Positions 1-64,000 of a stretch of DNA of 64,000 nucleotides are shown here, one piece after another. Within the stretch, counting starts at the first letter, position 1, and every line of letters starts with the position of its first letter. The position numbers were made by a program, and so were the translations under genes. The notes under the pieces are model-generated. The model made no database searches. It was not told the origin of the DNA and worked only from the letters and a program-made list of their open reading frames with translations. The stretch covers positions 56,019 to 120,018 of the forward strand of contig CALJGI010000015.1 in assembly GCA_938074045.1 (NCBI GenBank). Reading direction: 5' to 3'. This stretch comes from an uncultured Halieaceae bacterium (GTDB lineage: Bacteria > Pseudomonadota > Gammaproteobacteria > Pseudomonadales > Halieaceae).

Positions 1-1595
1 TTATCAATTCCGGCGTAGATATTGACGACGAGACACAACTGTATTTCCACGGTAACTACGGCGATACCGAAGGCCGTTACCGCTTCTTTTACCGTAACCC
101 CAGCCATAGCTCTCTGAGCAGCCTGGTAAATGATCACGGCTACGACGGCCGCTTGCTCAACGCCGGTTATACGCCGTTCCTTGATGGCGATCAGAAGGAC
201 ATCAGCCTGGTTGTCGGTATGAAGGGCGTGTTGGGTAACGACTGGTACTACGATGTATCCGGTGGTTATGGTTTGAACGAGCTGGACTATTTTCTGCAAA
301 ACACCACCAACCACAGCCTTGGGCTGGGTAGTGATGGCGAACCACTGCAACGTGACTTTGACGCCGGCGGTTACGAGCAGGAAGAAATCAACTTCAATGC
401 TGATTTCTCCAAGGAAATCAACGATTCGATGAACCTCGCCGTGGGCATGGAGTGGCGCGAAGAAACCTACACAGTTAACGCGGGTGAGCCGAATTCCTAT
501 ATCGGTGCGGGTTCCAATGGTCTGGGCGGTTTCAAGCCCCAGGACGCAGGTTCCTTCGAGCGGGACAACTGGGGTGTCTATGCTGATCTTGAACACGATA
601 TCAGTGAAGACTTCATGCTGCAGTACGCCCTGCGCTATGAGGATTTTTCAGACTTCGGCAACACCACCAACGGTAAAATTGCAGCCAGATACAGCGTGTC
701 AGATGCGGTGACGCTGCGAGCTGCGGTATCAACCGGCTTTCACGCACCTACACCAGGTCAGGCCAATGTGCGTACCACCATCACCACCTTTGACGGCGCT
801 ACAGGTCTACAGGTAGAGGAAGGTCTGGTACCACCCACCAGTCCCGGCGCTATCGCTGTCGGTGGACAGGAGCTGAAGGAAGAAGAGTCTGTCAACTACA
901 GTCTTGGCTTCACTGCAGATTTTGGTGAGGCAACTACCCTGACGGTGGATTTGTTCCAGATTGAAGTGGACGATCGAATCTATCGCACAGGTGATATCGC
1001 GCTGCCAGGATCTTCCACAGGTGCAACGGTGTCCTTTTATACCAATGCTATCGATGTTGAGTCCAGCGGTGTGGACGTTGTCTTGACCACCGGCTTTGAC
1101 TGGAATGATGCTACCAGCACTGACGTGTCCTTCGCGTACAACTACAACGAAGTTGATGTTGTCGGTCAGCGCGCTGTGCAAACACCCACCGGCCCCGTAA
1201 CTCCGGTCAGTGACAGCACCGTTGAAGATATTGAGAACAACTTCCCGAATGAGCGTTGGGTACTTACCGCCAACACCATGTTTGGAGATCAGTGGAGCTA
1301 CATGGTTCGCGCCAATTTCTATGGCAGTCATTACGATGAGCGAGGCACCATTGGTGCAGCGAGCAGCCCCAGCGCCAAGATTGATTCGATTGTCTACGTC
1401 GACATGGAGCTAAACTACGACGTAAACGACAATCTGACGCTGACTTTGGGTGGATCGAATGTCTTTGATGAATTCATCGACAAAATTGGTGAGCCCAACG
1501 CCAATCGCTTGAGTGTTGGTCTGCAATACCCGCGTCGCACCGCCGCGAATTACGAAGGTGGGTCCTGGTATCTGCGTGCCAACTATGCGTTCTAA
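1..1595 (+). CDS. TonB-dependent outer-membrane receptor, C-terminal part (5' end outside window)
   Basis: The frame is open from position 3 with no stop up to the listed 153 start. The sequence has a beta-barrel-like alternating pattern and the typical C-terminal ...GGSWYLRANYAF ending in an aromatic residue. A strong terminator follows. Confidence 0.85.
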   Translation, partial: INSGVDIDDETQLYFHGNYGDTEGRYRFFYRNPSHSSLSSLVNDHGYDGRLLNAGYTPFLDGDQKDISLVVGMKGVLGNDWYYDVSGGYGLNELDYFLQNTTNHSLGLGSDGEPLQRDFDAGGYEQEEINFNADFSKEINDSMNLAVGMEWREETYTVNAGEPNSYIGAGSNGLGGFKPQDAGSFERDNWGVYADLEHDISEDFMLQYALRYEDFSDFGNTTNGKIAARYSVSDAVTLRAAVSTGFHAPTPGQANVRTTITTFDGATGLQVEEGLVPPTSPGAIAVGGQELKEEESVNYSLGFTADFGEATTLTVDLFQIEVDDRIYRTGDIALPGSSTGATVSFYTNAIDVESSGVDVVLTTGFDWNDATSTDVSFAYNYNEVDVVGQRAVQTPTGPVTPVSDSTVEDIENNFPNERWVLTANTMFGDQWSYMVRANFYGSHYDERGTIGAASSPSAKIDSIVYVDMELNYDVNDNLTLTLGGSNVFDEFIDKIGEPNANRLSVGLQYPRRTAANYEGGSWYLRANYAF

Positions 1596-1633
1596 GTGAA
1601 TCGCTTGCCTACTCAGTGGCAGCGATGAACGTG

Positions 1634-1662
1634 AGGCCGGCGCAAGCCGGCCTTTTTTTTTT
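1634..1662 (+). terminator. Rho-independent terminator (GGCCGGC-GCAA-GCCGGCC stem-loop plus T10)
   Basis: A perfect 7-bp GC stem at 1635-1641/1646-1652 with a GCAA loop is followed by ten T (1653-1662). A second small hairpin, AAAAAGGGG-TCAGA-CCCCTTT, lies at 1666-1686, making the region look bidirectional. Confidence 0.85.
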
Positions 1663-1705
1663 CATAAAAAGGGGTCAGACCCCTTTATTGCTATAAGCTA
1701 AAGAC

Positions 1706-2347
1706 ATGATACAGCTTCTCTACCAGGGGCAGATTGCCCTCTTTGTCCTGATCATGATTGCACTGGTGATCTCCCTTACCTTTCATGAGTGGGGTCATGC
1801 CGCGAGTGCACGCTATTACGGGGACAACACCGCGCAGGCTATGGGTCGATTGAGTCTGAACCCGATGGTGCATATTGATCCCATGGGGTTGCTGATGCTG
1901 GTGGTGGTAGGGATTGGGTTCGCGAAACCGGTGCCCACCAATCCACGTAACTTCAACTCGCGCTGGGCACAGATGGTGGTGGCTGCAGCCGGACCGGGCA
2001 TGAATCTCGTCGTTGCAGTAATTGCGGCTAATGTATATGTGCTGGGAAGAAAGTGGGGCTGGAGCGGATTTGAATCCGAGGGCGCGCAGTTTTTCTTTAC
2101 CTATCTGGCGCTGATCAACTTGCTGTTGATGTTGTTTAATCTGATTCCGTTGGGGCCCCTCGATGGCCATTACATTATGCCCTATCTGCTGCCCGCTAAA
2201 CTCTCGGTTCGCTACCAGATACTTAATCAGCGCTACGGGACCTACTTTTTGCTTGGACTGGTAGTACTGGCGATAGTCGGGGTGCCCATTTTCAAAGCGC
2301 TCTGGTCATTGGGTCAATGGATGCTACCGTTCATTGTGTTTGTGTGA
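1706..2347 (+). CDS. M50 family (site-2 protease-like) membrane metalloprotease
   Basis: It has the HEWGH (HExxH) motif in the first TM region and the NLIPLGPLDGHY motif typical of peptidase M50. The protein is polytopic and hydrophobic. Confidence 0.8.
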   Translation: MIQLLYQGQIALFVLIMIALVISLTFHEWGHAASARYYGDNTAQAMGRLSLNPMVHIDPMGLLMLVVVGIGFAKPVPTNPRNFNSRWAQMVVAAAGPGMNLVVAVIAANVYVLGRKWGWSGFESEGAQFFFTYLALINLLLMLFNLIPLGPLDGHYIMPYLLPAKLSVRYQILNQRYGTYFLLGLVVLAIVGVPIFKALWSLGQWMLPFIVFV

Positions 2348-2507
2348 TTTTAGGGTGTAAAGATGGCGTGCGTGCTGTGTGTCTCCGCTCGATACTCATG
2401 TTTGGCGCGAGTGGTTTGTATTCTCGGAATTTTCGAGTTTTGGTACTTAACCCTACATCTGCTACCATCAAGCTCAAACTGGCGAATGACTCAGGGCGCA
2501 GGCATTA

Positions 2508-3530
2508 ATGGCGGATACTTTTACAGGTGTCTCAAGTAACACCCGCATCCAGCAAATATCTGAGCTGGGTAGGGTATATACTCCCACAGAAGCACGATTT
2601 TCTCGTATTACCAAGCTCGCCTGCCAGATTTTTGATGTTCCCATAGCGCGCATATCTCTGTTGGCCCCAATTGGCGAGGAAGGGACTGCATCAACTGTGC
2701 TAACCCCGCGCGAACCCGGATTTTCTGATTATGCTCTGTTGCGTGAGAATCAACTGGTGATTCTGGATGCGCGCCTGAACCCTGAGTTTGCCAGTGATCA
2801 GGAAGTGACTGGTCGACCCTTTGTACGCTTTTACGCCGGCCAGGTGCTGCGCCATGAAGGTCGCAAGGTCGGCGCCCTCAGTGTCATCGATCAGGAATCC
2901 CGTGGCTTTTCCCCCTCAGATTGCGAAACCCTGGCATCGCTGGGTGCCTGGGTCGAAAATGAAATCAGATTAACCGCCCTAGGACAGGCGCAGCATGAAT
3001 TGTTGCAACAGCTGGACGCAGCAGAGCGTGCCAAACTCACTGACGTTGTCACCGGTTGCTGGAATCGACAAGGCCTTGAGCAACTAGCGCCTATCGAGCT
3101 GGACCGCGCTGTGCGACAAGGTGCGCAGATCACCGTTATGGCGATAAAGATGGAGTCTTACGAGAAGCTGCGCGCCTATCACAGCAACGAATTGGCCGAT
3201 GATGTATTACGCGAAGTAGCGCAGAGAATTGTTCTGGGTGTCAGACCCCAGGACGTTGTATGCCGGGATTACAGCGATTCATTTGTGGTGCTACTGGGTG
3301 ATTGTTCAAAGGAAACCGCCGCCCTGGTGGCTGACCGGGTGATCGGGAAGGTGCACGCCGAACCCGTGGTCAGGGAAGGGATCGACGTGCGGGCTTCCAT
3401 CGGCATTGGCGCGGTCTCCAGTCTTTCCCACCGCGGCCTGCAGTTTTCAGACCTGATGGAAGTGGCTACGGATGCCCGGCTCGAAGCCAGTCAACTGGGG
3501 CAGGGACAGGTACGTTTGCGCCAATTCTAG
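2508..3530 (+). CDS. GAF domain protein with degenerate GGDEF domain (YSDSF in place of GGDEF/GGEEF, RxxD I-site retained)
   Basis: The N-terminal part is GAF-like. The C-terminal part has the TGCWNRQG (DxLTGLxNR-like) motif and ...RPQDVVCRDYSDSFVVLLG... aligns to RxxD-x4-R-x-GGEEFvvll. Confidence 0.75.
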   Translation: MADTFTGVSSNTRIQQISELGRVYTPTEARFSRITKLACQIFDVPIARISLLAPIGEEGTASTVLTPREPGFSDYALLRENQLVILDARLNPEFASDQEVTGRPFVRFYAGQVLRHEGRKVGALSVIDQESRGFSPSDCETLASLGAWVENEIRLTALGQAQHELLQQLDAAERAKLTDVVTGCWNRQGLEQLAPIELDRAVRQGAQITVMAIKMESYEKLRAYHSNELADDVLREVAQRIVLGVRPQDVVCRDYSDSFVVLLGDCSKETAALVADRVIGKVHAEPVVREGIDVRASIGIGAVSSLSHRGLQFSDLMEVATDARLEASQLGQGQVRLRQF

Positions 3531-3927
3531 GTTTTCCGGTGGCCGCTTTGCAGAGTTCGTCAGATATCCCTATTCCCACGACCACAGCCCAGTTTGAGCC
3601 CCTGGTTCCCGGCGATGAAATATCCGATCCGTGATGAACTTTTGATCTTGGTCCCCTGGCGGCCCAGGACCATGTTCCCACGATATCCTTCAGGGTGTCA
3701 TTGGATGGGGCCCTGAGCTGGTGGCTGGATCATCTGCCCCAAACATGTACACAGTGCGATGCGATGGTATCTGGGTGTTTAGCATTCCGAGTCCACATCA
3801 AACTTTTTGTTTAGCAAAATCCGAGATTCCGATTTTTTCATTTCGTCGCGTGTAATTACTTGACCGGGAGTCAGCTCAGTACTATAAGCAATTTGCATTT
3901 ACTCCAGTTTCTACTTACGCACAATCT

Positions 3928-4551
3928 ATGAACGCTAAAGCCAACTACCCGGGGTCCATCCGGGTTCGGGGTATCGAAGTCGCGAACTTCCGTCATCCCG
4001 AAATCAGAAGATTGCGGCGACTGGGTTACCAACCCTCGATTCACGGCACCAAGGTATGGCGATCCTGCTACGCCATGATGGCTTACCTCGACCAGTATCC
4101 ACCGCAGCAGGGCGCGGCCATTATGGATGTCGGTTGTGGTTGGGGTGTGCTGGCCGCCTATTTGGCCAAGCATTTCGCTGCCGACGTGCTGGCGGTGGAT
4201 GCCGATGCTGACCTCGAGTATTACGTGGCATTGCACGCCGAAATAAACGACGTTGAACTTGATTTTCTGGCCCTGAAATTCCAGCAACTCAGAATCGCCG
4301 ATTTTGCCTGCTATGACATGGTGGTGGGCACTGATATCTGCTTCTGGGACGAGTTGGTACACCCGCTTTATCTGATGATTGGTCGCGCATTACGGGGAGG
4401 AGTCAAGCGCGTTGTTATCGGTGACCCGGGACGTCCAACCTTTTGGGCACTGACAGAAAAGTGTGCCGATCGATTTTCGGCGCGTACGATTATACAAAAA
4501 ACGACGGACCCGATTGTCACGCAAAAGCACTTGTTGATCGTTGGGCAATAA
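3928..4551 (+). CDS. Class I SAM-dependent methyltransferase (Methyltransf_16 / protein-lysine MTase-like)
   Basis: It has motif I IMDVGCGWGVLAAYLA, preceded by HGTKVWRSCYAMMAYL, which is typical of the FAM86/METTL21-like family. Confidence 0.65.
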   Translation: MNAKANYPGSIRVRGIEVANFRHPEIRRLRRLGYQPSIHGTKVWRSCYAMMAYLDQYPPQQGAAIMDVGCGWGVLAAYLAKHFAADVLAVDADADLEYYVALHAEINDVELDFLALKFQQLRIADFACYDMVVGTDICFWDELVHPLYLMIGRALRGGVKRVVIGDPGRPTFWALTEKCADRFSARTIIQKTTDPIVTQKHLLIVGQ

Positions 4552-5061
4552 CAGACAGTCTGGGTTGTTTGGCAATAATTTCACAAAAATACGCTGCATT
4601 ATTTACTTAGATAGTCATGACCCGCTCTCTAGAATTTGTTCCGTATTCATAGATTTATGACTTGGGTGTGACCATGTTTAGTCAAAGTAATGACACCGTC
4701 AGTTTTGTAGATTTTTTTCGCAGCGTGAACTTTAGTTCTGCGCGCACCAACAGCACGAAAAAAAATACCACTAATAACCAGTTCTATGTGGCTCTGCCGA
4801 TCGCGCCTGTAAGCAACGAAGTTGCCAACGACGATCATAGTTTGATTCGCAGCTATAACTGACAGCGTTCTGGCCCAAGCTCTGCATTCAGCTTTCCTTT
4901 AAATTTCAGCTTGTGGTTCCCGGTGTGCTCTGGTTGGCCGGTTGCAAACCGTTCACCTCACTTGCCTCAAGCCGAGCAGTCGACTACCTTGTGGGCGAGG
5001 TTGAGTCCCGAAAGCATGTAATAATATTGTGGCTCGCCGGTTTGCTAATGGGGAAAACATT

Positions 5062-6102
5062 ATGAGAGTCACTATCCGCGCTTGGTCATGGCTGGTCGTT
5101 CTGTTTGTGTCGTGTGTACCTGTGTCTGTAGTTGTTGGACAAGAAACACAAGCAAGCAAGGTAATTACCGCAGCAGTAATGCATGAGCCCGTAGTTCTCC
5201 GGGTAAGTACCTTTGGCATCTTGTCACCCAAAACTGAAGACTTGTCCTTTCGTATCGGTGGTCGCATAGCAGCCTTCAAGGTAGAGGAGGGCAGTCGGGT
5301 GACCAAGGGGCAATTGCTGGCGCAATTGGAAACACGTGACGCCCAGGACGCCTTGGGCCAACGCAAGGTGGACCTCGATCAGGCCGAGCGTAATTTCAAG
5401 CGGATGGAAACGTTGCACAAACAGGGTTCTATCCAGGCTTCACAGCTTGAGGACGCCAGTGATCGATTGGAACAATCACGTATTGCTCATGAGCAGGCGC
5501 GGCTTAATCTGGATCGCTGTTATCTTCGGGCCAGCAGCGATGGATTAATATTGCGCGAATTTCTGGATTCCCGGACCACGGTCACCGCGGGTCAGGCAAT
5601 ATATTCCTTTCAGAGTAATTCAGAGGAATGGGTAACCCGCGTCGATCTTACTGATCGCAATGCCTTTGCTCTGGGAGAGGGCTCTCCCGCGGAAGTACAG
5701 TTTTCACCTTATCCCGCGGTTAGTTTTAGCGGTGAAATTACCCGCCTGGCGCGGGTGGCAAATCCTGGAGATTCGCTCTACACCGCTGAAATTACTATTA
5801 CCAATCAAGGTAGAGAACTGCGACCAGGAATGGTTGCAGAGGTTGATATCTACCGGGAAACCGAACAGCGATTTACCACCGTCCCACTGGACGCGCTACT
5901 GGATGTTCGTGCTGATAAAGCCACGCTCTTCGTTCTTAGCGAATCACGGGATGCGGTCTCGATGCGCAGCGTCACTATCCAGGCTGTACAGGGGCAGAAG
6001 GTGGCCCTGATTGATGCGCTAGATGAAGGTTCCGAAGTGGTTATTCGGGGTCATGGCGATCTGGTTGACGGTGCACCTGTTGCCGTAATGGGGCAGGAGT
6101 AA
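5062..6102 (+). CDS. RND efflux periplasmic adaptor (membrane fusion protein, HlyD/AcrA family)
   Basis: It has a signal/anchor MRVTIRAWSWLVVLFVSC, a coiled-coil hairpin region (QLETRDAQDALGQRKVDLDQAERNFKRMETL...) and a beta-barrel C-terminus. I preferred ATG 5062 (GGGGA 7 nt upstream) over GTG 5029. Its stop lies 3 nt before the RND permease start. Confidence 0.8.
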   Translation: MRVTIRAWSWLVVLFVSCVPVSVVVGQETQASKVITAAVMHEPVVLRVSTFGILSPKTEDLSFRIGGRIAAFKVEEGSRVTKGQLLAQLETRDAQDALGQRKVDLDQAERNFKRMETLHKQGSIQASQLEDASDRLEQSRIAHEQARLNLDRCYLRASSDGLILREFLDSRTTVTAGQAIYSFQSNSEEWVTRVDLTDRNAFALGEGSPAEVQFSPYPAVSFSGEITRLARVANPGDSLYTAEITITNQGRELRPGMVAEVDIYRETEQRFTTVPLDALLDVRADKATLFVLSESRDAVSMRSVTIQAVQGQKVALIDALDEGSEVVIRGHGDLVDGAPVAVMGQE

Positions 6103-6105
6103 TTC

Positions 6106-9100
6106 GTGGAAGCGCTGGTTCGTTTTGTCGTTAGTAATCGTCTTTTTACAGTGCTTTTTGCGCTCACCATTTGTTTGCTGGCTTGGGTCAAGTTACCTGA
6201 ATTGACGATATCGCAGAATCCCATGATAGAGGTTCCAACGTTGGCGATCAGTGCGGTATTGCCGGGTGCATCGGCCAAGGAGATTGAGGCGCGTGTCGTA
6301 AATAAGTTGGAAGAGAAGTTGGAGAATACGCGCAAGCTGAAGAAATTCACAACGAAGATTCGCAATAGCAGTGCCGCGATCACTATGGAGTATTTATACG
6401 GTGTAGACATCGATGATGCCTATATCGACATAAACTCCAAGGTCAATAATCTGAAAAGTGACCTGCCAGCAGATACTGAAATTACGGTGATCAAGCAAAA
6501 CCCGATTGAACTGATGATTTCCTTTGTGCTGGCCGTGACCGGGGATACCGCTACCGAGGTCGAGCGGTACGCCGCGGCTGAAAGGGTAAAGGATGCCCTT
6601 CGAAGTGTCTCTGCCCTCGAAGAAATCGAGGTCATGGAGCCGGAAGAGGAAATTACCATAGACCTGGATACTGCGCGTATGGCGCGCTACGGTGTTGGCG
6701 TTCAGCAAGTAAGTCAGGCTATTCGAGGTAATAACCAGTTTCTTCCCACAGGTACTTTTACCGTAGGAGAAAAAACGATCGCCGTGGTTCCCTTTGCAGG
6801 GGGATATCAGGATCTGGATGCGCTGCGCGATACGATGCTGATTAGTGCTTCAGGATCAGCGCTGGCTTTGCGGGACATAGCCACAGTTCAGATACGGCGT
6901 CTTCACGATAGCGTTGTCACCAGGCATGCTGGTCAGGCAGCGAGTTGGATCACTTCAAAGCTGAACGCCAATGCCAATGTATTTGAAGTACGCACGCAAA
7001 TGGAAGCTGTGCTGGAGGAGGTTCGCCCGCAGTTGCAGCAAGAGGGTATGCAAATCGACTGGTTGTTTGATGTTGAGCCGGGGGTGGCTTACAAAATGAC
7101 CCAGTTGATCACCAATATTTTGCAGGGTATTGGTATTCTGACCATCGTGCTTTTGTTTGCGGTGGGCTATCGATCTGCCTTCGTGATTGCCATGATGTTA
7201 CCACTGGCACTGGGTCTGTCGGTGGTAGGTTTGTCCTTGACCGGATATGGGCTACAGGGCGTCTCGCTGGCGGGGTTTATTATTTCGCTGGGACTGATAG
7301 TCGATAACGGTATTGTGGTCACGGAAAATGCCTATAAGTTACAGAACTTTCGAGGTATGGACAGGGAACAGGCGGCAATAACCGGTACATCTTCAGTACT
7401 TGCCCCCTTGATCAGCAGTACGCTTACTACGGCGTTGGCTTTTGCTCCCTTGTTTTTATTGACGTCCATGACCGGGCTTTTCCTGCGCAGTCTTGTGGTT
7501 ACTATCTGGTTGTGTTTGGCCGCTTCACTGGTCGTGGCGGTAACCTTTTCCAGCATGATGTTGTCTCGAATAGGTACGGACGCACATGTGTGGAAGTTGC
7601 CGCGTTTGCCCAGCTTTATGATGGCGTTGCGTCCCTTCCGGGATAAGCAGTATGCAACGCTGCTCCGTTGGTTTATCCGCCGCCCCTGGGTTCTGGCCGT
7701 CATGGTGCTGGCTTTGCTATGGGTTACAGCCAAGGTGGCCGCGCTATTGCCGGTTATCGTGTTTCCGCCCAGCGAAGAGCCTTATTTTTCGATCACAGTC
7801 GAGGCCCCGGACGATCGCAGCCAGGACTACACCAGTGAGCTGGCGTTTGAGGCGAGCAGGATCGCGCGTGAATTTTCAGAGGTAGAGCAGTGCAGCACCA
7901 TTGTAGGTGCAGGGTTTCCTTTTGTAGATACGGGCATTGAACTGATGGCCTCGCGGCGCAATCATGCCATGGTATTTTGCGAAGTCGGTTTTCGAGATGC
8001 CAGGCAGTTATCCGAGCTCACCGATCGTATTAATCTCAAGCTAAAGCACATGGATTCACTGGCCCGTGTCAATGCCTCGCCCTTTGCGGTGGGCGGTGAA
8101 TCCGGTGGCGGCGACATAGAGCTGTTGGTGTCCGGGCCGCACATTGAACAGGTTCGGGAATACGCTCGTGAAATTGAAGAGGCGGTTCGTTCCGACGGCA
8201 TTGAAGGTATACGCAGTTTGAATAACCCGGCGCGTTCGCGAGGGTTTGCACTGGAGATCAAATTTCGCGAGCGGGTTGCCAATGCGCTGGGGGTGAGCCG
8301 CGGACAAGTAGATCAGGTGCTGGTGTTACTGACTCATGGTTCCAAGGTCGATGAACTACGCACTCGGCAGGGTGATGAATACGACATTATTCTGCGTGCC
8401 GACCGTGACTTCGAAGATCCCCTGGCCGTTTTTGATCGTCTGTTTGTGACCAATAACGCCGGTAACAATATCCCTCTCAGTCAGTTGATTGAGGCGAAGT
8501 TTGGTGAGGATGAATACGATATTGAACACCGTCAATTCAGACCGACGGTCAAGCTGCTGGTGAATGCTAATCCTGGGGTGAGTGTTCCCGCGTTAACCAC
8601 GGAGGTGGAAAGAGTGGCCTCGGCGGTGGAGTTGGAGCCTGGATACCGATTGAATTTTGAGGGCGAGGCGGCAAAAACGGCGGCGGAGTTTGGCGGGGCA
8701 GGTAAGTACACCGCCATTATCGGCGTGGTTATCCTGGCGATTTTTGTCCTCCAGTTTCGATCCTTTATGCAGCCGCTGGTTGTCTGTGCGGCTATCCCGC
8801 TCAGCTTCTACGGTGCTTTTTTCCTTCTGTATCTGACTGACCAACCGATTTCCTTTCTGGCATTTATCGGGCTGACGAGTCTGATGGGTATCGTGGTCAA
8901 CAACAGTATTTTGCTGGTCGATGAAGGAAATCAGCTGCGAGCGCTTGACCCTGAAAAACCCATTCATGAGGTGGCGGTACAGGCTGGAGTAAATCGCTTC
9001 ATGCCGATCGTGTTGACGTCTATCACCAGTATTTTTGGGCTGCTTCCCCTCGCGGTTGGCAACTCTCTTTTCAAGGCGCTGGCGGTGGTCGTCATCGGCG

Positions 9101-9237
9101 GATTAACCACGTCCACCTTTCTGACGCTGCTCTGTGTACCTGTGCTATATGCCAGATTGACCCAGGGTGATGAATTGACATCCGTTACCGGGGACTGGTC
9201 TGGTCGTTCCTCACTCGGAGAGAAGCGGGACAATTAA
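6106..9237 (+). CDS. RND efflux transporter permease (AcrB/AcrD/AcrF family)
   Basis: The protein is 1043 aa with two large periplasmic loops and 12 predicted TM segments. It has motifs such as GLIVDNGIVVTEN and GIVVNNSILLVD. Confidence 0.9.
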   Translation: MEALVRFVVSNRLFTVLFALTICLLAWVKLPELTISQNPMIEVPTLAISAVLPGASAKEIEARVVNKLEEKLENTRKLKKFTTKIRNSSAAITMEYLYGVDIDDAYIDINSKVNNLKSDLPADTEITVIKQNPIELMISFVLAVTGDTATEVERYAAAERVKDALRSVSALEEIEVMEPEEEITIDLDTARMARYGVGVQQVSQAIRGNNQFLPTGTFTVGEKTIAVVPFAGGYQDLDALRDTMLISASGSALALRDIATVQIRRLHDSVVTRHAGQAASWITSKLNANANVFEVRTQMEAVLEEVRPQLQQEGMQIDWLFDVEPGVAYKMTQLITNILQGIGILTIVLLFAVGYRSAFVIAMMLPLALGLSVVGLSLTGYGLQGVSLAGFIISLGLIVDNGIVVTENAYKLQNFRGMDREQAAITGTSSVLAPLISSTLTTALAFAPLFLLTSMTGLFLRSLVVTIWLCLAASLVVAVTFSSMMLSRIGTDAHVWKLPRLPSFMMALRPFRDKQYATLLRWFIRRPWVLAVMVLALLWVTAKVAALLPVIVFPPSEEPYFSITVEAPDDRSQDYTSELAFEASRIAREFSEVEQCSTIVGAGFPFVDTGIELMASRRNHAMVFCEVGFRDARQLSELTDRINLKLKHMDSLARVNASPFAVGGESGGGDIELLVSGPHIEQVREYAREIEEAVRSDGIEGIRSLNNPARSRGFALEIKFRERVANALGVSRGQVDQVLVLLTHGSKVDELRTRQGDEYDIILRADRDFEDPLAVFDRLFVTNNAGNNIPLSQLIEAKFGEDEYDIEHRQFRPTVKLLVNANPGVSVPALTTEVERVASAVELEPGYRLNFEGEAAKTAAEFGGAGKYTAIIGVVILAIFVLQFRSFMQPLVVCAAIPLSFYGAFFLLYLTDQPISFLAFIGLTSLMGIVVNNSILLVDEGNQLRALDPEKPIHEVAVQAGVNRFMPIVLTSITSIFGLLPLAVGNSLFKALAVVVIGGLTTSTFLTLLCVPVLYARLTQGDELTSVTGDWSGRSSLGEKRDN

Positions 9238-9271
9238 CTGGGCGAAACTTCGGCGCAGCCTAAATCATATG

Positions 9272-10477
9272 TCAGCGAATCGGGTCCGGACCTATTTCCA
9301 GCTGTAACTCGTCGCCGTCATAGGGGAGCGACCGAGCCAGCTCCTCGTTGAGGGTGACTCCGATGCCGGGTGCGGTGGGCGGTATCACGTAACCATCTTC
9401 CCACTGTATGGGGACTTCCAGCAGATCTGCATAAATACCCTCCCAGCGCTCGATGCCTTCGAGGATCAGGAAGTTGGGTATGCAGGTGGCCAGTTGAATA
9501 TTGGCGGCGCCCACGATCGGCCCGCAATAGAGGTGAGGCGCGATCTGGGCGTAGTGAACCTCAGCCAGGGCGGCGATCTTCTTGGCCTCCAGAATGCCGC
9601 CTACTCGGCCCAGATTCGGTTGCAAAATGCGGGCAGCGCCGGCTTCCAGGACACGGGCAAACTCCTGTTTGGTACACAGCCGTTCGCCGGTGGCCACGGG
9701 CACACTGGTACCGGCGGCAACCCTTGCCATCTCGGTTGGGTTCTCCGCGCCGGTCGGCTCTTCAAACCACAGTGGGTCAGCGGATTCCAACCGTCGCGCC
9801 ATGCGCAGAGCGCCGGCGGATGTGAACTGACCGTGGGTGCCAAACAACATGTCCGCTCGATTGCCGATCGCCTGGCGGATGGTATTGACGAAGCGCTCGC
9901 TGCGGTCCAGTTCTTCAAGACTGGGCATACCCGGGTCGTACACCGTATAGGGATCCGCCGGATCAAACTTTATCGCCGTGAAACCCTGGTCAACATAGTG
10001 CAGGGCACGTTCCGCTGCCATATCGGGGTTGATGTAAACATTCTCCGTTTCCAGGTCTGGGTAGGCGTCTCCTGAGGCCGGATACAGGTAGGTGTAGCTG
10101 CGCAGCCGCTCGTGCACGCGCCCCCCCAAAAGTTCATATACCGGTTTGTCACAGGCCTTGCCGATGATGTCCCAGCAGGCAATTTCCAGCGCAGATATGA
10201 CGCCCATTAAACTGATATCGGGGCGCAGCGCATAACCGGTTCCGTAAATGCGGCGCCACATTTGTTCTATGTGAAAAGGATCCTGGCCCAGCACATGGCG
10301 CTCGGCCGTGTCCCTGATCATCTGCGCCACGGTGTGTGGCCCGAAGGTGGCGTTGTAACACTCGCCGTAGCCAACCAGACCGTTATCGGTGGTGAGCTTT
10401 ACAAAAATAAAATAGCGACCTCCGGCCCGGGGTGGGGGGTTGCCGACCACAAAGGTTTCTATGTCTGTAATTTTCAT
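9272..10477 (-). CDS. Enolase-superfamily enzyme (mandelate racemase/muconate lactonizing; galactonate/mannonate dehydratase-like subgroup)
   Basis: The N-terminus MKITDIETFVV...YFIFVKLTTDNGLVGYGE is typical of acid-sugar dehydratases of this superfamily. Its start overlaps the upstream ADH stop by ATGA. Confidence 0.75.
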   Translation of the reverse strand: MKITDIETFVVGNPPPRAGGRYFIFVKLTTDNGLVGYGECYNATFGPHTVAQMIRDTAERHVLGQDPFHIEQMWRRIYGTGYALRPDISLMGVISALEIACWDIIGKACDKPVYELLGGRVHERLRSYTYLYPASGDAYPDLETENVYINPDMAAERALHYVDQGFTAIKFDPADPYTVYDPGMPSLEELDRSERFVNTIRQAIGNRADMLFGTHGQFTSAGALRMARRLESADPLWFEEPTGAENPTEMARVAAGTSVPVATGERLCTKQEFARVLEAGAARILQPNLGRVGGILEAKKIAALAEVHYAQIAPHLYCGPIVGAANIQLATCIPNFLILEGIERWEGIYADLLEVPIQWEDGYVIPPTAPGIGVTLNEELARSLPYDGDELQLEIGPDPIR

Positions 10478-11556
10478 TGGAATATAACCACGTTGCGCAG
10501 GGCTTTGCCGGATTTTACGGAGTCGATAGCGGCGTTGATGTCTTCCAGAGGGTAGCGACCGGATATCAGCTCGTCGAGCTTCAGGGTGCCCTCAAGGTAC
10601 AGGTTCGCCAGCGCCGGGATGTCTCTGTCGACCCGGGCAGAACCCATCTTTGAACCTACTATCCGCTGTCCATATCCCGCGAGGCTGCCGGGATCATACT
10701 CGGCCATGACGCCGGCAGCGGGCATACCGACAATAACGGATGTACCGCCCCGGGCGAGAAGCCCGATGGATTGTTCGATGGCAGAACGCGCGCCAACGGT
10801 GACGAAGACATAATCCACGCCGCGCCCGCCCGTCAGCGCCTGGACTTCCTGCACCAGCGTGTCGCTGCCGCCGTTCAGCCCGTGGGTTGCGCCGAACAAT
10901 TCTGCCGCCGCCAGTTTTTCCGGTTCCAGGTCGATGGCGATTACGGTACTGGCCCTGGTATGGGCCGCCGCCTGCACACTGTTAAGTCCGACACCACCAC
11001 AGCCAATCACCGCAATATTACGGCCGGGTTCTACCGCGACCGTTTGCGTGACGGCGCCATAGCCGGTGATCACCCCGCAAGCCAGCAGCGAGGCCGCGTC
11101 CATGGGAATCGAGCTGTCTATGACACAAAGTTGGCTGGCGTCTACCACAACCTCTTCCGCAAAAGCGCCGGTGCGCAGCCCCTGGATCAGCGCGCTGCCC
11201 TGATCATCTGTCAGTGGGGATTGTGCATCCAGAGGAAACTCGGTTTCGCACAGTGGTGTTTGTCCGCGACTGCAGTAATGGCAACTGCCGCAGGCCCGGA
11301 TCAGCGTGACCACAACGTGGTCACCGGTCTGGCAGTTGCTGACGCCGTCGCCCACGGACACCACCACGCCAGCGGCTTCATGGCCGAATACGGCGGGTAG
11401 TTCGCCACCCCAGTGACCGTCCAGATAATAGATATCGCTATGACAAATAGCGCAGGCCTTGAGTTGTACGTGAACCTCACCGCTTGTGGGTGGGTTTAGC
11501 GTGACCTCTTCAATACTGAGTGGTTCAGCAAACCCTCGACACACAGCAGCTTTCAT
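10474..11556 (-). CDS. Zinc-dependent alcohol dehydrogenase (MDR family, class III-like)
   Basis: It has CAICHSD and GHEAAGVV zinc-ligand motifs, a structural-zinc Cys cluster (CGSCHYCSRGQTPLC) and a GCGGVGL Rossmann motif. Confidence 0.85.
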   Translation of the reverse strand: MKAAVCRGFAEPLSIEEVTLNPPTSGEVHVQLKACAICHSDIYYLDGHWGGELPAVFGHEAAGVVVSVGDGVSNCQTGDHVVVTLIRACGSCHYCSRGQTPLCETEFPLDAQSPLTDDQGSALIQGLRTGAFAEEVVVDASQLCVIDSSIPMDAASLLACGVITGYGAVTQTVAVEPGRNIAVIGCGGVGLNSVQAAAHTRASTVIAIDLEPEKLAAAELFGATHGLNGGSDTLVQEVQALTGGRGVDYVFVTVGARSAIEQSIGLLARGGTSVIVGMPAAGVMAEYDPGSLAGYGQRIVGSKMGSARVDRDIPALANLYLEGTLKLDELISGRYPLEDINAAIDSVKSGKALRNVVIFQ

Positions 11557-11670
11557 TATTCTTCCAACCTTACCTGGTCAGCTGATTAAGGCTGCTAGTA
11601 TTGCGTCGAGGGGCTCCCTTGTCACCTGTTGATGAGTTGTTTTTACCACGCGATACGTGGTGCTAATGGA

Positions 11671-13110
11671 TCAGTGCATGGACATCTTGTCGCCTGCTAC
11701 GCCCAGCAAATCTTTCTTCGAGGCTGTGGCAGAGCTGTGTGCGCCGACCAGGGTGTCGAACTCCCAGTCTTTCACTGCTGCGGCCAGTGCGCGTGCATTG
11801 TTACTCGGTGCTGGCAGAGTTCCGTTGCGCGGCAGTGAGAAGTGATCGGCTTCGAATACGATGCCTTGTTTGGGCAAATACACCACCAGCAGATTTTCAG
11901 TGTGTGGGGTGGGCCCAATATTTCGTATGATCACCGTCTGTGATTTGTCGGCAATGCGATGGCCGTCTGCGACGAATTCTATTTTTGCCTTTTCCCCGGC
12001 CGCGGCGCGAACCACGCCCTCATTCTCGGCCACAGTCAACAGTGTCGCCTCTGCTGCGACAAAGTCGGCGGCCCCCGGCACGTGATCGCTGTGATGATGT
12101 GTGAGCAGCGCCTGTTTTATTGGTTTTTCAGGTACTGACTTGCGCAGCTCTTCGATGCGCGTGCTGACCCCACCAGTGGCGCCTGCTGCAAAAACCGAAT
12201 CTTCCATTTCCACGAACAGGCTGTAGGCGCCGTTGGCGCCGATCAGAAAGACTCCCTCGTCGAGCGTGGTGGTGCTCATGGCATCGGGGCCTACTGGCTC
12301 GTTGACGAGAGCATCCGCCGGCAGGTCTGTGATGTCAGCCTGCGCCTTGTTTACTTTGATATTGGCCAGCTTGCGATCGAGGTTGTGATCGCCATTCAGC
12401 AGTAGTTCGAAATCGGTGTTGAAGGAGGTACCGCCAATATCCTTGTGCCTGCGAAAGCGGTATTCCACCACGCCGAAGGGAGGCAGTATGCGTTCGGCCT
12501 TATTCAGGCGTCGGGATTCCTGATCAAAATACAGGCTCAACCCCGGCCCCACTTCCATGACCAGTGTAATCACGTCGTGGGGTTTGCCATCTACTTCTGC
12601 CACACCCAACCAGTGTGAGGTATGCCGGCGTTCCTGCAGTTGCTTGACCAGCAGCGGAGTGGTGACGCGGACAAAAGGCCCTGAGGCATTGTTGAAGTCC
12701 GGCTGTTCCTGGGGTGTAACGAAACCAGCCAGGTGGTTGATGTTAAAACCTTCGTCACCATTGATGATGTTGCCGACATCAAATTTGTTACCACCGCCGG
12801 TACCAGCGGCTCGAGTGACAAATATTTTTTTCTCATAGTCGATATAGGTGCTGCCCTTTGTTTTGTCGCGATCAAAGGGCGGGCCGGGTTTGCGGCTCTG
12901 ACCGACTGCCGCAGTTTCACTGATATTGTCCATGGAAACGATGTTCAGCCCACTGATCGTTTTCGCTCCGCCGTAAGCTTCAATCACGGCGTCGATAACC
13001 TCATTGGATTTTTTGACCGCCGTTTCGGCGATACTTTGCGCGCTGACCATAGCGCTGCTGGTCAGGCTGACCATTAACGCAACAGCGCCTATTACTGATT
13101 TTCCGTTCAT
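11671..13110 (-). CDS. Secreted MBL-fold metallo-hydrolase
   Basis: It has a signal peptide MNGKSVIGAVALMVSLTSSAMVSAQS and an HHHSDH (HxHxDH) metal-binding motif. Confidence 0.75.
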   Translation of the reverse strand: MNGKSVIGAVALMVSLTSSAMVSAQSIAETAVKKSNEVIDAVIEAYGGAKTISGLNIVSMDNISETAAVGQSRKPGPPFDRDKTKGSTYIDYEKKIFVTRAAGTGGGNKFDVGNIINGDEGFNINHLAGFVTPQEQPDFNNASGPFVRVTTPLLVKQLQERRHTSHWLGVAEVDGKPHDVITLVMEVGPGLSLYFDQESRRLNKAERILPPFGVVEYRFRRHKDIGGTSFNTDFELLLNGDHNLDRKLANIKVNKAQADITDLPADALVNEPVGPDAMSTTTLDEGVFLIGANGAYSLFVEMEDSVFAAGATGGVSTRIEELRKSVPEKPIKQALLTHHHSDHVPGAADFVAAEATLLTVAENEGVVRAAAGEKAKIEFVADGHRIADKSQTVIIRNIGPTPHTENLLVVYLPKQGIVFEADHFSLPRNGTLPAPSNNARALAAAVKDWEFDTLVGAHSSATASKKDLLGVAGDKMSMH

Positions 13111-13500
13111 GATGACTACCCTTTATTTTGTGCAATATTCGAGGAAATCGGTCTAGTGCCGATTGAATACCAGTGAGACTAACAGCACTTGCAGCGTAGC
13201 TCGCCCGTATTACGACCATGTGATCGATGTTTGGGTTAGAACGAGGGTGTAGTGATTACCTGAGGGCGGAACCGACCGGTTTTCAGGCTTGGTGGGGTCT
13301 TGAACTTTTTCGCAAAATAAGCATCATATCTAGCGGGTTTGAAATGGGCGTATGCGCGCCTTTTGTGAGTAGAAAAAGGAGAAATGCAACAATGGTTCCT
13401 GGTCATCAAAAGGGACTTTATTGGGAACGATCGCCTCCACTGTAGAACATTCGTTTTTATGGTTCGTAAGTCAATCAATTACAGTTAATAGGAGTGAAGC

Positions 13501-14457
13501 GTGCTCGAGGTGCAGCAGTTGTCGCGTCGCTATGGCGATTATGTGGCCGTTGATAAGGTCAGTTTCACTATTGGTCACGGTGAGATCTGTGGTTTGTTGG
13601 GACACAACGGAGCGGGTAAGACCACCATCATGAAAATGCTCAGCGGTTATCTGGAACCCGATGCCGGATCGATCACCGTTGACGGGCTGAATCTGGCCCA
13701 GAATCCATTGGCCGTTCAGCGCCAGCTTGGATATCTGCCCGAGAGCATGCCGCTTTATCCGGAATTGTGTGTTGTTGATTACCTCGATTATGCTGCGGAA
13801 CTCAAAGGTTTGCAGGGCGCCGACAAGACCGCGGAAATTCGACGCGTGATAGGTGCCACCAGTATCGCTGATCGCCTGACGCAGCCAGTCGCGACACTAT
13901 CCCGGGGCTATAAGCAGCGCACCGGTGTTGCACAGGCGTTGCTGGGATCACCCCGGCTCTTGATTCTCGATGAACCGACCAACGGTCTTGATCCTGAGCA
14001 GACTGCCCACATGCGGGAATTGATTCGAGAAATATCCCGCTCTGCGACCGTCATTCTGTCGACACATATCATGCAGGAGGTAGAAGCACTCTGTACCCGG
14101 GCATTGATTCTTCGCGATGGCAAAGTGGCTGTTGATCGAGAGCTTGCTGAACTCAGGTGCAGCAATCATTTAAGGCTGGTGGTCTCATTCGATAACGCAG
14201 AGGATGACACCATTCTTTCCGTAGACGGGATAACCGAGTGCGCTGCGGCGGGGTCCACCGAAACGGGGCAGGAGTACCGGCTGACCCTGGCAGAGGGGGC
14301 GAACATGTCTGAGGTCAGTGCCGAGCTGGCACGCCGGGTTGTGAACGCAGGTTATGATTTACGCGCACTACATCCCGAATACCGCGATCTGGAAACGCTG
14401 TTTCGCGAAGTCAGCGAATACCATGCAACCGCGGGGGGCTTCAACGATGCAGCCTGA
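13501..14457 (+). CDS. ABC transporter ATP-binding protein (ABC-2/GldA-like)
   Basis: It has Walker A GHNGAGKTT, signature LSRGYKQR and Walker B LLILDEPTNGLD. The start is GTG. Confidence 0.9.
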   Translation: MLEVQQLSRRYGDYVAVDKVSFTIGHGEICGLLGHNGAGKTTIMKMLSGYLEPDAGSITVDGLNLAQNPLAVQRQLGYLPESMPLYPELCVVDYLDYAAELKGLQGADKTAEIRRVIGATSIADRLTQPVATLSRGYKQRTGVAQALLGSPRLLILDEPTNGLDPEQTAHMRELIREISRSATVILSTHIMQEVEALCTRALILRDGKVAVDRELAELRCSNHLRLVVSFDNAEDDTILSVDGITECAAAGSTETGQEYRLTLAEGANMSEVSAELARRVVNAGYDLRALHPEYRDLETLFREVSEYHATAGGFNDAA

Positions 14458-17356
14458 TATCAGCGCAGGGAATATCATTCGGCGAGTGGCCCGCAAAGAG
14501 ATAACGCTCTTCTTCGCTTCTCCTATCGCCTATTTGTTTCTCATCACGTTTTCCGCCGTAAGCCTGTTTGTTTTTTTCTGGGGCGAGGCGTTTTTCTCTC
14601 GCAACATCGCAGATGTGCGGCCGCTGTTTGAGTGGATGCCGCTGTTGCTTATATTCCTGAGCGCCACCCTGACCATGCGTATGTGGAGTGAGGAGCGTCG
14701 CACCGGTACTTTGGAACATGTAATCACGCAAGCGGTACCGTTGTGGCATTTTGTCATCGGGAAATTTGTCGCCTGTATGGTGCTACTTGTAATGGCTTTG
14801 CTGGTAACAATGCCACTGCCACTGACTGTAGCGATGCTCGGCGAACTAGACTGGGGTCCGGTAGTGGCGGGGTATCTCGCGACGCTGTTGTTAGGCGCAG
14901 CCTATCTTTCAATTGGACTCTGCGTGTCGGCGCGCAGTGACAACCAGATTGTCAGCCTGATTTCAGCGGTTGCTGTGTGCTACCTCTTTTACCTCGTAGG
15001 CACGCCCACCATCACCGACTTCTTCGGTAATCGCCTGGGCGAGACGTTACGCCTGTTGGGTACGGGTTCCCGATTTGAATCGATTACTCGCGGCGTTGTC
15101 GATCTGCGGGATCTCAGCTTTTACCTGAGTCTGGTGGCGGTTTTTCTGGTCTTGAATACCTACCTGCTGGAACGGGAAAGATGGGCTGATACCGGGGAAC
15201 GCAAATACCATCAGCGCTGCGTACGGGTTACCGGACTGCTCATCGTCAACGTGCTGCTGGTTAATGTATGGCTGGGCCAGGTACGGTCATTGCGGGTCGA
15301 TATGACCGCCGGAAATCAATATTCAATATCCCCGGCGACGGAAGGTTATCTGTCGCAGTTGCGCGAGCCGTTGTTACTGCGCGGATATTTCAGTGCAAAA
15401 ACGCACCCTCTGCTTGCGCCGCTGGTTCCCCAGTTGCGTGACTTGATGAGTGAATATGAAATCGCGGGCGGCGATCGGGTTCGGGTGGAGTTTGTTGACC
15501 CCGTGGCCGACCCTGAGCTGGAGCAGGAGGCCAATCAAAAGTACGGAATTCAGCCGGTACCTTTTCAAGTGGCCGATCGCTATCAATCCTCGATTGTCAG
15601 CTCCTACTTCAATGTGCTGGTGCAGTACGGTGATGACTATGAGGTATTGGGATTTCGCGATCTGATTGAAATTCAGGCGCGGGCCGAGGCAGACATCGAT
15701 GTGCAGCTTCGCAACCCGGAGCACGATCTCACGCGGGCTATCAAGAAAGTGTTGCACGGTTACCAGGCCGGTGGAAACCTGTTCGAAACGGTGCAGGGCG
15801 AGCTCGACTTTACCGCCTATATATCGGCGGATGCTCTGCTGCCTGAGCAATTGATTGCGTTCAGACAGACGGTGGAAGACACCGTCGCCGAATTTTCTGA
15901 ACAATCCTCCGGCAGGTTGCGCTTCAATGTCATTGACCCCGACGCTGATCAGGGTGCGGTGGGTGAGCGAATTGCCGAAGAGTTCGGTTTTATGCCTATG
16001 GCCACCAGTCTGTTCAGTCAGCAGCGATTCTATTACTACCTTACATTATCGCGGGATGATCAGGTGATTCAGATTCCGCTTGAAGATATGACTGAGGATG
16101 GCCTTAAGCGCAATATCGAGGCCGCGATCAAGCGCTTCGCCACTGGATTTACCAAAACTGTGGCGCTGGTGCTGCCAGATTCACCGCCCCAGATCTCACC
16201 CTATATTCCAGCATCCGGGCCGGGGTTCGCTCAGTTGGAGGCGGCCCTCAGTGCTGATTTGAACGTGGAGCGAGAGGATATATCCGATGGCACTGTTACG
16301 GGTGCGGCGGATATTCTGGTACTGGCGGCTCCGCGTGAACTCGATGAGCTTGGGTTGTTTGCTGTGGATCAGTTTCTTATGCAGGGCGGTACCGTGCTGG
16401 TTGCGAGCTCACCATTCAGTGCCAGCCTTGCCGGCGGACGCCTGTCCTTGTCTCGACAAGACAGCGGACTGTCGGACTGGTTGGCTCACCACGGGTTTAG
16501 AATTGGCGAGGAACTGGTGCTGGATAGTCAGAACGCAGCCTTCCCGATTCCGGTGACGCGCAATATTGGTGGCTTTCAGTTACAGGAAATGCGGATGCTG
16601 GACTATCCCTATTTTGTTGATGTTCGGGCGCCGGGGTTGAACCAGGACAGCATGATTACCTCGGAGCTGCCACAGGCGACCATGACCTGGGCTTCGCCCA
16701 TAGAAGTGGATTCCCCGGCACAGGGTGATCGGAAACTGACGCGATTGTTACAGAGCTCACCAGACGCCTGGGTTTCCCCATCGACCGACATCATGCCCTC
16801 CATGGATGCCAACGGTCTGAGTCCTTTTACTCCCGCAGCATCCCGCGGCGCCTACCTGCTGGGTGTGGTGTCTGAAGGCCGCTTTAACTCGTACTTCGCC
16901 GGTCAGGACTCGCCCATTCTGAATAGCACGGGGCAGCCCGGTGTCAGCGCAGATGAACCCGGCGCCGAAGCTGAGGAAATAACGCCTGAGGAGCAAATTT
17001 CGGGCGTGATTGAGCGGTCTCCCGAATCCTCCAGGTTGATACTGTTCAGCTCGAATAACTTCCTGGAGGATCAGATTTTGCAATTCGCCGCAGCGGCCAA
17101 CCAGGGGGAGTATCTCAATACGCTGCAGATGATGACCAATGCAGTGGAATGGTCACTGGAGGACGCTGGCCTTCTCAGTATCAGATCGCGCAGCCATTTC
17201 AATCGCACCCTGCCACCCCTGGAACACAACAGTCAGTTATTCTGGGAATACCTCAACTATGCGCTGGCCATTCTGGCCGTCGGGGCTATTGCGTTTCTGG
17301 AACGCAGCTACCGCCGCAAATGGCAGCGACGTCATCTCGCACTGCTGGGACAATAG
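14447..17356 (+). CDS. Fusion of ABC-2 permease (GldF-like) with GldG-like auxiliary domain (ABC_transp_aux)
   Basis: The N-terminal ~250 aa are a 6-TM ABC-2 permease. A large soluble region follows, with the GldG-type start LLLRGYFSAKTHP...VEFVDP, and a C-terminal TM anchor. I chose ATG 14447 (MQPDISAG...), which overlaps the ATPase stop by 11 nt. The listed 14354 start would lie inside the ATPase gene. Confidence 0.75.
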   Translation: MQPDISAGNIIRRVARKEITLFFASPIAYLFLITFSAVSLFVFFWGEAFFSRNIADVRPLFEWMPLLLIFLSATLTMRMWSEERRTGTLEHVITQAVPLWHFVIGKFVACMVLLVMALLVTMPLPLTVAMLGELDWGPVVAGYLATLLLGAAYLSIGLCVSARSDNQIVSLISAVAVCYLFYLVGTPTITDFFGNRLGETLRLLGTGSRFESITRGVVDLRDLSFYLSLVAVFLVLNTYLLERERWADTGERKYHQRCVRVTGLLIVNVLLVNVWLGQVRSLRVDMTAGNQYSISPATEGYLSQLREPLLLRGYFSAKTHPLLAPLVPQLRDLMSEYEIAGGDRVRVEFVDPVADPELEQEANQKYGIQPVPFQVADRYQSSIVSSYFNVLVQYGDDYEVLGFRDLIEIQARAEADIDVQLRNPEHDLTRAIKKVLHGYQAGGNLFETVQGELDFTAYISADALLPEQLIAFRQTVEDTVAEFSEQSSGRLRFNVIDPDADQGAVGERIAEEFGFMPMATSLFSQQRFYYYLTLSRDDQVIQIPLEDMTEDGLKRNIEAAIKRFATGFTKTVALVLPDSPPQISPYIPASGPGFAQLEAALSADLNVEREDISDGTVTGAADILVLAAPRELDELGLFAVDQFLMQGGTVLVASSPFSASLAGGRLSLSRQDSGLSDWLAHHGFRIGEELVLDSQNAAFPIPVTRNIGGFQLQEMRMLDYPYFVDVRAPGLNQDSMITSELPQATMTWASPIEVDSPAQGDRKLTRLLQSSPDAWVSPSTDIMPSMDANGLSPFTPAASRGAYLLGVVSEGRFNSYFAGQDSPILNSTGQPGVSADEPGAEAEEITPEEQISGVIERSPESSRLILFSSNNFLEDQILQFAAAANQGEYLNTLQMMTNAVEWSLEDAGLLSIRSRSHFNRTLPPLEHNSQLFWEYLNYALAILAVGAIAFLERSYRRKWQRRHLALLGQ

Positions 17357-17365
17357 GAGAGCCTG

Positions 17366-18301
17366 ATGGAGAAGCTAGGTCAATATCTTACCGGTCTGTT
17401 AGGCCTGCAGCTGTTGGTGGTGGCACTGATATCTGGGCGCCAGTTCTACATGCCGGAACATACAGCAGATGCACTCGCACTGTCTTTCGACGCGGTGACT
17501 ATAGACCGTGTGGTGATCAGTGATCAGGAGCGCAGTTCGGTGCTGATTCGCGTGGGAGATCACTGGCAGCTGGATACCGCTTATCCGGTGCCCGCGGACA
17601 AGCCCCGAGTTGCTGCGGTGCTGGATTCGCTGTCGGATTTACGCACTACGTGGCCGGTGGCATCTACACCCGGCAGCCACAGCCGTTTTGAAGTGGGTGA
17701 AAACAGTTTCCAGAAGCGCGTTCAGTTGTACGCGGGAGAGGAGTTGTCCGCGGACTTGTTTGTAGGTACCAGCCCTGGGTTTCGCAAGGTTCATGTGCGC
17801 AGTGCTGATCGGGACGAGGTCTACGCGGTAACGCTCAATACCTACGATCTGCCATCGGACGACGACCGCTGGTTGGACAAGACGGTGCTGGCTTTTACCG
17901 AGGTAACGGCCATCGAGGGACCTGACTATTCGCTGGTCCGGCAGGGTGCGCAATGGCGCCTGCAGTCGCCAGCTGCCAGTAGCGAAGCAACAGAGCCGCC
18001 CTTGGACGAAACCAGAGTCAAGCAGTTGCTGGACGCACTGAATACATTCGTTGTATCGGGTTTGGCGGAGGCCGATCTGACGTTGCCACAGCCGGAAACC
18101 ACGCTGTGGGTGACAGGAGCCGGAGACCAGAAGCATCGCTTGAACCTCTATCAGGCGGCGGACAATCTATACGCGACCCGGGATGATGTGGCTGGCGTGT
18201 TTACGGTTCGACAATACGACTATGATCAATTGGCCGGCAAATCCCTGGCCGACTTGCAGCCGGTTGAAAATAAGGCAGCCGCCGACCTCGAAGTAGAGTG
18301 A
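17366..18301 (+). CDS. DUF4340-like protein (usual partner of GldG-type ABC systems)
   Basis: It has an N-terminal TM anchor and sits immediately after the GldG-like gene, which is the typical operon arrangement. The family assignment is from memory of this context only. Confidence 0.55.
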   Translation: MEKLGQYLTGLLGLQLLVVALISGRQFYMPEHTADALALSFDAVTIDRVVISDQERSSVLIRVGDHWQLDTAYPVPADKPRVAAVLDSLSDLRTTWPVASTPGSHSRFEVGENSFQKRVQLYAGEELSADLFVGTSPGFRKVHVRSADRDEVYAVTLNTYDLPSDDDRWLDKTVLAFTEVTAIEGPDYSLVRQGAQWRLQSPAASSEATEPPLDETRVKQLLDALNTFVVSGLAEADLTLPQPETTLWVTGAGDQKHRLNLYQAADNLYATRDDVAGVFTVRQYDYDQLAGKSLADLQPVENKAAADLEVE

Positions 18302-18368
18302 TTGCGGTCTGCTATCTTGGGGAGTAGGATCGCGGTTTTATTTGCGATCGCCTCTTTGCGGAATCACT

Positions 18369-19754
18369 ATGACATTGACAACCGAGGTTCACTCGTCAGT
18401 CCTCGACGAGATTGGCAACACCCCGATGCATGAAATCAGCCGGCTCGATACCGGACTGTGTCGTGTGTTTCTCAAGTTGGAAAATCAGAATCCCGGGGGT
18501 TCCATCAAGGACCGCATCGGCAAGGTGATGATTGAAACCGCAGAGGCCGAGGGAAAGCTCAAACCCGGTGACACCATCGTCGAGGCGACCGCCGGAAATA
18601 CCGGACTGGGACTGGCACTGACAGCTGCGCAAAAAGGGTATCAGTTATTGATCGTAGTGCCCGACAAGATGGCGCAGGAGAAGATATTTCACTTGCGGGC
18701 GATGGGCGCCGAGGTGCGAACTACCCGGTCCGATGTGGTGAAAGGACACCCGGAGTACTATCAGGATATGGCGGAGCGGCTGGCCAATGAAGGCGGTTAC
18801 TTCTACGTCAATCAATTTGGCAACCCCGCCAACCCGCTGGCGCACGAAACTACCACGGGCCCAGAAATCCTGTCCCAGTGTCAGGCCGTCGGTACCACGC
18901 CTGATTTTGTTGTCTGCGGTGTGGGTTCCGGAGGTACCATGACTGGCCTGTCGCGTTATTTTGCCACGGCCAATCCCGACACGCGCATGGTATTGGCAGA
19001 CCCACTCGGGTCCATTCTCGCTGAATATGTAAAAACCGGCGTGTTACCTACCAAGTCGGCGTCCTGGATGGTGGAAGGGATTGGCGAAGACTTTCTGCCC
19101 TCGATTCTTGACCTGTCCAGAGTGGCTGAGGCGTATACCATTCCCGATGCAGAATCGTTTCAGGTGGCCCGTGAGTTGTTGGAGAAGGAAGGTATTTTGG
19201 GTGGTTCCTCCGCCGGCACGCTGCTGGCAGCCACACTCAGACACGCCCGCGCGCAAACCGAGCCCCGTACTCTTGTTACGTTTGTCTGCGACAGCGGCAA
19301 CAAATACCTGTCGAAGATGTTTAATGACTACTGGATGCTGGACAATGGGTTCATCCGCTCACCCTCCAATGGTGATTTGCGCGACCTGGTGTCACGCAAG
19401 CACGCCGAACGACAGACGGTTACATTGAATCCACATACGTCGCTGGAACAAGCTTACAAAAACATGAAGTTGCACTCCATCTCACAGATACCGGTCATGG
19501 ACGACGGTAAGCTGGTGGGATTGTTGGACGAAGAAGACCTGCTGATGCACGTGTATCGCAGCGGCGGATTCTCCGGCACTGCCGAAGACATAATGGCGAG
19601 AGACCTGACGGTGGTAGATGCTGATGAGGATATAGACATGGTTCTCGCCATCCTGAGTCGCGGTATGGTCGTACCGGTGGTTCATGCCGGAGAGTTCCAG
19701 GGGCTGATTACTAAAATCGACGTTTTAAATCATCTGCGGCTCGCGCAGAGCTGA
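18369..19754 (+). CDS. Cystathionine beta-synthase (PLP fold-type II domain plus tandem CBS domains)
   Basis: The N-terminus is CysK/CBS-like (NPGGSIKDR, ATAGNTGLGLA, GVGSGGTMTG). The C-terminus holds a CBS pair (ISQIPVMDDGKLVGLL..., VVPVVHAGEFQGLITKIDVL). I preferred ATG 18369. Confidence 0.8.
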   Translation: MTLTTEVHSSVLDEIGNTPMHEISRLDTGLCRVFLKLENQNPGGSIKDRIGKVMIETAEAEGKLKPGDTIVEATAGNTGLGLALTAAQKGYQLLIVVPDKMAQEKIFHLRAMGAEVRTTRSDVVKGHPEYYQDMAERLANEGGYFYVNQFGNPANPLAHETTTGPEILSQCQAVGTTPDFVVCGVGSGGTMTGLSRYFATANPDTRMVLADPLGSILAEYVKTGVLPTKSASWMVEGIGEDFLPSILDLSRVAEAYTIPDAESFQVARELLEKEGILGGSSAGTLLAATLRHARAQTEPRTLVTFVCDSGNKYLSKMFNDYWMLDNGFIRSPSNGDLRDLVSRKHAERQTVTLNPHTSLEQAYKNMKLHSISQIPVMDDGKLVGLLDEEDLLMHVYRSGGFSGTAEDIMARDLTVVDADEDIDMVLAILSRGMVVPVVHAGEFQGLITKIDVLNHLRLAQS

Positions 19755-19765
19755 ACGGACAAATC

Positions 19766-20938
19766 ATGACCATAAACAAAAAGCATGGCTTTTCTACACG
19801 CGCCATCCACGCCGGGCAATCGCCCGAACCGGTTACTGGCGCTATCATGACGCCCATTTATGCGTCCTCCACCTTTGTTCAGGAAAGTCCCGGGCAGGAC
19901 AAGGGCTATGATTACTCCAGGGGTGGTAACCCTACCCGAAAAGCTCTGGAAGACTGTATCGCGGATCTGGAAAACGGTGCTGCCGGGTTCGCTTTCGCCT
20001 CGGGGATGGCGGCCACCGCCCATATACTGGAGCTACTGGATCATGGCACCCATATCGTTGCCGGCGATGATCTTTACGGCGGCACCTATCGTTTGTTCGA
20101 GAATGTTCGCAGGCGCAGTGCTGGTCAAAAAGCTACCTTTGTAGATTTTTCCGATCCCGCCGCGGTGGAAGCGGCGATACAACCTGAGACCAGAATGTTG
20201 TGGGTGGAGACCCCCACCAACCCCCTCCTGAAAATTGTCGACCTTGCGGCGATTGCAGAAATCGGTAGACGTCACGGCGTGATCACAGTGTGCGACAATA
20301 CCTTTGCCTCACCCTACTGCCAGTTGCCGCTGGATCTTGGCATCGATATCGTGGTTCATTCGGCCACCAAGTACCTGAATGGGCACTCAGACCTGATTGC
20401 CGGGGTTGCGGTGACGTCCGGCGATTCACCCCACGAAGATCTGGCCGAGCGCCTGTCTTACTTATGCATGTCCGTAGGAGGTGTGCTCGGTATTGTCGAC
20501 AGCTATACCCTGCTGCGTTCCCTGAAGACCTTACCCCTGCGTATGGAGCGACACTGTGCCAATGCCATGCAAATCGCCGAGTGGCTGGATGAGCATCCGG
20601 CCATTGATCGCGTTTACTACCCGGGCTTACCTGCACACAAGGGGCATGATATCGCCAGCCGCCAGATGCGTGGGTACGGTGGCGTGGTAACTGCGATACT
20701 GGCTGGCGGACTCGAGCCTGCCCGGCGGTTTCTGGAGAGTACGGAGTTGTTTTCGCTGGCCGAGAGCCTGGGAGGCGTAGAGAGTCTAATCGAGCATCCG
20801 GCCATTATGACCCACGCTTCGATTCCTGCGCATATCCGCCAGGAAATAGGCATTGAAGATGGCCTGGTCCGACTGTCGGTAGGTGTCGAAGACGTTGGTG
20901 ATCTGATCGCTGACCTGGATCAGGCGCTGCAAGCATGA
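19766..20938 (+). CDS. Cystathionine gamma-lyase / Cys-Met metabolism PLP-dependent enzyme
   Basis: Typical family motifs are present (GFSTRAIHAG, YSRGGNPT, HSATKYLNGHSD with the PLP lysine, ESLGGVESL). It lies directly downstream of the CBS gene. Confidence 0.8.
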   Translation: MTINKKHGFSTRAIHAGQSPEPVTGAIMTPIYASSTFVQESPGQDKGYDYSRGGNPTRKALEDCIADLENGAAGFAFASGMAATAHILELLDHGTHIVAGDDLYGGTYRLFENVRRRSAGQKATFVDFSDPAAVEAAIQPETRMLWVETPTNPLLKIVDLAAIAEIGRRHGVITVCDNTFASPYCQLPLDLGIDIVVHSATKYLNGHSDLIAGVAVTSGDSPHEDLAERLSYLCMSVGGVLGIVDSYTLLRSLKTLPLRMERHCANAMQIAEWLDEHPAIDRVYYPGLPAHKGHDIASRQMRGYGGVVTAILAGGLEPARRFLESTELFSLAESLGGVESLIEHPAIMTHASIPAHIRQEIGIEDGLVRLSVGVEDVGDLIADLDQALQA

Positions 20939-20956
20939 TCCATTTGCGCCATTCGT

Positions 20957-21448
20957 TTACTGAGCGATAATCTGCTCGGTCAGTTTCCGCAACTCCGGGT
21001 CATCGGCCTGGGAGATATGGGATTTGGCGTGGATCATGCCGTCGCCGTTGATAAAAAATGTCGTTGGCGTACCGGGAACTTGGTAGGCTTTGGCGACAGC
21101 ATCCCCGCCCACCAGCGTCTTGAAACGGTGCCCCCGTGCTCGCAGAACCTCTTCTGGTTTGACTCCCTCATCTTCGGCAAAACTGATCCCCAGCAGCGAG
21201 ACTGCGTCGGTGTGCTCGTTGGCCAACGCTTGTAGCCCCGGCTGGACACGCTTGCAGGCGGGGCACCAGGTAGCCCAGAAATGGAGGATCAGTGGCTTGC
21301 CGCTGTAGTCTGCCAGCGTGACGCGCTTACCCTGCGCGTCCAGCAGGGCAAAGTCGGGAGCTGGATCTGCAGCGTATACGACACTACTCCACTGTAGTAA
21401 CAACACCAATCCCAGCGTGGCGGCAATAGAATGCGTGATTCTGCTCAT
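20957..21448 (-). CDS. Periplasmic thiol:disulfide oxidoreductase (TlpA/redoxin family)
   Basis: It has a WCPAC active site and a signal peptide MSRITHSIAATLGLVLLLQWSSVVYA. I chose the start at 21448 so that the gene does not overlap the upstream transporter, which ends at 21486. Confidence 0.8.
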   Translation of the reverse strand: MSRITHSIAATLGLVLLLQWSSVVYAADPAPDFALLDAQGKRVTLADYSGKPLILHFWATWCPACKRVQPGLQALANEHTDAVSLLGISFAEDEGVKPEEVLRARGHRFKTLVGGDAVAKAYQVPGTPTTFFINGDGMIHAKSHISQADDPELRKLTEQIIAQ

Positions 21449-21485
21449 GGCGATTTCCTGTTTTAGTGCTGCAGTTTTTTCTGCG

Positions 21486-23201
21486 TTAAGTGTCGATTTC
21501 ACGATAGGAGCGCTCGCTGCCCCGCAGCGCGACCAGGCCGCTTGCCACCATCGCAAAGCCCATTCCCAGCGTCAGTATTGTCACGCCCAGGCCGTCACCG
21601 GTGGCGCGCCAGTAGGGCAGCGCATAGGCCCAGAACATGACGATGGAGAATACAATGCCAGCAGTGATGACCGCGAGGGCCACCAACTTCGTCCTGTCCT
21701 GCCGCTGGTTACTCACTTCTTCAGCGGGCGTGTGGTGGAGGCTCGCGCGCAGGCTGTGCTCTTCTTCGCTGACCTGGCTGCGGGCGATACAGAACTCGAT
21801 CGCCAGGTAGCTGGCGATGGCGCCTATCACCAGAGGATGCAGGTACACCGGCAGTTCGATCCAATCCATAAGCAGCGCAAAACGGGCGGCGGCGTTACCC
21901 ACCAGTCCGGCAATAATGCCCCAAAAGGCAGCACTTTCCGTGAGCCGCTTGCTCCAGACTGACATGATGGCCACCAGGCCCCAGCTGGAGGCGTAAATAG
22001 TGCCGACGAAATATGTGATCCAGAAAATCTTCCCTTCCGGTGTGAGGCTGGCAATGATCAGTGCGGCAACGCTGACACCCAACATCGCATACCGCGAGGA
22101 TTTCAGTTGTTGTTTGTCAGCTGCCCCTTTGTCTGCCAGCACATCGTGACTCAGGCTGAAGCCAACCAGCGAGAGAAAGGTGGAGGCGGAGGACATACCC
22201 GCGGCCATGATGCCGGACATCAGTAACACACCAACAACGGGCGGCATAACGTTCATTGCGGCCCAAATCATGCTTTCCTGGGCGGGTTCGATGTCTGGGT
22301 TCAGCAAATTAATGCTGGCACCCGCGAACATGAGCACGGTATAGAGCACCATAATGATCGCTGCGGTGACCACGGCGCTGCGGATCACTGTGTGTTCATC
22401 CCGGGCCAGCAGGTAGCGGCTGGCCTGCCAGGGGCTGACGGCGACCACTGTACCCCAGGCCAGGCCAAGTATGACCGCGTAGGCGACCACATCCCAGGGG
22501 GTGTTCCAGTCAGAGTTCGGGCCCACCATACTGTGCCAGGCAATGATGCCGGGCTTGGTTTCAAAATGGGCCAGTCTGTCGATCACGTTAAACCAGCCCC
22601 CCGCCGCCTCGACAATGTATGCTAGCCCCGCAAAGGCGACTACTGAAAATAATATGAACATGAGGGTGTCGGTGATTACCACCCCGCGGGAGCCGGAATA
22701 AAGGGTGAACCAGGTGTAGCCCATCCAGGTCAGAAACAGCGCAACCTGGAACGACAGACCGGTCGCCGCGTGCACAATGGTCGCTGTGCCCTGGGTGACG
22801 ACGACGAGATATCCGGTCAGACCCAGAATAATACTGATACCGGCCACTGTTTGAACACGTTGGCTATGGAAGCGATGGCCGAAAAATTCGGCGACCGTCA
22901 ATGCCCTGGACCGCCGCAGGAAACGACCAAAAAATAGCGCGCCCGCGATATAGCCCACGATGTTCATAGCGGTCATGATCAACAGCACGTTGGGGTGACC
23001 GGTGTAGGCAATACCCGTCTCGCCGAGAAAGGCGTTGGTGCTCATAAAGCTCGCGACCAGGGTGCCCACGATCAGCAGCGTTGGCGCATTTCGCCCCGCC
23101 ACAAAGTAGTCTTCCAGATGTTTGACCCTGCGGCCGGCGTAACTGCCTACCCCGAAGTAGAGTGCGATAGAAACCAGCAGGCCAATGGTGTAGATATTCA
23201 A
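21486..23201 (-). CDS. Sodium:solute symporter (SSS) family transporter
   Basis: The protein is 571 aa and polytopic, with an N-terminus typical of SSS (YFVAGRNAP). Confidence 0.8.
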   Translation of the reverse strand: MNIYTIGLLVSIALYFGVGSYAGRRVKHLEDYFVAGRNAPTLLIVGTLVASFMSTNAFLGETGIAYTGHPNVLLIMTAMNIVGYIAGALFFGRFLRRSRALTVAEFFGHRFHSQRVQTVAGISIILGLTGYLVVVTQGTATIVHAATGLSFQVALFLTWMGYTWFTLYSGSRGVVITDTLMFILFSVVAFAGLAYIVEAAGGWFNVIDRLAHFETKPGIIAWHSMVGPNSDWNTPWDVVAYAVILGLAWGTVVAVSPWQASRYLLARDEHTVIRSAVVTAAIIMVLYTVLMFAGASINLLNPDIEPAQESMIWAAMNVMPPVVGVLLMSGIMAAGMSSASTFLSLVGFSLSHDVLADKGAADKQQLKSSRYAMLGVSVAALIIASLTPEGKIFWITYFVGTIYASSWGLVAIMSVWSKRLTESAAFWGIIAGLVGNAAARFALLMDWIELPVYLHPLVIGAIASYLAIEFCIARSQVSEEEHSLRASLHHTPAEEVSNQRQDRTKLVALAVITAGIVFSIVMFWAYALPYWRATGDGLGVTILTLGMGFAMVASGLVALRGSERSYREIDT

Positions 23202-23219
23202 GGCGTCGTTTCCCGGGGG

Positions 23220-24002
23220 TTATTCTTCTTTGCCGTTCTGTCTTGCAAAAACGCCAGGAAGATAGTCATCCACCAGAGAGGGTGAATAGCCAATGATATC
23301 TATCAGTCGTCGCCGGCACTCGTTGATGTCAGCGCCGCGATCCCGCCACACCGGTACCCGCTTTACCAGTGTTTCAACACGCTCTCTGGGTGTGATGATC
23401 CAGGTGTCCTGTGGCGTCTCGCCAAAATAAAAGTCGGCACGACAGGTTTCCAATGCGGCGGGTTTCATATACAACGCCATGTTCAGTACCTTGTGGGCGC
23501 CGGAATCTGACATGTAGCCGGTAAGAAACTTCATGGTACCGCCATAGTCGCCGAGATCATCGATCAGCAGCACGGTTCGACCGCTGATGGGTATGGATAT
23601 TCCATGCTGCACCAGGGGCTTTTCGTGGCGTACGCCGGGGCCTTTGTAAAGCGATACGCCGACTGTTCCAAACTTCAGTTTCGGTGCCTGGGGGTCACGT
23701 CCCTCTACCAGATGATCGTAGAGTAATACCCCCGGCAGCATGCCGCCCATGGTGACAATGATCGCGCGGGATATCTGGTCCCGCGTATCCTGAGATTCCC
23801 GCTGATATTTATGAATCTGCTTGGCCACGTCGGCCACAGCCGCGGCTTCTATGGCGTCAGGTATTAACAGGAATCGCAGTTCATCGTCGGGGACGTGGAC
23901 GCCTTCAGGGTTGCGCCAGTACGCCAGGTCCAGATTGCCATTGTAGGCCGCAAGGTGTTTGGCGTAATCGGAATCTTGGGTGGTCATCAAGTAGGACTGC
24001 AT
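23220..24002 (-). CDS. Type I phosphoribosyltransferase (HPRT-like)
   Basis: It has the PRPP-binding motif VLLIDDLGDYGGTM. The start is uncertain (GTG 24023, ATG 24002 or ATG 23987). Confidence 0.7.
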   Translation of the reverse strand: MQSYLMTTQDSDYAKHLAAYNGNLDLAYWRNPEGVHVPDDELRFLLIPDAIEAAAVADVAKQIHKYQRESQDTRDQISRAIIVTMGGMLPGVLLYDHLVEGRDPQAPKLKFGTVGVSLYKGPGVRHEKPLVQHGISIPISGRTVLLIDDLGDYGGTMKFLTGYMSDSGAHKVLNMALYMKPAALETCRADFYFGETPQDTWIITPRERVETLVKRVPVWRDRGADINECRRRLIDIIGYSPSLVDDYLPGVFARQNGKEE

Positions 24003-24125
24003 TGCTTTTTCACAACTTAGCACATTTGAACCAGTCTGCCATTTTCAATGTTTGAACTGCCCGTTGGAATCAAGCTCCGTTACCATGATGCTGAACTTTC
24101 TCCCAGATAATGTGTTAAGACGACT

Positions 24126-24545
24126 ATGGAACAGTCATCCCGAATCAAACCCCCGATGGGACCGGATAACGGCTGGTGGTGGCAGGAAGTTGCCAATGAT
24201 GTATTACCCATCCAGCGCTGTAAGAACTGTCAGGTCCTGCGTCATCCACCGCGACCCATGTGCGATCAGTGTCGATCGATGGAGTGGGATTTTGTCCGCG
24301 CGGGTGGCGGCGGTGCGGTCTTCAGCTACACCGTGTTGGAGCACCCGCAGTTTCCCGGTTACAGCTACCCCATCATCATCGTGCTGGTTGATCTGGAGGA
24401 AGGTACGCGGATTACTGCGGAACTCGTGGACTGCGATCCCGGCGAGGTGGAGTTTGGCATGGCGGTGACTGTCAGGATTCAGGAGGACTCAGATGGATTC
24501 AAGTTGCCGGTCTTTTACCCTGTGATCGCACAGGAGGGTGAGTGA
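24126..24545 (+). CDS. DUF35 Zn-ribbon/OB-fold protein (thiolase partner)
   Basis: It has a CxxC...CxxC rubredoxin-like ribbon (CKNCQVLRHPPRPMCDQC) followed by an OB-fold-like segment. It overlaps the downstream thiolase-like gene. Confidence 0.75.
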   Translation: MEQSSRIKPPMGPDNGWWWQEVANDVLPIQRCKNCQVLRHPPRPMCDQCRSMEWDFVRAGGGGAVFSYTVLEHPQFPGYSYPIIIVLVDLEEGTRITAELVDCDPGEVEFGMAVTVRIQEDSDGFKLPVFYPVIAQEGE

Positions 24546-25714
24546 TGCCCATCAGTATGAAAAATGAAGCCGCTATCGCCGGGATTGGGCAAACCACCTA
24601 TTCAAAAAACTCCGGTGTGTCCGAACTCGCTCTGGCCTGCGAAGCTGTCAGTCGCTGTATTGATGACGCGGGTATCAGTCCGTCAGAAGTAGATGGGCTG
24701 GTGAGTTACACGCTGGAATCCTCTGATGAAATAGAAGTAGCCCAGAATGTCGGTCTGGGGGATCTCACTATGTACTCCCAGGTTAACTATGGCGGCGGTG
24801 CCGCGGTGGGATTGATACAACAAGCCGTGATGGCGGTTGCCACCGGTGCGGCCAACAATGTGGTTGTATGGCGGGCCATGAACGGTCGTTCCGGGCGGCG
24901 CATGGGTCAGGGAGCCAGTGGGGTGATGATGTCCAGCGACCTCATACACTGGTCCTGGTACCAGGTCTACGGCATGTTGACCCCGGTATCCTGGGTCACC
25001 CTGATAGCCAACAAATACATGCATCACTATGGGGTCACGGCGGAGCACCTGGCGGAAGTCGCCATAGCGCAGCGGGAGTATGCGCTTAATAATCCGGCGG
25101 CTTTTGGGTACGGTAAACCCCTCAGTCTGGATGAATATATGAATGCGCGCATGGTGAGTGCACCCCTGCGTCTCTACGATTGCTGTCAGGAAACCGACGG
25201 TGGCTGCGCGCTGCTTATCACCAGCACCGAGCGGGCACGGGATATGCGTCAGTCGCCCGCCGTGATTCGTGCGGTGAGTCAGGCCTCCACTCGTGGCCAG
25301 GAGCAGATGACCAGTTTTTACCGCGACGATATGCTGTCATTGCCGGAAATGGAATTGGCGGCCCGGCGCGTGTATGACATGAGCGGTCTCGGTCCCGACG
25401 ATATTGATGCCGCCTGCCTGTACGATGCATTCACCACCGAGGTGGTGATGCAGCTTGAATCCTTTGGTTTTTGCCAGCCAGGCGAAGCCAAGGATTTTGT
25501 GGCGGATGGGAATCTACGCCTGGACGGGCGGCTACCCAATAACACCCACGGTGGATTGTTATCCGAGGCTTATATACATGGGATCAACAACATCGCCGAA
25601 GGCGTGCGGCTGGTTCGTGGGCAATCCTTTAATCAGCCCGCCAAGGCAGAACATGTGCTGGTATCCAGCGGGGTGGGCGTGCCCACCGGAGCGCTGATTC
25701 TTGGACGGGATTAA
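24542..25714 (+). CDS. Thiolase-like protein (SCP-x / nonspecific lipid-transfer type)
   Basis: The C-terminal motifs NTHGGLLSEAYIHGIN and LVSSGVG are characteristic of SCPx-type thiolases paired with DUF35. The start is GTG 24542 or ATG 24545. Confidence 0.75.
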   Translation: MMPISMKNEAAIAGIGQTTYSKNSGVSELALACEAVSRCIDDAGISPSEVDGLVSYTLESSDEIEVAQNVGLGDLTMYSQVNYGGGAAVGLIQQAVMAVATGAANNVVVWRAMNGRSGRRMGQGASGVMMSSDLIHWSWYQVYGMLTPVSWVTLIANKYMHHYGVTAEHLAEVAIAQREYALNNPAAFGYGKPLSLDEYMNARMVSAPLRLYDCCQETDGGCALLITSTERARDMRQSPAVIRAVSQASTRGQEQMTSFYRDDMLSLPEMELAARRVYDMSGLGPDDIDAACLYDAFTTEVVMQLESFGFCQPGEAKDFVADGNLRLDGRLPNNTHGGLLSEAYIHGINNIAEGVRLVRGQSFNQPAKAEHVLVSSGVGVPTGALILGRD

Positions 25715-25724
25715 CTCGCGCCCA

Positions 25725-26119
25725 TTACATCATCTGCAGCAGTAGCCAGATTGAGCTGATCAGGATAACGAGTAGCGTTGGGAACATGCCTGAGGGTCGC
25801 AGTACCCCGGGACCTATCTCGGTTATACCCAGATAGTGGAGCACGCGCGCTACCACAAACAGGGCGCCAGGCTGTGTAGCCAGGTATCCGATGTTCCAGA
25901 GAGTTCCATCATGGTGAGCAGGATAAGGGTAATGGGCACGGTTTCGACGAAGTTGCCCTGTCCCCTGATCCGGCGCAGCATTTCGTCGTTGCCGCCATCG
26001 CCGATAAAAATTTTGGAGGAGAGGGGGTAAAAGCCAGCCCGCATTGTGACAACCAAAAACAGCAGACCGAGGACAGCCGCATACAGTGGGACGATACTTA
26101 GAGTGGATGGTAGATCCAT
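25725..26119 (-). pseudogene. MAPEG family (YecN-like) membrane protein gene interrupted by a -1 frameshift near 25860-25885
   Basis: The listed 89-aa ORF ends ...DTWLHSLAPCLW*. Shifting frame gives GALFVVARVLHYLGITEIGPGVLRPSGMFPTLLVILISSIWLLLQMM*, which is the expected MAPEG C-terminus. The total span is 395 nt, one short of a 132-codon frame. Confidence 0.7.
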
Positions 26120-26172
26120 TGTTGTATACCCCTGTGAAGCACCACCGTAGCGTCAGTGGTTTATTGAAACTG

Positions 26173-27234
26173 CTAGGTCGCGCTCGCGCCGTAGGTACGC
26201 TTACAGTATTCTAGGCATCCCACCATACCCTCGGCCACGGACACCCGGGGCTCGTATCCCAAGTCTTTGCGAGCCTTGTCGATACTGGCGTAGTGGGTGA
26301 CAGTCACCTTATCAAGTTCATGGGGTGCCAGCATAGGACGCGACCAGTCGAATTTGAAATAGCCCATCTGCCACAAGTTCATGATGGGACGCAACAAGCC
26401 GGTGGGAAGGGTTCTGTTGGGCACCGTGTAACCCAGGCCATCAATCAACGGCCGAAAAAATTCAAAAGCGTGCATGGGCTCACCGTCGCCGATAAAGTAG
26501 GCCTGCCCACCGGCAACGCCACCGGGGACCAGGTGCTGGGCCGCGAGCAGGTGCCCGTCGATCAGGTTGTCGATGTGGGAATTATCCTGCAGCACATCCT
26601 CAGCGCCGATGCGTGCCTTCAATCGACCCGCAACCAGTTGCTCGGCGAAGCTGTCGACCATGGTGTTTGACTCTGAACCCCAGATGCCGTCGGGTCTGAT
26701 GGCGCAGGTGAGCAGGTCGGGATCTGAATTTGCGGCCAGTACCAGTTTCTCGGCGGCTATTTTTGTTTGAGAGTACACCGATTTGAATCGAGTGGCGTAG
26801 GGCTGGCTTTCATTCATATTGGGCAAGGGTTCACCCTCGAAGCAGACATCAACCGTGCTGGTGTGCACAAACCGTTTCACCCCCCGGGCAATACAGGCAT
26901 CCAGCAGATTGAAGGTGCCATCTACATTTACCTGCCAGGCCTCATCGAAATAGGCCTCGGGAACGTGTTTACCACCCAGCAGGCTGATCTGTGCTGCCGT
27001 ATGGAATACAGTGTTCACGCCGTCGCAGATTCGACTCATGGCGGCTGGCTGGGAGATATCAGCACGGAGACAGCTCAGTTTGTCGTCCTGGATATCAAGG
27101 GGGGTTCGGTGCACCAGTGCGCGCACGGTGAGGCCGTGGCCCAATAGTCGCCGCACGAGGTTGCGGCCCACAAAGCCAGCGGCTCCGGTTACCAGGCATA
27201 TACCAAGGTCTTCTGCACGAAAAGGAGCTGTCAT
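26173..27234 (-). CDS. NAD(P)-dependent 3-beta-hydroxysteroid dehydrogenase/epimerase family protein
   Basis: It has the Rossmann motif VTGAAGFVGRNL and the catalytic YSQTK (YxxxK). Confidence 0.8.
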   Translation of the reverse strand: MTAPFRAEDLGICLVTGAAGFVGRNLVRRLLGHGLTVRALVHRTPLDIQDDKLSCLRADISQPAAMSRICDGVNTVFHTAAQISLLGGKHVPEAYFDEAWQVNVDGTFNLLDACIARGVKRFVHTSTVDVCFEGEPLPNMNESQPYATRFKSVYSQTKIAAEKLVLAANSDPDLLTCAIRPDGIWGSESNTMVDSFAEQLVAGRLKARIGAEDVLQDNSHIDNLIDGHLLAAQHLVPGGVAGGQAYFIGDGEPMHAFEFFRPLIDGLGYTVPNRTLPTGLLRPIMNLWQMGYFKFDWSRPMLAPHELDKVTVTHYASIDKARKDLGYEPRVSVAEGMVGCLEYCKRTYGASAT

Positions 27235-27390
27235 TTGCCTGATAAGTCATACCACATAGACCCTTAATGATACGTCAATCGGTGATAATTTGGCCATATT
27301 ATTGTCTCAGTGGGGGTCGAGGCATGTTGATACTGTGACAACGCTGGTAACATAAGGAGCGTACAATAAATTGGTGTTTGAGCGGGGATT

Positions 27391-29535
27391 ATGAAAACAG
27401 ATGGTAAGATTGTCATGTTGAGAATGGTTGTTGCTGCGATTATTGCTATGGCGCTTTCAGCCTGTCGTATCAGCGTCGAGGTCCCCGAGGGTGGCTACCT
27501 GGTGTCAGCGTCCGGTAATTACGACTGTATCGACCCGGATGGCGCGCCACTACCCGCCGCAGCACCGAATGGGCGGGATCGCCACCTGCACCGCCCCGGC
27601 GAGGTCAGCACCCAGCACGATGAGAATTTTCATTGTGAGATTGATGTCAGCGATACCTCATTTAATGAAACCCTCACCGCCGTGGCATACGATGGATGGC
27701 AATTCAGTCACTGGCGCTCAGCCGAGGGCAGTTTGTACGGTGGCACCTCAGCCAACCCCATTCAACTGTGGACCCTGGGTTTTGATGCTTTTCCGGTGCT
27801 GATGGATGTCCTGGCGTCCAACACGACCTACTACCTGGAGCCCATTTTCAAGCGTGTCAGCGCTGATGGCAACGATTTGGCCTGCGACGATTTCAGCGGC
27901 AGTTTCGAGCGCATCCAATCGATAGTATTTGATGGCTACAACTGCACTAATTCCGCCTGTCATGGCGGTAGCGCCAATGCCGGTGGTCTCGATCTCAGCC
28001 CGGCCGTCGCCTATGACAATTTATTCCGGGTCGATTCCACGGCCAACCTGGCGGAGCCCCGGCAGCGTGTTTATCCCGGCGAGCAGAAACTCAGTTTCCT
28101 CTATCAGAAACTGGAAGCGGGTACATTGGGAACCGCATTGCCCACCGGTGGCGGCCAGGTGATGCCCATCGGTGGCTCTGCGCTCTCCGCCGATCATCTG
28201 GAGGCCCTGCGCTTGTGGATTCGCGGCGGGGCACCAGAATTTCAGGATGTAGATAACGTTGCCACCCTGCTGGGCTGCTCTCAGCCCACCCCATCCCAGG
28301 CGAATAAGATTGAACCACCCGCAGCACCCCCGCTGGGCGAGGGCGTGCAGTTTGTCAGCGGGCCCTGGACGGTGGAAGCTGACAGTGAGAACGAGGTGTG
28401 CTACGCCACCTACTATGATCTGGAGCAGACCCCTGGACTGTTACCCGATTGGGCCAAAACGGAGTGTGAAGGCAGCATCTATGCCGACTATGATGGCACC
28501 TGTATGGCCATCAACTCGCAAATCCTCACGCAGGATCCGCAGTCACATCACAGTATTATCGATGTGTATGTGGGCACCGCGACGCCGCTGGATGAATCCT
28601 GGGGTGAATGGCAGTGCTTGAATGGACCCAGCGCCGGTGCCGCTTGCGACCCTACAAAAATCGGTGTGCCGGTGTCACAGGGCGGAGCAGACTGCGGCGG
28701 TGATTTGTACGTCTGCGGAACGCCAGCGCAAAAATCAACAGCCTGTATTGGCTGGGGTCCAAGAGACAACCGCTTCAAACAGGTGAGCATGGGCGGCAGT
28801 CAGGCACCCATATCGGTCAACAAATTGCGCGAGGGGATTTACTCGGTGCTGCCAACCAAGGGCGTGATTGCATGGAATTCGCATGCTTTCAACCTGAGTG
28901 ATCAGGAAACAACGGTAGAACAGTACAATAATTTTACCTTTGCACCCGCGGACGCCAGGGAACACCGTAATCGGGCAATTTTTGACTCGCGTTGGATTTT
29001 TACCGCCAACGTACCAGTGTTTGAACAGCGGACATACTGTTCCACCTATGTCATCCCACAGGGTGCGCGTCTCACCTCGCTCAGTTCACACGCCCACCAG
29101 CGCGGTGTGCATTGGCAGACCTGGTTGCCGCCGAATGACCCAGCCTGTCGCCCGAATACCGGCTGTGAGCCCAACGAGCGCCCGGAGGACTATGTCAGCC
29201 GCATCTACAATGACCCGTTGGAGATTGAATACGATCCACCGCTGGAATTTGATTCCGCTGACATTACGCAGCGTACATTCAAGTATTGCTCCACCTATGA
29301 CAACGGATTTAACTTTCCTGACCTGCTGAAACGCAACTCCACCTCCGTGGGTTCCACCTGTATTGGCAACGCCTATTGCGTCGGTGGTTCCACTCCGGGT
29401 CTGGCCTGCGGTAGCGATGACAGCCTGTGCGGCGATGGCGGTTCCTGTGATGCCTGCCCCGTGGTGGGTGGCGTAACTACCGAGGATGAAATGTTCATCC
29501 TGCTGGGTAACTACTACTTGCTACCGGTGAATTAA
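27391..29535 (+). CDS. Cysteine-rich lipoprotein: PSCyt1-like motif region plus possible PHM/DBH-type copper-monooxygenase-like region
   Basis: It has a lipobox ...MALSAC. Residues 185-282 (CTNSACHGG..GGLDLS....VMPIGG..LSADHLEALRLWIRGGAPE) resemble the planctomycete cytochrome c domain. Residues HH386/387, H498, H567-A-H569-QRG and TTEDEM701FILLGNYY resemble copper type II monooxygenase ligands. Confidence 0.6.
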   Translation: MKTDGKIVMLRMVVAAIIAMALSACRISVEVPEGGYLVSASGNYDCIDPDGAPLPAAAPNGRDRHLHRPGEVSTQHDENFHCEIDVSDTSFNETLTAVAYDGWQFSHWRSAEGSLYGGTSANPIQLWTLGFDAFPVLMDVLASNTTYYLEPIFKRVSADGNDLACDDFSGSFERIQSIVFDGYNCTNSACHGGSANAGGLDLSPAVAYDNLFRVDSTANLAEPRQRVYPGEQKLSFLYQKLEAGTLGTALPTGGGQVMPIGGSALSADHLEALRLWIRGGAPEFQDVDNVATLLGCSQPTPSQANKIEPPAAPPLGEGVQFVSGPWTVEADSENEVCYATYYDLEQTPGLLPDWAKTECEGSIYADYDGTCMAINSQILTQDPQSHHSIIDVYVGTATPLDESWGEWQCLNGPSAGAACDPTKIGVPVSQGGADCGGDLYVCGTPAQKSTACIGWGPRDNRFKQVSMGGSQAPISVNKLREGIYSVLPTKGVIAWNSHAFNLSDQETTVEQYNNFTFAPADAREHRNRAIFDSRWIFTANVPVFEQRTYCSTYVIPQGARLTSLSSHAHQRGVHWQTWLPPNDPACRPNTGCEPNERPEDYVSRIYNDPLEIEYDPPLEFDSADITQRTFKYCSTYDNGFNFPDLLKRNSTSVGSTCIGNAYCVGGSTPGLACGSDDSLCGDGGSCDACPVVGGVTTEDEMFILLGNYYLLPVN

Positions 29536-29603
29536 CAGACCTCCGGCCCAGGGTGTTCCATATATCGCGCGGGAGGTTTAGCTATCCTCCCTGGCATAGA
29601 GTG

Positions 29604-30449
29604 TCACGCGTCCAGGGCGACCTGCTGCTCCTGGTCGATGTCCTGTCGCCACTCACTGAGGTTGGATTCGATCGCCCAGAAACCACATATCCATAGCATC
29701 TGATCCCAGGCATAGACCCAGTGGCCGGTCCACAGCCACCAGGCGGCGTCCATAAACAAAATGGCGTAAAAAAATCGCCCGGCGTGACTGACCGTCATCA
29801 AACGCCCACCGGAGATATTTTTGTTTTGCAGCCACACCGCCAGTTCGATAGCCCAGATGACTAGCAGCCATACCGAGGCATCGATCATGTCTACCAACAC
29901 ATGTTTCCTCTCCAACGCGTAGCCATCGGTGTCGGTAACCACGGTGGGGTCGAGGTAGTAAAAGGTGGTGTCTGTAGAAATGGTTTTACAGTTGTTACTG
30001 TCGATCAATTCGTAGCGATAATTCTCGCCAAATGAGATGTCCTGATCCGTCAGCTGACACAGGGAACTGATCTCAGTGGCCGGCACAACGGCTTCCGTAT
30101 CGATCAGCGTTGTGGCACGGGCGAACACGGTGTGCGCCAGAAAGATATAGCAGACCAGGCGCATGCCATGAATCGACCATATCAGCGGTTTTGATTCAAA
30201 GGCCTCGTCCTCCAGGGCATAAGTTTCCAGTTCAAGCATGAACAGTAGACCGAACCAGGCGAACTCGTCGATGGTGGTGGCGAAGGCCTGGGTCCACTCC
30301 AAAAAAGTGCCGCCATTGCGCAGGGTGTGTGAGGCGATATAGGCCTCTTCAACAGCGTAGTAACCCCAGTTCAGCAGCAATAGCGAGTACACCGTCCACT
30401 TCAGTACCTGGCTTTTATCGGCGTTTTGCCAGCGTTCAGCGATAGTCAC
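29604..30449 (-). CDS. Hypothetical polytopic membrane protein
   Basis: The ORF is 281 aa with several hydrophobic, Trp-rich segments. I recognised no family. Confidence 0.55.
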   Translation of the reverse strand: MTIAERWQNADKSQVLKWTVYSLLLLNWGYYAVEEAYIASHTLRNGGTFLEWTQAFATTIDEFAWFGLLFMLELETYALEDEAFESKPLIWSIHGMRLVCYIFLAHTVFARATTLIDTEAVVPATEISSLCQLTDQDISFGENYRYELIDSNNCKTISTDTTFYYLDPTVVTDTDGYALERKHVLVDMIDASVWLLVIWAIELAVWLQNKNISGGRLMTVSHAGRFFYAILFMDAAWWLWTGHWVYAWDQMLWICGFWAIESNLSEWRQDIDQEQQVALDA

Positions 30450-30452
30450 TGA

Positions 30453-31811
30453 CTAGACGACACCATAGGCCAGCATGGCATCAGCGACCTTCACAAACCC
30501 CGCAATATTGGCACCACGCACGTAATCGATATGCTCCGTTCCAGCGACGCCGCCATACTCGACACAGCGATCGTGGATGCCTCCCATGATGTCCACCAGC
30601 AGCTTCTGCAGTTCTGCTTCCTTCCAGGAAATGCGCGCCGAGTTCTGGCTCATCTCCAGCCCCGAGACTGCTACCCCGCCGGCGTTGGCCGCCTTACCCG
30701 GGCCGTACAGAATCTGCGCTTCCTTGAACAGGTGTACCCCCTCCAGATTGGTGGGCATGTTGGCGCCTTCTGAAACGCCAATACACCCGTTTTTCAGTAA
30801 GGTGCGGGCGTCATCGCCATCCAGTTCGTTCTGGGTGGCGCAGGGCATGGCAAGATCACAGGGAACTCCCCAGGGGCGTTTATCGGTGTGAAACTCAGAT
30901 CCCGCGAACTCGCCTGCGTAATCGGCGATGCGCCCCCGCCTTGTGGTCTTGTGTTCTTTGACCCAATCAATTTTTTCCTGATCGATACCCGCCGGGTCGT
31001 AAATAAAGCCACCGGAATCAGACAGCGTCAGCACCTTGCCGCCCAGGTGAGTGACTTTCTCAGCGGCGTGGGTGGCCACGTTGCCGGAACCTGAAATAAC
31101 CACAGATTTGCCGTCGATACTGTCCCCGACATGTTGCAGCATGTTTTGCAGAAAGTAAGTGGCGCCATAGCCGGTGGCCTCGGTACGGATAAGACTGCCG
31201 CCGTATTCCAGACCCTTGCCAGTGAGTACGCCGGTGAACTGATTGGTGATGCGCTTGTACTGACCAAACATGTAACCGATTTCCCGGGCACCCACACCGA
31301 TATCACCCGCGGGCACGTCTATATCAGCGCCGACATGTCGGTACAACTCGGTCATAAAAGACTGGCAGAAACGCATGACTTCGTGGTCTGACTTTCCCTT
31401 CGGATTGAAGTTTGATCCGCCCTTGCCGCCGCCCATGGGCAAACCCGTCAGGCTGTTTTTGAAGGTTTGTTCAAAGGCCAGGAACTTCAGCACACTTTCC
31501 GTCACGTCACGGTGAAATCGCAGGCCGCCCTTGTAAGGGCCGATGGCGCTGTTGTTTTGTACGCGCCAGCCGCGTTGGACGCGGATATTGCCGTTATCGT
31601 CCTCCCAGCAGACGCGAAAGCTCACCACCCGATCCGGTTCGGCGATACGGCGCAGAATCTGGTATTCGTGGTACGGGAGTTTGTCCTGTATAAATTCGAA
31701 AATGTCCTCGGATACTTCCTGTACCGCCTGCACAAACTCGGGTTGGCCGGGATTACGGCGTTTGACCCCTGACATGAATTCATCCAGATTAACGTGCTCT
31801 GCTACCGACAT
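30453..31811 (-). CDS. gdhA: NADP-specific glutamate dehydrogenase
   Basis: It has the active-site motif GLPMGGGKGGSNFNPKGKS and the dinucleotide motif ISGSGNVA. ATG 31811 is preceded by AAGGAG, and that start matches the usual GdhA N-terminal length. Confidence 0.9.
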   Translation of the reverse strand: MSVAEHVNLDEFMSGVKRRNPGQPEFVQAVQEVSEDIFEFIQDKLPYHEYQILRRIAEPDRVVSFRVCWEDDNGNIRVQRGWRVQNNSAIGPYKGGLRFHRDVTESVLKFLAFEQTFKNSLTGLPMGGGKGGSNFNPKGKSDHEVMRFCQSFMTELYRHVGADIDVPAGDIGVGAREIGYMFGQYKRITNQFTGVLTGKGLEYGGSLIRTEATGYGATYFLQNMLQHVGDSIDGKSVVISGSGNVATHAAEKVTHLGGKVLTLSDSGGFIYDPAGIDQEKIDWVKEHKTTRRGRIADYAGEFAGSEFHTDKRPWGVPCDLAMPCATQNELDGDDARTLLKNGCIGVSEGANMPTNLEGVHLFKEAQILYGPGKAANAGGVAVSGLEMSQNSARISWKEAELQKLLVDIMGGIHDRCVEYGGVAGTEHIDYVRGANIAGFVKVADAMLAYGVV

Positions 31812-31926
31812 GCCTGTCTCCTTAATCATGGGCGCGGAGATGCTCTCTCCACGCGTGTTATGTTTCCCAGTGTAGAGTAGTTTTCAGCACAATGCATGGC
31901 ATGGGCAGGGGTAGAAATCAGCGGCT

Positions 31927-33111
31927 TTAGAGGCTGAAGTTTCCGTCATGCAGGCCTGGAAATAGCTTCTCCAGAGCGGCCCGGTCCTCGCTACTCAAGG
32001 CCTTCCAGACTTCACAAAGATCGCGCCACACCGCTACCTGAAAAGTTTTAACCACGGCACGGAAGGGGTGGCCCTGCAGCACGCCGTCATACAAGGATTC
32101 ACCGCGATCAAACGCCTCTTCATTAAAAGGGGTCAGATCCCTTTTTTGACTCAGCGAGCGGTAGGCGGCGTCATTTTGTTGCATCAGGGGAACAAAGGTC
32201 TCGCTAATAGCGGCCATAAGCGGTGCGAGATCGGAGTTCAGTGTCAGCTTCCCATCGCTACCTGCCTGCCTGCCGTCGCGAATATTACACAGCCATCGGA
32301 ACGTGAGGGGAGCCAGTTCCTCTATCAACTCGGCGGCGCGACCATCTACTAGATTCATGCTGAGTTGCCCGTAGGCCGATGCATCCGCCAGCGTGAACTG
32401 GTGCCCGAGTAAGAACGGTTGCTGTTGTAGGATGTTTTCCATGGCGGCGAGATATTGGCGCCAGGCGTTATCCAGTAGTTGGTGAGTGGGGGGAAAGCCT
32501 TCTCTGGATGGTGGCGTCAATTGAGGGCTTACTCCCAGGTCCAGCCCCGCGGGTGCCACGCTGAACAGATAGGGGCAGCGCCGCACCTGGCGGTGGGGCA
32601 GTCTTTTAGCCATGATGCGACGCACACCCGGCGGCAGGAGTTTGCGAAACTCCCGGCTGGTCATCCGCCCCATTTGATTGGTGGCCGCGGATGTCACCCA
32701 GCGATTGTGGTGCACCATGTAAAGACCGAATTCATCGAAGGCCTCATCGATCAGGTGGCAGACAAAGTCGAGCTGTGGTGAAGCGGGTAGCAATGGTGTC
32801 GGGGTTGTAGCAAGCGAGTCCAGATGCTCGGCCAACGCCGAGGAATCGTAGTAAAAACTTGAGCCGTCAAAGCTGTAATAGGGAACGGCGGGGTATTCGT
32901 CCAGCTCTGCATCCCGGCCCGTATATTTTTTGACGGAGGCCGATTTTTGCGCAGACTGCAGCCGCCGGAAGGTTGTAAATGCCTGCCTCAGCGTTGCCTG
33001 ATCAGGCCAGCGTTGCCAGGGGACATTGGCATGGTTGGCCAGCGCCTGTACCTTCAATTGAAAAGGTGAGGCGATGACCCCCCAAAATATTAGCTGCTGC
33101 GGGTCACTCAC
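31927..33111 (-). CDS. Glutathione S-transferase-like protein (long form)
   Basis: It has a thioredoxin-like N-terminus (LIFWGVIASPFQLKV...PAVPYY) and a GST C-terminal-type helix (FLLGHQFTLADASAYGQL). I chose GTG 33111, which overlaps the upstream cupin stop by 8 nt. The listed 33249 start would lie inside the cupin gene. Confidence 0.6.
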   Translation of the reverse strand: MSDPQQLIFWGVIASPFQLKVQALANHANVPWQRWPDQATLRQAFTTFRRLQSAQKSASVKKYTGRDAELDEYPAVPYYSFDGSSFYYDSSALAEHLDSLATTPTPLLPASPQLDFVCHLIDEAFDEFGLYMVHHNRWVTSAATNQMGRMTSREFRKLLPPGVRRIMAKRLPHRQVRRCPYLFSVAPAGLDLGVSPQLTPPSREGFPPTHQLLDNAWRQYLAAMENILQQQPFLLGHQFTLADASAYGQLSMNLVDGRAAELIEELAPLTFRWLCNIRDGRQAGSDGKLTLNSDLAPLMAAISETFVPLMQQNDAAYRSLSQKRDLTPFNEEAFDRGESLYDGVLQGHPFRAVVKTFQVAVWRDLCEVWKALSSEDRAALEKLFPGLHDGNFSL

Positions 33112-33631
33112 CGACGATAATAACGCCGTCGCAGTTCTCGCCGTAGAGTTCGCACAGGCCGCGGTAGGCCATGAGAATGCTGCGGGCGTCGACGATGCTG
33201 GTGACGTCACCCTTATCATCGATGTTGATATTGCTGCCAAAAATGGCAAACCACACTACCGCGTCTTCGGTGGCGTCTTGGGCGACGGTGAGGGTGTGCA
33301 GTGAATGCGCCGGTTCATAGAGGTACGATCCCGCCTTGTTGACCTTGTCGGGATACTCCTCGTAAAACCATTCGCCGGATTGAGTAACGGCGAATACCGG
33401 ACCGGTATGGTAGTGGGTGTCGACCTTGAATCCCGGACGGAAGCGATTGCGAACAATCCACAGATTCTGATTCAAATCCACCTGTAGTAATTGCAGCGTG
33501 GACCCATCGGGTAATTCGACATGGGGCAAGTCCTCGTCATGCAGCAGAATTGCTTCGCGACTGTTCTCGCGACTTACTACAGGGCCTTCGGCCATTGCCG
33601 CCAGCATCTCCAGTGCGGTCATCTCACTCAT
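33104..33631 (-). CDS. Cupin domain protein (ChrR-like cupin / 2,4'-dihydroxyacetophenone dioxygenase family)
   Basis: It has an HYHTGPVFAVTQSGEWFYEEY...YLYEPAHSLHTL metal-ligand pattern and is ~175 aa. Confidence 0.6.
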   Translation of the reverse strand: MSEMTALEMLAAMAEGPVVSRENSREAILLHDEDLPHVELPDGSTLQLLQVDLNQNLWIVRNRFRPGFKVDTHYHTGPVFAVTQSGEWFYEEYPDKVNKAGSYLYEPAHSLHTLTVAQDATEDAVVWFAIFGSNINIDDKGDVTSIVDARSILMAYRGLCELYGENCDGVIIVGE

Positions 33632-33676
33632 TCTCGTAGTCCTCGTGAAAATTGAATCATTGGTACCTGTGCCTGC

Positions 33677-33856
33677 TTATTTCTTCTTTTTTGGCGCAGT
33701 CTTCTTTTTGGCTGCCGGCGCTTTTTTTGCGGCTGGTTTTTTCTTTGGTGCAGCTTTTTTCCTGGCCACTGGCTTCTTTTTTGCGGCGGCAGATTTTGTG
33801 CGTGCTTTGGCGGTTGAACGCGGCGCTTTTTCCTTCGCTGTCCCGGCCGGCCCACC
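33677..33856 (-). repeat. Low-complexity coding repeat (AKKK/PAAKK units) encoding a histone-H1/AlgP-like tail
   Basis: The plus strand shows iterated GC(G/T)GC...TTTTTT units. These units also generate three spurious overlapping ORFs in the track. Confidence 0.8.
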
Positions 33857-35263
33857 GGTGGGGATGCCCGCGGCGACTTCCAGCTCAACCAGGGCATCTT
33901 CCATATAGTCGATCAGCCGCTGTACCTGGGGCATGGAGCGTCGGCAGGCGATGATACCGAAATCGACGTTGCGATCGTAGGTCACCAGCGTGATGTTCAG
34001 GGCGATGCCATCGGTAATGATGGACATGGGATAGGAACCCTCCATGCGCGCGCCATTCCAGTACATCTTCTGCCGAATACCTGGTACGTTGGATATGACG
34101 GTGTTAAATGGCGGCATCTTGCTCGCCAGGCCCAGTGGCATCAGCAACATGGCGGGAGACTGAATCAGCATGCTGAACAGTGTTACTTCCTCGGCACTCA
34201 TGCCGCTATAGAAGTCCTTACCGGCCTTTGTAGAGGCCTTGATAGCCTGAATACGCTTCGCCGGGTCGCTGATGTTGGTGGCGAGGTCCGCGCTGATAGA
34301 GGCCACTGCATTGGTGGAATCGACATCGCCTGCCTGCCGCAGCGATACCGGAACCATGGCTTTCAGCGAGTCATCCGGCATCACGCCGTGCCGCTGCAAA
34401 TAGGTTCTGAGCGCGCCGGCGCACATGGCGAGTACGGCGTCGTTAAATGTGCCGTCATATGCTTTGCCGATGGCGTGAATGCGCGCAAAAGGCCAGGACT
34501 GGGCGACAAAGCGACGAGCGCTACCCACCGAGGTATTGATGTGGCTGGTGGGCACCTGCATAAAGGGCAGCATCAAGGCACCACCTTCGCCGCGCCAGGC
34601 ATTGGTAAAACGCTTGAGAGCACCATATAGATTACCGCTGGTGTCATAGACAGCTTTGAGTGCCTCGGATACTGTGCGCAGATTGGAGTCACCCAGACCA
34701 TTTTCCCGCGCCGTTGGCAGGGTGGCCCGGTAGCGCTCCCAGGAGTTCATCGACATGGGGGATTCCAGCATGCGCGAGGTGGGGTCTGCCGACAACATGC
34801 TGCGACTGAGATGTACCGACCGCGCGCCATCAATGGCGGCGTGATGGGTCTTGGTGTACATGGCGAACTGACGCTTCTGTAAACCTTCGATCAGATGGGT
34901 TTCCCACAGCGGGCGGCTGCGATCCAGCAGGGTGGTGTGTAATCTGGAGGCCAGATTGAACAATTCGCGGTAGCGTCCTGGTTCGGGTAGGGCGGAGTGA
35001 CGTATGTGATATTCGATATCCAGCGCTGGATCCGGTTCCCAATAGACGTTGCCCGCCATGCCCAGTAGCCCGGTTTTGATGCGATCGCCAAAGGGCGGTA
35101 GTAACTTGTCAAAGTTGCGCAGGCCATCAGCGGTTTCCCGCAAAAACTCCTGCTCATCTGCGCCCTCGGGCAGTGTGTACAGGCTGACACCTGCCACATG
35201 CATGGGGGTTTCCCGGGTTTCTGCTATCAGAAACCCTTTGTCGACAAAATTAAGTTTTTTCAT
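33677..35263 (-). CDS. Wax ester synthase/diacylglycerol acyltransferase (WS/DGAT) with Lys/Ala/Pro-rich C-terminal tail
   Basis: It has the catalytic HHAAIDG (HHxxxDG) motif and a conserved N-terminus (LNFVDKGFLIAETRETPMHV). The last ~59 aa are ...AKEKAPRSTAKARTKSAAAKKKPVARKKAAPKKKPAAKKAPAAKKKTAPKKKK. Confidence 0.85.
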   Translation of the reverse strand: MKKLNFVDKGFLIAETRETPMHVAGVSLYTLPEGADEQEFLRETADGLRNFDKLLPPFGDRIKTGLLGMAGNVYWEPDPALDIEYHIRHSALPEPGRYRELFNLASRLHTTLLDRSRPLWETHLIEGLQKRQFAMYTKTHHAAIDGARSVHLSRSMLSADPTSRMLESPMSMNSWERYRATLPTARENGLGDSNLRTVSEALKAVYDTSGNLYGALKRFTNAWRGEGGALMLPFMQVPTSHINTSVGSARRFVAQSWPFARIHAIGKAYDGTFNDAVLAMCAGALRTYLQRHGVMPDDSLKAMVPVSLRQAGDVDSTNAVASISADLATNISDPAKRIQAIKASTKAGKDFYSGMSAEEVTLFSMLIQSPAMLLMPLGLASKMPPFNTVISNVPGIRQKMYWNGARMEGSYPMSIITDGIALNITLVTYDRNVDFGIIACRRSMPQVQRLIDYMEDALVELEVAAGIPTGGPAGTAKEKAPRSTAKARTKSAAAKKKPVARKKAAPKKKPAAKKAPAAKKKTAPKKKK

Positions 35264-35527
35264 AGGGTGGTTCTCTGTCCATCTATGCTATCTGCTCACC
35301 GATAGTACATCCCGTGGAGGGGTATCATACCTGCTTGTGTGCCTTTTGACTCCAGATTGCCCCTTAGCTTTTGTGCGTGTCGACGGCGTTTCACGGGTTT
35401 ACAGGATTGACTTATTATGACACTATTTCTGCCAATATAGGAGGAAATACCCGCTGTCGCTGCGTAAATCTGTTTTCCTTCCCGATTCGTATAAAGCCTG
35501 ATGTAACCAAAACGGAGACCCGGCTTC

Positions 35528-36292
35528 ATGCCCACTGATCTATTTGACCTCACCGGCAAGATTGCGCTGGTAACGGGAGCCAGCCGGGGAATCGGCGAGG
35601 AAATCGCCCGGTTGCTGGCGGAGCAGGGGGCCCATGTCATTGTCACCAGTCGCCGTATCGATGGCTGTCAGGCGGTGGCCGACGCCATCACGGCAGCGGG
35701 TGGCAGTGCCGAAGCCTTCGCCTGCCACGTCGGCAATATGGACGACATCACGGCGGTTTTCGCGCACATCAGCGGCACCCACGGCAAACTGGATATTCTG
35801 GTCAACAATGCCGCCACCAACCCGTATTTCGGGGATATTCTGGATACCGATCTGGGCGCTTTTACCAAAACCATTGATGTGAATGTGCGCGGCTACTTTT
35901 TCATGTCGATTGCAGGTGCTAAATTGATGCGCGATGGCGGTGGCGGCGCGATTGTGAACACCGCCTCGATCAATGCCTTGAAGCCGGGGCCTGCGCAGGG
36001 TATTTACTCCATCTCCAAGGCTGCGGTGGTCAATATGACCCAGGCGTTTGCCAAAGAGGTGGCCAGGCACAACATCCGGGTCAATGCCCTGCTGCCTGGT
36101 TTGACCAAGACACAGTTCGCCGGTGCGCTGTTTGAGAATGAGGACATTTACAACGCTGCGATGGTCACCATTCCCATGCACCGACACGCAGAACCCCGCG
36201 AAATGGCGGGCACGGTTCTCTACCTCGTCTCCGACGCCTCCAGCTACACCACGGGAGAGTGTATCGTCGTCGATGGTGGATTAACGATTTAA
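35528..36292 (+). CDS. SDR family oxidoreductase (3-oxoacyl-ACP reductase-like)
   Basis: It has TGASRGIG, NNAA and YSISKAA (YxxxK) motifs. Confidence 0.85.
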   Translation: MPTDLFDLTGKIALVTGASRGIGEEIARLLAEQGAHVIVTSRRIDGCQAVADAITAAGGSAEAFACHVGNMDDITAVFAHISGTHGKLDILVNNAATNPYFGDILDTDLGAFTKTIDVNVRGYFFMSIAGAKLMRDGGGGAIVNTASINALKPGPAQGIYSISKAAVVNMTQAFAKEVARHNIRVNALLPGLTKTQFAGALFENEDIYNAAMVTIPMHRHAEPREMAGTVLYLVSDASSYTTGECIVVDGGLTI

Positions 36293-36308
36293 AGGTTGAG
36301 GAATCACC

Positions 36309-36689
36309 ATGATGAATAAAGTATTCAAAGTTGTTGTCGTATTACCCGCACTGCTGTTCGTGTTTATTGGCCTGCGCTTTTTGTTTGATCCAGCGGGAGC
36401 TGTTGCCGAGCTTGGCATGCCGCTACTCGATGGTATCGGGCGCAGCACCCAGATCGGCGATCTGTCCGCCTTTTTCATCACCGGTGGCCTGTGCGTGCTG
36501 ATAGCGGTTTATACCGGACGCCGTACCTGGTATTACCCGGCTATCATGTTATTGGGCTTGACGGCGATTGGCCGCACGCTGGCCTGGCTGGTGCACGGAG
36601 CCGACTTTGCGACGCAATCCATAGCCGTAGAAGTGATTGTGTCGGCGCTGCTGATAGCCGCTTCTGTCAAGCTGGCAGACAAAGATTGA
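36309..36689 (+). CDS. Small 4-TM membrane protein (DUF4345-like)
   Basis: The protein is 126 aa with four hydrophobic segments. The family call is from memory. Confidence 0.5.
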   Translation: MMNKVFKVVVVLPALLFVFIGLRFLFDPAGAVAELGMPLLDGIGRSTQIGDLSAFFITGGLCVLIAVYTGRRTWYYPAIMLLGLTAIGRTLAWLVHGADFATQSIAVEVIVSALLIAASVKLADKD

Positions 36690-36748
36690 ATCCGGGAAGA
36701 GACAGCAAATAGCTCGGCCCCCTTTTTATAACCGTTGAAATCAGGAGT

Positions 36749-37948
36749 TTGACCTTGGACTTACAATATACAGCAGAGGAACATGCCTTCCGGGAGGAAG
36801 TGCAGCAATTCTTCGCCGAGCAATGGGACGACGAGATGAAGTCCATGCTCGAAAATCGCCGCGGCACGGATGGCATGAAACCCGGCATGATCGAGTGGCA
36901 GAAGCGACTGTACAATAAGGGATGGATGGCGCCAGGTTGGCCGGTTGAGCACGGTGGTGTGGACTGGAGCCCAACCCAGCATCATATCTTCAATTCAGAA
37001 CGAGCCCGTGTCGGAGCACCGGAACGCATACCCTTTGGTGTGACTATGGTTGCCCCGGTGATATACAGCTATGGCACCGAAGAGCAGAAATCGAAGTTTC
37101 TACCCCGCATTCTGGCCAGTGAGGACTGGTGGTGTCAGGGTTATTCAGAGCCCGGATCCGGATCGGATCTCGCCTCCCTGCAATGCAAGGCGGAACTGGA
37201 CGGAGAGGATTATGTCATCAACGGCAGCAAAATCTGGACCACCTATGCCCAGTATGCTGACTGGATATTCTGTCTGGTGCGCACAGATAACAGTGGTCGC
37301 AAGCAGGAAGGTATTACCTTTATGCTGATCGACATGAACTCTCCTGGCGTGACGGTGCGCCCCATCGCTACCATCGACGGCTTTCATCACCTCAATGAAG
37401 TCTTTTTCGAGGACGTTCGTGTACCCGTGGCCAATCGCATCGGCGAGGAAGGCAAGGGTTGGACCTATGCCAAGTCGCTGCTGGTCCACGAGCGCCTGAG
37501 CATAGCCGAGGTTGCTGATTCCCAGGGCATGCTCGCAAAGATTCGCGATCTGGCGCGGCGGGAAATCAATGGCGGCAAGCCGTTGCTGGAAGATGCCCGA
37601 TTTGCCCAGCGCCTCAGCGATGTGGAAATCGAACTGATGGCGTTGGAGTTCACCGAATTGCGGGTACTGGCCGACGCCGCCAAGGGCGTGCAGCCGGGCC
37701 CGGAATCGTCACTGCTGAAATTGCAGGGCACGGAAATTCAACAAACGCTGCAGGAACTGCTGATGGACGTGTCGGGCTACTACAGCCAGACCTTGCAGGG
37801 AGACCTGAGCGACGAGGAATTCGGTAATGATTACGCCGATCTCGCGCGCAAGCTCTACTTCCGGGGACGTGCCTCGACCATCTACGGTGGCTCCAACGAG
37901 GTGCAGAAAAATATTACCGCCAAATACGTACTGGGGTTGGCATCATGA
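36749..37948 (+). CDS. Acyl-CoA dehydrogenase, putative catalytic (alpha) subunit
   Basis: It has ACAD motifs (WCQGYSEPGSGSD, INGSKIWTT). Glu248 in LLVHERL aligns with the IVD/LCAD-type catalytic base. The MCAD-type position is Gly (IYGGSNEVQ). The start is TTG with AGGAG upstream. Confidence 0.8.
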   Translation: MTLDLQYTAEEHAFREEVQQFFAEQWDDEMKSMLENRRGTDGMKPGMIEWQKRLYNKGWMAPGWPVEHGGVDWSPTQHHIFNSERARVGAPERIPFGVTMVAPVIYSYGTEEQKSKFLPRILASEDWWCQGYSEPGSGSDLASLQCKAELDGEDYVINGSKIWTTYAQYADWIFCLVRTDNSGRKQEGITFMLIDMNSPGVTVRPIATIDGFHHLNEVFFEDVRVPVANRIGEEGKGWTYAKSLLVHERLSIAEVADSQGMLAKIRDLARREINGGKPLLEDARFAQRLSDVEIELMALEFTELRVLADAAKGVQPGPESSLLKLQGTEIQQTLQELLMDVSGYYSQTLQGDLSDEEFGNDYADLARKLYFRGRASTIYGGSNEVQKNITAKYVLGLAS

Positions 37949-39114
37949 ATTTTGATTTAACTGAAGAACAGACAATGATCCAGGACAGCCTGGAGCGATT
38001 CGTCAACGAGCACTACACACTGGACCAGCGCAACGCGGTTATCTCGCTACGCGATGGCTTCAGTCCAGCCCACTGGCAACGCTTTGCTGAACTGGGCTGG
38101 TTGTCCATTCCTTTTGCTGAAGATAATGGTGGCTTTGGTGGCGGACCGGTAGACAACATGGTCATTATGCGGGAAATCGGTAAAGGCCTTGTGGCCGAGC
38201 CGTTTCTGCCCACCGTTCTTTTGTTTGGCGGGTTGCTGGAAGCCGGTGGCAGGCAGGAACTGCAGCAAACCTACCTACCACAGATTATTGCTGGTGAATT
38301 ACAGGGTGCTTTTGCCTATCTCGAGAAGCAGAGCCGCTACGAAATGACAGACGTGGTCACCCAGGCGCGTCAGGATGGCGACAATTGGGTAATCGATGGC
38401 GAGAAGATAGTGGTACTGAACGGCGGCGCGGCACAGAAACTGGTGGTGCTGGCGCGCACCTCCGGCGATCAATCCGATGAAAAGGGTCTGACCCTGTTTT
38501 TGGTGGATGCGGACGCCAGTGGTGTGCAGCGCAAAGCCTACCGTATGACGGATGGACGCGACGTCGCCAATATCACCTTCTCCAACGTGGTTGCCGAAGC
38601 GGTAGTGGGCGAAGTTGATCAGGGCGCTGAAGTCATGAACCCGGTGGTAGACAGCGCGCGACTGGCGGTATGCGCCGAGGCCCTGGGCGCCATGGAATCA
38701 CTCAATGCACAAACCCTGGAGTACCTGAAAACCCGTAAACAGTTTGATGTCACCATCGGTTCCTTCCAGGCACTGCAGCATCGGGCTGTTGATATGTTCA
38801 GCGCGACGGAAAATGTACGTTCGTTGTTGTATCGCGCGGTCTGCACCGCCGCGGCGGGTCATGAAGACGCCACCCGCAGTTTGCTGGCACTGAAGGTGAT
38901 GGTGGGCCGCGCCGGTCGGCTGGTCGGCGGTGAATCGATTCAGATGCATGGTGGCATGGGTATGACGGACGAGCTGTCCGTTGGCTTTTACGTCAAGCGC
39001 CTGATGATCATCAACCTGTTGTTTGGCGACGCCGATTATCACCAACAGCAATTTATCGAAGTGGCCAATGCCGAGCAGAGCGAATTGACCCTCGCCGACA
39101 CCGAGGCAGCCTGA
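37945..39114 (+). CDS. Acyl-CoA dehydrogenase family protein, putative non-catalytic (beta) subunit
   Basis: It has an ACAD fold (IDGEKIVVLNG, QMHGGMGMTDE). Both known catalytic-base positions lack Glu (VDSARL, LLFGDADYH). It overlaps the previous ACAD gene by ATGA. Confidence 0.75.
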   Translation: MNFDLTEEQTMIQDSLERFVNEHYTLDQRNAVISLRDGFSPAHWQRFAELGWLSIPFAEDNGGFGGGPVDNMVIMREIGKGLVAEPFLPTVLLFGGLLEAGGRQELQQTYLPQIIAGELQGAFAYLEKQSRYEMTDVVTQARQDGDNWVIDGEKIVVLNGGAAQKLVVLARTSGDQSDEKGLTLFLVDADASGVQRKAYRMTDGRDVANITFSNVVAEAVVGEVDQGAEVMNPVVDSARLAVCAEALGAMESLNAQTLEYLKTRKQFDVTIGSFQALQHRAVDMFSATENVRSLLYRAVCTAAAGHEDATRSLLALKVMVGRAGRLVGGESIQMHGGMGMTDELSVGFYVKRLMIINLLFGDADYHQQQFIEVANAEQSELTLADTEAA

Positions 39115-39120
39115 GCATCC

Positions 39121-40014
39121 ATGACTGAGCAATATGTGGAAGCCAACGGTCTGCGCCTGGCCTATGACGAGTTTGGCACAGAACATGACACTGTCATATT
39201 GCTGATCATGGGTCTGGGGACCCAGATGATCGCCTGGCCGGATGTGTTTTGTGAAGATCTGGCAGCCCGTGGCTACCGGGTTATTCGCTTTGACAACCGG
39301 GACATCGGCTTGTCGCAGAAAATGGAGGGGGCCCAATCGCCGGGGCTTGCCTCGTTGATGCTGCGATCCCGGCTGGGCATGTCCCTGCGTGTTCCCTACA
39401 AACTGCACGATATGGCTGAAGACGCCGTTGATCTGATGAATGCCCTGGGTGTGGGATCTGCCCATCTTGTTGGGGCTTCCATGGGCGGCATGATTGCCCA
39501 GTTGATCGCGGCGCATTATCCCAATCGGGTGCTGTCGCTGACGTCCATCATGTCCACCAGTGGGCGTCGCTCGCTGCCTGGTGCCAACCGCGAAGTGGCG
39601 ATGCATATGCTGCGCCGCCCCCGTAACTCAGATCCGGAAACATTGCTTCAGTACACCATGCGCACCTATCGCTTGATAGGCAGCCCGGCCTATCCACCGT
39701 CGGACGAAATTCTGCGCGGTAAGATCGCCGCGGCATTTAAGCGCTCCTATTACCCCATGGGTTACCGCCGGCAGATGGCGGCCATTGTCGCCAGCGGTGA
39801 TCGCGTGGCGGTGCTGAAACAGGTCAAAGCGCCGACCCTGGTGATTCATGGCACGGCGGACCCGTTGGTGCGCGTGGAGGGTGGCATAGACACCGCGAAA
39901 CTGGTGCCCGGCGCAAGGCTCGAGTTACTGGACGGTATGGGGCATGATCTACCGCAACCCTTGCTGCCGCGCATTGCCGATTTGATCGGTAGCCACGCAA
40001 AAACAGCTGCCTGA
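39121..40014 (+). CDS. Alpha/beta hydrolase
   Basis: It has an HG-type oxyanion region (LLIMGLG), a nucleophile elbow GASMGG and a C-terminal GMGHD histidine motif. Confidence 0.8.
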   Translation: MTEQYVEANGLRLAYDEFGTEHDTVILLIMGLGTQMIAWPDVFCEDLAARGYRVIRFDNRDIGLSQKMEGAQSPGLASLMLRSRLGMSLRVPYKLHDMAEDAVDLMNALGVGSAHLVGASMGGMIAQLIAAHYPNRVLSLTSIMSTSGRRSLPGANREVAMHMLRRPRNSDPETLLQYTMRTYRLIGSPAYPPSDEILRGKIAAAFKRSYYPMGYRRQMAAIVASGDRVAVLKQVKAPTLVIHGTADPLVRVEGGIDTAKLVPGARLELLDGMGHDLPQPLLPRIADLIGSHAKTAA

Positions 40015-40044
40015 TCACATAACGTCACCCATTGGAGACTCACC

Positions 40045-41142
40045 ATGGCTGAGCAAAGCACTCTGGAAGTAAAGAAAGATGACTGGTCCACCACCCGGTT
40101 GGTGAGCACACCTTTGCCGGAAAATCTGGCTGAAAAAGAGGTTTTGCTACGAGTCGCCAGACAGGCTCTGACCGCGAACAATATCAGCTACGCATCGGCG
40201 GGAGACAGTATTGGCTACTGGGGCTTTTTCCCGGCTGAGCAAGACTGGGGGCGCATTCCCGCTATGGGCTGGGCGGATGTGGTGGCATCAAACCATCCTG
40301 AAATTGAACCCGGTGAGCGGGTCTGGGGGTTCTTTCCTTTCAGCACCCATCTGAAAATTCTGGCTGGTAAGGTATCGGCGGGTAATTTTACCGATGTCTC
40401 ACCTCACCGTGCTGACTACGCCCCGGTATATGCGCAGTTCGATCGGGCCTCGGCCAATCCCATCTACGAAGTCGAACGCGAAGATCAGGACAGCCTGTTG
40501 CGGGGTCTGTTTATGACCTCCTGGCTGGTAGAAGACATGATAGACATGAACGATAGCTACGGCGCGACCGCCTGCCTGATTACCAGTGCATCCAGCAAGA
40601 CCAGTATCGCACTGGGCCACTGCGTCAGCGGGCGCGGCAAGCTGAAATCGATAGGGCTGACCTCTGAAGGCAACCGCGCCTTTTGTGAAAGCCTGGGTTG
40701 CTACGATGAAGTGGTGACCTACGACGACATTGCCAGCCTCGATGCGAACCAACCGGTGGTGATGGTGGATATGGCGGGCAGTTCACAATTGCTGACCGAT
40801 CTGCACCATCACTACAACAACAATATGAAATATTCCTGCCGGGTTGGAGCGACTCACTACGAAGGCTTTGGCGAAGTGTCCGGGCTGCCCGGTGCTGTCC
40901 CCGAATTTTTCTTCGCCCCGGGTCATATTCAGGTTCGCAGCCAGCAATTGGGCGCCTCGCAATTGATGATGCAACTCGGTATGGCGTACGTGGCGTTTCG
41001 CCAGTTTTGCGATCGCTGGTTACGGATGGAGCGCAGTTACGGCCCAGACGGCCTCGTTGAGGTTTATCAGAAGGTGCTGGCGGGTTCGGCGGACCCGGCT
41101 ACCGGTCAAATCGTTTCCATGTGGGAGGAGGCTGAGGGATGA
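40045..41142 (+). CDS. DUF2855-like (MDR-superfamily-like) protein
   Basis: The ORF is 365 aa and conserved-looking, within the operon. The family call is from memory and tentative. Confidence 0.5.
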   Translation: MAEQSTLEVKKDDWSTTRLVSTPLPENLAEKEVLLRVARQALTANNISYASAGDSIGYWGFFPAEQDWGRIPAMGWADVVASNHPEIEPGERVWGFFPFSTHLKILAGKVSAGNFTDVSPHRADYAPVYAQFDRASANPIYEVEREDQDSLLRGLFMTSWLVEDMIDMNDSYGATACLITSASSKTSIALGHCVSGRGKLKSIGLTSEGNRAFCESLGCYDEVVTYDDIASLDANQPVVMVDMAGSSQLLTDLHHHYNNNMKYSCRVGATHYEGFGEVSGLPGAVPEFFFAPGHIQVRSQQLGASQLMMQLGMAYVAFRQFCDRWLRMERSYGPDGLVEVYQKVLAGSADPATGQIVSMWEEAEG

Positions 41143-41531
41143 AAGCGCTTCGACTTCACCTGGGCGGCATTTTGCTTATGTTGCTGGCGGCCCAAACCTA
41201 CGCGTCATCGGATGGCCTGGCCGGCATCTGGCAGCATGAGGATGAGCCGGTATGGATACAGATCGATGACAGTGGCGAGCAGATTGCGGGTGTTATTCGC
41301 CGCAACGGTAACAATGCCGAATCCGAAGGCTTTGAACTGATCAGGGGCGTTGAGGCCGACCAGAAAAAGCCCGGTCGCTGGACCGGCGAGATCTATGCCG
41401 AACGCTTTGAAGAATACAAAAACGCGACGTTTACTCTGCCGGAGGCGGATCTGTTACGCGTCAAGGTCAAAGTCGGTTTTTTGAGCAAAACTGTGGAGTG
41501 GAATAGGGTAGAATCCCTACCCTCAGAATAA
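41139..41531 (+). CDS. Small secreted protein (DUF2147-like)
   Basis: It has a signal peptide MKALRLHLGGILLMLLAAQTYA and a GIWQHEDEP...IQI...GVI pattern. It overlaps the previous gene by 4 nt. Confidence 0.5.
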   Translation: MKALRLHLGGILLMLLAAQTYASSDGLAGIWQHEDEPVWIQIDDSGEQIAGVIRRNGNNAESEGFELIRGVEADQKKPGRWTGEIYAERFEEYKNATFTLPEADLLRVKVKVGFLSKTVEWNRVESLPSE

Positions 41532-41582
41532 GACGGGTCGCCCTGACTCGTCGATGGCACCACCACAGATGGAGAATGCTCA

Positions 41583-42143
41583 ATGAGCAATTTGATGTAC
41601 CAAAATTCCGCCCCGGTCTTTACCCACCAACTGAAAAATCTCGCCGCCATGTTGAAAGCAGCAGCGAAGGACGCCAAAGCCCGCGGTATCGACCCAAATG
41701 TAATACTGAATGCCCGTCTGGCACCAGACATGCTGCCGCTTACGAGACAGGTGCAGATTGCCACTGATCACGCCAAGGGCTGCTGTGCGAGATTGGCGGG
41801 AGTAGAGTCCCCTACCTTTGATGACAATGAAGCGACCTTCGCTGAACTGCAGGCGCGCATCAAGAAAACCCTCGCCTTTATCCGCAGCATCAAGGCCGCA
41901 CTGTATGAAGGCAGTGAGAGCCGGGATATCGTACTCACCATTCCCATTGGCAAGCTGACCTTTAACGGCGCGGATTACCTCAACGGTTGGGCGCTGGCCA
42001 ATTTCTATTTCCACTACACCACGGCCTACAGCATTTTGCGGCACAACGGCGTAGCACTTGGCAAGATGGATTTTCTCGGCGTGGTTCCCGGCATGACAGC
42101 CAGCGGCAAGATCGCCAAGATGATCGAGGCCAGTAAAAAGTAG
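41583..42143 (+). CDS. DUF1993-like four-helix-bundle protein
   Basis: The N-terminus ...APVFTHQLKNLAAMLKAAAKDAKARGIDPNVILNARLAPDMLPLTRQVQIATDHAKG is typical of DUF1993. Confidence 0.6.
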   Translation: MSNLMYQNSAPVFTHQLKNLAAMLKAAAKDAKARGIDPNVILNARLAPDMLPLTRQVQIATDHAKGCCARLAGVESPTFDDNEATFAELQARIKKTLAFIRSIKAALYEGSESRDIVLTIPIGKLTFNGADYLNGWALANFYFHYTTAYSILRHNGVALGKMDFLGVVPGMTASGKIAKMIEASKK

Positions 42144-42157
42144 GTAGCGTTTAGCGC

Positions 42158-43069
42158 CTATTCACTTTCCGGGTTTAGTCGCCGGTCGGCACGCAGCCGG
42201 TCGGCGAGTAAATCGATAAACCCCCTTACCCGGGCACTACCCCGACGGTTCTCCCGGTGCAAAATATGCAGCGGGCTCGGCTGTGGTGTGAACTGATCCA
42301 GCAGCACCTCCAGTTCACCTTTGGAAATTGCCTCCGCCAATTGATACGACAACAGACGGGTTATGCCGAGCCCCTCTATGGCTGCCTCAACCGCCGCGTC
42401 GTTGGTACTGGCCGATACGCGTGGTTTTATCGGCACGGTGATCACCTGGCTGTCTTCCAGAAACCGCCACCCTGGAGCAAAGCCGCCGGCGGTGGAGGCG
42501 ACCAGTGCGTGCCCGTTCAGCTCCGATGGATGTTGTGGACGGCCATGCTGATCCAGGTAGGCGGGTGCAGCACAGACTGTGTGGTGTACCGAGCCCACCC
42601 TGAGTGCGCGCATGCTGGAATCCGGTAACGCGCCGATACGCACGGCGACGTCTATGCCTTCCTCAACCAGATTCACCGCTCTATCCAGAAACACCGCCTC
42701 TACGGTGACGGCGGGGTAGCGGCGCAAATACTCATTGATGGCTGGCATCACGTACAGACGACCAAACAACACCGGCGCAGTTACAGTCAGATGACCCGCC
42801 GGTTCGGCGTTAATACCCACCGCGGCCTCATCCGCCTGGGCCAGTAGATCGAGTATACGTTTGGCATCCTCCAGGTAACGCAATCCCGCTTCCGTAGCCC
42901 TGACAAAGCGAGTGGTGCGGGCCAGTAACTGGATACCGAGCCGCGCTTCCAGGGCCGCGACTGATCGGGTTACAGCGGGAGGGGATATGTCCAGCCGGCG
43001 TGCCGCCGCGGCGAAGCCCTGCTCCTCGGCAACCGCGACGTAGGTCTTCAGTTCCTGAAAGCGATCCAC
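42158..43069 (-). CDS. LysR family transcriptional regulator
   Basis: It has an HTH (FAAAARRLDISPPAVTRSVAALEARLG) and a LysR substrate-binding domain. I chose GTG 43069 as the start. It is divergent from the 43188 gene. Confidence 0.85.
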   Translation of the reverse strand: MDRFQELKTYVAVAEEQGFAAAARRLDISPPAVTRSVAALEARLGIQLLARTTRFVRATEAGLRYLEDAKRILDLLAQADEAAVGINAEPAGHLTVTAPVLFGRLYVMPAINEYLRRYPAVTVEAVFLDRAVNLVEEGIDVAVRIGALPDSSMRALRVGSVHHTVCAAPAYLDQHGRPQHPSELNGHALVASTAGGFAPGWRFLEDSQVITVPIKPRVSASTNDAAVEAAIEGLGITRLLSYQLAEAISKGELEVLLDQFTPQPSPLHILHRENRRGSARVRGFIDLLADRLRADRRLNPESE

Positions 43070-43187
43070 ATCATTATTCCTAATTGAGTAATAATATATT
43101 TCCAATATCGCATATTCATTTAAATAATGGAATTAAGCATAGTGTCTCTCAACGCGGCGACAGACGCCGACAGGGGAGTACACAGCG

Positions 43188-44516
43188 ATGGGACACAAAT
43201 TTGCCGAGATCGGATTTACCCCCAGGGTTAAGGCCTTGCAGCTGCTTCACGGTAGCCGCGCCAACTACGAGAATTTTGAGAACAGAGCCGACAGCAACAG
43301 TGAGTTGAGCTCACGCGAAGCAGAATTTATCAGCGAGCGGGATAGTTTCTACGTGGCCAGTGTGTCGGAAAGCGGCTGGCCCTATGTGCAACATCGCGGC
43401 GGTCCCCGCGGCTTTATGAAAGTACTCGATGGCAAGACCATCGGCTTTGCCGACTACTCCGGCAATCGTCAGTACATGACCACCGGCAATGTGCAGGGTG
43501 ACGACAGGGTGTCACTGTTCTTTATGGACTACCCCAATCGCCGTCGCCTGAAAATGTTTGGCCGGGTTGAAATCGTCGGCAACGACCACGGCAACGACAA
43601 CGAGAACGATCACGTATTGAGTCGGCTGGAAGATCCGGAGTATCCCGCCCAGGTGGAGCGGGCATTTTTGATTCGGGTGGAGGGCTTTGACTGGAACTGC
43701 CCCCAGCACATCACACCCCGTTTCACCGAGGATGAAATCTCTGCGACTGTGGAAACGCTGCAATGGGAGAACGCCGTGCTGCGTCAAAGAGCGCCGGAAG
43801 CGGCCCTAAGACCATCGCAAGCTGCCCTGGTCGGCGCCTTGGGTGTCGGCCAACTGGAACTGGTGGTGAGTGGTATCCGTCAATTGACACCGCGGGTTCG
43901 TGGGATTGAATTGCGTCATCCCAGCGGTGATGAATTGCCGGCGGTGACTGCTGGTTCCCACCTTCGTCTGCCGGTACTCCTGGCTGACGGCAGCGTGGGG
44001 GAGCGACACTATTCGATTTGTTCAGATCCGCGCCAGCGCGAACGCTATGAACTGGCGGTTTTGCGTGAAGATGACGGCGCCGGAGGTTCTATCTTTGTGC
44101 ATCGGGATATTCAGATCGGTCAGCGTTTTAACACCGACTACCCGGAAAATCATTTTTCACTCGCTGCCCCCGAGATACCGAAGGTCCTGATAGCCGGCGG
44201 GATCGGTATTACCCCCATCAACGCGATGAGCTATGAACTGAGCAGAACCGAAGCTGACTTTCACCTGCATTACGCGGGTAGCAGCATGCGCGAACTGGCA
44301 TTGCACAGCGAATTGAAAGAGCGGCTCGGGGAGCGGTTGACCACTTACACCAGCGAGGCAGGACAACGGCTGGAACTACTGCAGGTGCTGCGTCAGGCAC
44401 CCGCAGACGCGGAGTTCTATGCCTGTGGCCCCGATCGGCTGATTGCTGGTTTGTTTGCCGCCGCCAGGGAAGCCGGAATCAAGCGCGAGCGAATTCATGT
44501 TGAGCGTTTCAGCTAG
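43188..44516 (+). CDS. Fusion of PNPOx-like FMN-binding split-barrel domain with FNR-type FAD/NAD(P)-binding reductase (no Fe-S domain)
   Basis: The N-terminus is pyridoxamine-5'-phosphate-oxidase-like (FYVASVSESGWPYVQHRGGPRGF). The C-terminus has RHYS (RxYS), GGIGITP and YACGP motifs. The protein ends without a Cys4 ferredoxin module. Confidence 0.7.
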   Translation: MGHKFAEIGFTPRVKALQLLHGSRANYENFENRADSNSELSSREAEFISERDSFYVASVSESGWPYVQHRGGPRGFMKVLDGKTIGFADYSGNRQYMTTGNVQGDDRVSLFFMDYPNRRRLKMFGRVEIVGNDHGNDNENDHVLSRLEDPEYPAQVERAFLIRVEGFDWNCPQHITPRFTEDEISATVETLQWENAVLRQRAPEAALRPSQAALVGALGVGQLELVVSGIRQLTPRVRGIELRHPSGDELPAVTAGSHLRLPVLLADGSVGERHYSICSDPRQRERYELAVLREDDGAGGSIFVHRDIQIGQRFNTDYPENHFSLAAPEIPKVLIAGGIGITPINAMSYELSRTEADFHLHYAGSSMRELALHSELKERLGERLTTYTSEAGQRLELLQVLRQAPADAEFYACGPDRLIAGLFAAAREAGIKRERIHVERFS

Positions 44517-44550
44517 ACCTTTAAAACCATAACCCGAAAGGAGTACCACC

Positions 44551-45174
44551 ATGTCAAACATCAATCTTTATCGTCACGCCCTGTCCGGGCATTCACACCG
44601 CGTCGAGTTGTTCCTGTCTCTGTTGGGGGTGAAAGCCCGACTGGTAGATGTCGATCTGCTCTCCGGGGAACACAAACAACCTGAGTTTCTCAGCCGCAAC
44701 GCCTACGGGCAGGTGCCGGTACTGGAGGACGGTGCGCATGTGATTGCCGACTCCAACGCCATTCTGGTGTATCTCGCCCAGGCGTTTGATCCCAAAGGCA
44801 ATTGGTACCCCAGCGAGCCGGCTCTGGCCGCCGACGTGCAGCGCTATTTGTCACTCGCGGCTGGGCCTATTGCGTCAGGGCCAGCGGCGGCACGTCTGGT
44901 GACCGTATTCGGTGCCGGGTTGGATCACGACAAGGCCAAGCAGGTAGCCGAGGGCGTATTGACCACGTTGGATGCGCATCTGGCTGGACGTGATTGGTTG
45001 GTGGGAGAAACGCCCACCATCGCCGATGTCGCCAACTACGCCTACATTGCCCATGCACCGGAGGGTGAGGTCTCACTGAGTGGTTATGTGAATATACGGA
45101 ACTGGCTGGCACGTATTGAAGCGCTGCCCGGGTTTGTACCCATGCAGATCACGGCGGTCGGACTTGCTGCCTAG
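44551..45174 (+). CDS. Glutathione S-transferase
   Basis: It has an N-terminal thioredoxin-like fold (QVPVLEDGAHVIADSNAILVYL) and a C-terminal GST helix region (LVGETPTIADVANY). Confidence 0.8.
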   Translation: MSNINLYRHALSGHSHRVELFLSLLGVKARLVDVDLLSGEHKQPEFLSRNAYGQVPVLEDGAHVIADSNAILVYLAQAFDPKGNWYPSEPALAADVQRYLSLAAGPIASGPAAARLVTVFGAGLDHDKAKQVAEGVLTTLDAHLAGRDWLVGETPTIADVANYAYIAHAPEGEVSLSGYVNIRNWLARIEALPGFVPMQITAVGLAA

Positions 45175-45216
45175 TCGCTTAACCTGCCTTTCTACGGGCG
45201 TACGAGTGTGCGCCCT

Positions 45217-46164
45217 TTACTTGCTCCCTTTAAACCGCGCAAACCAATCCAGGGTTCGGCGCACGGACTGCTCAAAGTCTTCATCTCTGAGCAGATGCTC
45301 CTTTGAATCGTACAGATGCACTTCGCTGCGTTCACCCAACACACGGGCGATGGCATGCGCATTTTTTACCGGCGTTGTTTCGTCGTGCACACCGTGATGG
45401 ATTTGCACCGGCACCTTAGTCGCAGCCAACATCTCGTCGTTCCACAGCCTGGGTAGCCTTAGCCTCATGATTCGGTAGTACCAACGTTCCGGGTAGGCGG
45501 TGGACCACAGCGCTGCCGCTTTGATCTTCTCATCCACGGCAGTGAGGACGGACAAGGTCATCGCCCCACCCATGGAATGCCCAAACATAAACACCTGGTC
45601 GGTATCGGCATGGGGCAGGGAGTCCAGCGCATTCAAAGCCGCGATCACATCCCGCACATACCAGAAAGGCGCCAACAGATCGGTGGTGAACTCACGACCT
45701 TCAGAAACGTTGTGCCCGCGATAGTCAGGTGCAACGACGATGTAACCCGCTGCCGCAAAGCGTTGCGGTATGCCCCGGTAGTAATCACCGGGGCGATTGT
45801 CATTGCCGTGTTTATCCTGGCCGTGTTCCTCCGGGCGTGGATGGTAGCCGTGATTGTAAATCACCGCCGGCCAGCCAGCGGCGGGCGGCTCACCGGCGGG
45901 CGTTAACACCAGGGCGTACTGCAGAAGATTATCGTTGGTGAAGGACATCACCTGCCGACGTATGCCATCGATGGCCGGGTTTTCTCGTACGATATCGAAT
46001 TCGGTATCAGCGCTTTGCCGGTAGTGGTCGCGCAGGCCTTCGGGATAAATCTTGTTGATGTCGTCCCGGGCATCACCCAACTGCCAGAAAGACCAGGCTG
46101 CACCGACCAGCATCACGATCGCCGCGGTTGCCAGAACAAATTTTGCGATGGTTTTTATTTTCAT
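45217..46164 (-). CDS. Membrane-anchored alpha/beta hydrolase (prolyl oligopeptidase/dienelactone hydrolase-like)
   Basis: It has an N-terminal TM segment, a nucleophile elbow GHSMGG and a C-terminal HHGVHDE motif. Confidence 0.75.
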   Translation of the reverse strand: MKIKTIAKFVLATAAIVMLVGAAWSFWQLGDARDDINKIYPEGLRDHYRQSADTEFDIVRENPAIDGIRRQVMSFTNDNLLQYALVLTPAGEPPAAGWPAVIYNHGYHPRPEEHGQDKHGNDNRPGDYYRGIPQRFAAAGYIVVAPDYRGHNVSEGREFTTDLLAPFWYVRDVIAALNALDSLPHADTDQVFMFGHSMGGAMTLSVLTAVDEKIKAAALWSTAYPERWYYRIMRLRLPRLWNDEMLAATKVPVQIHHGVHDETTPVKNAHAIARVLGERSEVHLYDSKEHLLRDEDFEQSVRRTLDWFARFKGSK

Positions 46165-47321
46165 CGACCAGACCTTAATACATCCTGCACCAGCTGACTT
46201 ACCTGGGCATGATCAGCGCTGCGTGGGTTGGTGCCGGCGGCGGTATCGAGCAGGGCTTTAGCCGCGATGGTGTCAGCACAATCAGGTGGCACGCCAATAT
46301 CCGTCAAGCTACGGGGTATCTGCAACTCATCCAGCAGCGCACATAGATAATCATACAGCGCAGCAAAGGTTGCTTCTTCCAATCCCAGTACCTGATTTAT
46401 TGCAGGGATTTTGTGGGCAATGCTGTCGGCGTTAAATCGCAACACGGTGGGTAGCAGAATGGCATTGGTCAGGCCGTGGTGCGTGTTGTAGTCGGCACCC
46501 ACCATATGACTGATGGCGTGCACCAGCCCCAGCCCCTTAATAAAGGCGACGCCCCCCAGGCAGCTGGCCACCAGCATGCCGCCTCGGGCAGCCATATTGT
46601 CCGGCTCGTTTACTGCGGTGACCAGGTATTCCCGGTTGAGACGCAGGCTCTCCAGCGCTATCCCATCACACAGCGGATGAAAGTCCGGCACACAGTAAGC
46701 CTCCAGCGCATGAATCAGCGCATCGAGACCGGTCCATGCGGTTAGATTGGTCGGCAGTGACAGAGAGAGTGCCGGGTCCAGTAGCGCGATGCGCGGTTTG
46801 TGCTGCGGGTGCCAGGCGCAATATTTGATGCCCCGTTCAGCGTCGGTGAGCATGGCCGTGCTATCGGTTTCTGCACCTGTGCCTGCGGTAGTCGGTATAC
46901 AAATCAAAGGCGGGAAGAGTTTAGCGACAGTGGGTGAATCCAGGTCGTAGTTAAAAGCCGCCGCGGGGTGATTGGAATGAGCGATCAGCGAGATGGCCTT
47001 GCCCCCATCCATACCGCTGCCGCCGCCGATGGCGATGATGCCGTTGTGCCTGCCGCGATGATAAGCATCCTTGCCGGCATAAATTTCCTGCTCAAGCGGG
47101 TTGGGTGAAATATCCGCAAACAGAGCGGCACCTGAAAAAGACGCCCTGAGGTCATCCATCAGGGTGGCCATGTAGGGCAGGTCACAGCTGCCTTTGTCGG
47201 TGACAACCAAGGGGCGGGAGATACCACTTTTTTCACAGAACTGGACAATTTTGCGGGCCCGGCCCGGGCCATAGTGGATATCTACCGGAAATTCCCAATC
47301 CCGGTCGGCAAGCATATCCAT
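46161..47321 (-). CDS. Iron-containing (group III) alcohol dehydrogenase
   Basis: It has a GGGSGMDGGK motif and His-rich metal-ligand motifs (HALEAY, HMVGADYNTHHG). It overlaps the downstream hydrolase gene by 4 nt. Confidence 0.85.
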   Translation of the reverse strand: MDMLADRDWEFPVDIHYGPGRARKIVQFCEKSGISRPLVVTDKGSCDLPYMATLMDDLRASFSGAALFADISPNPLEQEIYAGKDAYHRGRHNGIIAIGGGSGMDGGKAISLIAHSNHPAAAFNYDLDSPTVAKLFPPLICIPTTAGTGAETDSTAMLTDAERGIKYCAWHPQHKPRIALLDPALSLSLPTNLTAWTGLDALIHALEAYCVPDFHPLCDGIALESLRLNREYLVTAVNEPDNMAARGGMLVASCLGGVAFIKGLGLVHAISHMVGADYNTHHGLTNAILLPTVLRFNADSIAHKIPAINQVLGLEEATFAALYDYLCALLDELQIPRSLTDIGVPPDCADTIAAKALLDTAAGTNPRSADHAQVSQLVQDVLRSGR

Positions 47322-47416
47322 GGTTTTTCCGCTCTGTAGTCTTTGTTGCCAGTATTGTGCCCTGTGGAGTGGACCGCTACCAACCCGTCTACTGTGGCTT
47401 TGTCACCAGCTCAGCG

Positions 47417-47659
47417 TTACAGCATCTCAAACTGGCAATCCATCAGAGTTACCAGATCATCAAAGTCCTGCGCTGACAGGCTCATCGCGCGACATATATT
47501 GGAGCGGTTGCTATTCATCGATCGAAGTTGGCAGAAGAGATCAAAGTTCACCTGTGCCAGTTTCAGGGGATGTATCGCCACTTGCGGTCGAATGCTTACG
47601 CCAAATTCCCTGGGGGTGTCAGGGATGGTGGTAATGGACTGTTCGGGTCGATTTTGCAT
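47417..47659 (-). CDS. Hypothetical 80-aa protein
   Basis: This is the only sizeable ORF in the 47322-47978 gap and is co-oriented with the Fe-ADH gene. I recognised no family. Confidence 0.3.
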   Translation of the reverse strand: MQNRPEQSITTIPDTPREFGVSIRPQVAIHPLKLAQVNFDLFCQLRSMNSNRSNICRAMSLSAQDFDDLVTLMDCQFEML

Positions 47660-47840
47660 AACTGACTTCCTTTTTTGATCGAGTGTGTTTCAGTTCATGT
47701 GTTGCAACATATATGCCAGCTTTTTCTGATCCCCGGTTTGGCGCACCTCAACACCAACTCAACCTGTGAAATTTGGCGTCCAAAGGGGTTACGGACGCGA
47801 TATTGATCGACTGTTTCTGCAGAACGAATGCATGGTGAAT

Positions 47841-47852
47841 TGCAAAATGCAA
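47841..47852 (+). promoter_or_regulatory. TGCAAAATGCAA motif (TGCAWWWTGCAA family), candidate regulator/enhancer site upstream of the LruC gene
   Basis: This is one of three near-identical 12-mers that I found in intergenic regions heading the accessory operons. It lies 127 nt upstream of ATG 47979. Confidence 0.35.
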
Positions 47853-47978
47853 AAAGTATCTTTTGATCTTGCAGTCAGAGTCGCGGAGGCCAGTAAAAAC
47901 GGACCGATATGTTCGGTCTGGATTGGCATGAATCTTGAAGGTATTCAGGCAAATTGATTTCGTCAAAGAAGCCTGTTT

Positions 47979-50234
47979 ATGAAGTTCAGTACAGTTTTTA
48001 AGCGTGTCTTGTCGACTCTGGTTTTTCTCATGATCTGCAGCCCCTCCGTGGCTGCGCCGTTTTCTGCATGCCCCAATGAGGCATTTCTGACTCAGGGCAA
48101 ACCAGGGGTGCTCTATGGCGTTAATCTGACCAGTGGGCAGTACGATTTACTGAGCGAACTCAACACCGTGAATAAACTCAATGGTATGGGCTTTAATTAC
48201 CATGATGGCTATTTATACGCCTGGTATTATGAAGGGCAGACCCTCGCCAGAATTCATGCCGACTACTCCATAGAGCCGCTTACCCTGCAGCCGGCTTTGT
48301 CGCTGCAATACTACGTAGGTGACACTTCAGTTGCGGAAAATGCGCACTTCCTGTATCGAAAAAATGGAGATGACGGTGGACTTTGGCGCATAGAGCTTGA
48401 CCCGTCCGGGCAGGATTATCTTGCGGCGACTCGGATAGCCACCACCAGCAACCTCTACCTCAACATATTCGATATGGCTTTTCACCCATCGGACGGCTTT
48501 ATCTACAGCGTGGATAATATCGGTCGCCTGTACCGAATATCACCCGCCAATGGCAGCAGGACCGTGTTAGGAAATGTCGGTGAGTCAGGCACCTTTGGTG
48601 CGGTTTACTTTGATGCGGGTGGTCAGCTTTATATCAGTCGAAATCAGGATGGTCGTATTTTCAGAATTGACCCAAATGACGCGTCACCCACGGCTCAGTT
48701 CTTTTCCTATGGGCCAGCGTCCAGCAACAACGATGGCGCTCGATGCGCTCTGGCACCGGTTGCTGAGCCGGCGACGCCCTCTATGGATTTCGGTGATGCG
48801 CCCATCAGCTACGGCACCCGCATGGCGGAGAATGGCGCTCGCCATGTGGTAGTCAGTGGTATTCGACTGGGTGGCAAGATAGATGCTGAGAACAGGGCTT
48901 TCCTGGCGCCAGACGAGTCCGATGATGCCAAGGATGGCAGCGATGATGAAGATGGCGTGCAGGTTGTGACATCCATTACCCAGGGTGAGCAGGCAATTTT
49001 GCAGGTGGCTACCACTGGCAATGGGTTCCTGAATGTATGGATTGATCTGGACCGTAACGGTACTTTTGATGGCGCTGATCAGTTGGTCACAGATCTGGAG
49101 CTGTCAGGCTCGACACATTTTGTCACCATGGATGTACCTGCGGAATCTGCCATTGGACCAAGCTGGATGCGGGTACGCTACGCCAGCACCGTGGGCCTGT
49201 CTGCAACCGGAGCAGCGAGTGATGGTGAGGTTGAAGACTATCCCATCGAAATCACGCGACCTTCAACTAAGGTAGAGTATTACCCTTCAGAATCCGGGGT
49301 GGTAACCGTCGCCTTTGAGGATCTTTGGCCATCGGTCGGTGACTACGATCTGAATGATCTCGTAGTCTATTTGCGTACCTCCATCACATCAGACACAGAC
49401 GCTGGACAGCGGATCAGACAGATATCGGTTGAAGGTGAGTTTGCCGCGGTTGGGGCGGCATTTCACAGTGGCTTTGCCATTGCCATTCCCGGGCTCAAGA
49501 CTAAAGACGTAGATTATGCCAAGACGGAATTGCTAATAGATGGAAAAATTCCAACCGCTGTATCTGGCGGTACCATTGGGGAATTTCAGCCATTACAGGG
49601 AATAGCTATTGCGCAAAATCAGAATGCGCTGTTTGAGATAACCAGAGATTTGTGGAACGTTGTTGAAAAAGGTGAAGGCTGTGCCTTTTTCCGTTCCGAT
49701 AATAACTGTGGTGCGGCGAACAGAGTGCCGTTCTCGTTGGTGATCCCGGTGGTAGGTAACGTCCCCTTGTCGTCAATCGAGAAAGGAGCGTTTGATCCGT
49801 TTTTATTTGCAACCACGGGCTACGGAAGAAGCAGCATATTTGTGGACAGCCAGGGTAATCCATTGGCGCCCGGAGATGGGCTCGAAATCCACCTCAAAAA
49901 TCAATTGCCAACCTGGCGTGCTGATCAGGCTTTGCTGGGACGGTCTTCTGATCGCTCACAGTCCGCCACGCTTAATGCCGCGGGTAGTCCCGTCAGCTAT
50001 CAGACAGCCAACGGTTTGCCATGGGCAATTGAGGTGCCTGCCAGGTGGTGTTATCCCTCCGAATATCAGGATCTATCAATCGCATATCCTGATTTTCCGT
50101 TGTTTGTGCTCAGTAACGGCACCCAGGCCAGGAACTGGTATGTCGTCGGCAATGCCGCTTCACACCCCACCCGGGGAGCAGCGGGATATCTCTACAAACA
50201 AGACGGTTTGCTTGATGCAAGTTGTGCGCAATAA
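47979..50234 (+). CDS. Secreted LruC-domain protein with GEVED domain and N-terminal repeat (DUF6923-like) region
   Basis: It has a signal peptide ending SVAAP and repeated ...DGxLY... propeller-like units. DFGDAPISYG...DDEDGV...DGEVEDY marks a GEVED domain, and VAFEDLWPSVGDYDLNDLVV is the LruC/DUF4842 signature. Confidence 0.75.
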   Translation: MKFSTVFKRVLSTLVFLMICSPSVAAPFSACPNEAFLTQGKPGVLYGVNLTSGQYDLLSELNTVNKLNGMGFNYHDGYLYAWYYEGQTLARIHADYSIEPLTLQPALSLQYYVGDTSVAENAHFLYRKNGDDGGLWRIELDPSGQDYLAATRIATTSNLYLNIFDMAFHPSDGFIYSVDNIGRLYRISPANGSRTVLGNVGESGTFGAVYFDAGGQLYISRNQDGRIFRIDPNDASPTAQFFSYGPASSNNDGARCALAPVAEPATPSMDFGDAPISYGTRMAENGARHVVVSGIRLGGKIDAENRAFLAPDESDDAKDGSDDEDGVQVVTSITQGEQAILQVATTGNGFLNVWIDLDRNGTFDGADQLVTDLELSGSTHFVTMDVPAESAIGPSWMRVRYASTVGLSATGAASDGEVEDYPIEITRPSTKVEYYPSESGVVTVAFEDLWPSVGDYDLNDLVVYLRTSITSDTDAGQRIRQISVEGEFAAVGAAFHSGFAIAIPGLKTKDVDYAKTELLIDGKIPTAVSGGTIGEFQPLQGIAIAQNQNALFEITRDLWNVVEKGEGCAFFRSDNNCGAANRVPFSLVIPVVGNVPLSSIEKGAFDPFLFATTGYGRSSIFVDSQGNPLAPGDGLEIHLKNQLPTWRADQALLGRSSDRSQSATLNAAGSPVSYQTANGLPWAIEVPARWCYPSEYQDLSIAYPDFPLFVLSNGTQARNWYVVGNAASHPTRGAAGYLYKQDGLLDASCAQ

Positions 50235-50264
50235 CTATTGGATCACCATCGGGAAGAAACCACA

Positions 50265-51203
50265 ATGAAACACGATTATAGACGGAACATTTACATCAGT
50301 GCTGCCTTTGCCATTGGCTTGAATACGTCGGGATGTGTATACACGTCCTTGTCGTCATCCACGCATGCTGAGCTATATCGCTGGGATGATAGCGGCTTGA
50401 CACTCGTTGCCAGTAGAAACGTTATGGAAGACCGTGAATCGAATCGATACTTCAACTTCTCAGACATCCTCATAAAAGACAAAACGCTGGAACAGCTTGG
50501 TGATGCACCTTACGTATTCAGAAGCTGTGATGTGGCTGTATGCCATGAAATAGTACTGTTCCACGACAACGTGGAGGAAGGACCGCACAATCTGCTGATC
50601 GGTGGGTTTGCAGCGTCCGGGTTGTCCACGGCAATGTACCGTGAGGTAGCTGATCTGGACCCAGCTGATGCCCGGCAGGCCCTCAATGAGTTGGCGGCAC
50701 AATTGCTTCGTGAGCCAGGACTGGATAATCACTATACAGAATTTGTGCAGCTCGACCTGAGCGCGGCGCAGGATAATGCGAAACTCAAGAGTGTTGCCTG
50801 GGAAAGTTATGCTCAGGAGGCGATAAGCTCAGGAGAGGAGATGTCGATAAATCAGATCGTACGTTCCAGTGTTACCGCTACGCGAGATCTATCAAGCGAC
50901 GCTGATTTTACGTTCTCCACAGCGCAGAACATTTTTCTGGATATCGATGTATCGGAACGCATGACAGACAATGTTCATTTATCTGTATGCGGAGACTTCC
51001 AGAAGTCAGGTATTGGTTACCTGGTGAACTATGCTGACTGTCAATTGAAAGTGATGATGTTAGATGGCAGCTACCAGGGTAGTTTACGACAATCTCAGGC
51101 AGGGGGAGAGCTCCTGATTACCCTACTGCCGGTCAGCAGCCCGGAAGATATTGAGTATTTTCTGTGGGACAGTGCGGTTGAAAATATATTTTCTGTGCGG
51201 TGA
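50265..51203 (+). CDS. Hypothetical lipoprotein
   Basis: MKHDYRRNIYISAAFAIGLNTSGC has a lipobox-like end. The gene follows the LruC gene by 30 nt. I recognised no family. Confidence 0.55.
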   Translation: MKHDYRRNIYISAAFAIGLNTSGCVYTSLSSSTHAELYRWDDSGLTLVASRNVMEDRESNRYFNFSDILIKDKTLEQLGDAPYVFRSCDVAVCHEIVLFHDNVEEGPHNLLIGGFAASGLSTAMYREVADLDPADARQALNELAAQLLREPGLDNHYTEFVQLDLSAAQDNAKLKSVAWESYAQEAISSGEEMSINQIVRSSVTATRDLSSDADFTFSTAQNIFLDIDVSERMTDNVHLSVCGDFQKSGIGYLVNYADCQLKVMMLDGSYQGSLRQSQAGGELLITLLPVSSPEDIEYFLWDSAVENIFSVR

Positions 51204-51236
51204 CTGGCATAAAGAGTGGAATGTAATAGAGGAAGG

Positions 51237-51254
51237 GCCCCCGCGAGCGGGGGC
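51237..51254. terminator. GC-rich hairpin between convergent genes (GCCCCCG-CGAG-CGGGGGC)
   Basis: It has a 7-bp perfect stem and a 4-nt loop. No clear U-tract is present on either strand. Confidence 0.45.
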
Positions 51255-51318
51255 GTGCTGCTGAACCTGTGGTATGTGTGGGGTTAGCTGGCACTGCAGA
51301 AGAGAGGGGTGGGGGTGA

Positions 51319-51978
51319 TTAGTAAGCGCCTCGCGCTGACAGCACTGCGGGCACTGTGCGGATAAGAATGAGGAGGTCGGTCAATACAGAGCGGTTGTCG
51401 ATATACTCCAGATCCAGTCGTACCTGATCAGTGAAGGGTAGCTCAGATCTTCCGGATATTTGCCAAAGGCAGGTAATCCCCGGTACAACGGCGAGGCGCT
51501 GCATCTCGTAGCTGCTGTATTCGGCAACTTCGGAAGGAATTGGTGGGCGGGGGCCAACCAGCGTCATATCACCAGAAACAACATTCCACAGTTGCGGCAG
51601 CTCGTCGACTGAAAACTTTCTGATCCATTTCCCAAGCCGGGTGATACGTGGATCCTGGCGTATCTTGAAAGTGGGGCCGTCACTGATTTCATTGCTGTCT
51701 GACAGCATGTTTTTAATTGCTTCGGCGTCTACCACCATTGACCTGAACTTCCAGCACGTGAAATGGCTGCCGTCTTTTCCTACCCTCGTCTGTCCGAAAA
51801 GGACTGGCCCTGGACTGTCTAATTTAAGCGCTGCTGCTACCAGCAGTAGGAAGGGTAGGGCTACCAGCAGAGCGATGCCTGCCACAGCTATATCTATGGC
51901 TCGCTTGATCATTTCATAGGTGGTAACAGATTGGATGTGCAGGGTTGAGTAGGCCCACAGGTTTGTTATTCGTTGCAT
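51319..51978 (-). CDS. Polyprenyl-phosphate sugar-phosphate transferase (Bac_transf family; WbaP C-terminal-domain-like priming enzyme)
   Basis: It has the motifs KRAIDIAVAGIALLV, SPGPVLFGQTRVG, FKIRQDPRITRLG, DELPQLWNV..GDMTLVGPRP. I chose ATG 51978 (GGAGA upstream) because ATG 52014 would lie upstream of the predicted sigma-54 transcription start. ATG 51912 is also possible. Confidence 0.85.
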   Translation of the reverse strand: MQRITNLWAYSTLHIQSVTTYEMIKRAIDIAVAGIALLVALPFLLLVAAALKLDSPGPVLFGQTRVGKDGSHFTCWKFRSMVVDAEAIKNMLSDSNEISDGPTFKIRQDPRITRLGKWIRKFSVDELPQLWNVVSGDMTLVGPRPPIPSEVAEYSSYEMQRLAVVPGITCLWQISGRSELPFTDQVRLDLEYIDNRSVLTDLLILIRTVPAVLSARGAY

Positions 51979-52020
51979 TGTAGAGTTCTCCAGAATGTCC
52001 TTGTTGACACTCATCTACGT

Positions 52021-52036
52021 CGCAAACCGCGTGCCA
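52021..52036 (-). promoter_or_regulatory. Sigma-54 (-24/-12) promoter candidate for the priming transferase gene
   Basis: The minus strand reads TTGGCACG-CGGT-TTGCG, a perfect TGGCACG-N4-TTGC core. The predicted +1 is near 52010. Confidence 0.65.
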
Positions 52037-52101
52037 ATCCTACAACTAATTGAAATACATGAAGAAATCTTTGTGATGCTTGAGATGGCGTGTAGATTCA
52101 C

Positions 52102-52113
52102 TGCAATTTGCAA
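52102..52113. promoter_or_regulatory. TGCAATTTGCAA motif (TGCAWWWTGCAA family; inverted repeat TGCAA-T-TTGCA) between the divergent sigma-54 promoters
   Basis: It lies 65 nt from the minus-strand -24 element and 133 nt from the plus-strand -24 element, which is enhancer-like geometry. Confidence 0.4.
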
Positions 52114-52244
52114 AGCCTTCTGCAACTCATGCTGCGCCATGCTAATAAATCCGGTCGCTACGAATTCTGCGTTGCTAGGCTCAGAACCTATAAAAACAGT
52201 AATTTTTGAGTATTTTTTACGGCTTTATTTGGCGTCAGGAAAAC

Positions 52245-52260
52245 TGGCACGAACTCTGCA
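52245..52260 (+). promoter_or_regulatory. Sigma-54 (-24/-12) promoter candidate for the DUF6492-GT4-flippase-sulfotransferase operon
   Basis: The sequence is CTGGCACG-AACT-CTGCA, with invariant GG and GC at the correct spacing and one mismatch to TTGC. The predicted +1 is near 52271, the RBS GGAGAG is at 52283-52288 and the ATG is at 52296. Confidence 0.6.
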
Positions 52261-52295
52261 TTCCCTTGTGTAGATGCCAATTGGAGAGACTAAAA

Positions 52296-53174
52296 ATGCA
52301 GCAAGAGAAGTTGACCGAGACAGATATAGCGCTGGTCACGTGTTCATACGGCCCAGATTTTAAGCGTTGCCAGCGGCTGTGCGCCAGTGTGGACCAGTAT
52401 GTACCTGCGGCGATTGAACATATTCTGGTGGTCCCAGCAGAAGATCAAAAACTATTCAGTCAATTAGGTACTGGCAATCGAGTCATTGTCAGCGTTGAAG
52501 ACACTCTTCCATGTCGCTTCTCCCGAATTCCAATGACGAGAAAGTGGTGGCTGGGACCAAACTTTTGGCCCGTTCGCGGATGGATGTTGCAACAGCTCAC
52601 CAAATTGAGCGCGGACAGGCTGACGGACCGAGAGCTCATCATGTTTGTGGATTCGGACATCGAGTTTATTCGACCGCTGCTGACAGGACTGATTGTGCAA
52701 GGGGAATTGTGCCGACTGCACCGTCATCCTGGAGAGAAAAATACTGGAGAACACCTTAGGTGGCATCACATGGCAGCAGAGGTCCTCGATCTACCTAAAC
52801 AGTACTTCGGTAGTGATTATATTGCGCCTCTGGTCACATGGCGAAGAAGCAATCTGATCAGCTTGAAAAACATTATGCAGATACGTTCACAGCTGCCATG
52901 GCATGAATTATTGCTGCGGCGATTAACTATGTCTGAGTACATTTTATATGGAGTTTATGTTGAACATGTGTTGGGCGAGGACAACAACGGCCATTTCCCG
53001 GACGATGGGACACTTTGTCATTGCTGTTGGTTTGGTGAAGACGCCAATTTGTTGAATCGTGAACAGCGCGTCAGTGATTCTTCCCTTGCGGTTCTCATTC
53101 AATCCAATATCGGCCTGTCTGTTGATCATGTCGATGCCTTGATGCAGCAAGTACGCACCCAACTGGCACGTTAG
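52296..53174 (+). CDS. DUF6492-like protein, putative GT-A-like nucleotide-sugar transferase
   Basis: It has IALVTCSYGPDF... and a DxD-like motif FVDSDIEF. It is the first gene of the plus-strand polysaccharide operon. The family call is from memory. Confidence 0.5.
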   Translation: MQQEKLTETDIALVTCSYGPDFKRCQRLCASVDQYVPAAIEHILVVPAEDQKLFSQLGTGNRVIVSVEDTLPCRFSRIPMTRKWWLGPNFWPVRGWMLQQLTKLSADRLTDRELIMFVDSDIEFIRPLLTGLIVQGELCRLHRHPGEKNTGEHLRWHHMAAEVLDLPKQYFGSDYIAPLVTWRRSNLISLKNIMQIRSQLPWHELLLRRLTMSEYILYGVYVEHVLGEDNNGHFPDDGTLCHCCWFGEDANLLNREQRVSDSSLAVLIQSNIGLSVDHVDALMQQVRTQLAR

Positions 53175-53186
53175 GAGACACCCGTG

Positions 53187-54440
53187 ATGAAGAAAATGCT
53201 GTTTCTAACATCGGAATTACCCTGGCCATTGCATAGTGGTGGTAAATTAAAGACCTTCAAGCTGCTGGAATCACTGGCATCAAAGTATGATGTAACACTC
53301 GTATGCCCTTTGAAAGGTGAAGACGAGCAATATCTCAATGAGTTTTGTCGTCTATCGCCATGCCGAATTCATCTGCATGAGCCCGTTGATCGTGCCAGAA
53401 ATGCGACTAACCTGGTAAAGAGCTATATCGCCGGTGTACCACTGAATGTACTGCGGAGTTATAGCGAGCAGTTGGCGTCGAGGACACGCAAAATAGCTGC
53501 ACACTTCGACGTGATCTTTCTCGATCACTATGAGTTGCATTACTACATACCGCAATCTCAGTTTGGGAAAGTGATTTATCACGCTCACAACACCTACCAC
53601 AAGATTTGGCAAACCTACGCGGCGACGCCAGGCAATATCTTATTTAGAGCGGCTGCATGGCTGGAGTTTAAGCGGGTTAAGACCTGCGAGAAGCGGCTGT
53701 GTAAAAAGGTAAGGTTAGTACTGGCTGCACCTGGCGATATTGAAATCCTGAGTCAGGGTTTGTCAGGCTCCGTGCCATTCCACCCGACATACCACTTGGG
53801 AAACAGCTCTCAGCTGACCATGCCAGATCTGGCGTTTGATCGATCAAAGCATAAGTTGGTCTACGTTGGTTTTCTTGGCTGGGAGCCGAATTCAGCAGGA
53901 CTGTTGTGGTTTATTGAGCGGGTTTGGCCCAGGTTGGTCAATGTGTTTCCCGAGCTTACCTTTGACATTGTAGGCAAAAACCCGGATCAGCGACTGTCTT
54001 CGGCTGTAGCCCAACACCGGGGGATTACGCTCTGTGGCTTTGTTGAAGATCTGGAAACGGTCTACCAGCAAGGGAGTGTTTCTGTTGCCCCTTTGCTGTT
54101 TGGAAGCGGCATGAAAGTTAAGGTATTAGATGCTATGTCCCGCGGATTGCCCGTGGCAACTACCTCGATCGGGGCTGAGAGCATTGCCTGTGACCATGGA
54201 GAGCATCTAATGATCGGCGATACTCCAGAGTTGATGACTGAGAACATTACTCAATTGTTGCGTGATGAAGGGCTATGGAATCGATTGCAGCTCAGTTCTC
54301 GTCAACTTATTCGCGAACACTATACCTGGGAATCCATGTTTTCCGAGATGCACAGGGTGATCGACTGTTTGGATATCTGCGTGACCGACCGCAGAAGTAG
54401 CGACGTGATGTTGCAATTGTCGCTGGTTGGAGAGCGCTAG
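53187..54440 (+). CDS. Glycosyltransferase family 4 (GT-B, Glycos_transf_1)
   Basis: The N-terminus is MKKMLFLTSELPWPLHSGGKL. The C-terminal region LVYVGFLGWEPN...SGMKVKVLDAMSRGLPVATTSIGAE carries an EX7E-like motif. Confidence 0.8.
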   Translation: MKKMLFLTSELPWPLHSGGKLKTFKLLESLASKYDVTLVCPLKGEDEQYLNEFCRLSPCRIHLHEPVDRARNATNLVKSYIAGVPLNVLRSYSEQLASRTRKIAAHFDVIFLDHYELHYYIPQSQFGKVIYHAHNTYHKIWQTYAATPGNILFRAAAWLEFKRVKTCEKRLCKKVRLVLAAPGDIEILSQGLSGSVPFHPTYHLGNSSQLTMPDLAFDRSKHKLVYVGFLGWEPNSAGLLWFIERVWPRLVNVFPELTFDIVGKNPDQRLSSAVAQHRGITLCGFVEDLETVYQQGSVSVAPLLFGSGMKVKVLDAMSRGLPVATTSIGAESIACDHGEHLMIGDTPELMTENITQLLRDEGLWNRLQLSSRQLIREHYTWESMFSEMHRVIDCLDICVTDRRSSDVMLQLSLVGER

Positions 54441-54443
54441 CAC

Positions 54444-55742
54444 ATGACGAGCCTATGCAAAATGAGTGTATTGGCTCTGAGTCGGGGCTTTGCAGTCTGC
54501 GCCCAGTTCGCCGTGCAAATTATAGTGGGTTATGTGGCGGGAGCGGCAGCCCTGGGAAGTTATCAATTGTTTACGGTGTGGTCGGCAATCCTGGGTGAGG
54601 GTATTGGCCGTGGTTTGCCAACCGGTACGATGAAAAAGGTCAGCGTGAATTTTGCAGAGGGAAAGTTATCGTCTATTTCGAATTGGATGGCATGGTCCTG
54701 TCGCGAGATAATCAGAGGTTGCGTGCCTCTCTTTTTACTATTCGTTCTGTTTTCGCTAGCGGCACGGATAGCCGGACTGCAAGTCAGTGATACTGCATTG
54801 GCATTTTGCGGTGGCGTCCTCCTTGCCGCGCCCTTGTTTGCCCTGAGTCGGGTTTATGCTGAAGCATTGAAGGCTATCGAACGACAGGTATTCGCCGTCG
54901 CAGTTGAAAACCTCATGGTCCCTGCATTCATATTGCTGCTGTGTGGTGTCTATGTAATTTTTGGATTGAGCGTCAATGAGGTGGCTCTTTTGATGGCATT
55001 TTCTGCCGCAGTTCTGTCTTCTTATTTGATAATGAGGCGAGCGCTTTTGAGATCCCTTTATGGCCTTTTGAATTCTTCTAAAGGCACAGAGTCTTGCCTG
55101 CCTCATTCTCGGGAGCTTAAGTATTTTTGGTTAATCGGATTACTCAATATTTGTTCATTGCAGATGCCTTTCCTTGTGCTTCCCTTATTCGCAGATTTGG
55201 CGGAGATAGGAGTGTTTGCTTTAGCCTTTAAGTTCATTAATGTGGTCACCACGATTCTCCTACTTTTATCGGCGGTATATAGTCCGCGCATGGCTCGCGC
55301 CGCGGCTATACACGATGTTTCCGGACTCCGCAGTCTGCTGCAGCAGACGCAGCTGATATCTGTGTGCGTATTTGTACCCTTAACCGCGTTTATCTACTTA
55401 AGCAGTGGATATATATCTGAATATCTGGGAGAAGACTTTGTAGGAGTCAAGGCTTTCTATCTTATTCTTGCCGTAGGCTATTTGTTCAATGCGGCGACCG
55501 GGTTACAAGGCGTACTGCTTAACATGGCGGGCGCTGCAAAGTTTGAAACCATTATTTCGGTTATTGTGATGGTAGTGTCTTTTTTTGCAGCGCTGGCATT
55601 CGGTCACCAGTACGGCGTAACTGGCGTTGCCATGGTATTCACCTGTGCTATTGCTTTAAAGAATATAGCGTCATATCTGGTGGCACTGTACTGGTTGAAT
55701 CACCTGGAAGTGGCCTCAAGAGATTTGGTGGTGGCTGTATGA
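54444..55742 (+). CDS. Polysaccharide flippase (Wzx-like, MOP superfamily)
   Basis: The protein is 432 aa with ~12 predicted TM segments and sits inside a glycan locus. It overlaps the sulfotransferase start by ATGA. Confidence 0.7.
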   Translation: MTSLCKMSVLALSRGFAVCAQFAVQIIVGYVAGAAALGSYQLFTVWSAILGEGIGRGLPTGTMKKVSVNFAEGKLSSISNWMAWSCREIIRGCVPLFLLFVLFSLAARIAGLQVSDTALAFCGGVLLAAPLFALSRVYAEALKAIERQVFAVAVENLMVPAFILLLCGVYVIFGLSVNEVALLMAFSAAVLSSYLIMRRALLRSLYGLLNSSKGTESCLPHSRELKYFWLIGLLNICSLQMPFLVLPLFADLAEIGVFALAFKFINVVTTILLLLSAVYSPRMARAAAIHDVSGLRSLLQQTQLISVCVFVPLTAFIYLSSGYISEYLGEDFVGVKAFYLILAVGYLFNAATGLQGVLLNMAGAAKFETIISVIVMVVSFFAALAFGHQYGVTGVAMVFTCAIALKNIASYLVALYWLNHLEVASRDLVVAV

Positions 55743-56689
55743 GAGATACGCGCAGAGAGAACGCTCTGGATTTTGTGATTGTAGGCGCACAAAAATCAGC
55801 AACAACATCTTTGTTTGAAATACTTAAAAACCACCCCCTCATCAGCTTGCCTATTGAAAAGGAAGTGCCGTTTTTTTCTGGTGATGATTTCGACCCCAGG
55901 CTGTGGCCCCGGTTTATGCAGTGTCACTTCGATGCAGCCTCACCCGGACAGATACTGGGAAAAATAAGCCCACAGTACATGTGTGACAGGCGGGTTGCAG
56001 GACGACTGGCCGGGCTGATGCCAGAAGTGCGGGTGATAGCTATATTACGAGATCCCATTGAGCGCAGCTGGTCGCATTTCCAAATGGGTAAGCGGCGGAT
56101 GACTGAGGAGAGGGATTTTTCAGGGGCGGTACGCGAGCTACTGGAGATCGATGCTCAGGAAAAAGCGGTATCACAAACGCCTCCGACCCACGCTGATGGT
56201 TATGAGTCGGAAGGCGATTTTTATCTGGCCTGGAGTGAATATGGTCGCCAGCTTACGGAGTTTTACCAGCACTTCTCCAGCGACCAGATACTGGTGCTTT
56301 TCACAGAAGACCTGAAGCGCGACCCGCAGTTGGTTATTGATCGCGTTCTGGCTTTCATAGGTCTTGCATCCGGTTACTCGCCAGCAAATCTCTCAACCAG
56401 ATCTCACCAGGGCGGGGGCGGTATGAAAATTTCTCACAACGTACGGGAGTGGTTTCGGCAGTGCCCACCCGTAGGTTGGCTGTGGTCACTGGTGCCGCCG
56501 CGTATACAGGGGAGAATCCGGTTCAAATATGAGCAATGGAACATTAGCGGGAGAGACGATCAAATGCCCCTGTGTGATGACCTGCGACAACTCCTTTATT
56601 CGCATTTTGCGAGAGACTTGAATCGCCTGAATGACTATGTCGAGTTGCTGCCGGAATGGAAATCGAGATATCGCCTGGATCTGCAGTAG
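55739..56689 (+). CDS. PAPS-dependent sulfotransferase (heparan-sulfate sulfotransferase-like, Sulfotransfer_1 type)
   Basis: It has the 5'-PSB loop FVIVGAQKSATTSL and the 3'-PB motif ILRDPIERSWSHF. Confidence 0.75.
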   Translation: MRDTRRENALDFVIVGAQKSATTSLFEILKNHPLISLPIEKEVPFFSGDDFDPRLWPRFMQCHFDAASPGQILGKISPQYMCDRRVAGRLAGLMPEVRVIAILRDPIERSWSHFQMGKRRMTEERDFSGAVRELLEIDAQEKAVSQTPPTHADGYESEGDFYLAWSEYGRQLTEFYQHFSSDQILVLFTEDLKRDPQLVIDRVLAFIGLASGYSPANLSTRSHQGGGGMKISHNVREWFRQCPPVGWLWSLVPPRIQGRIRFKYEQWNISGRDDQMPLCDDLRQLLYSHFARDLNRLNDYVELLPEWKSRYRLDLQ

Positions 56690-56695
56690 GCACGT

Positions 56696-56707
56696 TGCAT
56701 AATGCAA
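56696..56707. promoter_or_regulatory. TGCATAATGCAA motif (TGCAWWWTGCAA family; inverted repeat TTGCAT-A-ATGCAA)
   Basis: It lies in the 153-nt gap between the sulfotransferase and exporter genes, ~110 nt upstream of the sigma-54-like element at 56816. Confidence 0.4.
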
Positions 56708-56815
56708 TGCCTCCGGCGACGCCTGCTGATAAATATTCGCAGTAGAAGCTAGTGTTGCTACAGGAATAGCGGTTAAGTTACTGTTATTAAAGCATAAAAG
56801 ATGGGTTGGCCCAAT

Positions 56816-56831
56816 TGGCATTCGCCTTGCA
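56816..56831 (+). promoter_or_regulatory. Sigma-54-like -24/-12 element directly upstream of the exporter gene
   Basis: The sequence is TTGGCAT-TCGCC-TTGCA, with GG and GC at the correct spacing. The predicted +1 (~56842) abuts ATG 56843, so no leader or RBS would exist. Confidence 0.35.
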
Positions 56832-56842
56832 CTACATTGGGT

Positions 56843-59737
56843 ATGAAAACATATATTGCAATTTTCCGAGGGGTTTGTGCCGCCGCACTGGTCGTCTGGA
56901 GCGGGTCTTTGATGGCTTCTACTTATGAACCTTTTGTTGAACCTCTGGCGGCGGAACAACAGCGTCAATACCAGCAAGCAGGTGCGCGGGGTGCGGATGC
57001 TCCCCTGCAACCGCCTCAGGTTCCTCTCACGATAACGGTGCCGTCGGCCGTTGCGTCGACACTCACAGCACTTGACGACTCCGTTACTGATCGTCTGGGT
57101 GCCGTGACGGCGCTGGAGCGGCCGGTTGACCAGAAATTGGACATGCCGTTGCCGCATTTTGGGTATGACCTGTTCAATGTCGTACCGAGCACCTTTGCGC
57201 CGGTTGATAGCATACCAGTGCCGGCTGATTACAAGATCGGCCCTGGTGATACGTTGGTTATCCAACTGTTTGGAAACCGTAATGTTGAATTTACCCTGGT
57301 AGTCACCCGCGATGGTCAGATACTGATCCCTGAATACGGTCCACTGGCGGTAAGTGGGCTAACCTTTGATGAAGCTGAACGGCTGATCGTTGAGGGGTTT
57401 GAGCAGCGGGTTATTGGTGCGAAGGCGGTCGTCTCAATTGGTAAATTGCGCACCATCCAGGTAAGGGTGACTGGTGACGTAAACCAGCCCGGTATCTATA
57501 CCGTGGGCGCTCTGACCACCCTCATCGATGCCCTGATTGTGACGGGCGGAGTAAAGACGACGGGGTCCTTGCGCCGCATTCGGTTATACCGTGGTGATGT
57601 CATGGTCAGTCAGCTCGACTTATACGATCTGCTACTTCGCGGCCACACCAGGGGAGACGCCACACTTCGTCATGGCGACACCATCTTTGTGCCCGCTCTG
57701 GGCCCAGTCGCCTATGTTGCGGGTGAGGTCCAGCGACCCGCTATATACGAGCTGCTAGGCAAAGTTCAGCTGGACTCATTGATCGACATGGCCGGAGGAC
57801 TGCTGCCGGGAGCCTCCCTGACTTCATCTCATATTGAGCGAATCTCAGTTGGTGCAGGCAAGACCATCATTGATCTTGGCTCCATTGGTAAACGTTCTCT
57901 TGAAGATATTACAGTCGTCAATGGTGATCTTCTGCGGGTGCTGCCCAAGGAAGATCGACTGGATAATGTGGTTTTCCTCGAGGGACACGTGCGTCGTCCT
58001 GGTGGTTATCAGTTTCTGGAGCAGATGCGGCTCTCAGAGTTGATCTCAGGTCCAGAGGAATTGCTCCATGGCGCGGATATAGGCTTCGCCGCCATTCGGC
58101 GTGAAAACCCGACCACTCTGCGCACGGAGATAATCTATTTCAAGCCAGAAGAGTTATTTGGAAACCGTGGTGGCGCGCCAGATATTGCGCTCGTTAATCG
58201 CGATGTTGTTATGTTTTTTCGCGCCGCTGAGGCCAGAGAGAAAGTTTTGGCGGGTCTGGTCAAGGAGTTGCGTGAGCAGGCCGGTCACGGCCGACCCCCG
58301 CATACGATCGTTGTCAGTGGCTCGACCAAACATACGGGAACGTTTCCATTGCAAGCGGGAGCGCGATTGCTGGATGTAGTAGCTCTGGCTGGCGGTGTGC
58401 GTAGCGACACCGACCGTGCCTATGTTGTGGTGTCCAGCATGGACGAAGGTGATGACCAACTCTCCATGCGCGCGGTGGATCTTGAAGCGGCTACGCGATT
58501 TCCCGAGCACGATGATAACCTGCTCATTCGCCCGCGAGACAAAATCTATTTCTTTGGCGTGAACTCCGACCGGTCCGCGCTCATGGAGGACGACCTGTAT
58601 ACATTGAGGGAACAAGCAAGGTATGGCGCTGAGGTATTGACTGTGGGTGTGCTGGGTGAGGTATCTGCCCCCGGCACCTATCCTCTTGAGCCCGGCATGC
58701 GGACCAGTGATCTTGTTTGCGCAGCGGGTGGTTTGACCCGAAAGGCTGCTGGACTCAATGCCAGTCTTTCCCGTCACAGCAAGGATGGGCAAAGCCAGAA
58801 GCTGGTAGAGCATATCCAGATCGATATCGTGGCATTACTCAGCTTGTGTGAATATAGATTAGCGGTAAAACGGGGTGATGCCCTTTCGGAGGCACAGCAC
58901 CTCTACATGTCCCGGCTGGCTGAAATGGCTGACGATTATGTGCTGCAACCGATGGATCAGCTGGCGGTTAGTGTCAAGGCAAACTGGGTTGAAAAGTCGG
59001 TCGTGTATCTATCTGGTGAAGTGATTAATCCAGGTTCTTACGTTATTGATCCTGGAGAAACTCTTTGTGAAGTGCTGCAAAGAGCTGGTGGTATTACTAA
59101 TCGCGCTTATCTCCTGGGTGCTGTATTTACCCGTCAATCTGCTCTGGAAATGCAACAAAAAACCATCGAGCAGATACAGGGGCAACTGGATGAGCTAATG
59201 GTTGAGTTGTCGCTTTCTCACTCTGCACGCAACGCAGAAAAGAATGCCGAAAATGTGGGTGACAAGCGGGATTATCTGAACGTCATTAATCAGTTGGAAC
59301 GAGCCAAGCCTACTGGTCGGGTAGTGATTGATCTTGAGGAGCAATTGCGCTGTCGGCGCAAGTCGCAAATGGCGTTGCAAGACGGGGATCGACTGGAAGT
59401 CCCCATTCGACCTGACTTTGTCATGGTTTCCGGACAGGTATACGTGCCGACCAGTCAGCAGTACACGAAGGAAAGAACCGTCGCTGACTATGTAAAGCTC
59501 AGTGGGGGTCACACAGTATTGGGGCGACTTAACGACACATTTGTTATTCAGCCCAATGGTGAAGTATTGAACTATAGCGGAAGACGTCGCTCGTCCTCTA
59601 TTGCGCACAGGCATGTTATGCCCGGCGCCAGAATTTTTGTGCCGCTGAACGTGGATCGAATGAATGCCACTGAGAAGGCGCAGAGCTGGGTTAGCTCGCT
59701 GACGCAGGCAGCTTTGTTGGCGGGGTTGGTGTTGTGA
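56843..59737 (+). CDS. Very large outer-membrane polysaccharide export protein (Wza/OPX family; Poly_export domain plus about seven SLBB repeats)
   Basis: It has a signal peptide MKTYIAIFRGVCAAALVVWSGSLMA and the Poly_export motif YKIGPGDTLVIQLFGN. Iterated G-x-V-x2-PG-x-Y units are present (VTGDVNQPGIYTV, VAGEVQRPAIYEL, LEGHVRRPGGYQF, VSGSTKHTGTFPL, LGEVSAPGTYPL, LSGEVINPGSYVI, VSGQVYVPTSQQY). The C-terminus is hydrophobic (WVSSLTQAALLAGLVL). Confidence 0.8.
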   Translation: MKTYIAIFRGVCAAALVVWSGSLMASTYEPFVEPLAAEQQRQYQQAGARGADAPLQPPQVPLTITVPSAVASTLTALDDSVTDRLGAVTALERPVDQKLDMPLPHFGYDLFNVVPSTFAPVDSIPVPADYKIGPGDTLVIQLFGNRNVEFTLVVTRDGQILIPEYGPLAVSGLTFDEAERLIVEGFEQRVIGAKAVVSIGKLRTIQVRVTGDVNQPGIYTVGALTTLIDALIVTGGVKTTGSLRRIRLYRGDVMVSQLDLYDLLLRGHTRGDATLRHGDTIFVPALGPVAYVAGEVQRPAIYELLGKVQLDSLIDMAGGLLPGASLTSSHIERISVGAGKTIIDLGSIGKRSLEDITVVNGDLLRVLPKEDRLDNVVFLEGHVRRPGGYQFLEQMRLSELISGPEELLHGADIGFAAIRRENPTTLRTEIIYFKPEELFGNRGGAPDIALVNRDVVMFFRAAEAREKVLAGLVKELREQAGHGRPPHTIVVSGSTKHTGTFPLQAGARLLDVVALAGGVRSDTDRAYVVVSSMDEGDDQLSMRAVDLEAATRFPEHDDNLLIRPRDKIYFFGVNSDRSALMEDDLYTLREQARYGAEVLTVGVLGEVSAPGTYPLEPGMRTSDLVCAAGGLTRKAAGLNASLSRHSKDGQSQKLVEHIQIDIVALLSLCEYRLAVKRGDALSEAQHLYMSRLAEMADDYVLQPMDQLAVSVKANWVEKSVVYLSGEVINPGSYVIDPGETLCEVLQRAGGITNRAYLLGAVFTRQSALEMQQKTIEQIQGQLDELMVELSLSHSARNAEKNAENVGDKRDYLNVINQLERAKPTGRVVIDLEEQLRCRRKSQMALQDGDRLEVPIRPDFVMVSGQVYVPTSQQYTKERTVADYVKLSGGHTVLGRLNDTFVIQPNGEVLNYSGRRRSSSIAHRHVMPGARIFVPLNVDRMNATEKAQSWVSSLTQAALLAGLVL

Positions 59738-60678
59738 TGATCAATCACTCAGAGCACTTGGTTGCGCCTCCGACCGCTGCGTTGGAAATAGACCTGTGGC
59801 CCTATGTGGCTGCGCTGTTGGAATCCTGGCGTTTGGTATTGATGGCGGGTGTGCTCGCTGGAGCACTGGCTTATGTTGCTGGACAGATGGCGTCGCCCCT
59901 GTATGAGTCATCAGCGCGAATCAGCGTTGTGGATATCGAGGATCCGGGCGGCGTGTCACCGGATGATCGGCGGGCACCAGAAGTGCTCACCCTGGTGGAG
60001 CATGGATTCATCATGGGTACTACGCGAGATAATTATGACCAGGTGATGTTGGCCCGCTTGCGATCGCGTCAGTTTGCGCAGCTTTTTCTGGACACATTCA
60101 ATATTTATAAGCATATGTTTCCGGAGCATTGGGACAACGTGCAGGACGATTGGAAGAACGGTTTCGAACTGGACCGTGGACTCGCCTTTACAATATTCAG
60201 AGACAGTGTTCGCCTGATCGAGCATGACGAAGAGACCGACATAATCACTGTGAAAATGCAGTGGCCAGATGCGCTCCTGGCAAAAGAATGGGTGAATAAT
60301 TACATCGTTTTATTCAACGACTACATGCGAAAAAAGACTCTTGGCGACGTCGAAAAAAAGCAGAGCTTTCTGATCGAGGAATTGAAGAAGTCGGAGTTGG
60401 TAGATATTGAACGTTCGATATACCGATTGATAGAAGCACAGACTGCGATCGCCATGCTGGCGCATGCGCGCGAGGAATATGTACTGGAAGTCATAGACCC
60501 GGGTGCACTGCCCTACGCGAGCGTGAGTATGTCCCCAAGGAAAAGAGCGCTGTTGGGTTTTATGACCGGCTTGTTGCTGTCTGTTTTCTTCTTGTTTTGC
60601 AAAATCTTATTGATTCGTTTACTGGCGCGTTTTCGCCAACATCAAGAGACCTATCAGGTCGATATTTATGAGAAATGA
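59734..60678 (+). CDS. Wzz-like polysaccharide co-polymerase / chain-length determinant (no kinase domain)
   Basis: It has an N-terminal Wzz motif region with TM1 (WRLVLMAGVLAGALAYVA), a coiled-coil periplasmic region and a C-terminal TM segment (LLGFMTGLLLSVFFLF). It overlaps the exporter stop. Confidence 0.7.
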   Translation: MMINHSEHLVAPPTAALEIDLWPYVAALLESWRLVLMAGVLAGALAYVAGQMASPLYESSARISVVDIEDPGGVSPDDRRAPEVLTLVEHGFIMGTTRDNYDQVMLARLRSRQFAQLFLDTFNIYKHMFPEHWDNVQDDWKNGFELDRGLAFTIFRDSVRLIEHDEETDIITVKMQWPDALLAKEWVNNYIVLFNDYMRKKTLGDVEKKQSFLIEELKKSELVDIERSIYRLIEAQTAIAMLAHAREEYVLEVIDPGALPYASVSMSPRKRALLGFMTGLLLSVFFLFCKILLIRLLARFRQHQETYQVDIYEK

Positions 60679-62254
60679 TATGACACATGCAGCTCTTTAT
60701 GACGAACGTCAGTTTGTTAATTCGCTCGGTATTCCAGTGGATAACCTGACAATGCACGAGGCGGTGGAAGAGGTGATCAAACTCGCCAGACGTAGGGATG
60801 GCAGATCCCGCTGGGTAGCGACTCTGAATGTTGATTTTCTGACCAATTCACTGGGGTTTGGTTTTGCAAAGCCTCGGCACCCCGAACTGCTGGACGTACT
60901 CAGAAACTCGGATCTTGTGACCGCCGACGGATTTCCGATTCTGTGGCTGAGCCGGATGACGGGCCATACCCTCAAACAGCGTGTAACCGGTGCAGATCTT
61001 ATGCCAGCTATCGCAGCGCGTTCCGCTCAAGAAGGCTTGTCTTTGTATTTGTTGGGTGGAGCGCCAGGAAGCGCAGAGGACGCTGCTGCGATTTTGCAGG
61101 AGCAAAATCCCGGCCTGGCGATAGCTGGATGCGCTGCACCATACATTTCAACTTCAGGACCACAGCTGGTCAATTGGTCAGATGATGATGATGCCATAGT
61201 GGAATTGATCAACAGCTCTGGCGCCGATGTTCTCTTTATTGGATTGGGCAATCCCAAGCAGGAACTATGGTTTAGTCGCAACAGGGAACGTTTGAATGTA
61301 CCTGTATCTATGGGTGTGGGTGGCACCTTCGAGTTTATTACCGGGCGGGTAGCTCGAGCGCCCCAGTTGTTGCAACGCTGTAACCTGGAGTGGGCCTATC
61401 GAATAACGAGGGACCCCCAGCGTCTGTGGAAGCGATATGCGGTGGGTGTTGTAAAGCTGACCATACTTGCAGCGCCTCTATTGTGGCTTCGACTTATAGA
61501 TACTTATTACAACCTTGCACATCCGGTGAAAAAGGGTACTGCGGTTTGGAAAACAATCTGGTCTTCGAAAGCCAGATCGATCCAGCTGTGTCGGCTACCT
61601 GCGCAAGTCATTGATGAGCACTTGATGGACATAGTGCGACGCCAGCGTATGCCATTATGTGGAGACAGTCTTTTGTTTATAGACTTTTCGGCGGTTGATC
61701 ATGTCGACCTGGCGGCGCATCATCATTTTTTCCGCCTGGCGGCATTGGCCGGCAGTCCAGGCCGCGATGTGCAATTGTTGGGTGTTTCACCGGATTTACA
61801 GCGTCGATTAGGCGCGAGCCGGTTGATTGATCTGTTTGATTCCTCTGTTGCGGGTGATTCAATTTCCTCGTTGAGAGATCTGAATTCGGCGGATGAATCT
61901 GGTTTTGGATGCTCCAGTTATGTGCTCGAAAGCAGCGCCATCATCTTTCTCAGCGGCAAGGTTACCGGTGCAAGTCTGAACGGGATCGGATTCCAGGAGT
62001 GTTTGTTACAGAACACCAGGCAACGTACATGTGTTCTGGACATGAGGCGGGTTGATGCCGTGGATACGTCGGGGCTGGCTGAGTTGTATGCGGCTTGCGC
62101 AGCTGCAGCCGAGGAAGGCGGCGCCGTGCTAGTTAGTGGGGCTGGAGAACTCACCAGGCAGGCCATGAGAATCTGTGGCCTGGATTGGCCGGTTGAGTTC
62201 ATTGATGATCTGGAAATGTTGTCCTGGATTGTTGGCGAGGCATCTCGTGCCTGA
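60668..62254 (+). CDS. WecB/TagA/CpsF (GT26) glycosyltransferase fused to two C-terminal STAS domains
   Basis: GT26 motifs occupy aa ~20-262 (GIPVDNLTMHEAV, VATLNVDFL, ADGFPILWLSR, YLLGGAPG, GLGNPKQELW, MGVGGTFEFITGRVARAP, EWAYRITRDPQRLWKRY). STAS1 spans aa ~295-395 (LLFIDFSAVDHVDLAA...VQLLGVSPDLQRRL). STAS2 spans aa ~415-520 (CVLDMRRVDAVDTSGLAEL...VLVSGAGELTRQAMRICGL). Confidence 0.75.
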   Translation: MRNDMTHAALYDERQFVNSLGIPVDNLTMHEAVEEVIKLARRRDGRSRWVATLNVDFLTNSLGFGFAKPRHPELLDVLRNSDLVTADGFPILWLSRMTGHTLKQRVTGADLMPAIAARSAQEGLSLYLLGGAPGSAEDAAAILQEQNPGLAIAGCAAPYISTSGPQLVNWSDDDDAIVELINSSGADVLFIGLGNPKQELWFSRNRERLNVPVSMGVGGTFEFITGRVARAPQLLQRCNLEWAYRITRDPQRLWKRYAVGVVKLTILAAPLLWLRLIDTYYNLAHPVKKGTAVWKTIWSSKARSIQLCRLPAQVIDEHLMDIVRRQRMPLCGDSLLFIDFSAVDHVDLAAHHHFFRLAALAGSPGRDVQLLGVSPDLQRRLGASRLIDLFDSSVAGDSISSLRDLNSADESGFGCSSYVLESSAIIFLSGKVTGASLNGIGFQECLLQNTRQRTCVLDMRRVDAVDTSGLAELYAACAAAAEEGGAVLVSGAGELTRQAMRICGLDWPVEFIDDLEMLSWIVGEASRA

Positions 62255-63284
62255 GTCGCTTACTTATGTTGTGCTGCTCAATTACAACAACTGGCGGGAC
62301 ACGGTTGCCTGTTTAAGTTCACTTTTTCACACCTGTGCCGCGAGGATTCGCGTCGTGGTCTGTGACAACGCCTCTAGTGATGGCAGTCTGGCGCGCATTA
62401 AGCAGTGGGCGGATGGGCATTGTGACGTGGCCGACCTGGGTCACCCAAGACTAAATGCGCTGGTTCAGTCGCATGATCAGGGAATCAGGCACGTGGTTCT
62501 GAATAGTGAATTCCTGGCCACTGATAGATCCCGGCATGAAGGCGTACCATTGGTGTTGATTGATAATGGTTGCAACGGTGGTTTTGCCGCCGGATGCAAT
62601 GTGGGCATGCGCTTCGCTCTTCAGCAGCCGGACATGACCCATGTCTGGCTGCTGAACAATGACACCGTGGTGGAACCGGATTGTCTCGCAGCCATGCACC
62701 GACGTCTAGCGCGCAGTGCATCGGACGCCGTGTGTGGTTCCATGATTCATTTTTTCGATCAGCCCGAGATGATTCAGGCCGTGGGTGGAAATCGATTCAA
62801 CCGGTTCACGGGTGCTGCCGCATGCTCGGAAGGCAGGTTTTTGTCGGAGCACCAAGACATTGATATTGAGCGAATAGAGGCAGAGCTGGACTACCTAAGT
62901 GGTTGTTCAATGCTGTTGCCGCGCCGTTTTCTCGATCAGGTCGGATTGATGAGCGAGGACTATTTTCTTTATTACGAGGAAATTGACTGGTTTACCCGCG
63001 CATCCGGGGCCTATGACTGCCGCATTGCCAGAGATGCGCGCCTGTACCATCGTGAGGGTGGTTCCATTGGTTCTCCCGGGTTGGACCGGCCAACCCCTTC
63101 ACTGCTTGCGGACAAACATATTTTTCGCAGCAAGCACATTTTCATGGCACGGTACTACAAACAGCGCCTGATCTGGTGCTACCTGCATACGGCGATAGAG
63201 GGTCTGAAGCGAGTTCTGAAGGGGCAGTTCAGCAATGCCCGGACCGTATTCTCAGTCCTGTCTGAACGTGCCACCGCCGGTTAG
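62247..63284 (+). CDS. Glycosyltransferase family 2 (rhamnosyltransferase-like)
   Basis: It has YVVLLNYNNWRDT, VVCDNASSDGS, NGGFAAGCNVG and LLNNDTVVEPD motifs. I chose GTG 62247, which overlaps the upstream stop by 8 nt. Confidence 0.8.
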   Translation: MPESLTYVVLLNYNNWRDTVACLSSLFHTCAARIRVVVCDNASSDGSLARIKQWADGHCDVADLGHPRLNALVQSHDQGIRHVVLNSEFLATDRSRHEGVPLVLIDNGCNGGFAAGCNVGMRFALQQPDMTHVWLLNNDTVVEPDCLAAMHRRLARSASDAVCGSMIHFFDQPEMIQAVGGNRFNRFTGAAACSEGRFLSEHQDIDIERIEAELDYLSGCSMLLPRRFLDQVGLMSEDYFLYYEEIDWFTRASGAYDCRIARDARLYHREGGSIGSPGLDRPTPSLLADKHIFRSKHIFMARYYKQRLIWCYLHTAIEGLKRVLKGQFSNARTVFSVLSERATAG

Positions 63285-63288
63285 CTCT

Positions 63289-64000
63289 GTGAGCTTTATT
63301 GCGTCAGATGCCGGCCATGCATTACGCGCTTTGAGATTCTCGGTAAGGCTGAGCGAATGGATACCAATGGTGCTTATCTTTCTGTACGTGTTTGCAGGGT
63401 GTCAGGGTGGCAGGTACTACCTGGCAAACCGGCTACAGGAGCTGGGTATATTAAGTGCCATGCTGCTGTTATTGATCGGCGGCTGGCAGGCCATGTACCG
63501 CTTGTCTCTGAGGGAGTGGGCTGCCTGGTGTTTGAAGCCTGTAGCGCTGATGCTGGGCGTGATGGGAATTAGCTCACTGGTGTTTTACTTCAACTACTCG
63601 GGTAATCCGCTGTACAGCTTTTTCTCTGCGCGAGAGGTAATGTTACTGATGGGTGGCCCAGGTATCTATCTGCTGTATCGCAGCGACTTGCCTCTTTCAT
63701 GTATTGAAAGAGCGATATACACCGGGTTGCTGGCGCTCATGCTGAACTACCTGTTCTTCTACTACACCATGGATTTAAAGGCAGCCTTTTTCTCCAGTGA
63801 TCACACCGTGAGCAACTTGGTCACCTACGACGAGTGGCGGGGCTTCCGGCTGAAGCCGCCACTGTTTGCCGTCATGGTCGTGTTACTCAGTGCGCTCATG
63901 GCGATGCTGCAGGGCGGCAAAGGTTGGTTGAGGTGGCTGTCTGTGCTGGCTTTCAGCGCGGCCTGCTACATCTGGTCCATCGTTTTGTTTCGATCGATAT
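63289..64000 (+). CDS. Polytopic membrane protein, probable polysaccharide polymerase (Wzy/O-antigen-ligase-like); 3' end outside window
   Basis: I translated this frame by hand and it is open from 63289 to 64000 with no stop. It is absent from the ORF track because it has no stop in the window. The sequence is highly hydrophobic (VLIFLYVFAG..., LLLLIGGWQAMY..., LMLGVMGISSLVFYF...). The start is GTG 63289, TTG 63331 or ATG 63367. Confidence 0.6.
   Translation, partial: MSFIASDAGHALRALRFSVRLSEWIPMVLIFLYVFAGCQGGRYYLANRLQELGILSAMLLLLIGGWQAMYRLSLREWAAWCLKPVALMLGVMGISSLVFYFNYSGNPLYSFFSAREVMLLMGGPGIYLLYRSDLPLSCIERAIYTGLLALMLNYLFFYYTMDLKAAFFSSDHTVSNLVTYDEWRGFRLKPPLFAVMVVLLSALMAMLQGGKGWLRWLSVLAFSAACYIWSIVLFRSI

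Follow-up and report, generated by a model that had tools for sequence, protein, structure and literature searches.

A glycosyltransferase of family GT26 with two STAS domains at its C-terminus is encoded at 60668..62254 on the forward strand of the window, i.e., the whole 64-kb stretch of Halieaceae DNA that was analysed. The best explanation of this 528 aa protein, to which we give slightly more belief than doubt, is that the STAS tandem acts as a built-in phospho-switch receiver controlling the output of the GT26 enzyme. The reading frame had been described as a fusion in an earlier note made from the sequence alone, and this was confirmed. It runs continuously without a frame change (ORF analysis), ENA, Logan and NCBI assemblies made independently all contain the identical protein, and AlphaFold predicted a single confident chain. 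Homologues spanning the full length number in the hundreds, more than 120 of them measuring 489-554 aa; some are encoded on complete chromosomes, e.g., those of Halioglobus maricola (CP036422) and Congregibacter variabilis (CP136864), and 61 or more species representatives, spread over several phyla, share the architecture. An artefact of assembly or annotation, by which separate genes for GT26 and STAS would have been joined, was rejected on these grounds as next to impossible. The codon of Met5 (nt 60680) begins one base past the stop of the upstream gene (60676-60678). Since Met5 is invariant in the alignment of homologues, the true start may be Met5, giving 524 aa, and not Met1.

The catalytic domain of the WecB/TagA/CpsF family (GT-E fold), including a C-terminal appendage, occupies aa 18-259 (60719..61444, forward strand), in agreement with the GT26 motifs noticed earlier at residues ~20-262. 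Pfam Glyco_tran_WecG (PF03808) matched aa 81-257 with E=1.1e-60 and 204.7 bits (cut-off 27.4), and TIGR00696 matched with 142.8 bits (cut-off 69). TagA (7mpk) was aligned by phmmer over aa 18-259 (E=2.7e-38), and the domain is 34 % identical to TagA of T. italicus. Foldseek against the PDB retrieved TagA (7mpk/5wb4) with TM scores to the target of 0.89-0.92, an rmsd of 1.9-2.0 Å and a best E of 5e-16. In the phmmer alignment, T37, D65 and R221 of TagA correspond to T52, D87 (nt 60926-60928) and R252 (nt 61421-61423) of the fusion protein; all three are invariant in the homologue alignment, D87 and R252 in 61/61 species representatives. The equivalog cut-offs for TarA, WecG and EpsA were far from reached (NF041710, 112 vs 350 bits; NF002980, 90 vs 323 bits; NF041872, 139 vs 500 bits). 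With the catalytic residues intact, the gene is best explained as encoding an active GT26 glycosyltransferase of the TagA/WecG type, and from the Bac_transf, Wzx and Wzy-like genes of its context a sugar transfer to a lipid-diphosphate-linked acceptor is expected.

A long linker helix follows at aa 250-284 (61415..61519, forward strand; DSSP of the predicted model), through which the STAS tandem is joined straight to the appendage in the AlphaFold model. Among all 19-residue segments of the protein, VGVVKLTILAAPLLWLRLI at aa 259-277 in this helix is the most hydrophobic (Kyte-Doolittle maximum 1.89 at aa 259). The helix is a probable membrane-interacting segment that extends the TagA/WecG-type appendage. 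In TagA the appendage contributes Arg221 and binds the membrane, and a membrane-dependent switch activates the enzyme (PMC6493773); in WecG the C-terminal helices keep the enzyme at the membrane (PMC9804384).

The two STAS modules of about 100 aa claimed for the C-terminus were borne out by profiles and by the predicted fold, as the HMMER and AlphaFold checks proposed in the earlier note had asked: the GT26, STAS and STAS_2 profiles all matched above cut-off, and both modules have the STAS topology beta1-beta2-alpha1-beta3-alpha2-beta4-alpha3-(beta5)-alpha4 (AlphaFold model, DSSP). The whole protein matched Pfam STAS (PF01740) with E=4e-14 in two stretches, the best at aa 425-506, and STAS_2 (PF13466) with E=8.8e-12. 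STAS2 (aa 412-526, 61901..62245, forward strand) resembles a canonical anti-sigma antagonist and reached 52.7 bits with PF01740 and 45.5 bits with PF13466. STAS1 (aa 291-392, 61538..61843, forward strand) is degenerate; analysed alone (aa 288-411), it passed PF01740 marginally (26.2 bits vs a cut-off of 22.6, E=6.8e-6) and stayed below the cut-off of PF13466 (24.3 vs 29.2 bits). TIGR00377 (ant_ant_sig) did not reach its cut-off with the fusion protein (27.7 vs 53.45 bits). The two domains are separated by a disordered linker (aa 393-409, 61844..61894, forward strand) with pLDDT <50 in both models. In the AlphaFold model, helix alpha2 starts with L348 in STAS1 and with T467 in STAS2, and this first residue corresponds to the phosphoserine of SpoIIAA. 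Translation confirmed D-T-S-G at nt 62063..62074 (forward strand), within VDAVDTSGL beginning at aa 462; the motif D466-T467-S468-G469 followed by L470, of the D-S-x-G-L type, thus forms a candidate phospho-acceptor site at the N-terminus of helix alpha2. STAS1 lacks this motif and has D347-L348-A-A (61706-61717, forward strand; DHVDLAA beginning at aa 344), and with Leu348 at the acceptor position the earlier view of a non-phosphorylatable STAS1 held. Foldseek against the PDB retrieved SpoIIAA, RsbV and other anti-sigma antagonists with TM scores of 0.77-0.84 and E of 1e-6 to 1e-4; over SpoIIAA, RsbV, RsbS and 4hyl the TM scores spanned 0.75-0.84 (matches not split by module). SpoIIAA and RsbV ranked ahead of the STAS domains of SulP and of MlaB.

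The proposed survey of the fusion revealed GT26-STAS-STAS in at least five phyla, with Gammaproteobacteria, Desulfobacterota, Nitrospirota, Planctomycetota and Chlamydiota/Lentisphaerota as groups. The acceptor column of STAS2 holds Ser or Thr in 117/120 close homologues and in 56/61 species representatives; Ser was found in 34/36 Halieaceae-type and 22/25 other representatives. The corresponding column of STAS1 is hydrophobic in 31/36 Halieaceae-type relatives and Ser/Thr in 18/25 relatives of other clades, where the canonical [VIM]DSSGL occurs in both STAS domains. The query's clade has lost the acceptor of STAS1, its STAS2 motif is mostly E-S-S-A instead of D-S-S-G, and in a few members, which still have the same gene cluster, Ala, Gln or Asn replaces the acceptor. 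A degenerate STAS1, a drifted STAS2 and the retention of the same gene cluster by members with an Ala or Gln acceptor would fit a STAS tandem that works independently of phosphorylation. The Halieaceae-type module would then have lost its kinase and phosphatase and become a constitutive docking or oligomerisation device, similar to MlaB on MlaF or to SLC26 STAS dimers, which may tether the GT26 enzyme to Wzx/Wzy/Wzz or to further glycosyltransferases, or may set the enzyme's oligomeric state. Weak matches of the MlaB type, both in HMM searches and in fold comparison, point the same way, and the AlphaFold models, with a pTM of 0.81-0.84, suggest that STAS1 and STAS2 form a rigid pair that packs against the enzyme. 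We regard this alternative as possible, though rather unlikely. A Ser or Thr at a helix N-cap can be kept for structure alone. This need is an insufficient explanation for the acceptor of STAS2, since it is kept in 117 of the 120 close homologues while the equivalent position of STAS1 accepts hydrophobic residues.

The genes around the fusion bear on the same question. A SpoIIE phosphatase, usually fused to a receiver domain, and/or an RsbW-type kinase was present within 2 kb of the fusion gene in 8/28 lineages screened. In five gammaproteobacterial lineages the genes for GT26-STAS-STAS, receiver-SpoIIE and a HATPase_c_2 kinase adjoin in this order and direction, with E of 1e-38 to 1e-42 for SpoIIE and 1e-20 to 5e-25 for HATPase_c_2. 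Among the loci of fusion homologues, L055, L056, L058, L063 and L064 contain both the kinase and the phosphatase, L081 contains the kinase and L051 the phosphatase; the contig of a sixth locus (L066) ends after the receiver part of the phosphatase homologue. In a Phycisphaerales MAG the fusion homologue is directly preceded by a kinase gene, and in Ca. Contendobacter a SpoIIE protein is encoded upstream of it. The closest relatives of the cluster-linked phosphatase with a named source belong to Competibacteraceae and other Gammaproteobacteria, none to Halieaceae. As genomic context, this adjacency in the relatives argues strongly for a phospho-control of the partner-switch type for the GT26-STAS-STAS enzyme. 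In the query's own clade, by contrast, the search for RsbW/SypE-like kinases recommended in the earlier note had a negative outcome. Neither a HATPase_c_2 kinase nor a SpoIIE phosphatase nor a free STAS was found in the window (ORFs ≥150 aa; ORFs 85-149 aa) or in the 8 kb downstream, a six-frame scan of the window with local HMMs from the neighbours' kinases and phosphatases detected neither enzyme, and about 40 Halieaceae-type loci had no kinase, phosphatase or free STAS near the gene. This absence throughout the clade loci examined is in line with a phosphorylation-independent tandem, whereas the ancestral and sister forms are linked to kinase/phosphatase pairs. Moreover, the absence from the cluster is weak evidence, as Anabaena, too, encodes the two enzymes acting on All4160, kinase and phosphatase, apart from the All4160 gene (PMC13555669). 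The earlier interpretation stands in part. Its central idea, a partner-switch module wired to a glycan enzyme, is supported: kinase and phosphatase genes adjoin the fusion gene in relatives and All4160 offers a precedent (PMC13555669). Neither gene lies near the fusion in the query's clade, so that we infer the phosphorylation of T467 in this organism, together with the direction of its effect and its physical mechanism. The two enzymes acting on T467 would be encoded elsewhere in the genome.

According to the preferred phospho-switch reading, the GT26 enzyme would extend the undecaprenyl-diphosphate-linked primer, the product of the cluster's Bac_transf, by the second sugar, the first committed step of repeat-unit assembly. 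The two STAS domains, packed against each other, would form an in-built receiver of the type known from anti-sigma antagonists. The phospho-state of T467 at the start of helix alpha2 of STAS2 would be set by a serine kinase of the RsbW type and by a SpoIIE/PP2C phosphatase fused to a receiver domain, and this state would switch the enzyme output post-translationally, as in All4160 of Anabaena. The likely route would be a control of appendage docking or membrane engagement, or a sequestration of the enzyme by the kinase; the TagA-type C-terminal appendage is the probable point of control. The reverse direction appears highly improbable. In that case the STAS domains would be an anti-sigma antagonist carried by the enzyme, titrating an anti-sigma factor or kinase that is RsbW-like, and the state of the enzyme, e.g., with substrate bound at the membrane, would influence transcription. 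This would correspond to the canonical role of SpoIIAA and RsbV, the closest folds, and the BB4 locus has a gene for an ECF-type sigma factor about 1 kb beyond the kinase. However, a sigma/anti-sigma pair did not accompany the gene in the other loci examined, and All4160 is an enzyme that is regulated, not regulating (PMC13555669).

The fusion gene is part of a conserved Wzx/Wzy EPS cluster including a sulfotransferase, and four further genomes or MAGs share this cluster of 12 genes. A priming phosphoglycosyl transferase (Bac_transf, PF02397, E=1e-65) is divergently transcribed from 51319..52014 on the reverse strand, a position conserved in the loci L003, L004, L005 and L008. On the forward strand, 52206..56689 encodes a DUF6492 protein, a GT4 glycosyltransferase, a Wzx-like (MatE-like) flippase and a sulfotransferase, assigned by profile matches and by synteny with Halioglobus maricola at 37-51 % identity. 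Profile matches place a giant Wza-like exporter (978 aa; Poly_export and six SLBB domains) and a Wzz-like co-polymerase at 56801..60678 (forward strand), the stop of the latter overlapping the start of the fusion gene. A GT2 glycosyltransferase gene follows at 62247..63284 (forward strand; also called at L001:3433-4470), and its GTG start overlaps the stop of the fusion gene (GTGCCTGA), which implies translational coupling. Beyond the EPS genes lie a sigma54 regulator, an H-NOX protein and a hybrid kinase-Hpt, a trio that would separately control the transcription of the cluster; hybrid histidine kinase and Hpt components recur beside the fusion gene in relatives as well as in the query's own cluster. 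The gene content suggests a Wzx/Wzy-dependent exopolysaccharide, probably sulfated. The sulfotransferase also keeps up the alternative raised in the earlier note, a STAS that binds an anion or nucleotide. Such a ligand-sensing tandem might recognise, for example, PAPS/PAP, GTP or a sugar nucleotide, and would make repeat-unit synthesis responsive to the status of precursors or of sulfation. Hydrolases of nucleotide derivatives, the NUDIX domains, are repeatedly encoded beside the module or joined to it in one protein. Nucleotide binding is known for some STAS domains, e.g., of GTP by SpoIIAA (as cited in PMC8256260). Against this stand loci that contain the fusion without a sulfotransferase, a sequence devoid of a recognisable nucleotide-binding motif, top structural neighbours that are protein-interaction-type antagonists and not SulP STAS domains, and the kinase/phosphatase adjacency in relatives, which favours phospho-control. 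Ligand sensing is thus disfavoured and considered improbable.

Control of EPS formation is usually viewed as transcriptional, or as an effect of c-di-GMP or tyrosine kinases on polymerisation and export. Not until 2026 was a biosynthetic enzyme shown to be the direct target of a serine-phospho-switch; it was a single priming transferase of cyanobacteria, and the switch was taken to be specific to that lineage. New is an independent fusion in at least five phyla, with another enzyme, another step, another domain order and a duplicated STAS, for which several lineages keep kinase and phosphatase adjoining the fusion gene. Hybrid kinase, GT26-STAS-STAS, receiver-SpoIIE and kinase together make a four-gene module that offers a compact test system. 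The cluster also documents that abundant marine Halieaceae, a group other than the cyanobacteria from which sulfotransferase-bearing EPS clusters were described, have a conserved one under the control of H-NOX and sigma54. We hypothesise that the target of SypA-type STAS proteins is a glycosyltransferase. The wider proposal, that GT26-STAS-STAS proteins are a widespread unrecognised class of committed-step glycosyltransferases with an in-built partner-switch receiver and that, by Rosetta-stone logic, the free STAS proteins of EPS loci (SypA; the L090 set) dock likewise on an early glycosyltransferase for lipid-linked intermediates, is speculative and on balance doubtful. If true, the long-sought target of SypA would be identified, and post-translational phospho-gating of repeat-unit synthesis would be a general bacterial strategy, not a cyanobacterial speciality.

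Among known systems, TagA/TarA and WecG share with the query the GT-E fold (TM 0.92), the Thr/Asp/Arg equivalents and the C-terminal helical appendage (PMC6493773, PMC8784642, PMC9804384). They stop after the appendage, whereas in the query the hydrophobic helix and STAS domains of about 240 aa follow. SpoIIAA and RsbV resemble STAS2 in fold (TM 0.77-0.84) and in D-[ST]-[ST]-G-L at the N-terminus of helix alpha2, and their context of RsbW-type kinases and SpoIIE phosphatases adjoins the gene in the query's relatives. Unlike them, the STAS domains of the query are fused and tandem-duplicated, with a STAS1 that has no acceptor and no evident sigma/anti-sigma output. The syp locus of Vibrio fischeri is not known to contain a GT26 gene. 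It is likewise an EPS locus with Wza-like and Wzz-like proteins, several glycosyltransferases and a sigma54-dependent response regulator, SypG, with an H-NOX NO-sensor and hybrid kinase input (HnoX-HahK), and its STAS protein SypA acts post-transcriptionally on polysaccharide production (PMC4517449, PMC8256260, PMC12369376). However, SypA is free-standing while the query STAS domains are fused to the enzyme, and the kinase/phosphatase SypE is encoded in the syp locus whereas the query has no SypE-like gene nearby. A syp-like set (OmpA-like protein, free STAS, RR-SpoIIE and kinase) was observed in L090 beside a related Wza/Wzz/sulfotransferase cluster.

The nearest parallels are All4160 and All2285 of Anabaena sp. 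PCC 7120 and XssP of Synechocystis, involved in the sulfated EPS synechan: in each, as in the query, STAS is fused to a lipid-carrier-dependent enzyme at the start of repeat-unit synthesis (PMC13555669, PMC8205485), and XssP also belongs to a Wzx/Wzy cluster with sulfotransferases. A 2007 paper, as cited in PMC8256260, had already noted All4160 as a STAS-glycosyltransferase. Ser74 of All4160 is phosphorylated by Alr3423, which inactivates the enzyme, and dephosphorylated by the receiver-SpoIIE protein HenR (PMC13555669); the query's relatives encode a receiver-SpoIIE and an RsbW-type kinase in adjoining genes, and the proposed output is again an enzyme activity and not a sigma factor. All4160 and XssP carry one N-terminal STAS and the priming Bac_transf domain, the query two C-terminal STAS domains and a GT26 domain, a Leloir enzyme of the second step. 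The fusion protein has no PF02397 match, Bac_transf being the separate gene at 51319-52014, and hence is not a member of the All4160/XssP type. That fusion has been described as cyanobacterial and rare elsewhere (PMC13555669), while GT26-STAS-STAS occurs in the groups listed above; the two are independent fusion events and their architectures are not homologous. As All4160 and XssP already tie STAS to glycan assembly, a conceptual first was rejected. The GT26-STAS-STAS variant is unreported in the literature searched, with All4160 as the precedent for the concept, and it probably works like the enzymes of the All4160/XssP type.

The open reading frame at 60668-62254 (+) encodes a protein of 528 aa, in which Pfam recognised Glyco_tran_WecG (aa 81-257, E=1.1e-60), STAS (E=4e-14; two stretches, the better one at aa 425-506) and STAS_2 (E=8.8e-12). 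The N-terminal half was affiliated to the WecB/TagA/CpsF superfamily (NCBIfam, 142.8 bits against a cut-off of 69); for the equivalogs TarA, WecG and EpsA the scores were far under the NCBIfam cut-offs. The segment of the first STAS module (STAS1, aa 288-411) passed PF01740 on its own only marginally, with 26.2 bits against a gathering threshold of 22.6 (E=6.8e-6). Nucleotides 62063-62074 encode D466-T467-S468-G469 of the second module (STAS2), and the stretch DHVDLAA of STAS1 begins at aa 344. Met5 (nt 60680, 1 base past the upstream stop) is invariant among the homologues and may therefore be the true start. A full-length AlphaFold2 model based on 62 homologues (mean pLDDT 85.1, pTM 0.84) presented the GT26 domain N-terminal to a long helix (aa 250-284), a first beta/alpha module (STAS1, aa 291-392), a disordered linker (aa 393-409) and a second module (STAS2, aa 412-526). 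Both modules have the strand and helix order of SpoIIAA in the model, and helix alpha2 begins with L348 in STAS1 and with T467 in STAS2. The first residue of this helix is the phospho-serine position of SpoIIAA. The top PDB match in Foldseek was TagA/TarA (TM to target 0.92, rmsd 1.9 A, E=5e-16), followed by SpoIIAA, a Haliangium antagonist, TM1442 and RsbV (TM 0.75-0.84); the STAS domains of SLC26/SulP transporters and MlaB ranked below these antagonists. The C-terminal 244 aa modelled alone (pLDDT 85.2, pTM 0.81) retrieved the same antagonists; since the pTM stays at 0.81 in spite of the disordered linker, the two STAS modules are predicted to pack against each other. The earlier note had described a GT26 enzyme with two C-terminal STAS modules at this position; Pfam matches and AlphaFold2 fold agree with it, the coordinates were correct, and the C-terminal region both scores as STAS (Pfam) and folds as STAS (AlphaFold2, Foldseek).

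An assembly artefact joining two genes was rejected: the identical protein was present in independent ENA, Logan and NCBI assemblies, and the architecture recurred in complete chromosomes and GTDB species genomes. The fusion proposed in the earlier note is thus real. A database search yielded 508 relatives. The best 120 of the 508, from Halioglobus, Congregibacter, Haliea, Oceanicoccus, Pseudomaricurvus and MAGs, complete chromosomes included, had 489-554 aa and identities of 46-51 %, and carried PF03808 together with PF01740 and/or PF13466 wherever domains were recorded. In the databases they are merely labelled as WecB/TagA/CpsF family glycosyltransferases. A single-sequence phmmer search with the C-terminal 244 aa obtained 38 matches among 1.84 billion representative proteins; ten of ten tested long matches shared the architecture, one with an additional N-terminal GT4 domain. 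This number seemed to mean a very narrow family, an artefact caused by the divergence of STAS sequences, as became clear from a scan of GTDB species representatives, which revealed full-length matches (query residues ~13-519, identity 32-41 %) in Desulfobacterales and Desulfobacteraceae, Geobacteraceae, Nitrospira, Ca. Contendobacter, Thiohalomonas and other Gammaproteobacteria, Victivallales, Chlamydiales and Parachlamydiaceae, and Phycisphaerales. A profile search with tandem STAS sequences of diverse clades recovered two fragments but not the query itself, probably owing to a word prefilter.

The acceptor position of STAS2, T467, was Ser in 110 and Thr in 7 of the 120 close homologues, with Ser/Thr in the following column (113/120) and Glu as the preceding acid (112/120). 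The equivalent column in STAS1, L348, was hydrophobic in all 120. Since the one column is nearly always Ser/Thr and the other always hydrophobic, the earlier reading of STAS2 as potentially phosphorylatable and of STAS1 as not phosphorylatable is correct for this clade. Among species representatives of the Halieaceae-type clade, i.e., our protein and its close relatives (n=36), STAS1 was hydrophobic in 31 and STAS2 had Ser in 34. Non-Halieaceae lineages usually have a canonical antagonist motif in both modules, e.g., VDSSGL twice; of 25 species representatives of these other clades, 18 had Ser/Thr as the STAS1 acceptor and 22 had Ser as the STAS2 acceptor, with Asp invariably in front. The protein probably started out with two canonical STAS domains in tandem, and STAS1 degenerated in the Halieaceae-type clade.

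Some variants were observed beside this architecture. A JGI metagenome protein of 931 aa (P0123) has the order GT4-GT26-STAS-STAS, seemingly with the cluster's GT4 attached to the fusion protein; encoded on a single 13-kb contig, this triple fusion could be real or a frame-merge. A divergent GT26-STAS-STAS protein (P0145) ends an exosortase EpsH/EpsI (PEP-CTERM-type) EPS locus (L007:5554-8957), therefore the fusion is not bound to one kind of polysaccharide pathway. A different architecture was found in six loci of Kiritimatiellia/Verrucomicrobia MAGs (L074, L076, L079, L083-L085), where GT26 is C-terminal in ORFs of 610-694 aa with an N-terminal extension of ~390 aa and a receiver-domain ORF precedes.

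The fusion gene is part of a tightly packed gene cluster (51319-63284 in the window). It begins with a Bac_transf priming transferase (51319-52014, -), followed by genes for a DUF6492 protein, a GT4 glycosyltransferase, a Wzx-like flippase, a sulfotransferase (55739-56689), a Wza-like exporter (56801-59737) and a Wzz-like protein. The fusion gene overlaps both neighbours, at its start the stop of the Wzz-like gene and at its stop the GTG start of a GT2 glycosyltransferase gene. The exporter is unusually large (978 aa, Poly_export with six SLBB and three SLBB_2 stretches), and ~930-980 aa were found in all related clusters. Past the window end, the organism's contig (L001:4553-8267) encodes a 405-aa protein without a Pfam match and then two regulators, a sigma54-dependent response regulator and H-NOX; the H-NOX gene of relatives is followed by one for a hybrid histidine kinase carrying an Hpt domain. 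In two relatives the place of the 405-aa gene is taken by a gene for 436-446 aa, one with a weak Wzy_C match. The whole gene order is kept in Halioglobus maricola (protein identity 38-57 %), Congregibacter variabilis and a distant MAG (L008), and with a few rearranged genes on a Pseudomaricurvus-type contig. The cluster encodes a Wzx/Wzy-dependent pathway for a probably sulfated EPS. The regulatory trio mirrors the V. fischeri circuit from HnoX-HahK to SypG, which controls syp (PMC12369376). According to Maeda et al. 2021, the EPS clusters of bacteria other than cyanobacteria had yielded no sulfotransferases, and only cyanobacteria make sulfated EPS (PMC8205485). The Halieaceae sulfotransferase cluster looks like a gammaproteobacterial, NO-regulated counterpart of the cyanobacterial sulfated EPS clusters.

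Other parts of the window were also annotated. Just upstream of the EPS cluster (47979-51203) lie genes for a 751-aa protein with DUF6923, GEVED, DUF4842 and a weak DUF4114 match, which may be a secreted or surface protein, and for a 321-aa protein without a Pfam match. A GAF-GGDEF diguanylate cyclase (2508-3530) could feed c-di-GMP into the control of biofilm or EPS. The genes at 13501-18301, encoding an ABC transporter ATPase, a 1000-aa ABC-2 permease fused to ABC_transp_aux/DUF7088 and a DUF4340 protein, are a GldG-like auxiliary ABC system. Two ORFs without a Pfam family, 714 aa (+) and 281 aa (-), are located at 27391-30449, and a WS/DGAT wax-ester synthase/diacylglycerol acyltransferase at 33677-35263 (-). 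WS/DGAT enzymes are typical of hydrocarbon- or lipid-storing marine Gammaproteobacteria.

The neighbours of the fusion gene were screened in 28 non-Halieaceae loci. The 97 ORFs within 2 kb included 6 with HATPase_c_2 (the serine kinase domain of RsbW/SpoIIAB type), 5 with SpoIIE, 14 with receiver domains and 5 with Hpt. In five gammaproteobacterial lineages (a Taylorina symbiont, BB4, BB34, Thiohalomonas and MAG-626), the GT26-STAS-STAS gene is directly followed by co-directional genes for a receiver-SpoIIE phosphatase (407-430 aa, SpoIIE E=1e-38 to 1e-42) and a HATPase_c_2 kinase (131-151 aa, E=1e-20 to 5e-25). At a sixth locus, BB36, the contig end leaves only the receiver part of a phosphatase homologue. 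In BB4 a hybrid PAS histidine kinase precedes the module, which lies outside any EPS cluster. A HATPase_c_2 kinase is encoded directly upstream of the fusion gene in a Phycisphaerales MAG. In Ca. Contendobacter (L051:1962-4055), a SpoIIE protein is located upstream of a 697-aa GT26-STAS-STAS-NUDIX protein, the C-terminal 184 aa of which are the NUDIX domain (E=7e-15). The gene order in Geobacteraceae is hybrid kinase, Hpt, priming transferase and fusion gene; in Nitrospira, the fusion gene comes after that of the priming transferase, and a hybrid kinase-Hpt is encoded close by. Altogether, 8 of the 28 loci, from two phyla, had a partner-switching enzyme within 2 kb, and the STAS modules of the fusion protein itself are the only plausible substrate domains of the gene beside these enzymes. 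NUDIX genes were also present near the receiver-SpoIIE/kinase pair of the loci L090 and L091 (the latter from BB4), a hint of a recurrent link to nucleotide-sugar hydrolysis. In a Parachlamydiales MAG (L086), a receiver-SpoIIE phosphatase gene (3-1277, -) adjoins an unfused GT26 gene of 283 aa (1923-2774), which, as far as the 2-kb flank shows, may be another split form.

The search for an RsbW-type kinase, proposed in the earlier note, was thus positive beside the fusion genes of other clades, but negative in the window, in the 8 kb downstream and in ~40 Halieaceae-type loci. Pfam revealed no kinase, phosphatase or free STAS protein among the window ORFs of at least 150 aa or in all 75 window ORFs of 85-149 aa. 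Local HMMs of the neighbouring kinases and phosphatases had no match in the six frames of the 64-kb window, and none in the ~40 Halieaceae-type loci and the 8 kb downstream. The named relatives of the cluster-linked phosphatase were from Competibacteraceae, Chromatiales-type and other bacteria, with no Halieaceae orthologue among these named matches. The missing genes are weak counter-evidence, because kinase and phosphatase genes of the STAS-controlled Anabaena enzyme All4160 are also unlinked to the substrate gene (PMC13555669). In the broader clade, the cluster is the same in a few members whose acceptor residue is Ala, Gln or Asn. A docking role of the STAS tandem independent of phosphorylation is a real alternative in the Halieaceae-type clade, and ligand sensing is less likely than docking. 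For our organism, T467 is a putative phosphorylation site.

The GT26 enzyme itself is probably active, as judged from its residues. A phmmer alignment with full-length TagA of T. italicus (7mpk; aa 18-259, E=2.7e-38) placed Thr37, Asp65 and Arg221 of TagA at T52, D87 and R252. All three were invariant in the 62-sequence alignment, D87 and R252 in 61 of 61 species representatives of all clades. In EPS pathways of this kind, a GT26 enzyme takes the product of the priming transferase as substrate, the first committed step, as established for TagA and WecG (PMC6493773, PMC9804384). The C-terminal appendage of TagA provides Arg221 to the active site and bears a membrane-binding patch; activation is a membrane-dependent switch from an inactive oligomer to the active monomer (PMC6493773). 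For WecG, too, C-terminal helices provide the attachment to the membrane (PMC9804384). In contrast to TagA, the chain of the fusion protein runs past the appendage into helix 250-284, in which the hydrophobicity of the protein peaks (19-mer aa 259-277, Kyte-Doolittle 1.89), and on to the two STAS domains. Hence the regulatory module is joined to the part of GT26 known to govern activation, and the state of the STAS modules might act on the enzyme through this appendage.

The target of SypA, the free-standing STAS protein of V. fischeri, is still described as unknown in reviews and primary papers (PMC4517449, PMC8256260), and the RtmR preprint uses sypA solely as reporter. A Competibacteraceae-type contig (L090:8423-11762) carries genes for an OmpA-like protein, a free STAS protein (112 aa, IDSTGL motif), a NUDIX protein, a receiver-SpoIIE phosphatase of the Competibacteraceae group and a HATPase_c_2 kinase. 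The set adjoins sulfotransferase/Wzx/GT4 and Wza/Wzz genes, with a Wza 40 % identical to that of the window; no GT26 gene was found within 21 kb. An identity of this contig with the one carrying a query-clade fusion gene (L038, both 43,297 bp) was rejected, BLAST found no shared sequence. L090 is a split, syp-like counterpart of the fusion, which makes an extension of the Rosetta-stone idea to SypA a reasonable hypothesis.

The earlier note had proposed a partner switch wired to a glycosyltransferase. Its core stood: the adjacent kinase and phosphatase genes provide strong contextual support for such control at the family level, but the application to the Halieaceae-type clade is unproven. In the searchable literature, nothing relevant was found on STAS together with GT26, WecG, TagA or CpsF. 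The closest precedent is Anabaena All4160, an N-terminal STAS domain fused to a Bac_transf priming transferase and controlled via Ser74 of the STAS domain (Harada et al., Mol Microbiol 2026; PMC13555669). Phosphorylation by the RsbW-type kinase Alr3423 inactivates All4160, the receiver-SpoIIE phosphatase HenR reactivates it, and a non-phosphorylatable All4160 allele bypasses HenR (PMC13555669). According to the authors, XssP of the sulfated EPS synechan has the same architecture, STAS-Bac_transf proteins are rare outside cyanobacteria, and the strategy is lineage-specific (PMC13555669). This work lessens the novelty of a STAS-controlled polysaccharide enzyme. New is a fusion that is independent of the cyanobacterial one, spans several phyla and joins a tandem partner-switch receiver to another glycosyltransferase, one of a committed step; it is unreported in the searchable literature. 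The same set of components as in the All4160 system, a receiver-SpoIIE phosphatase and a small HATPase_c_2 kinase, adjoins GT26-STAS-STAS genes in relatives, and the family contradicts the published confinement of enzyme-level STAS control of polysaccharide synthesis to cyanobacteria.
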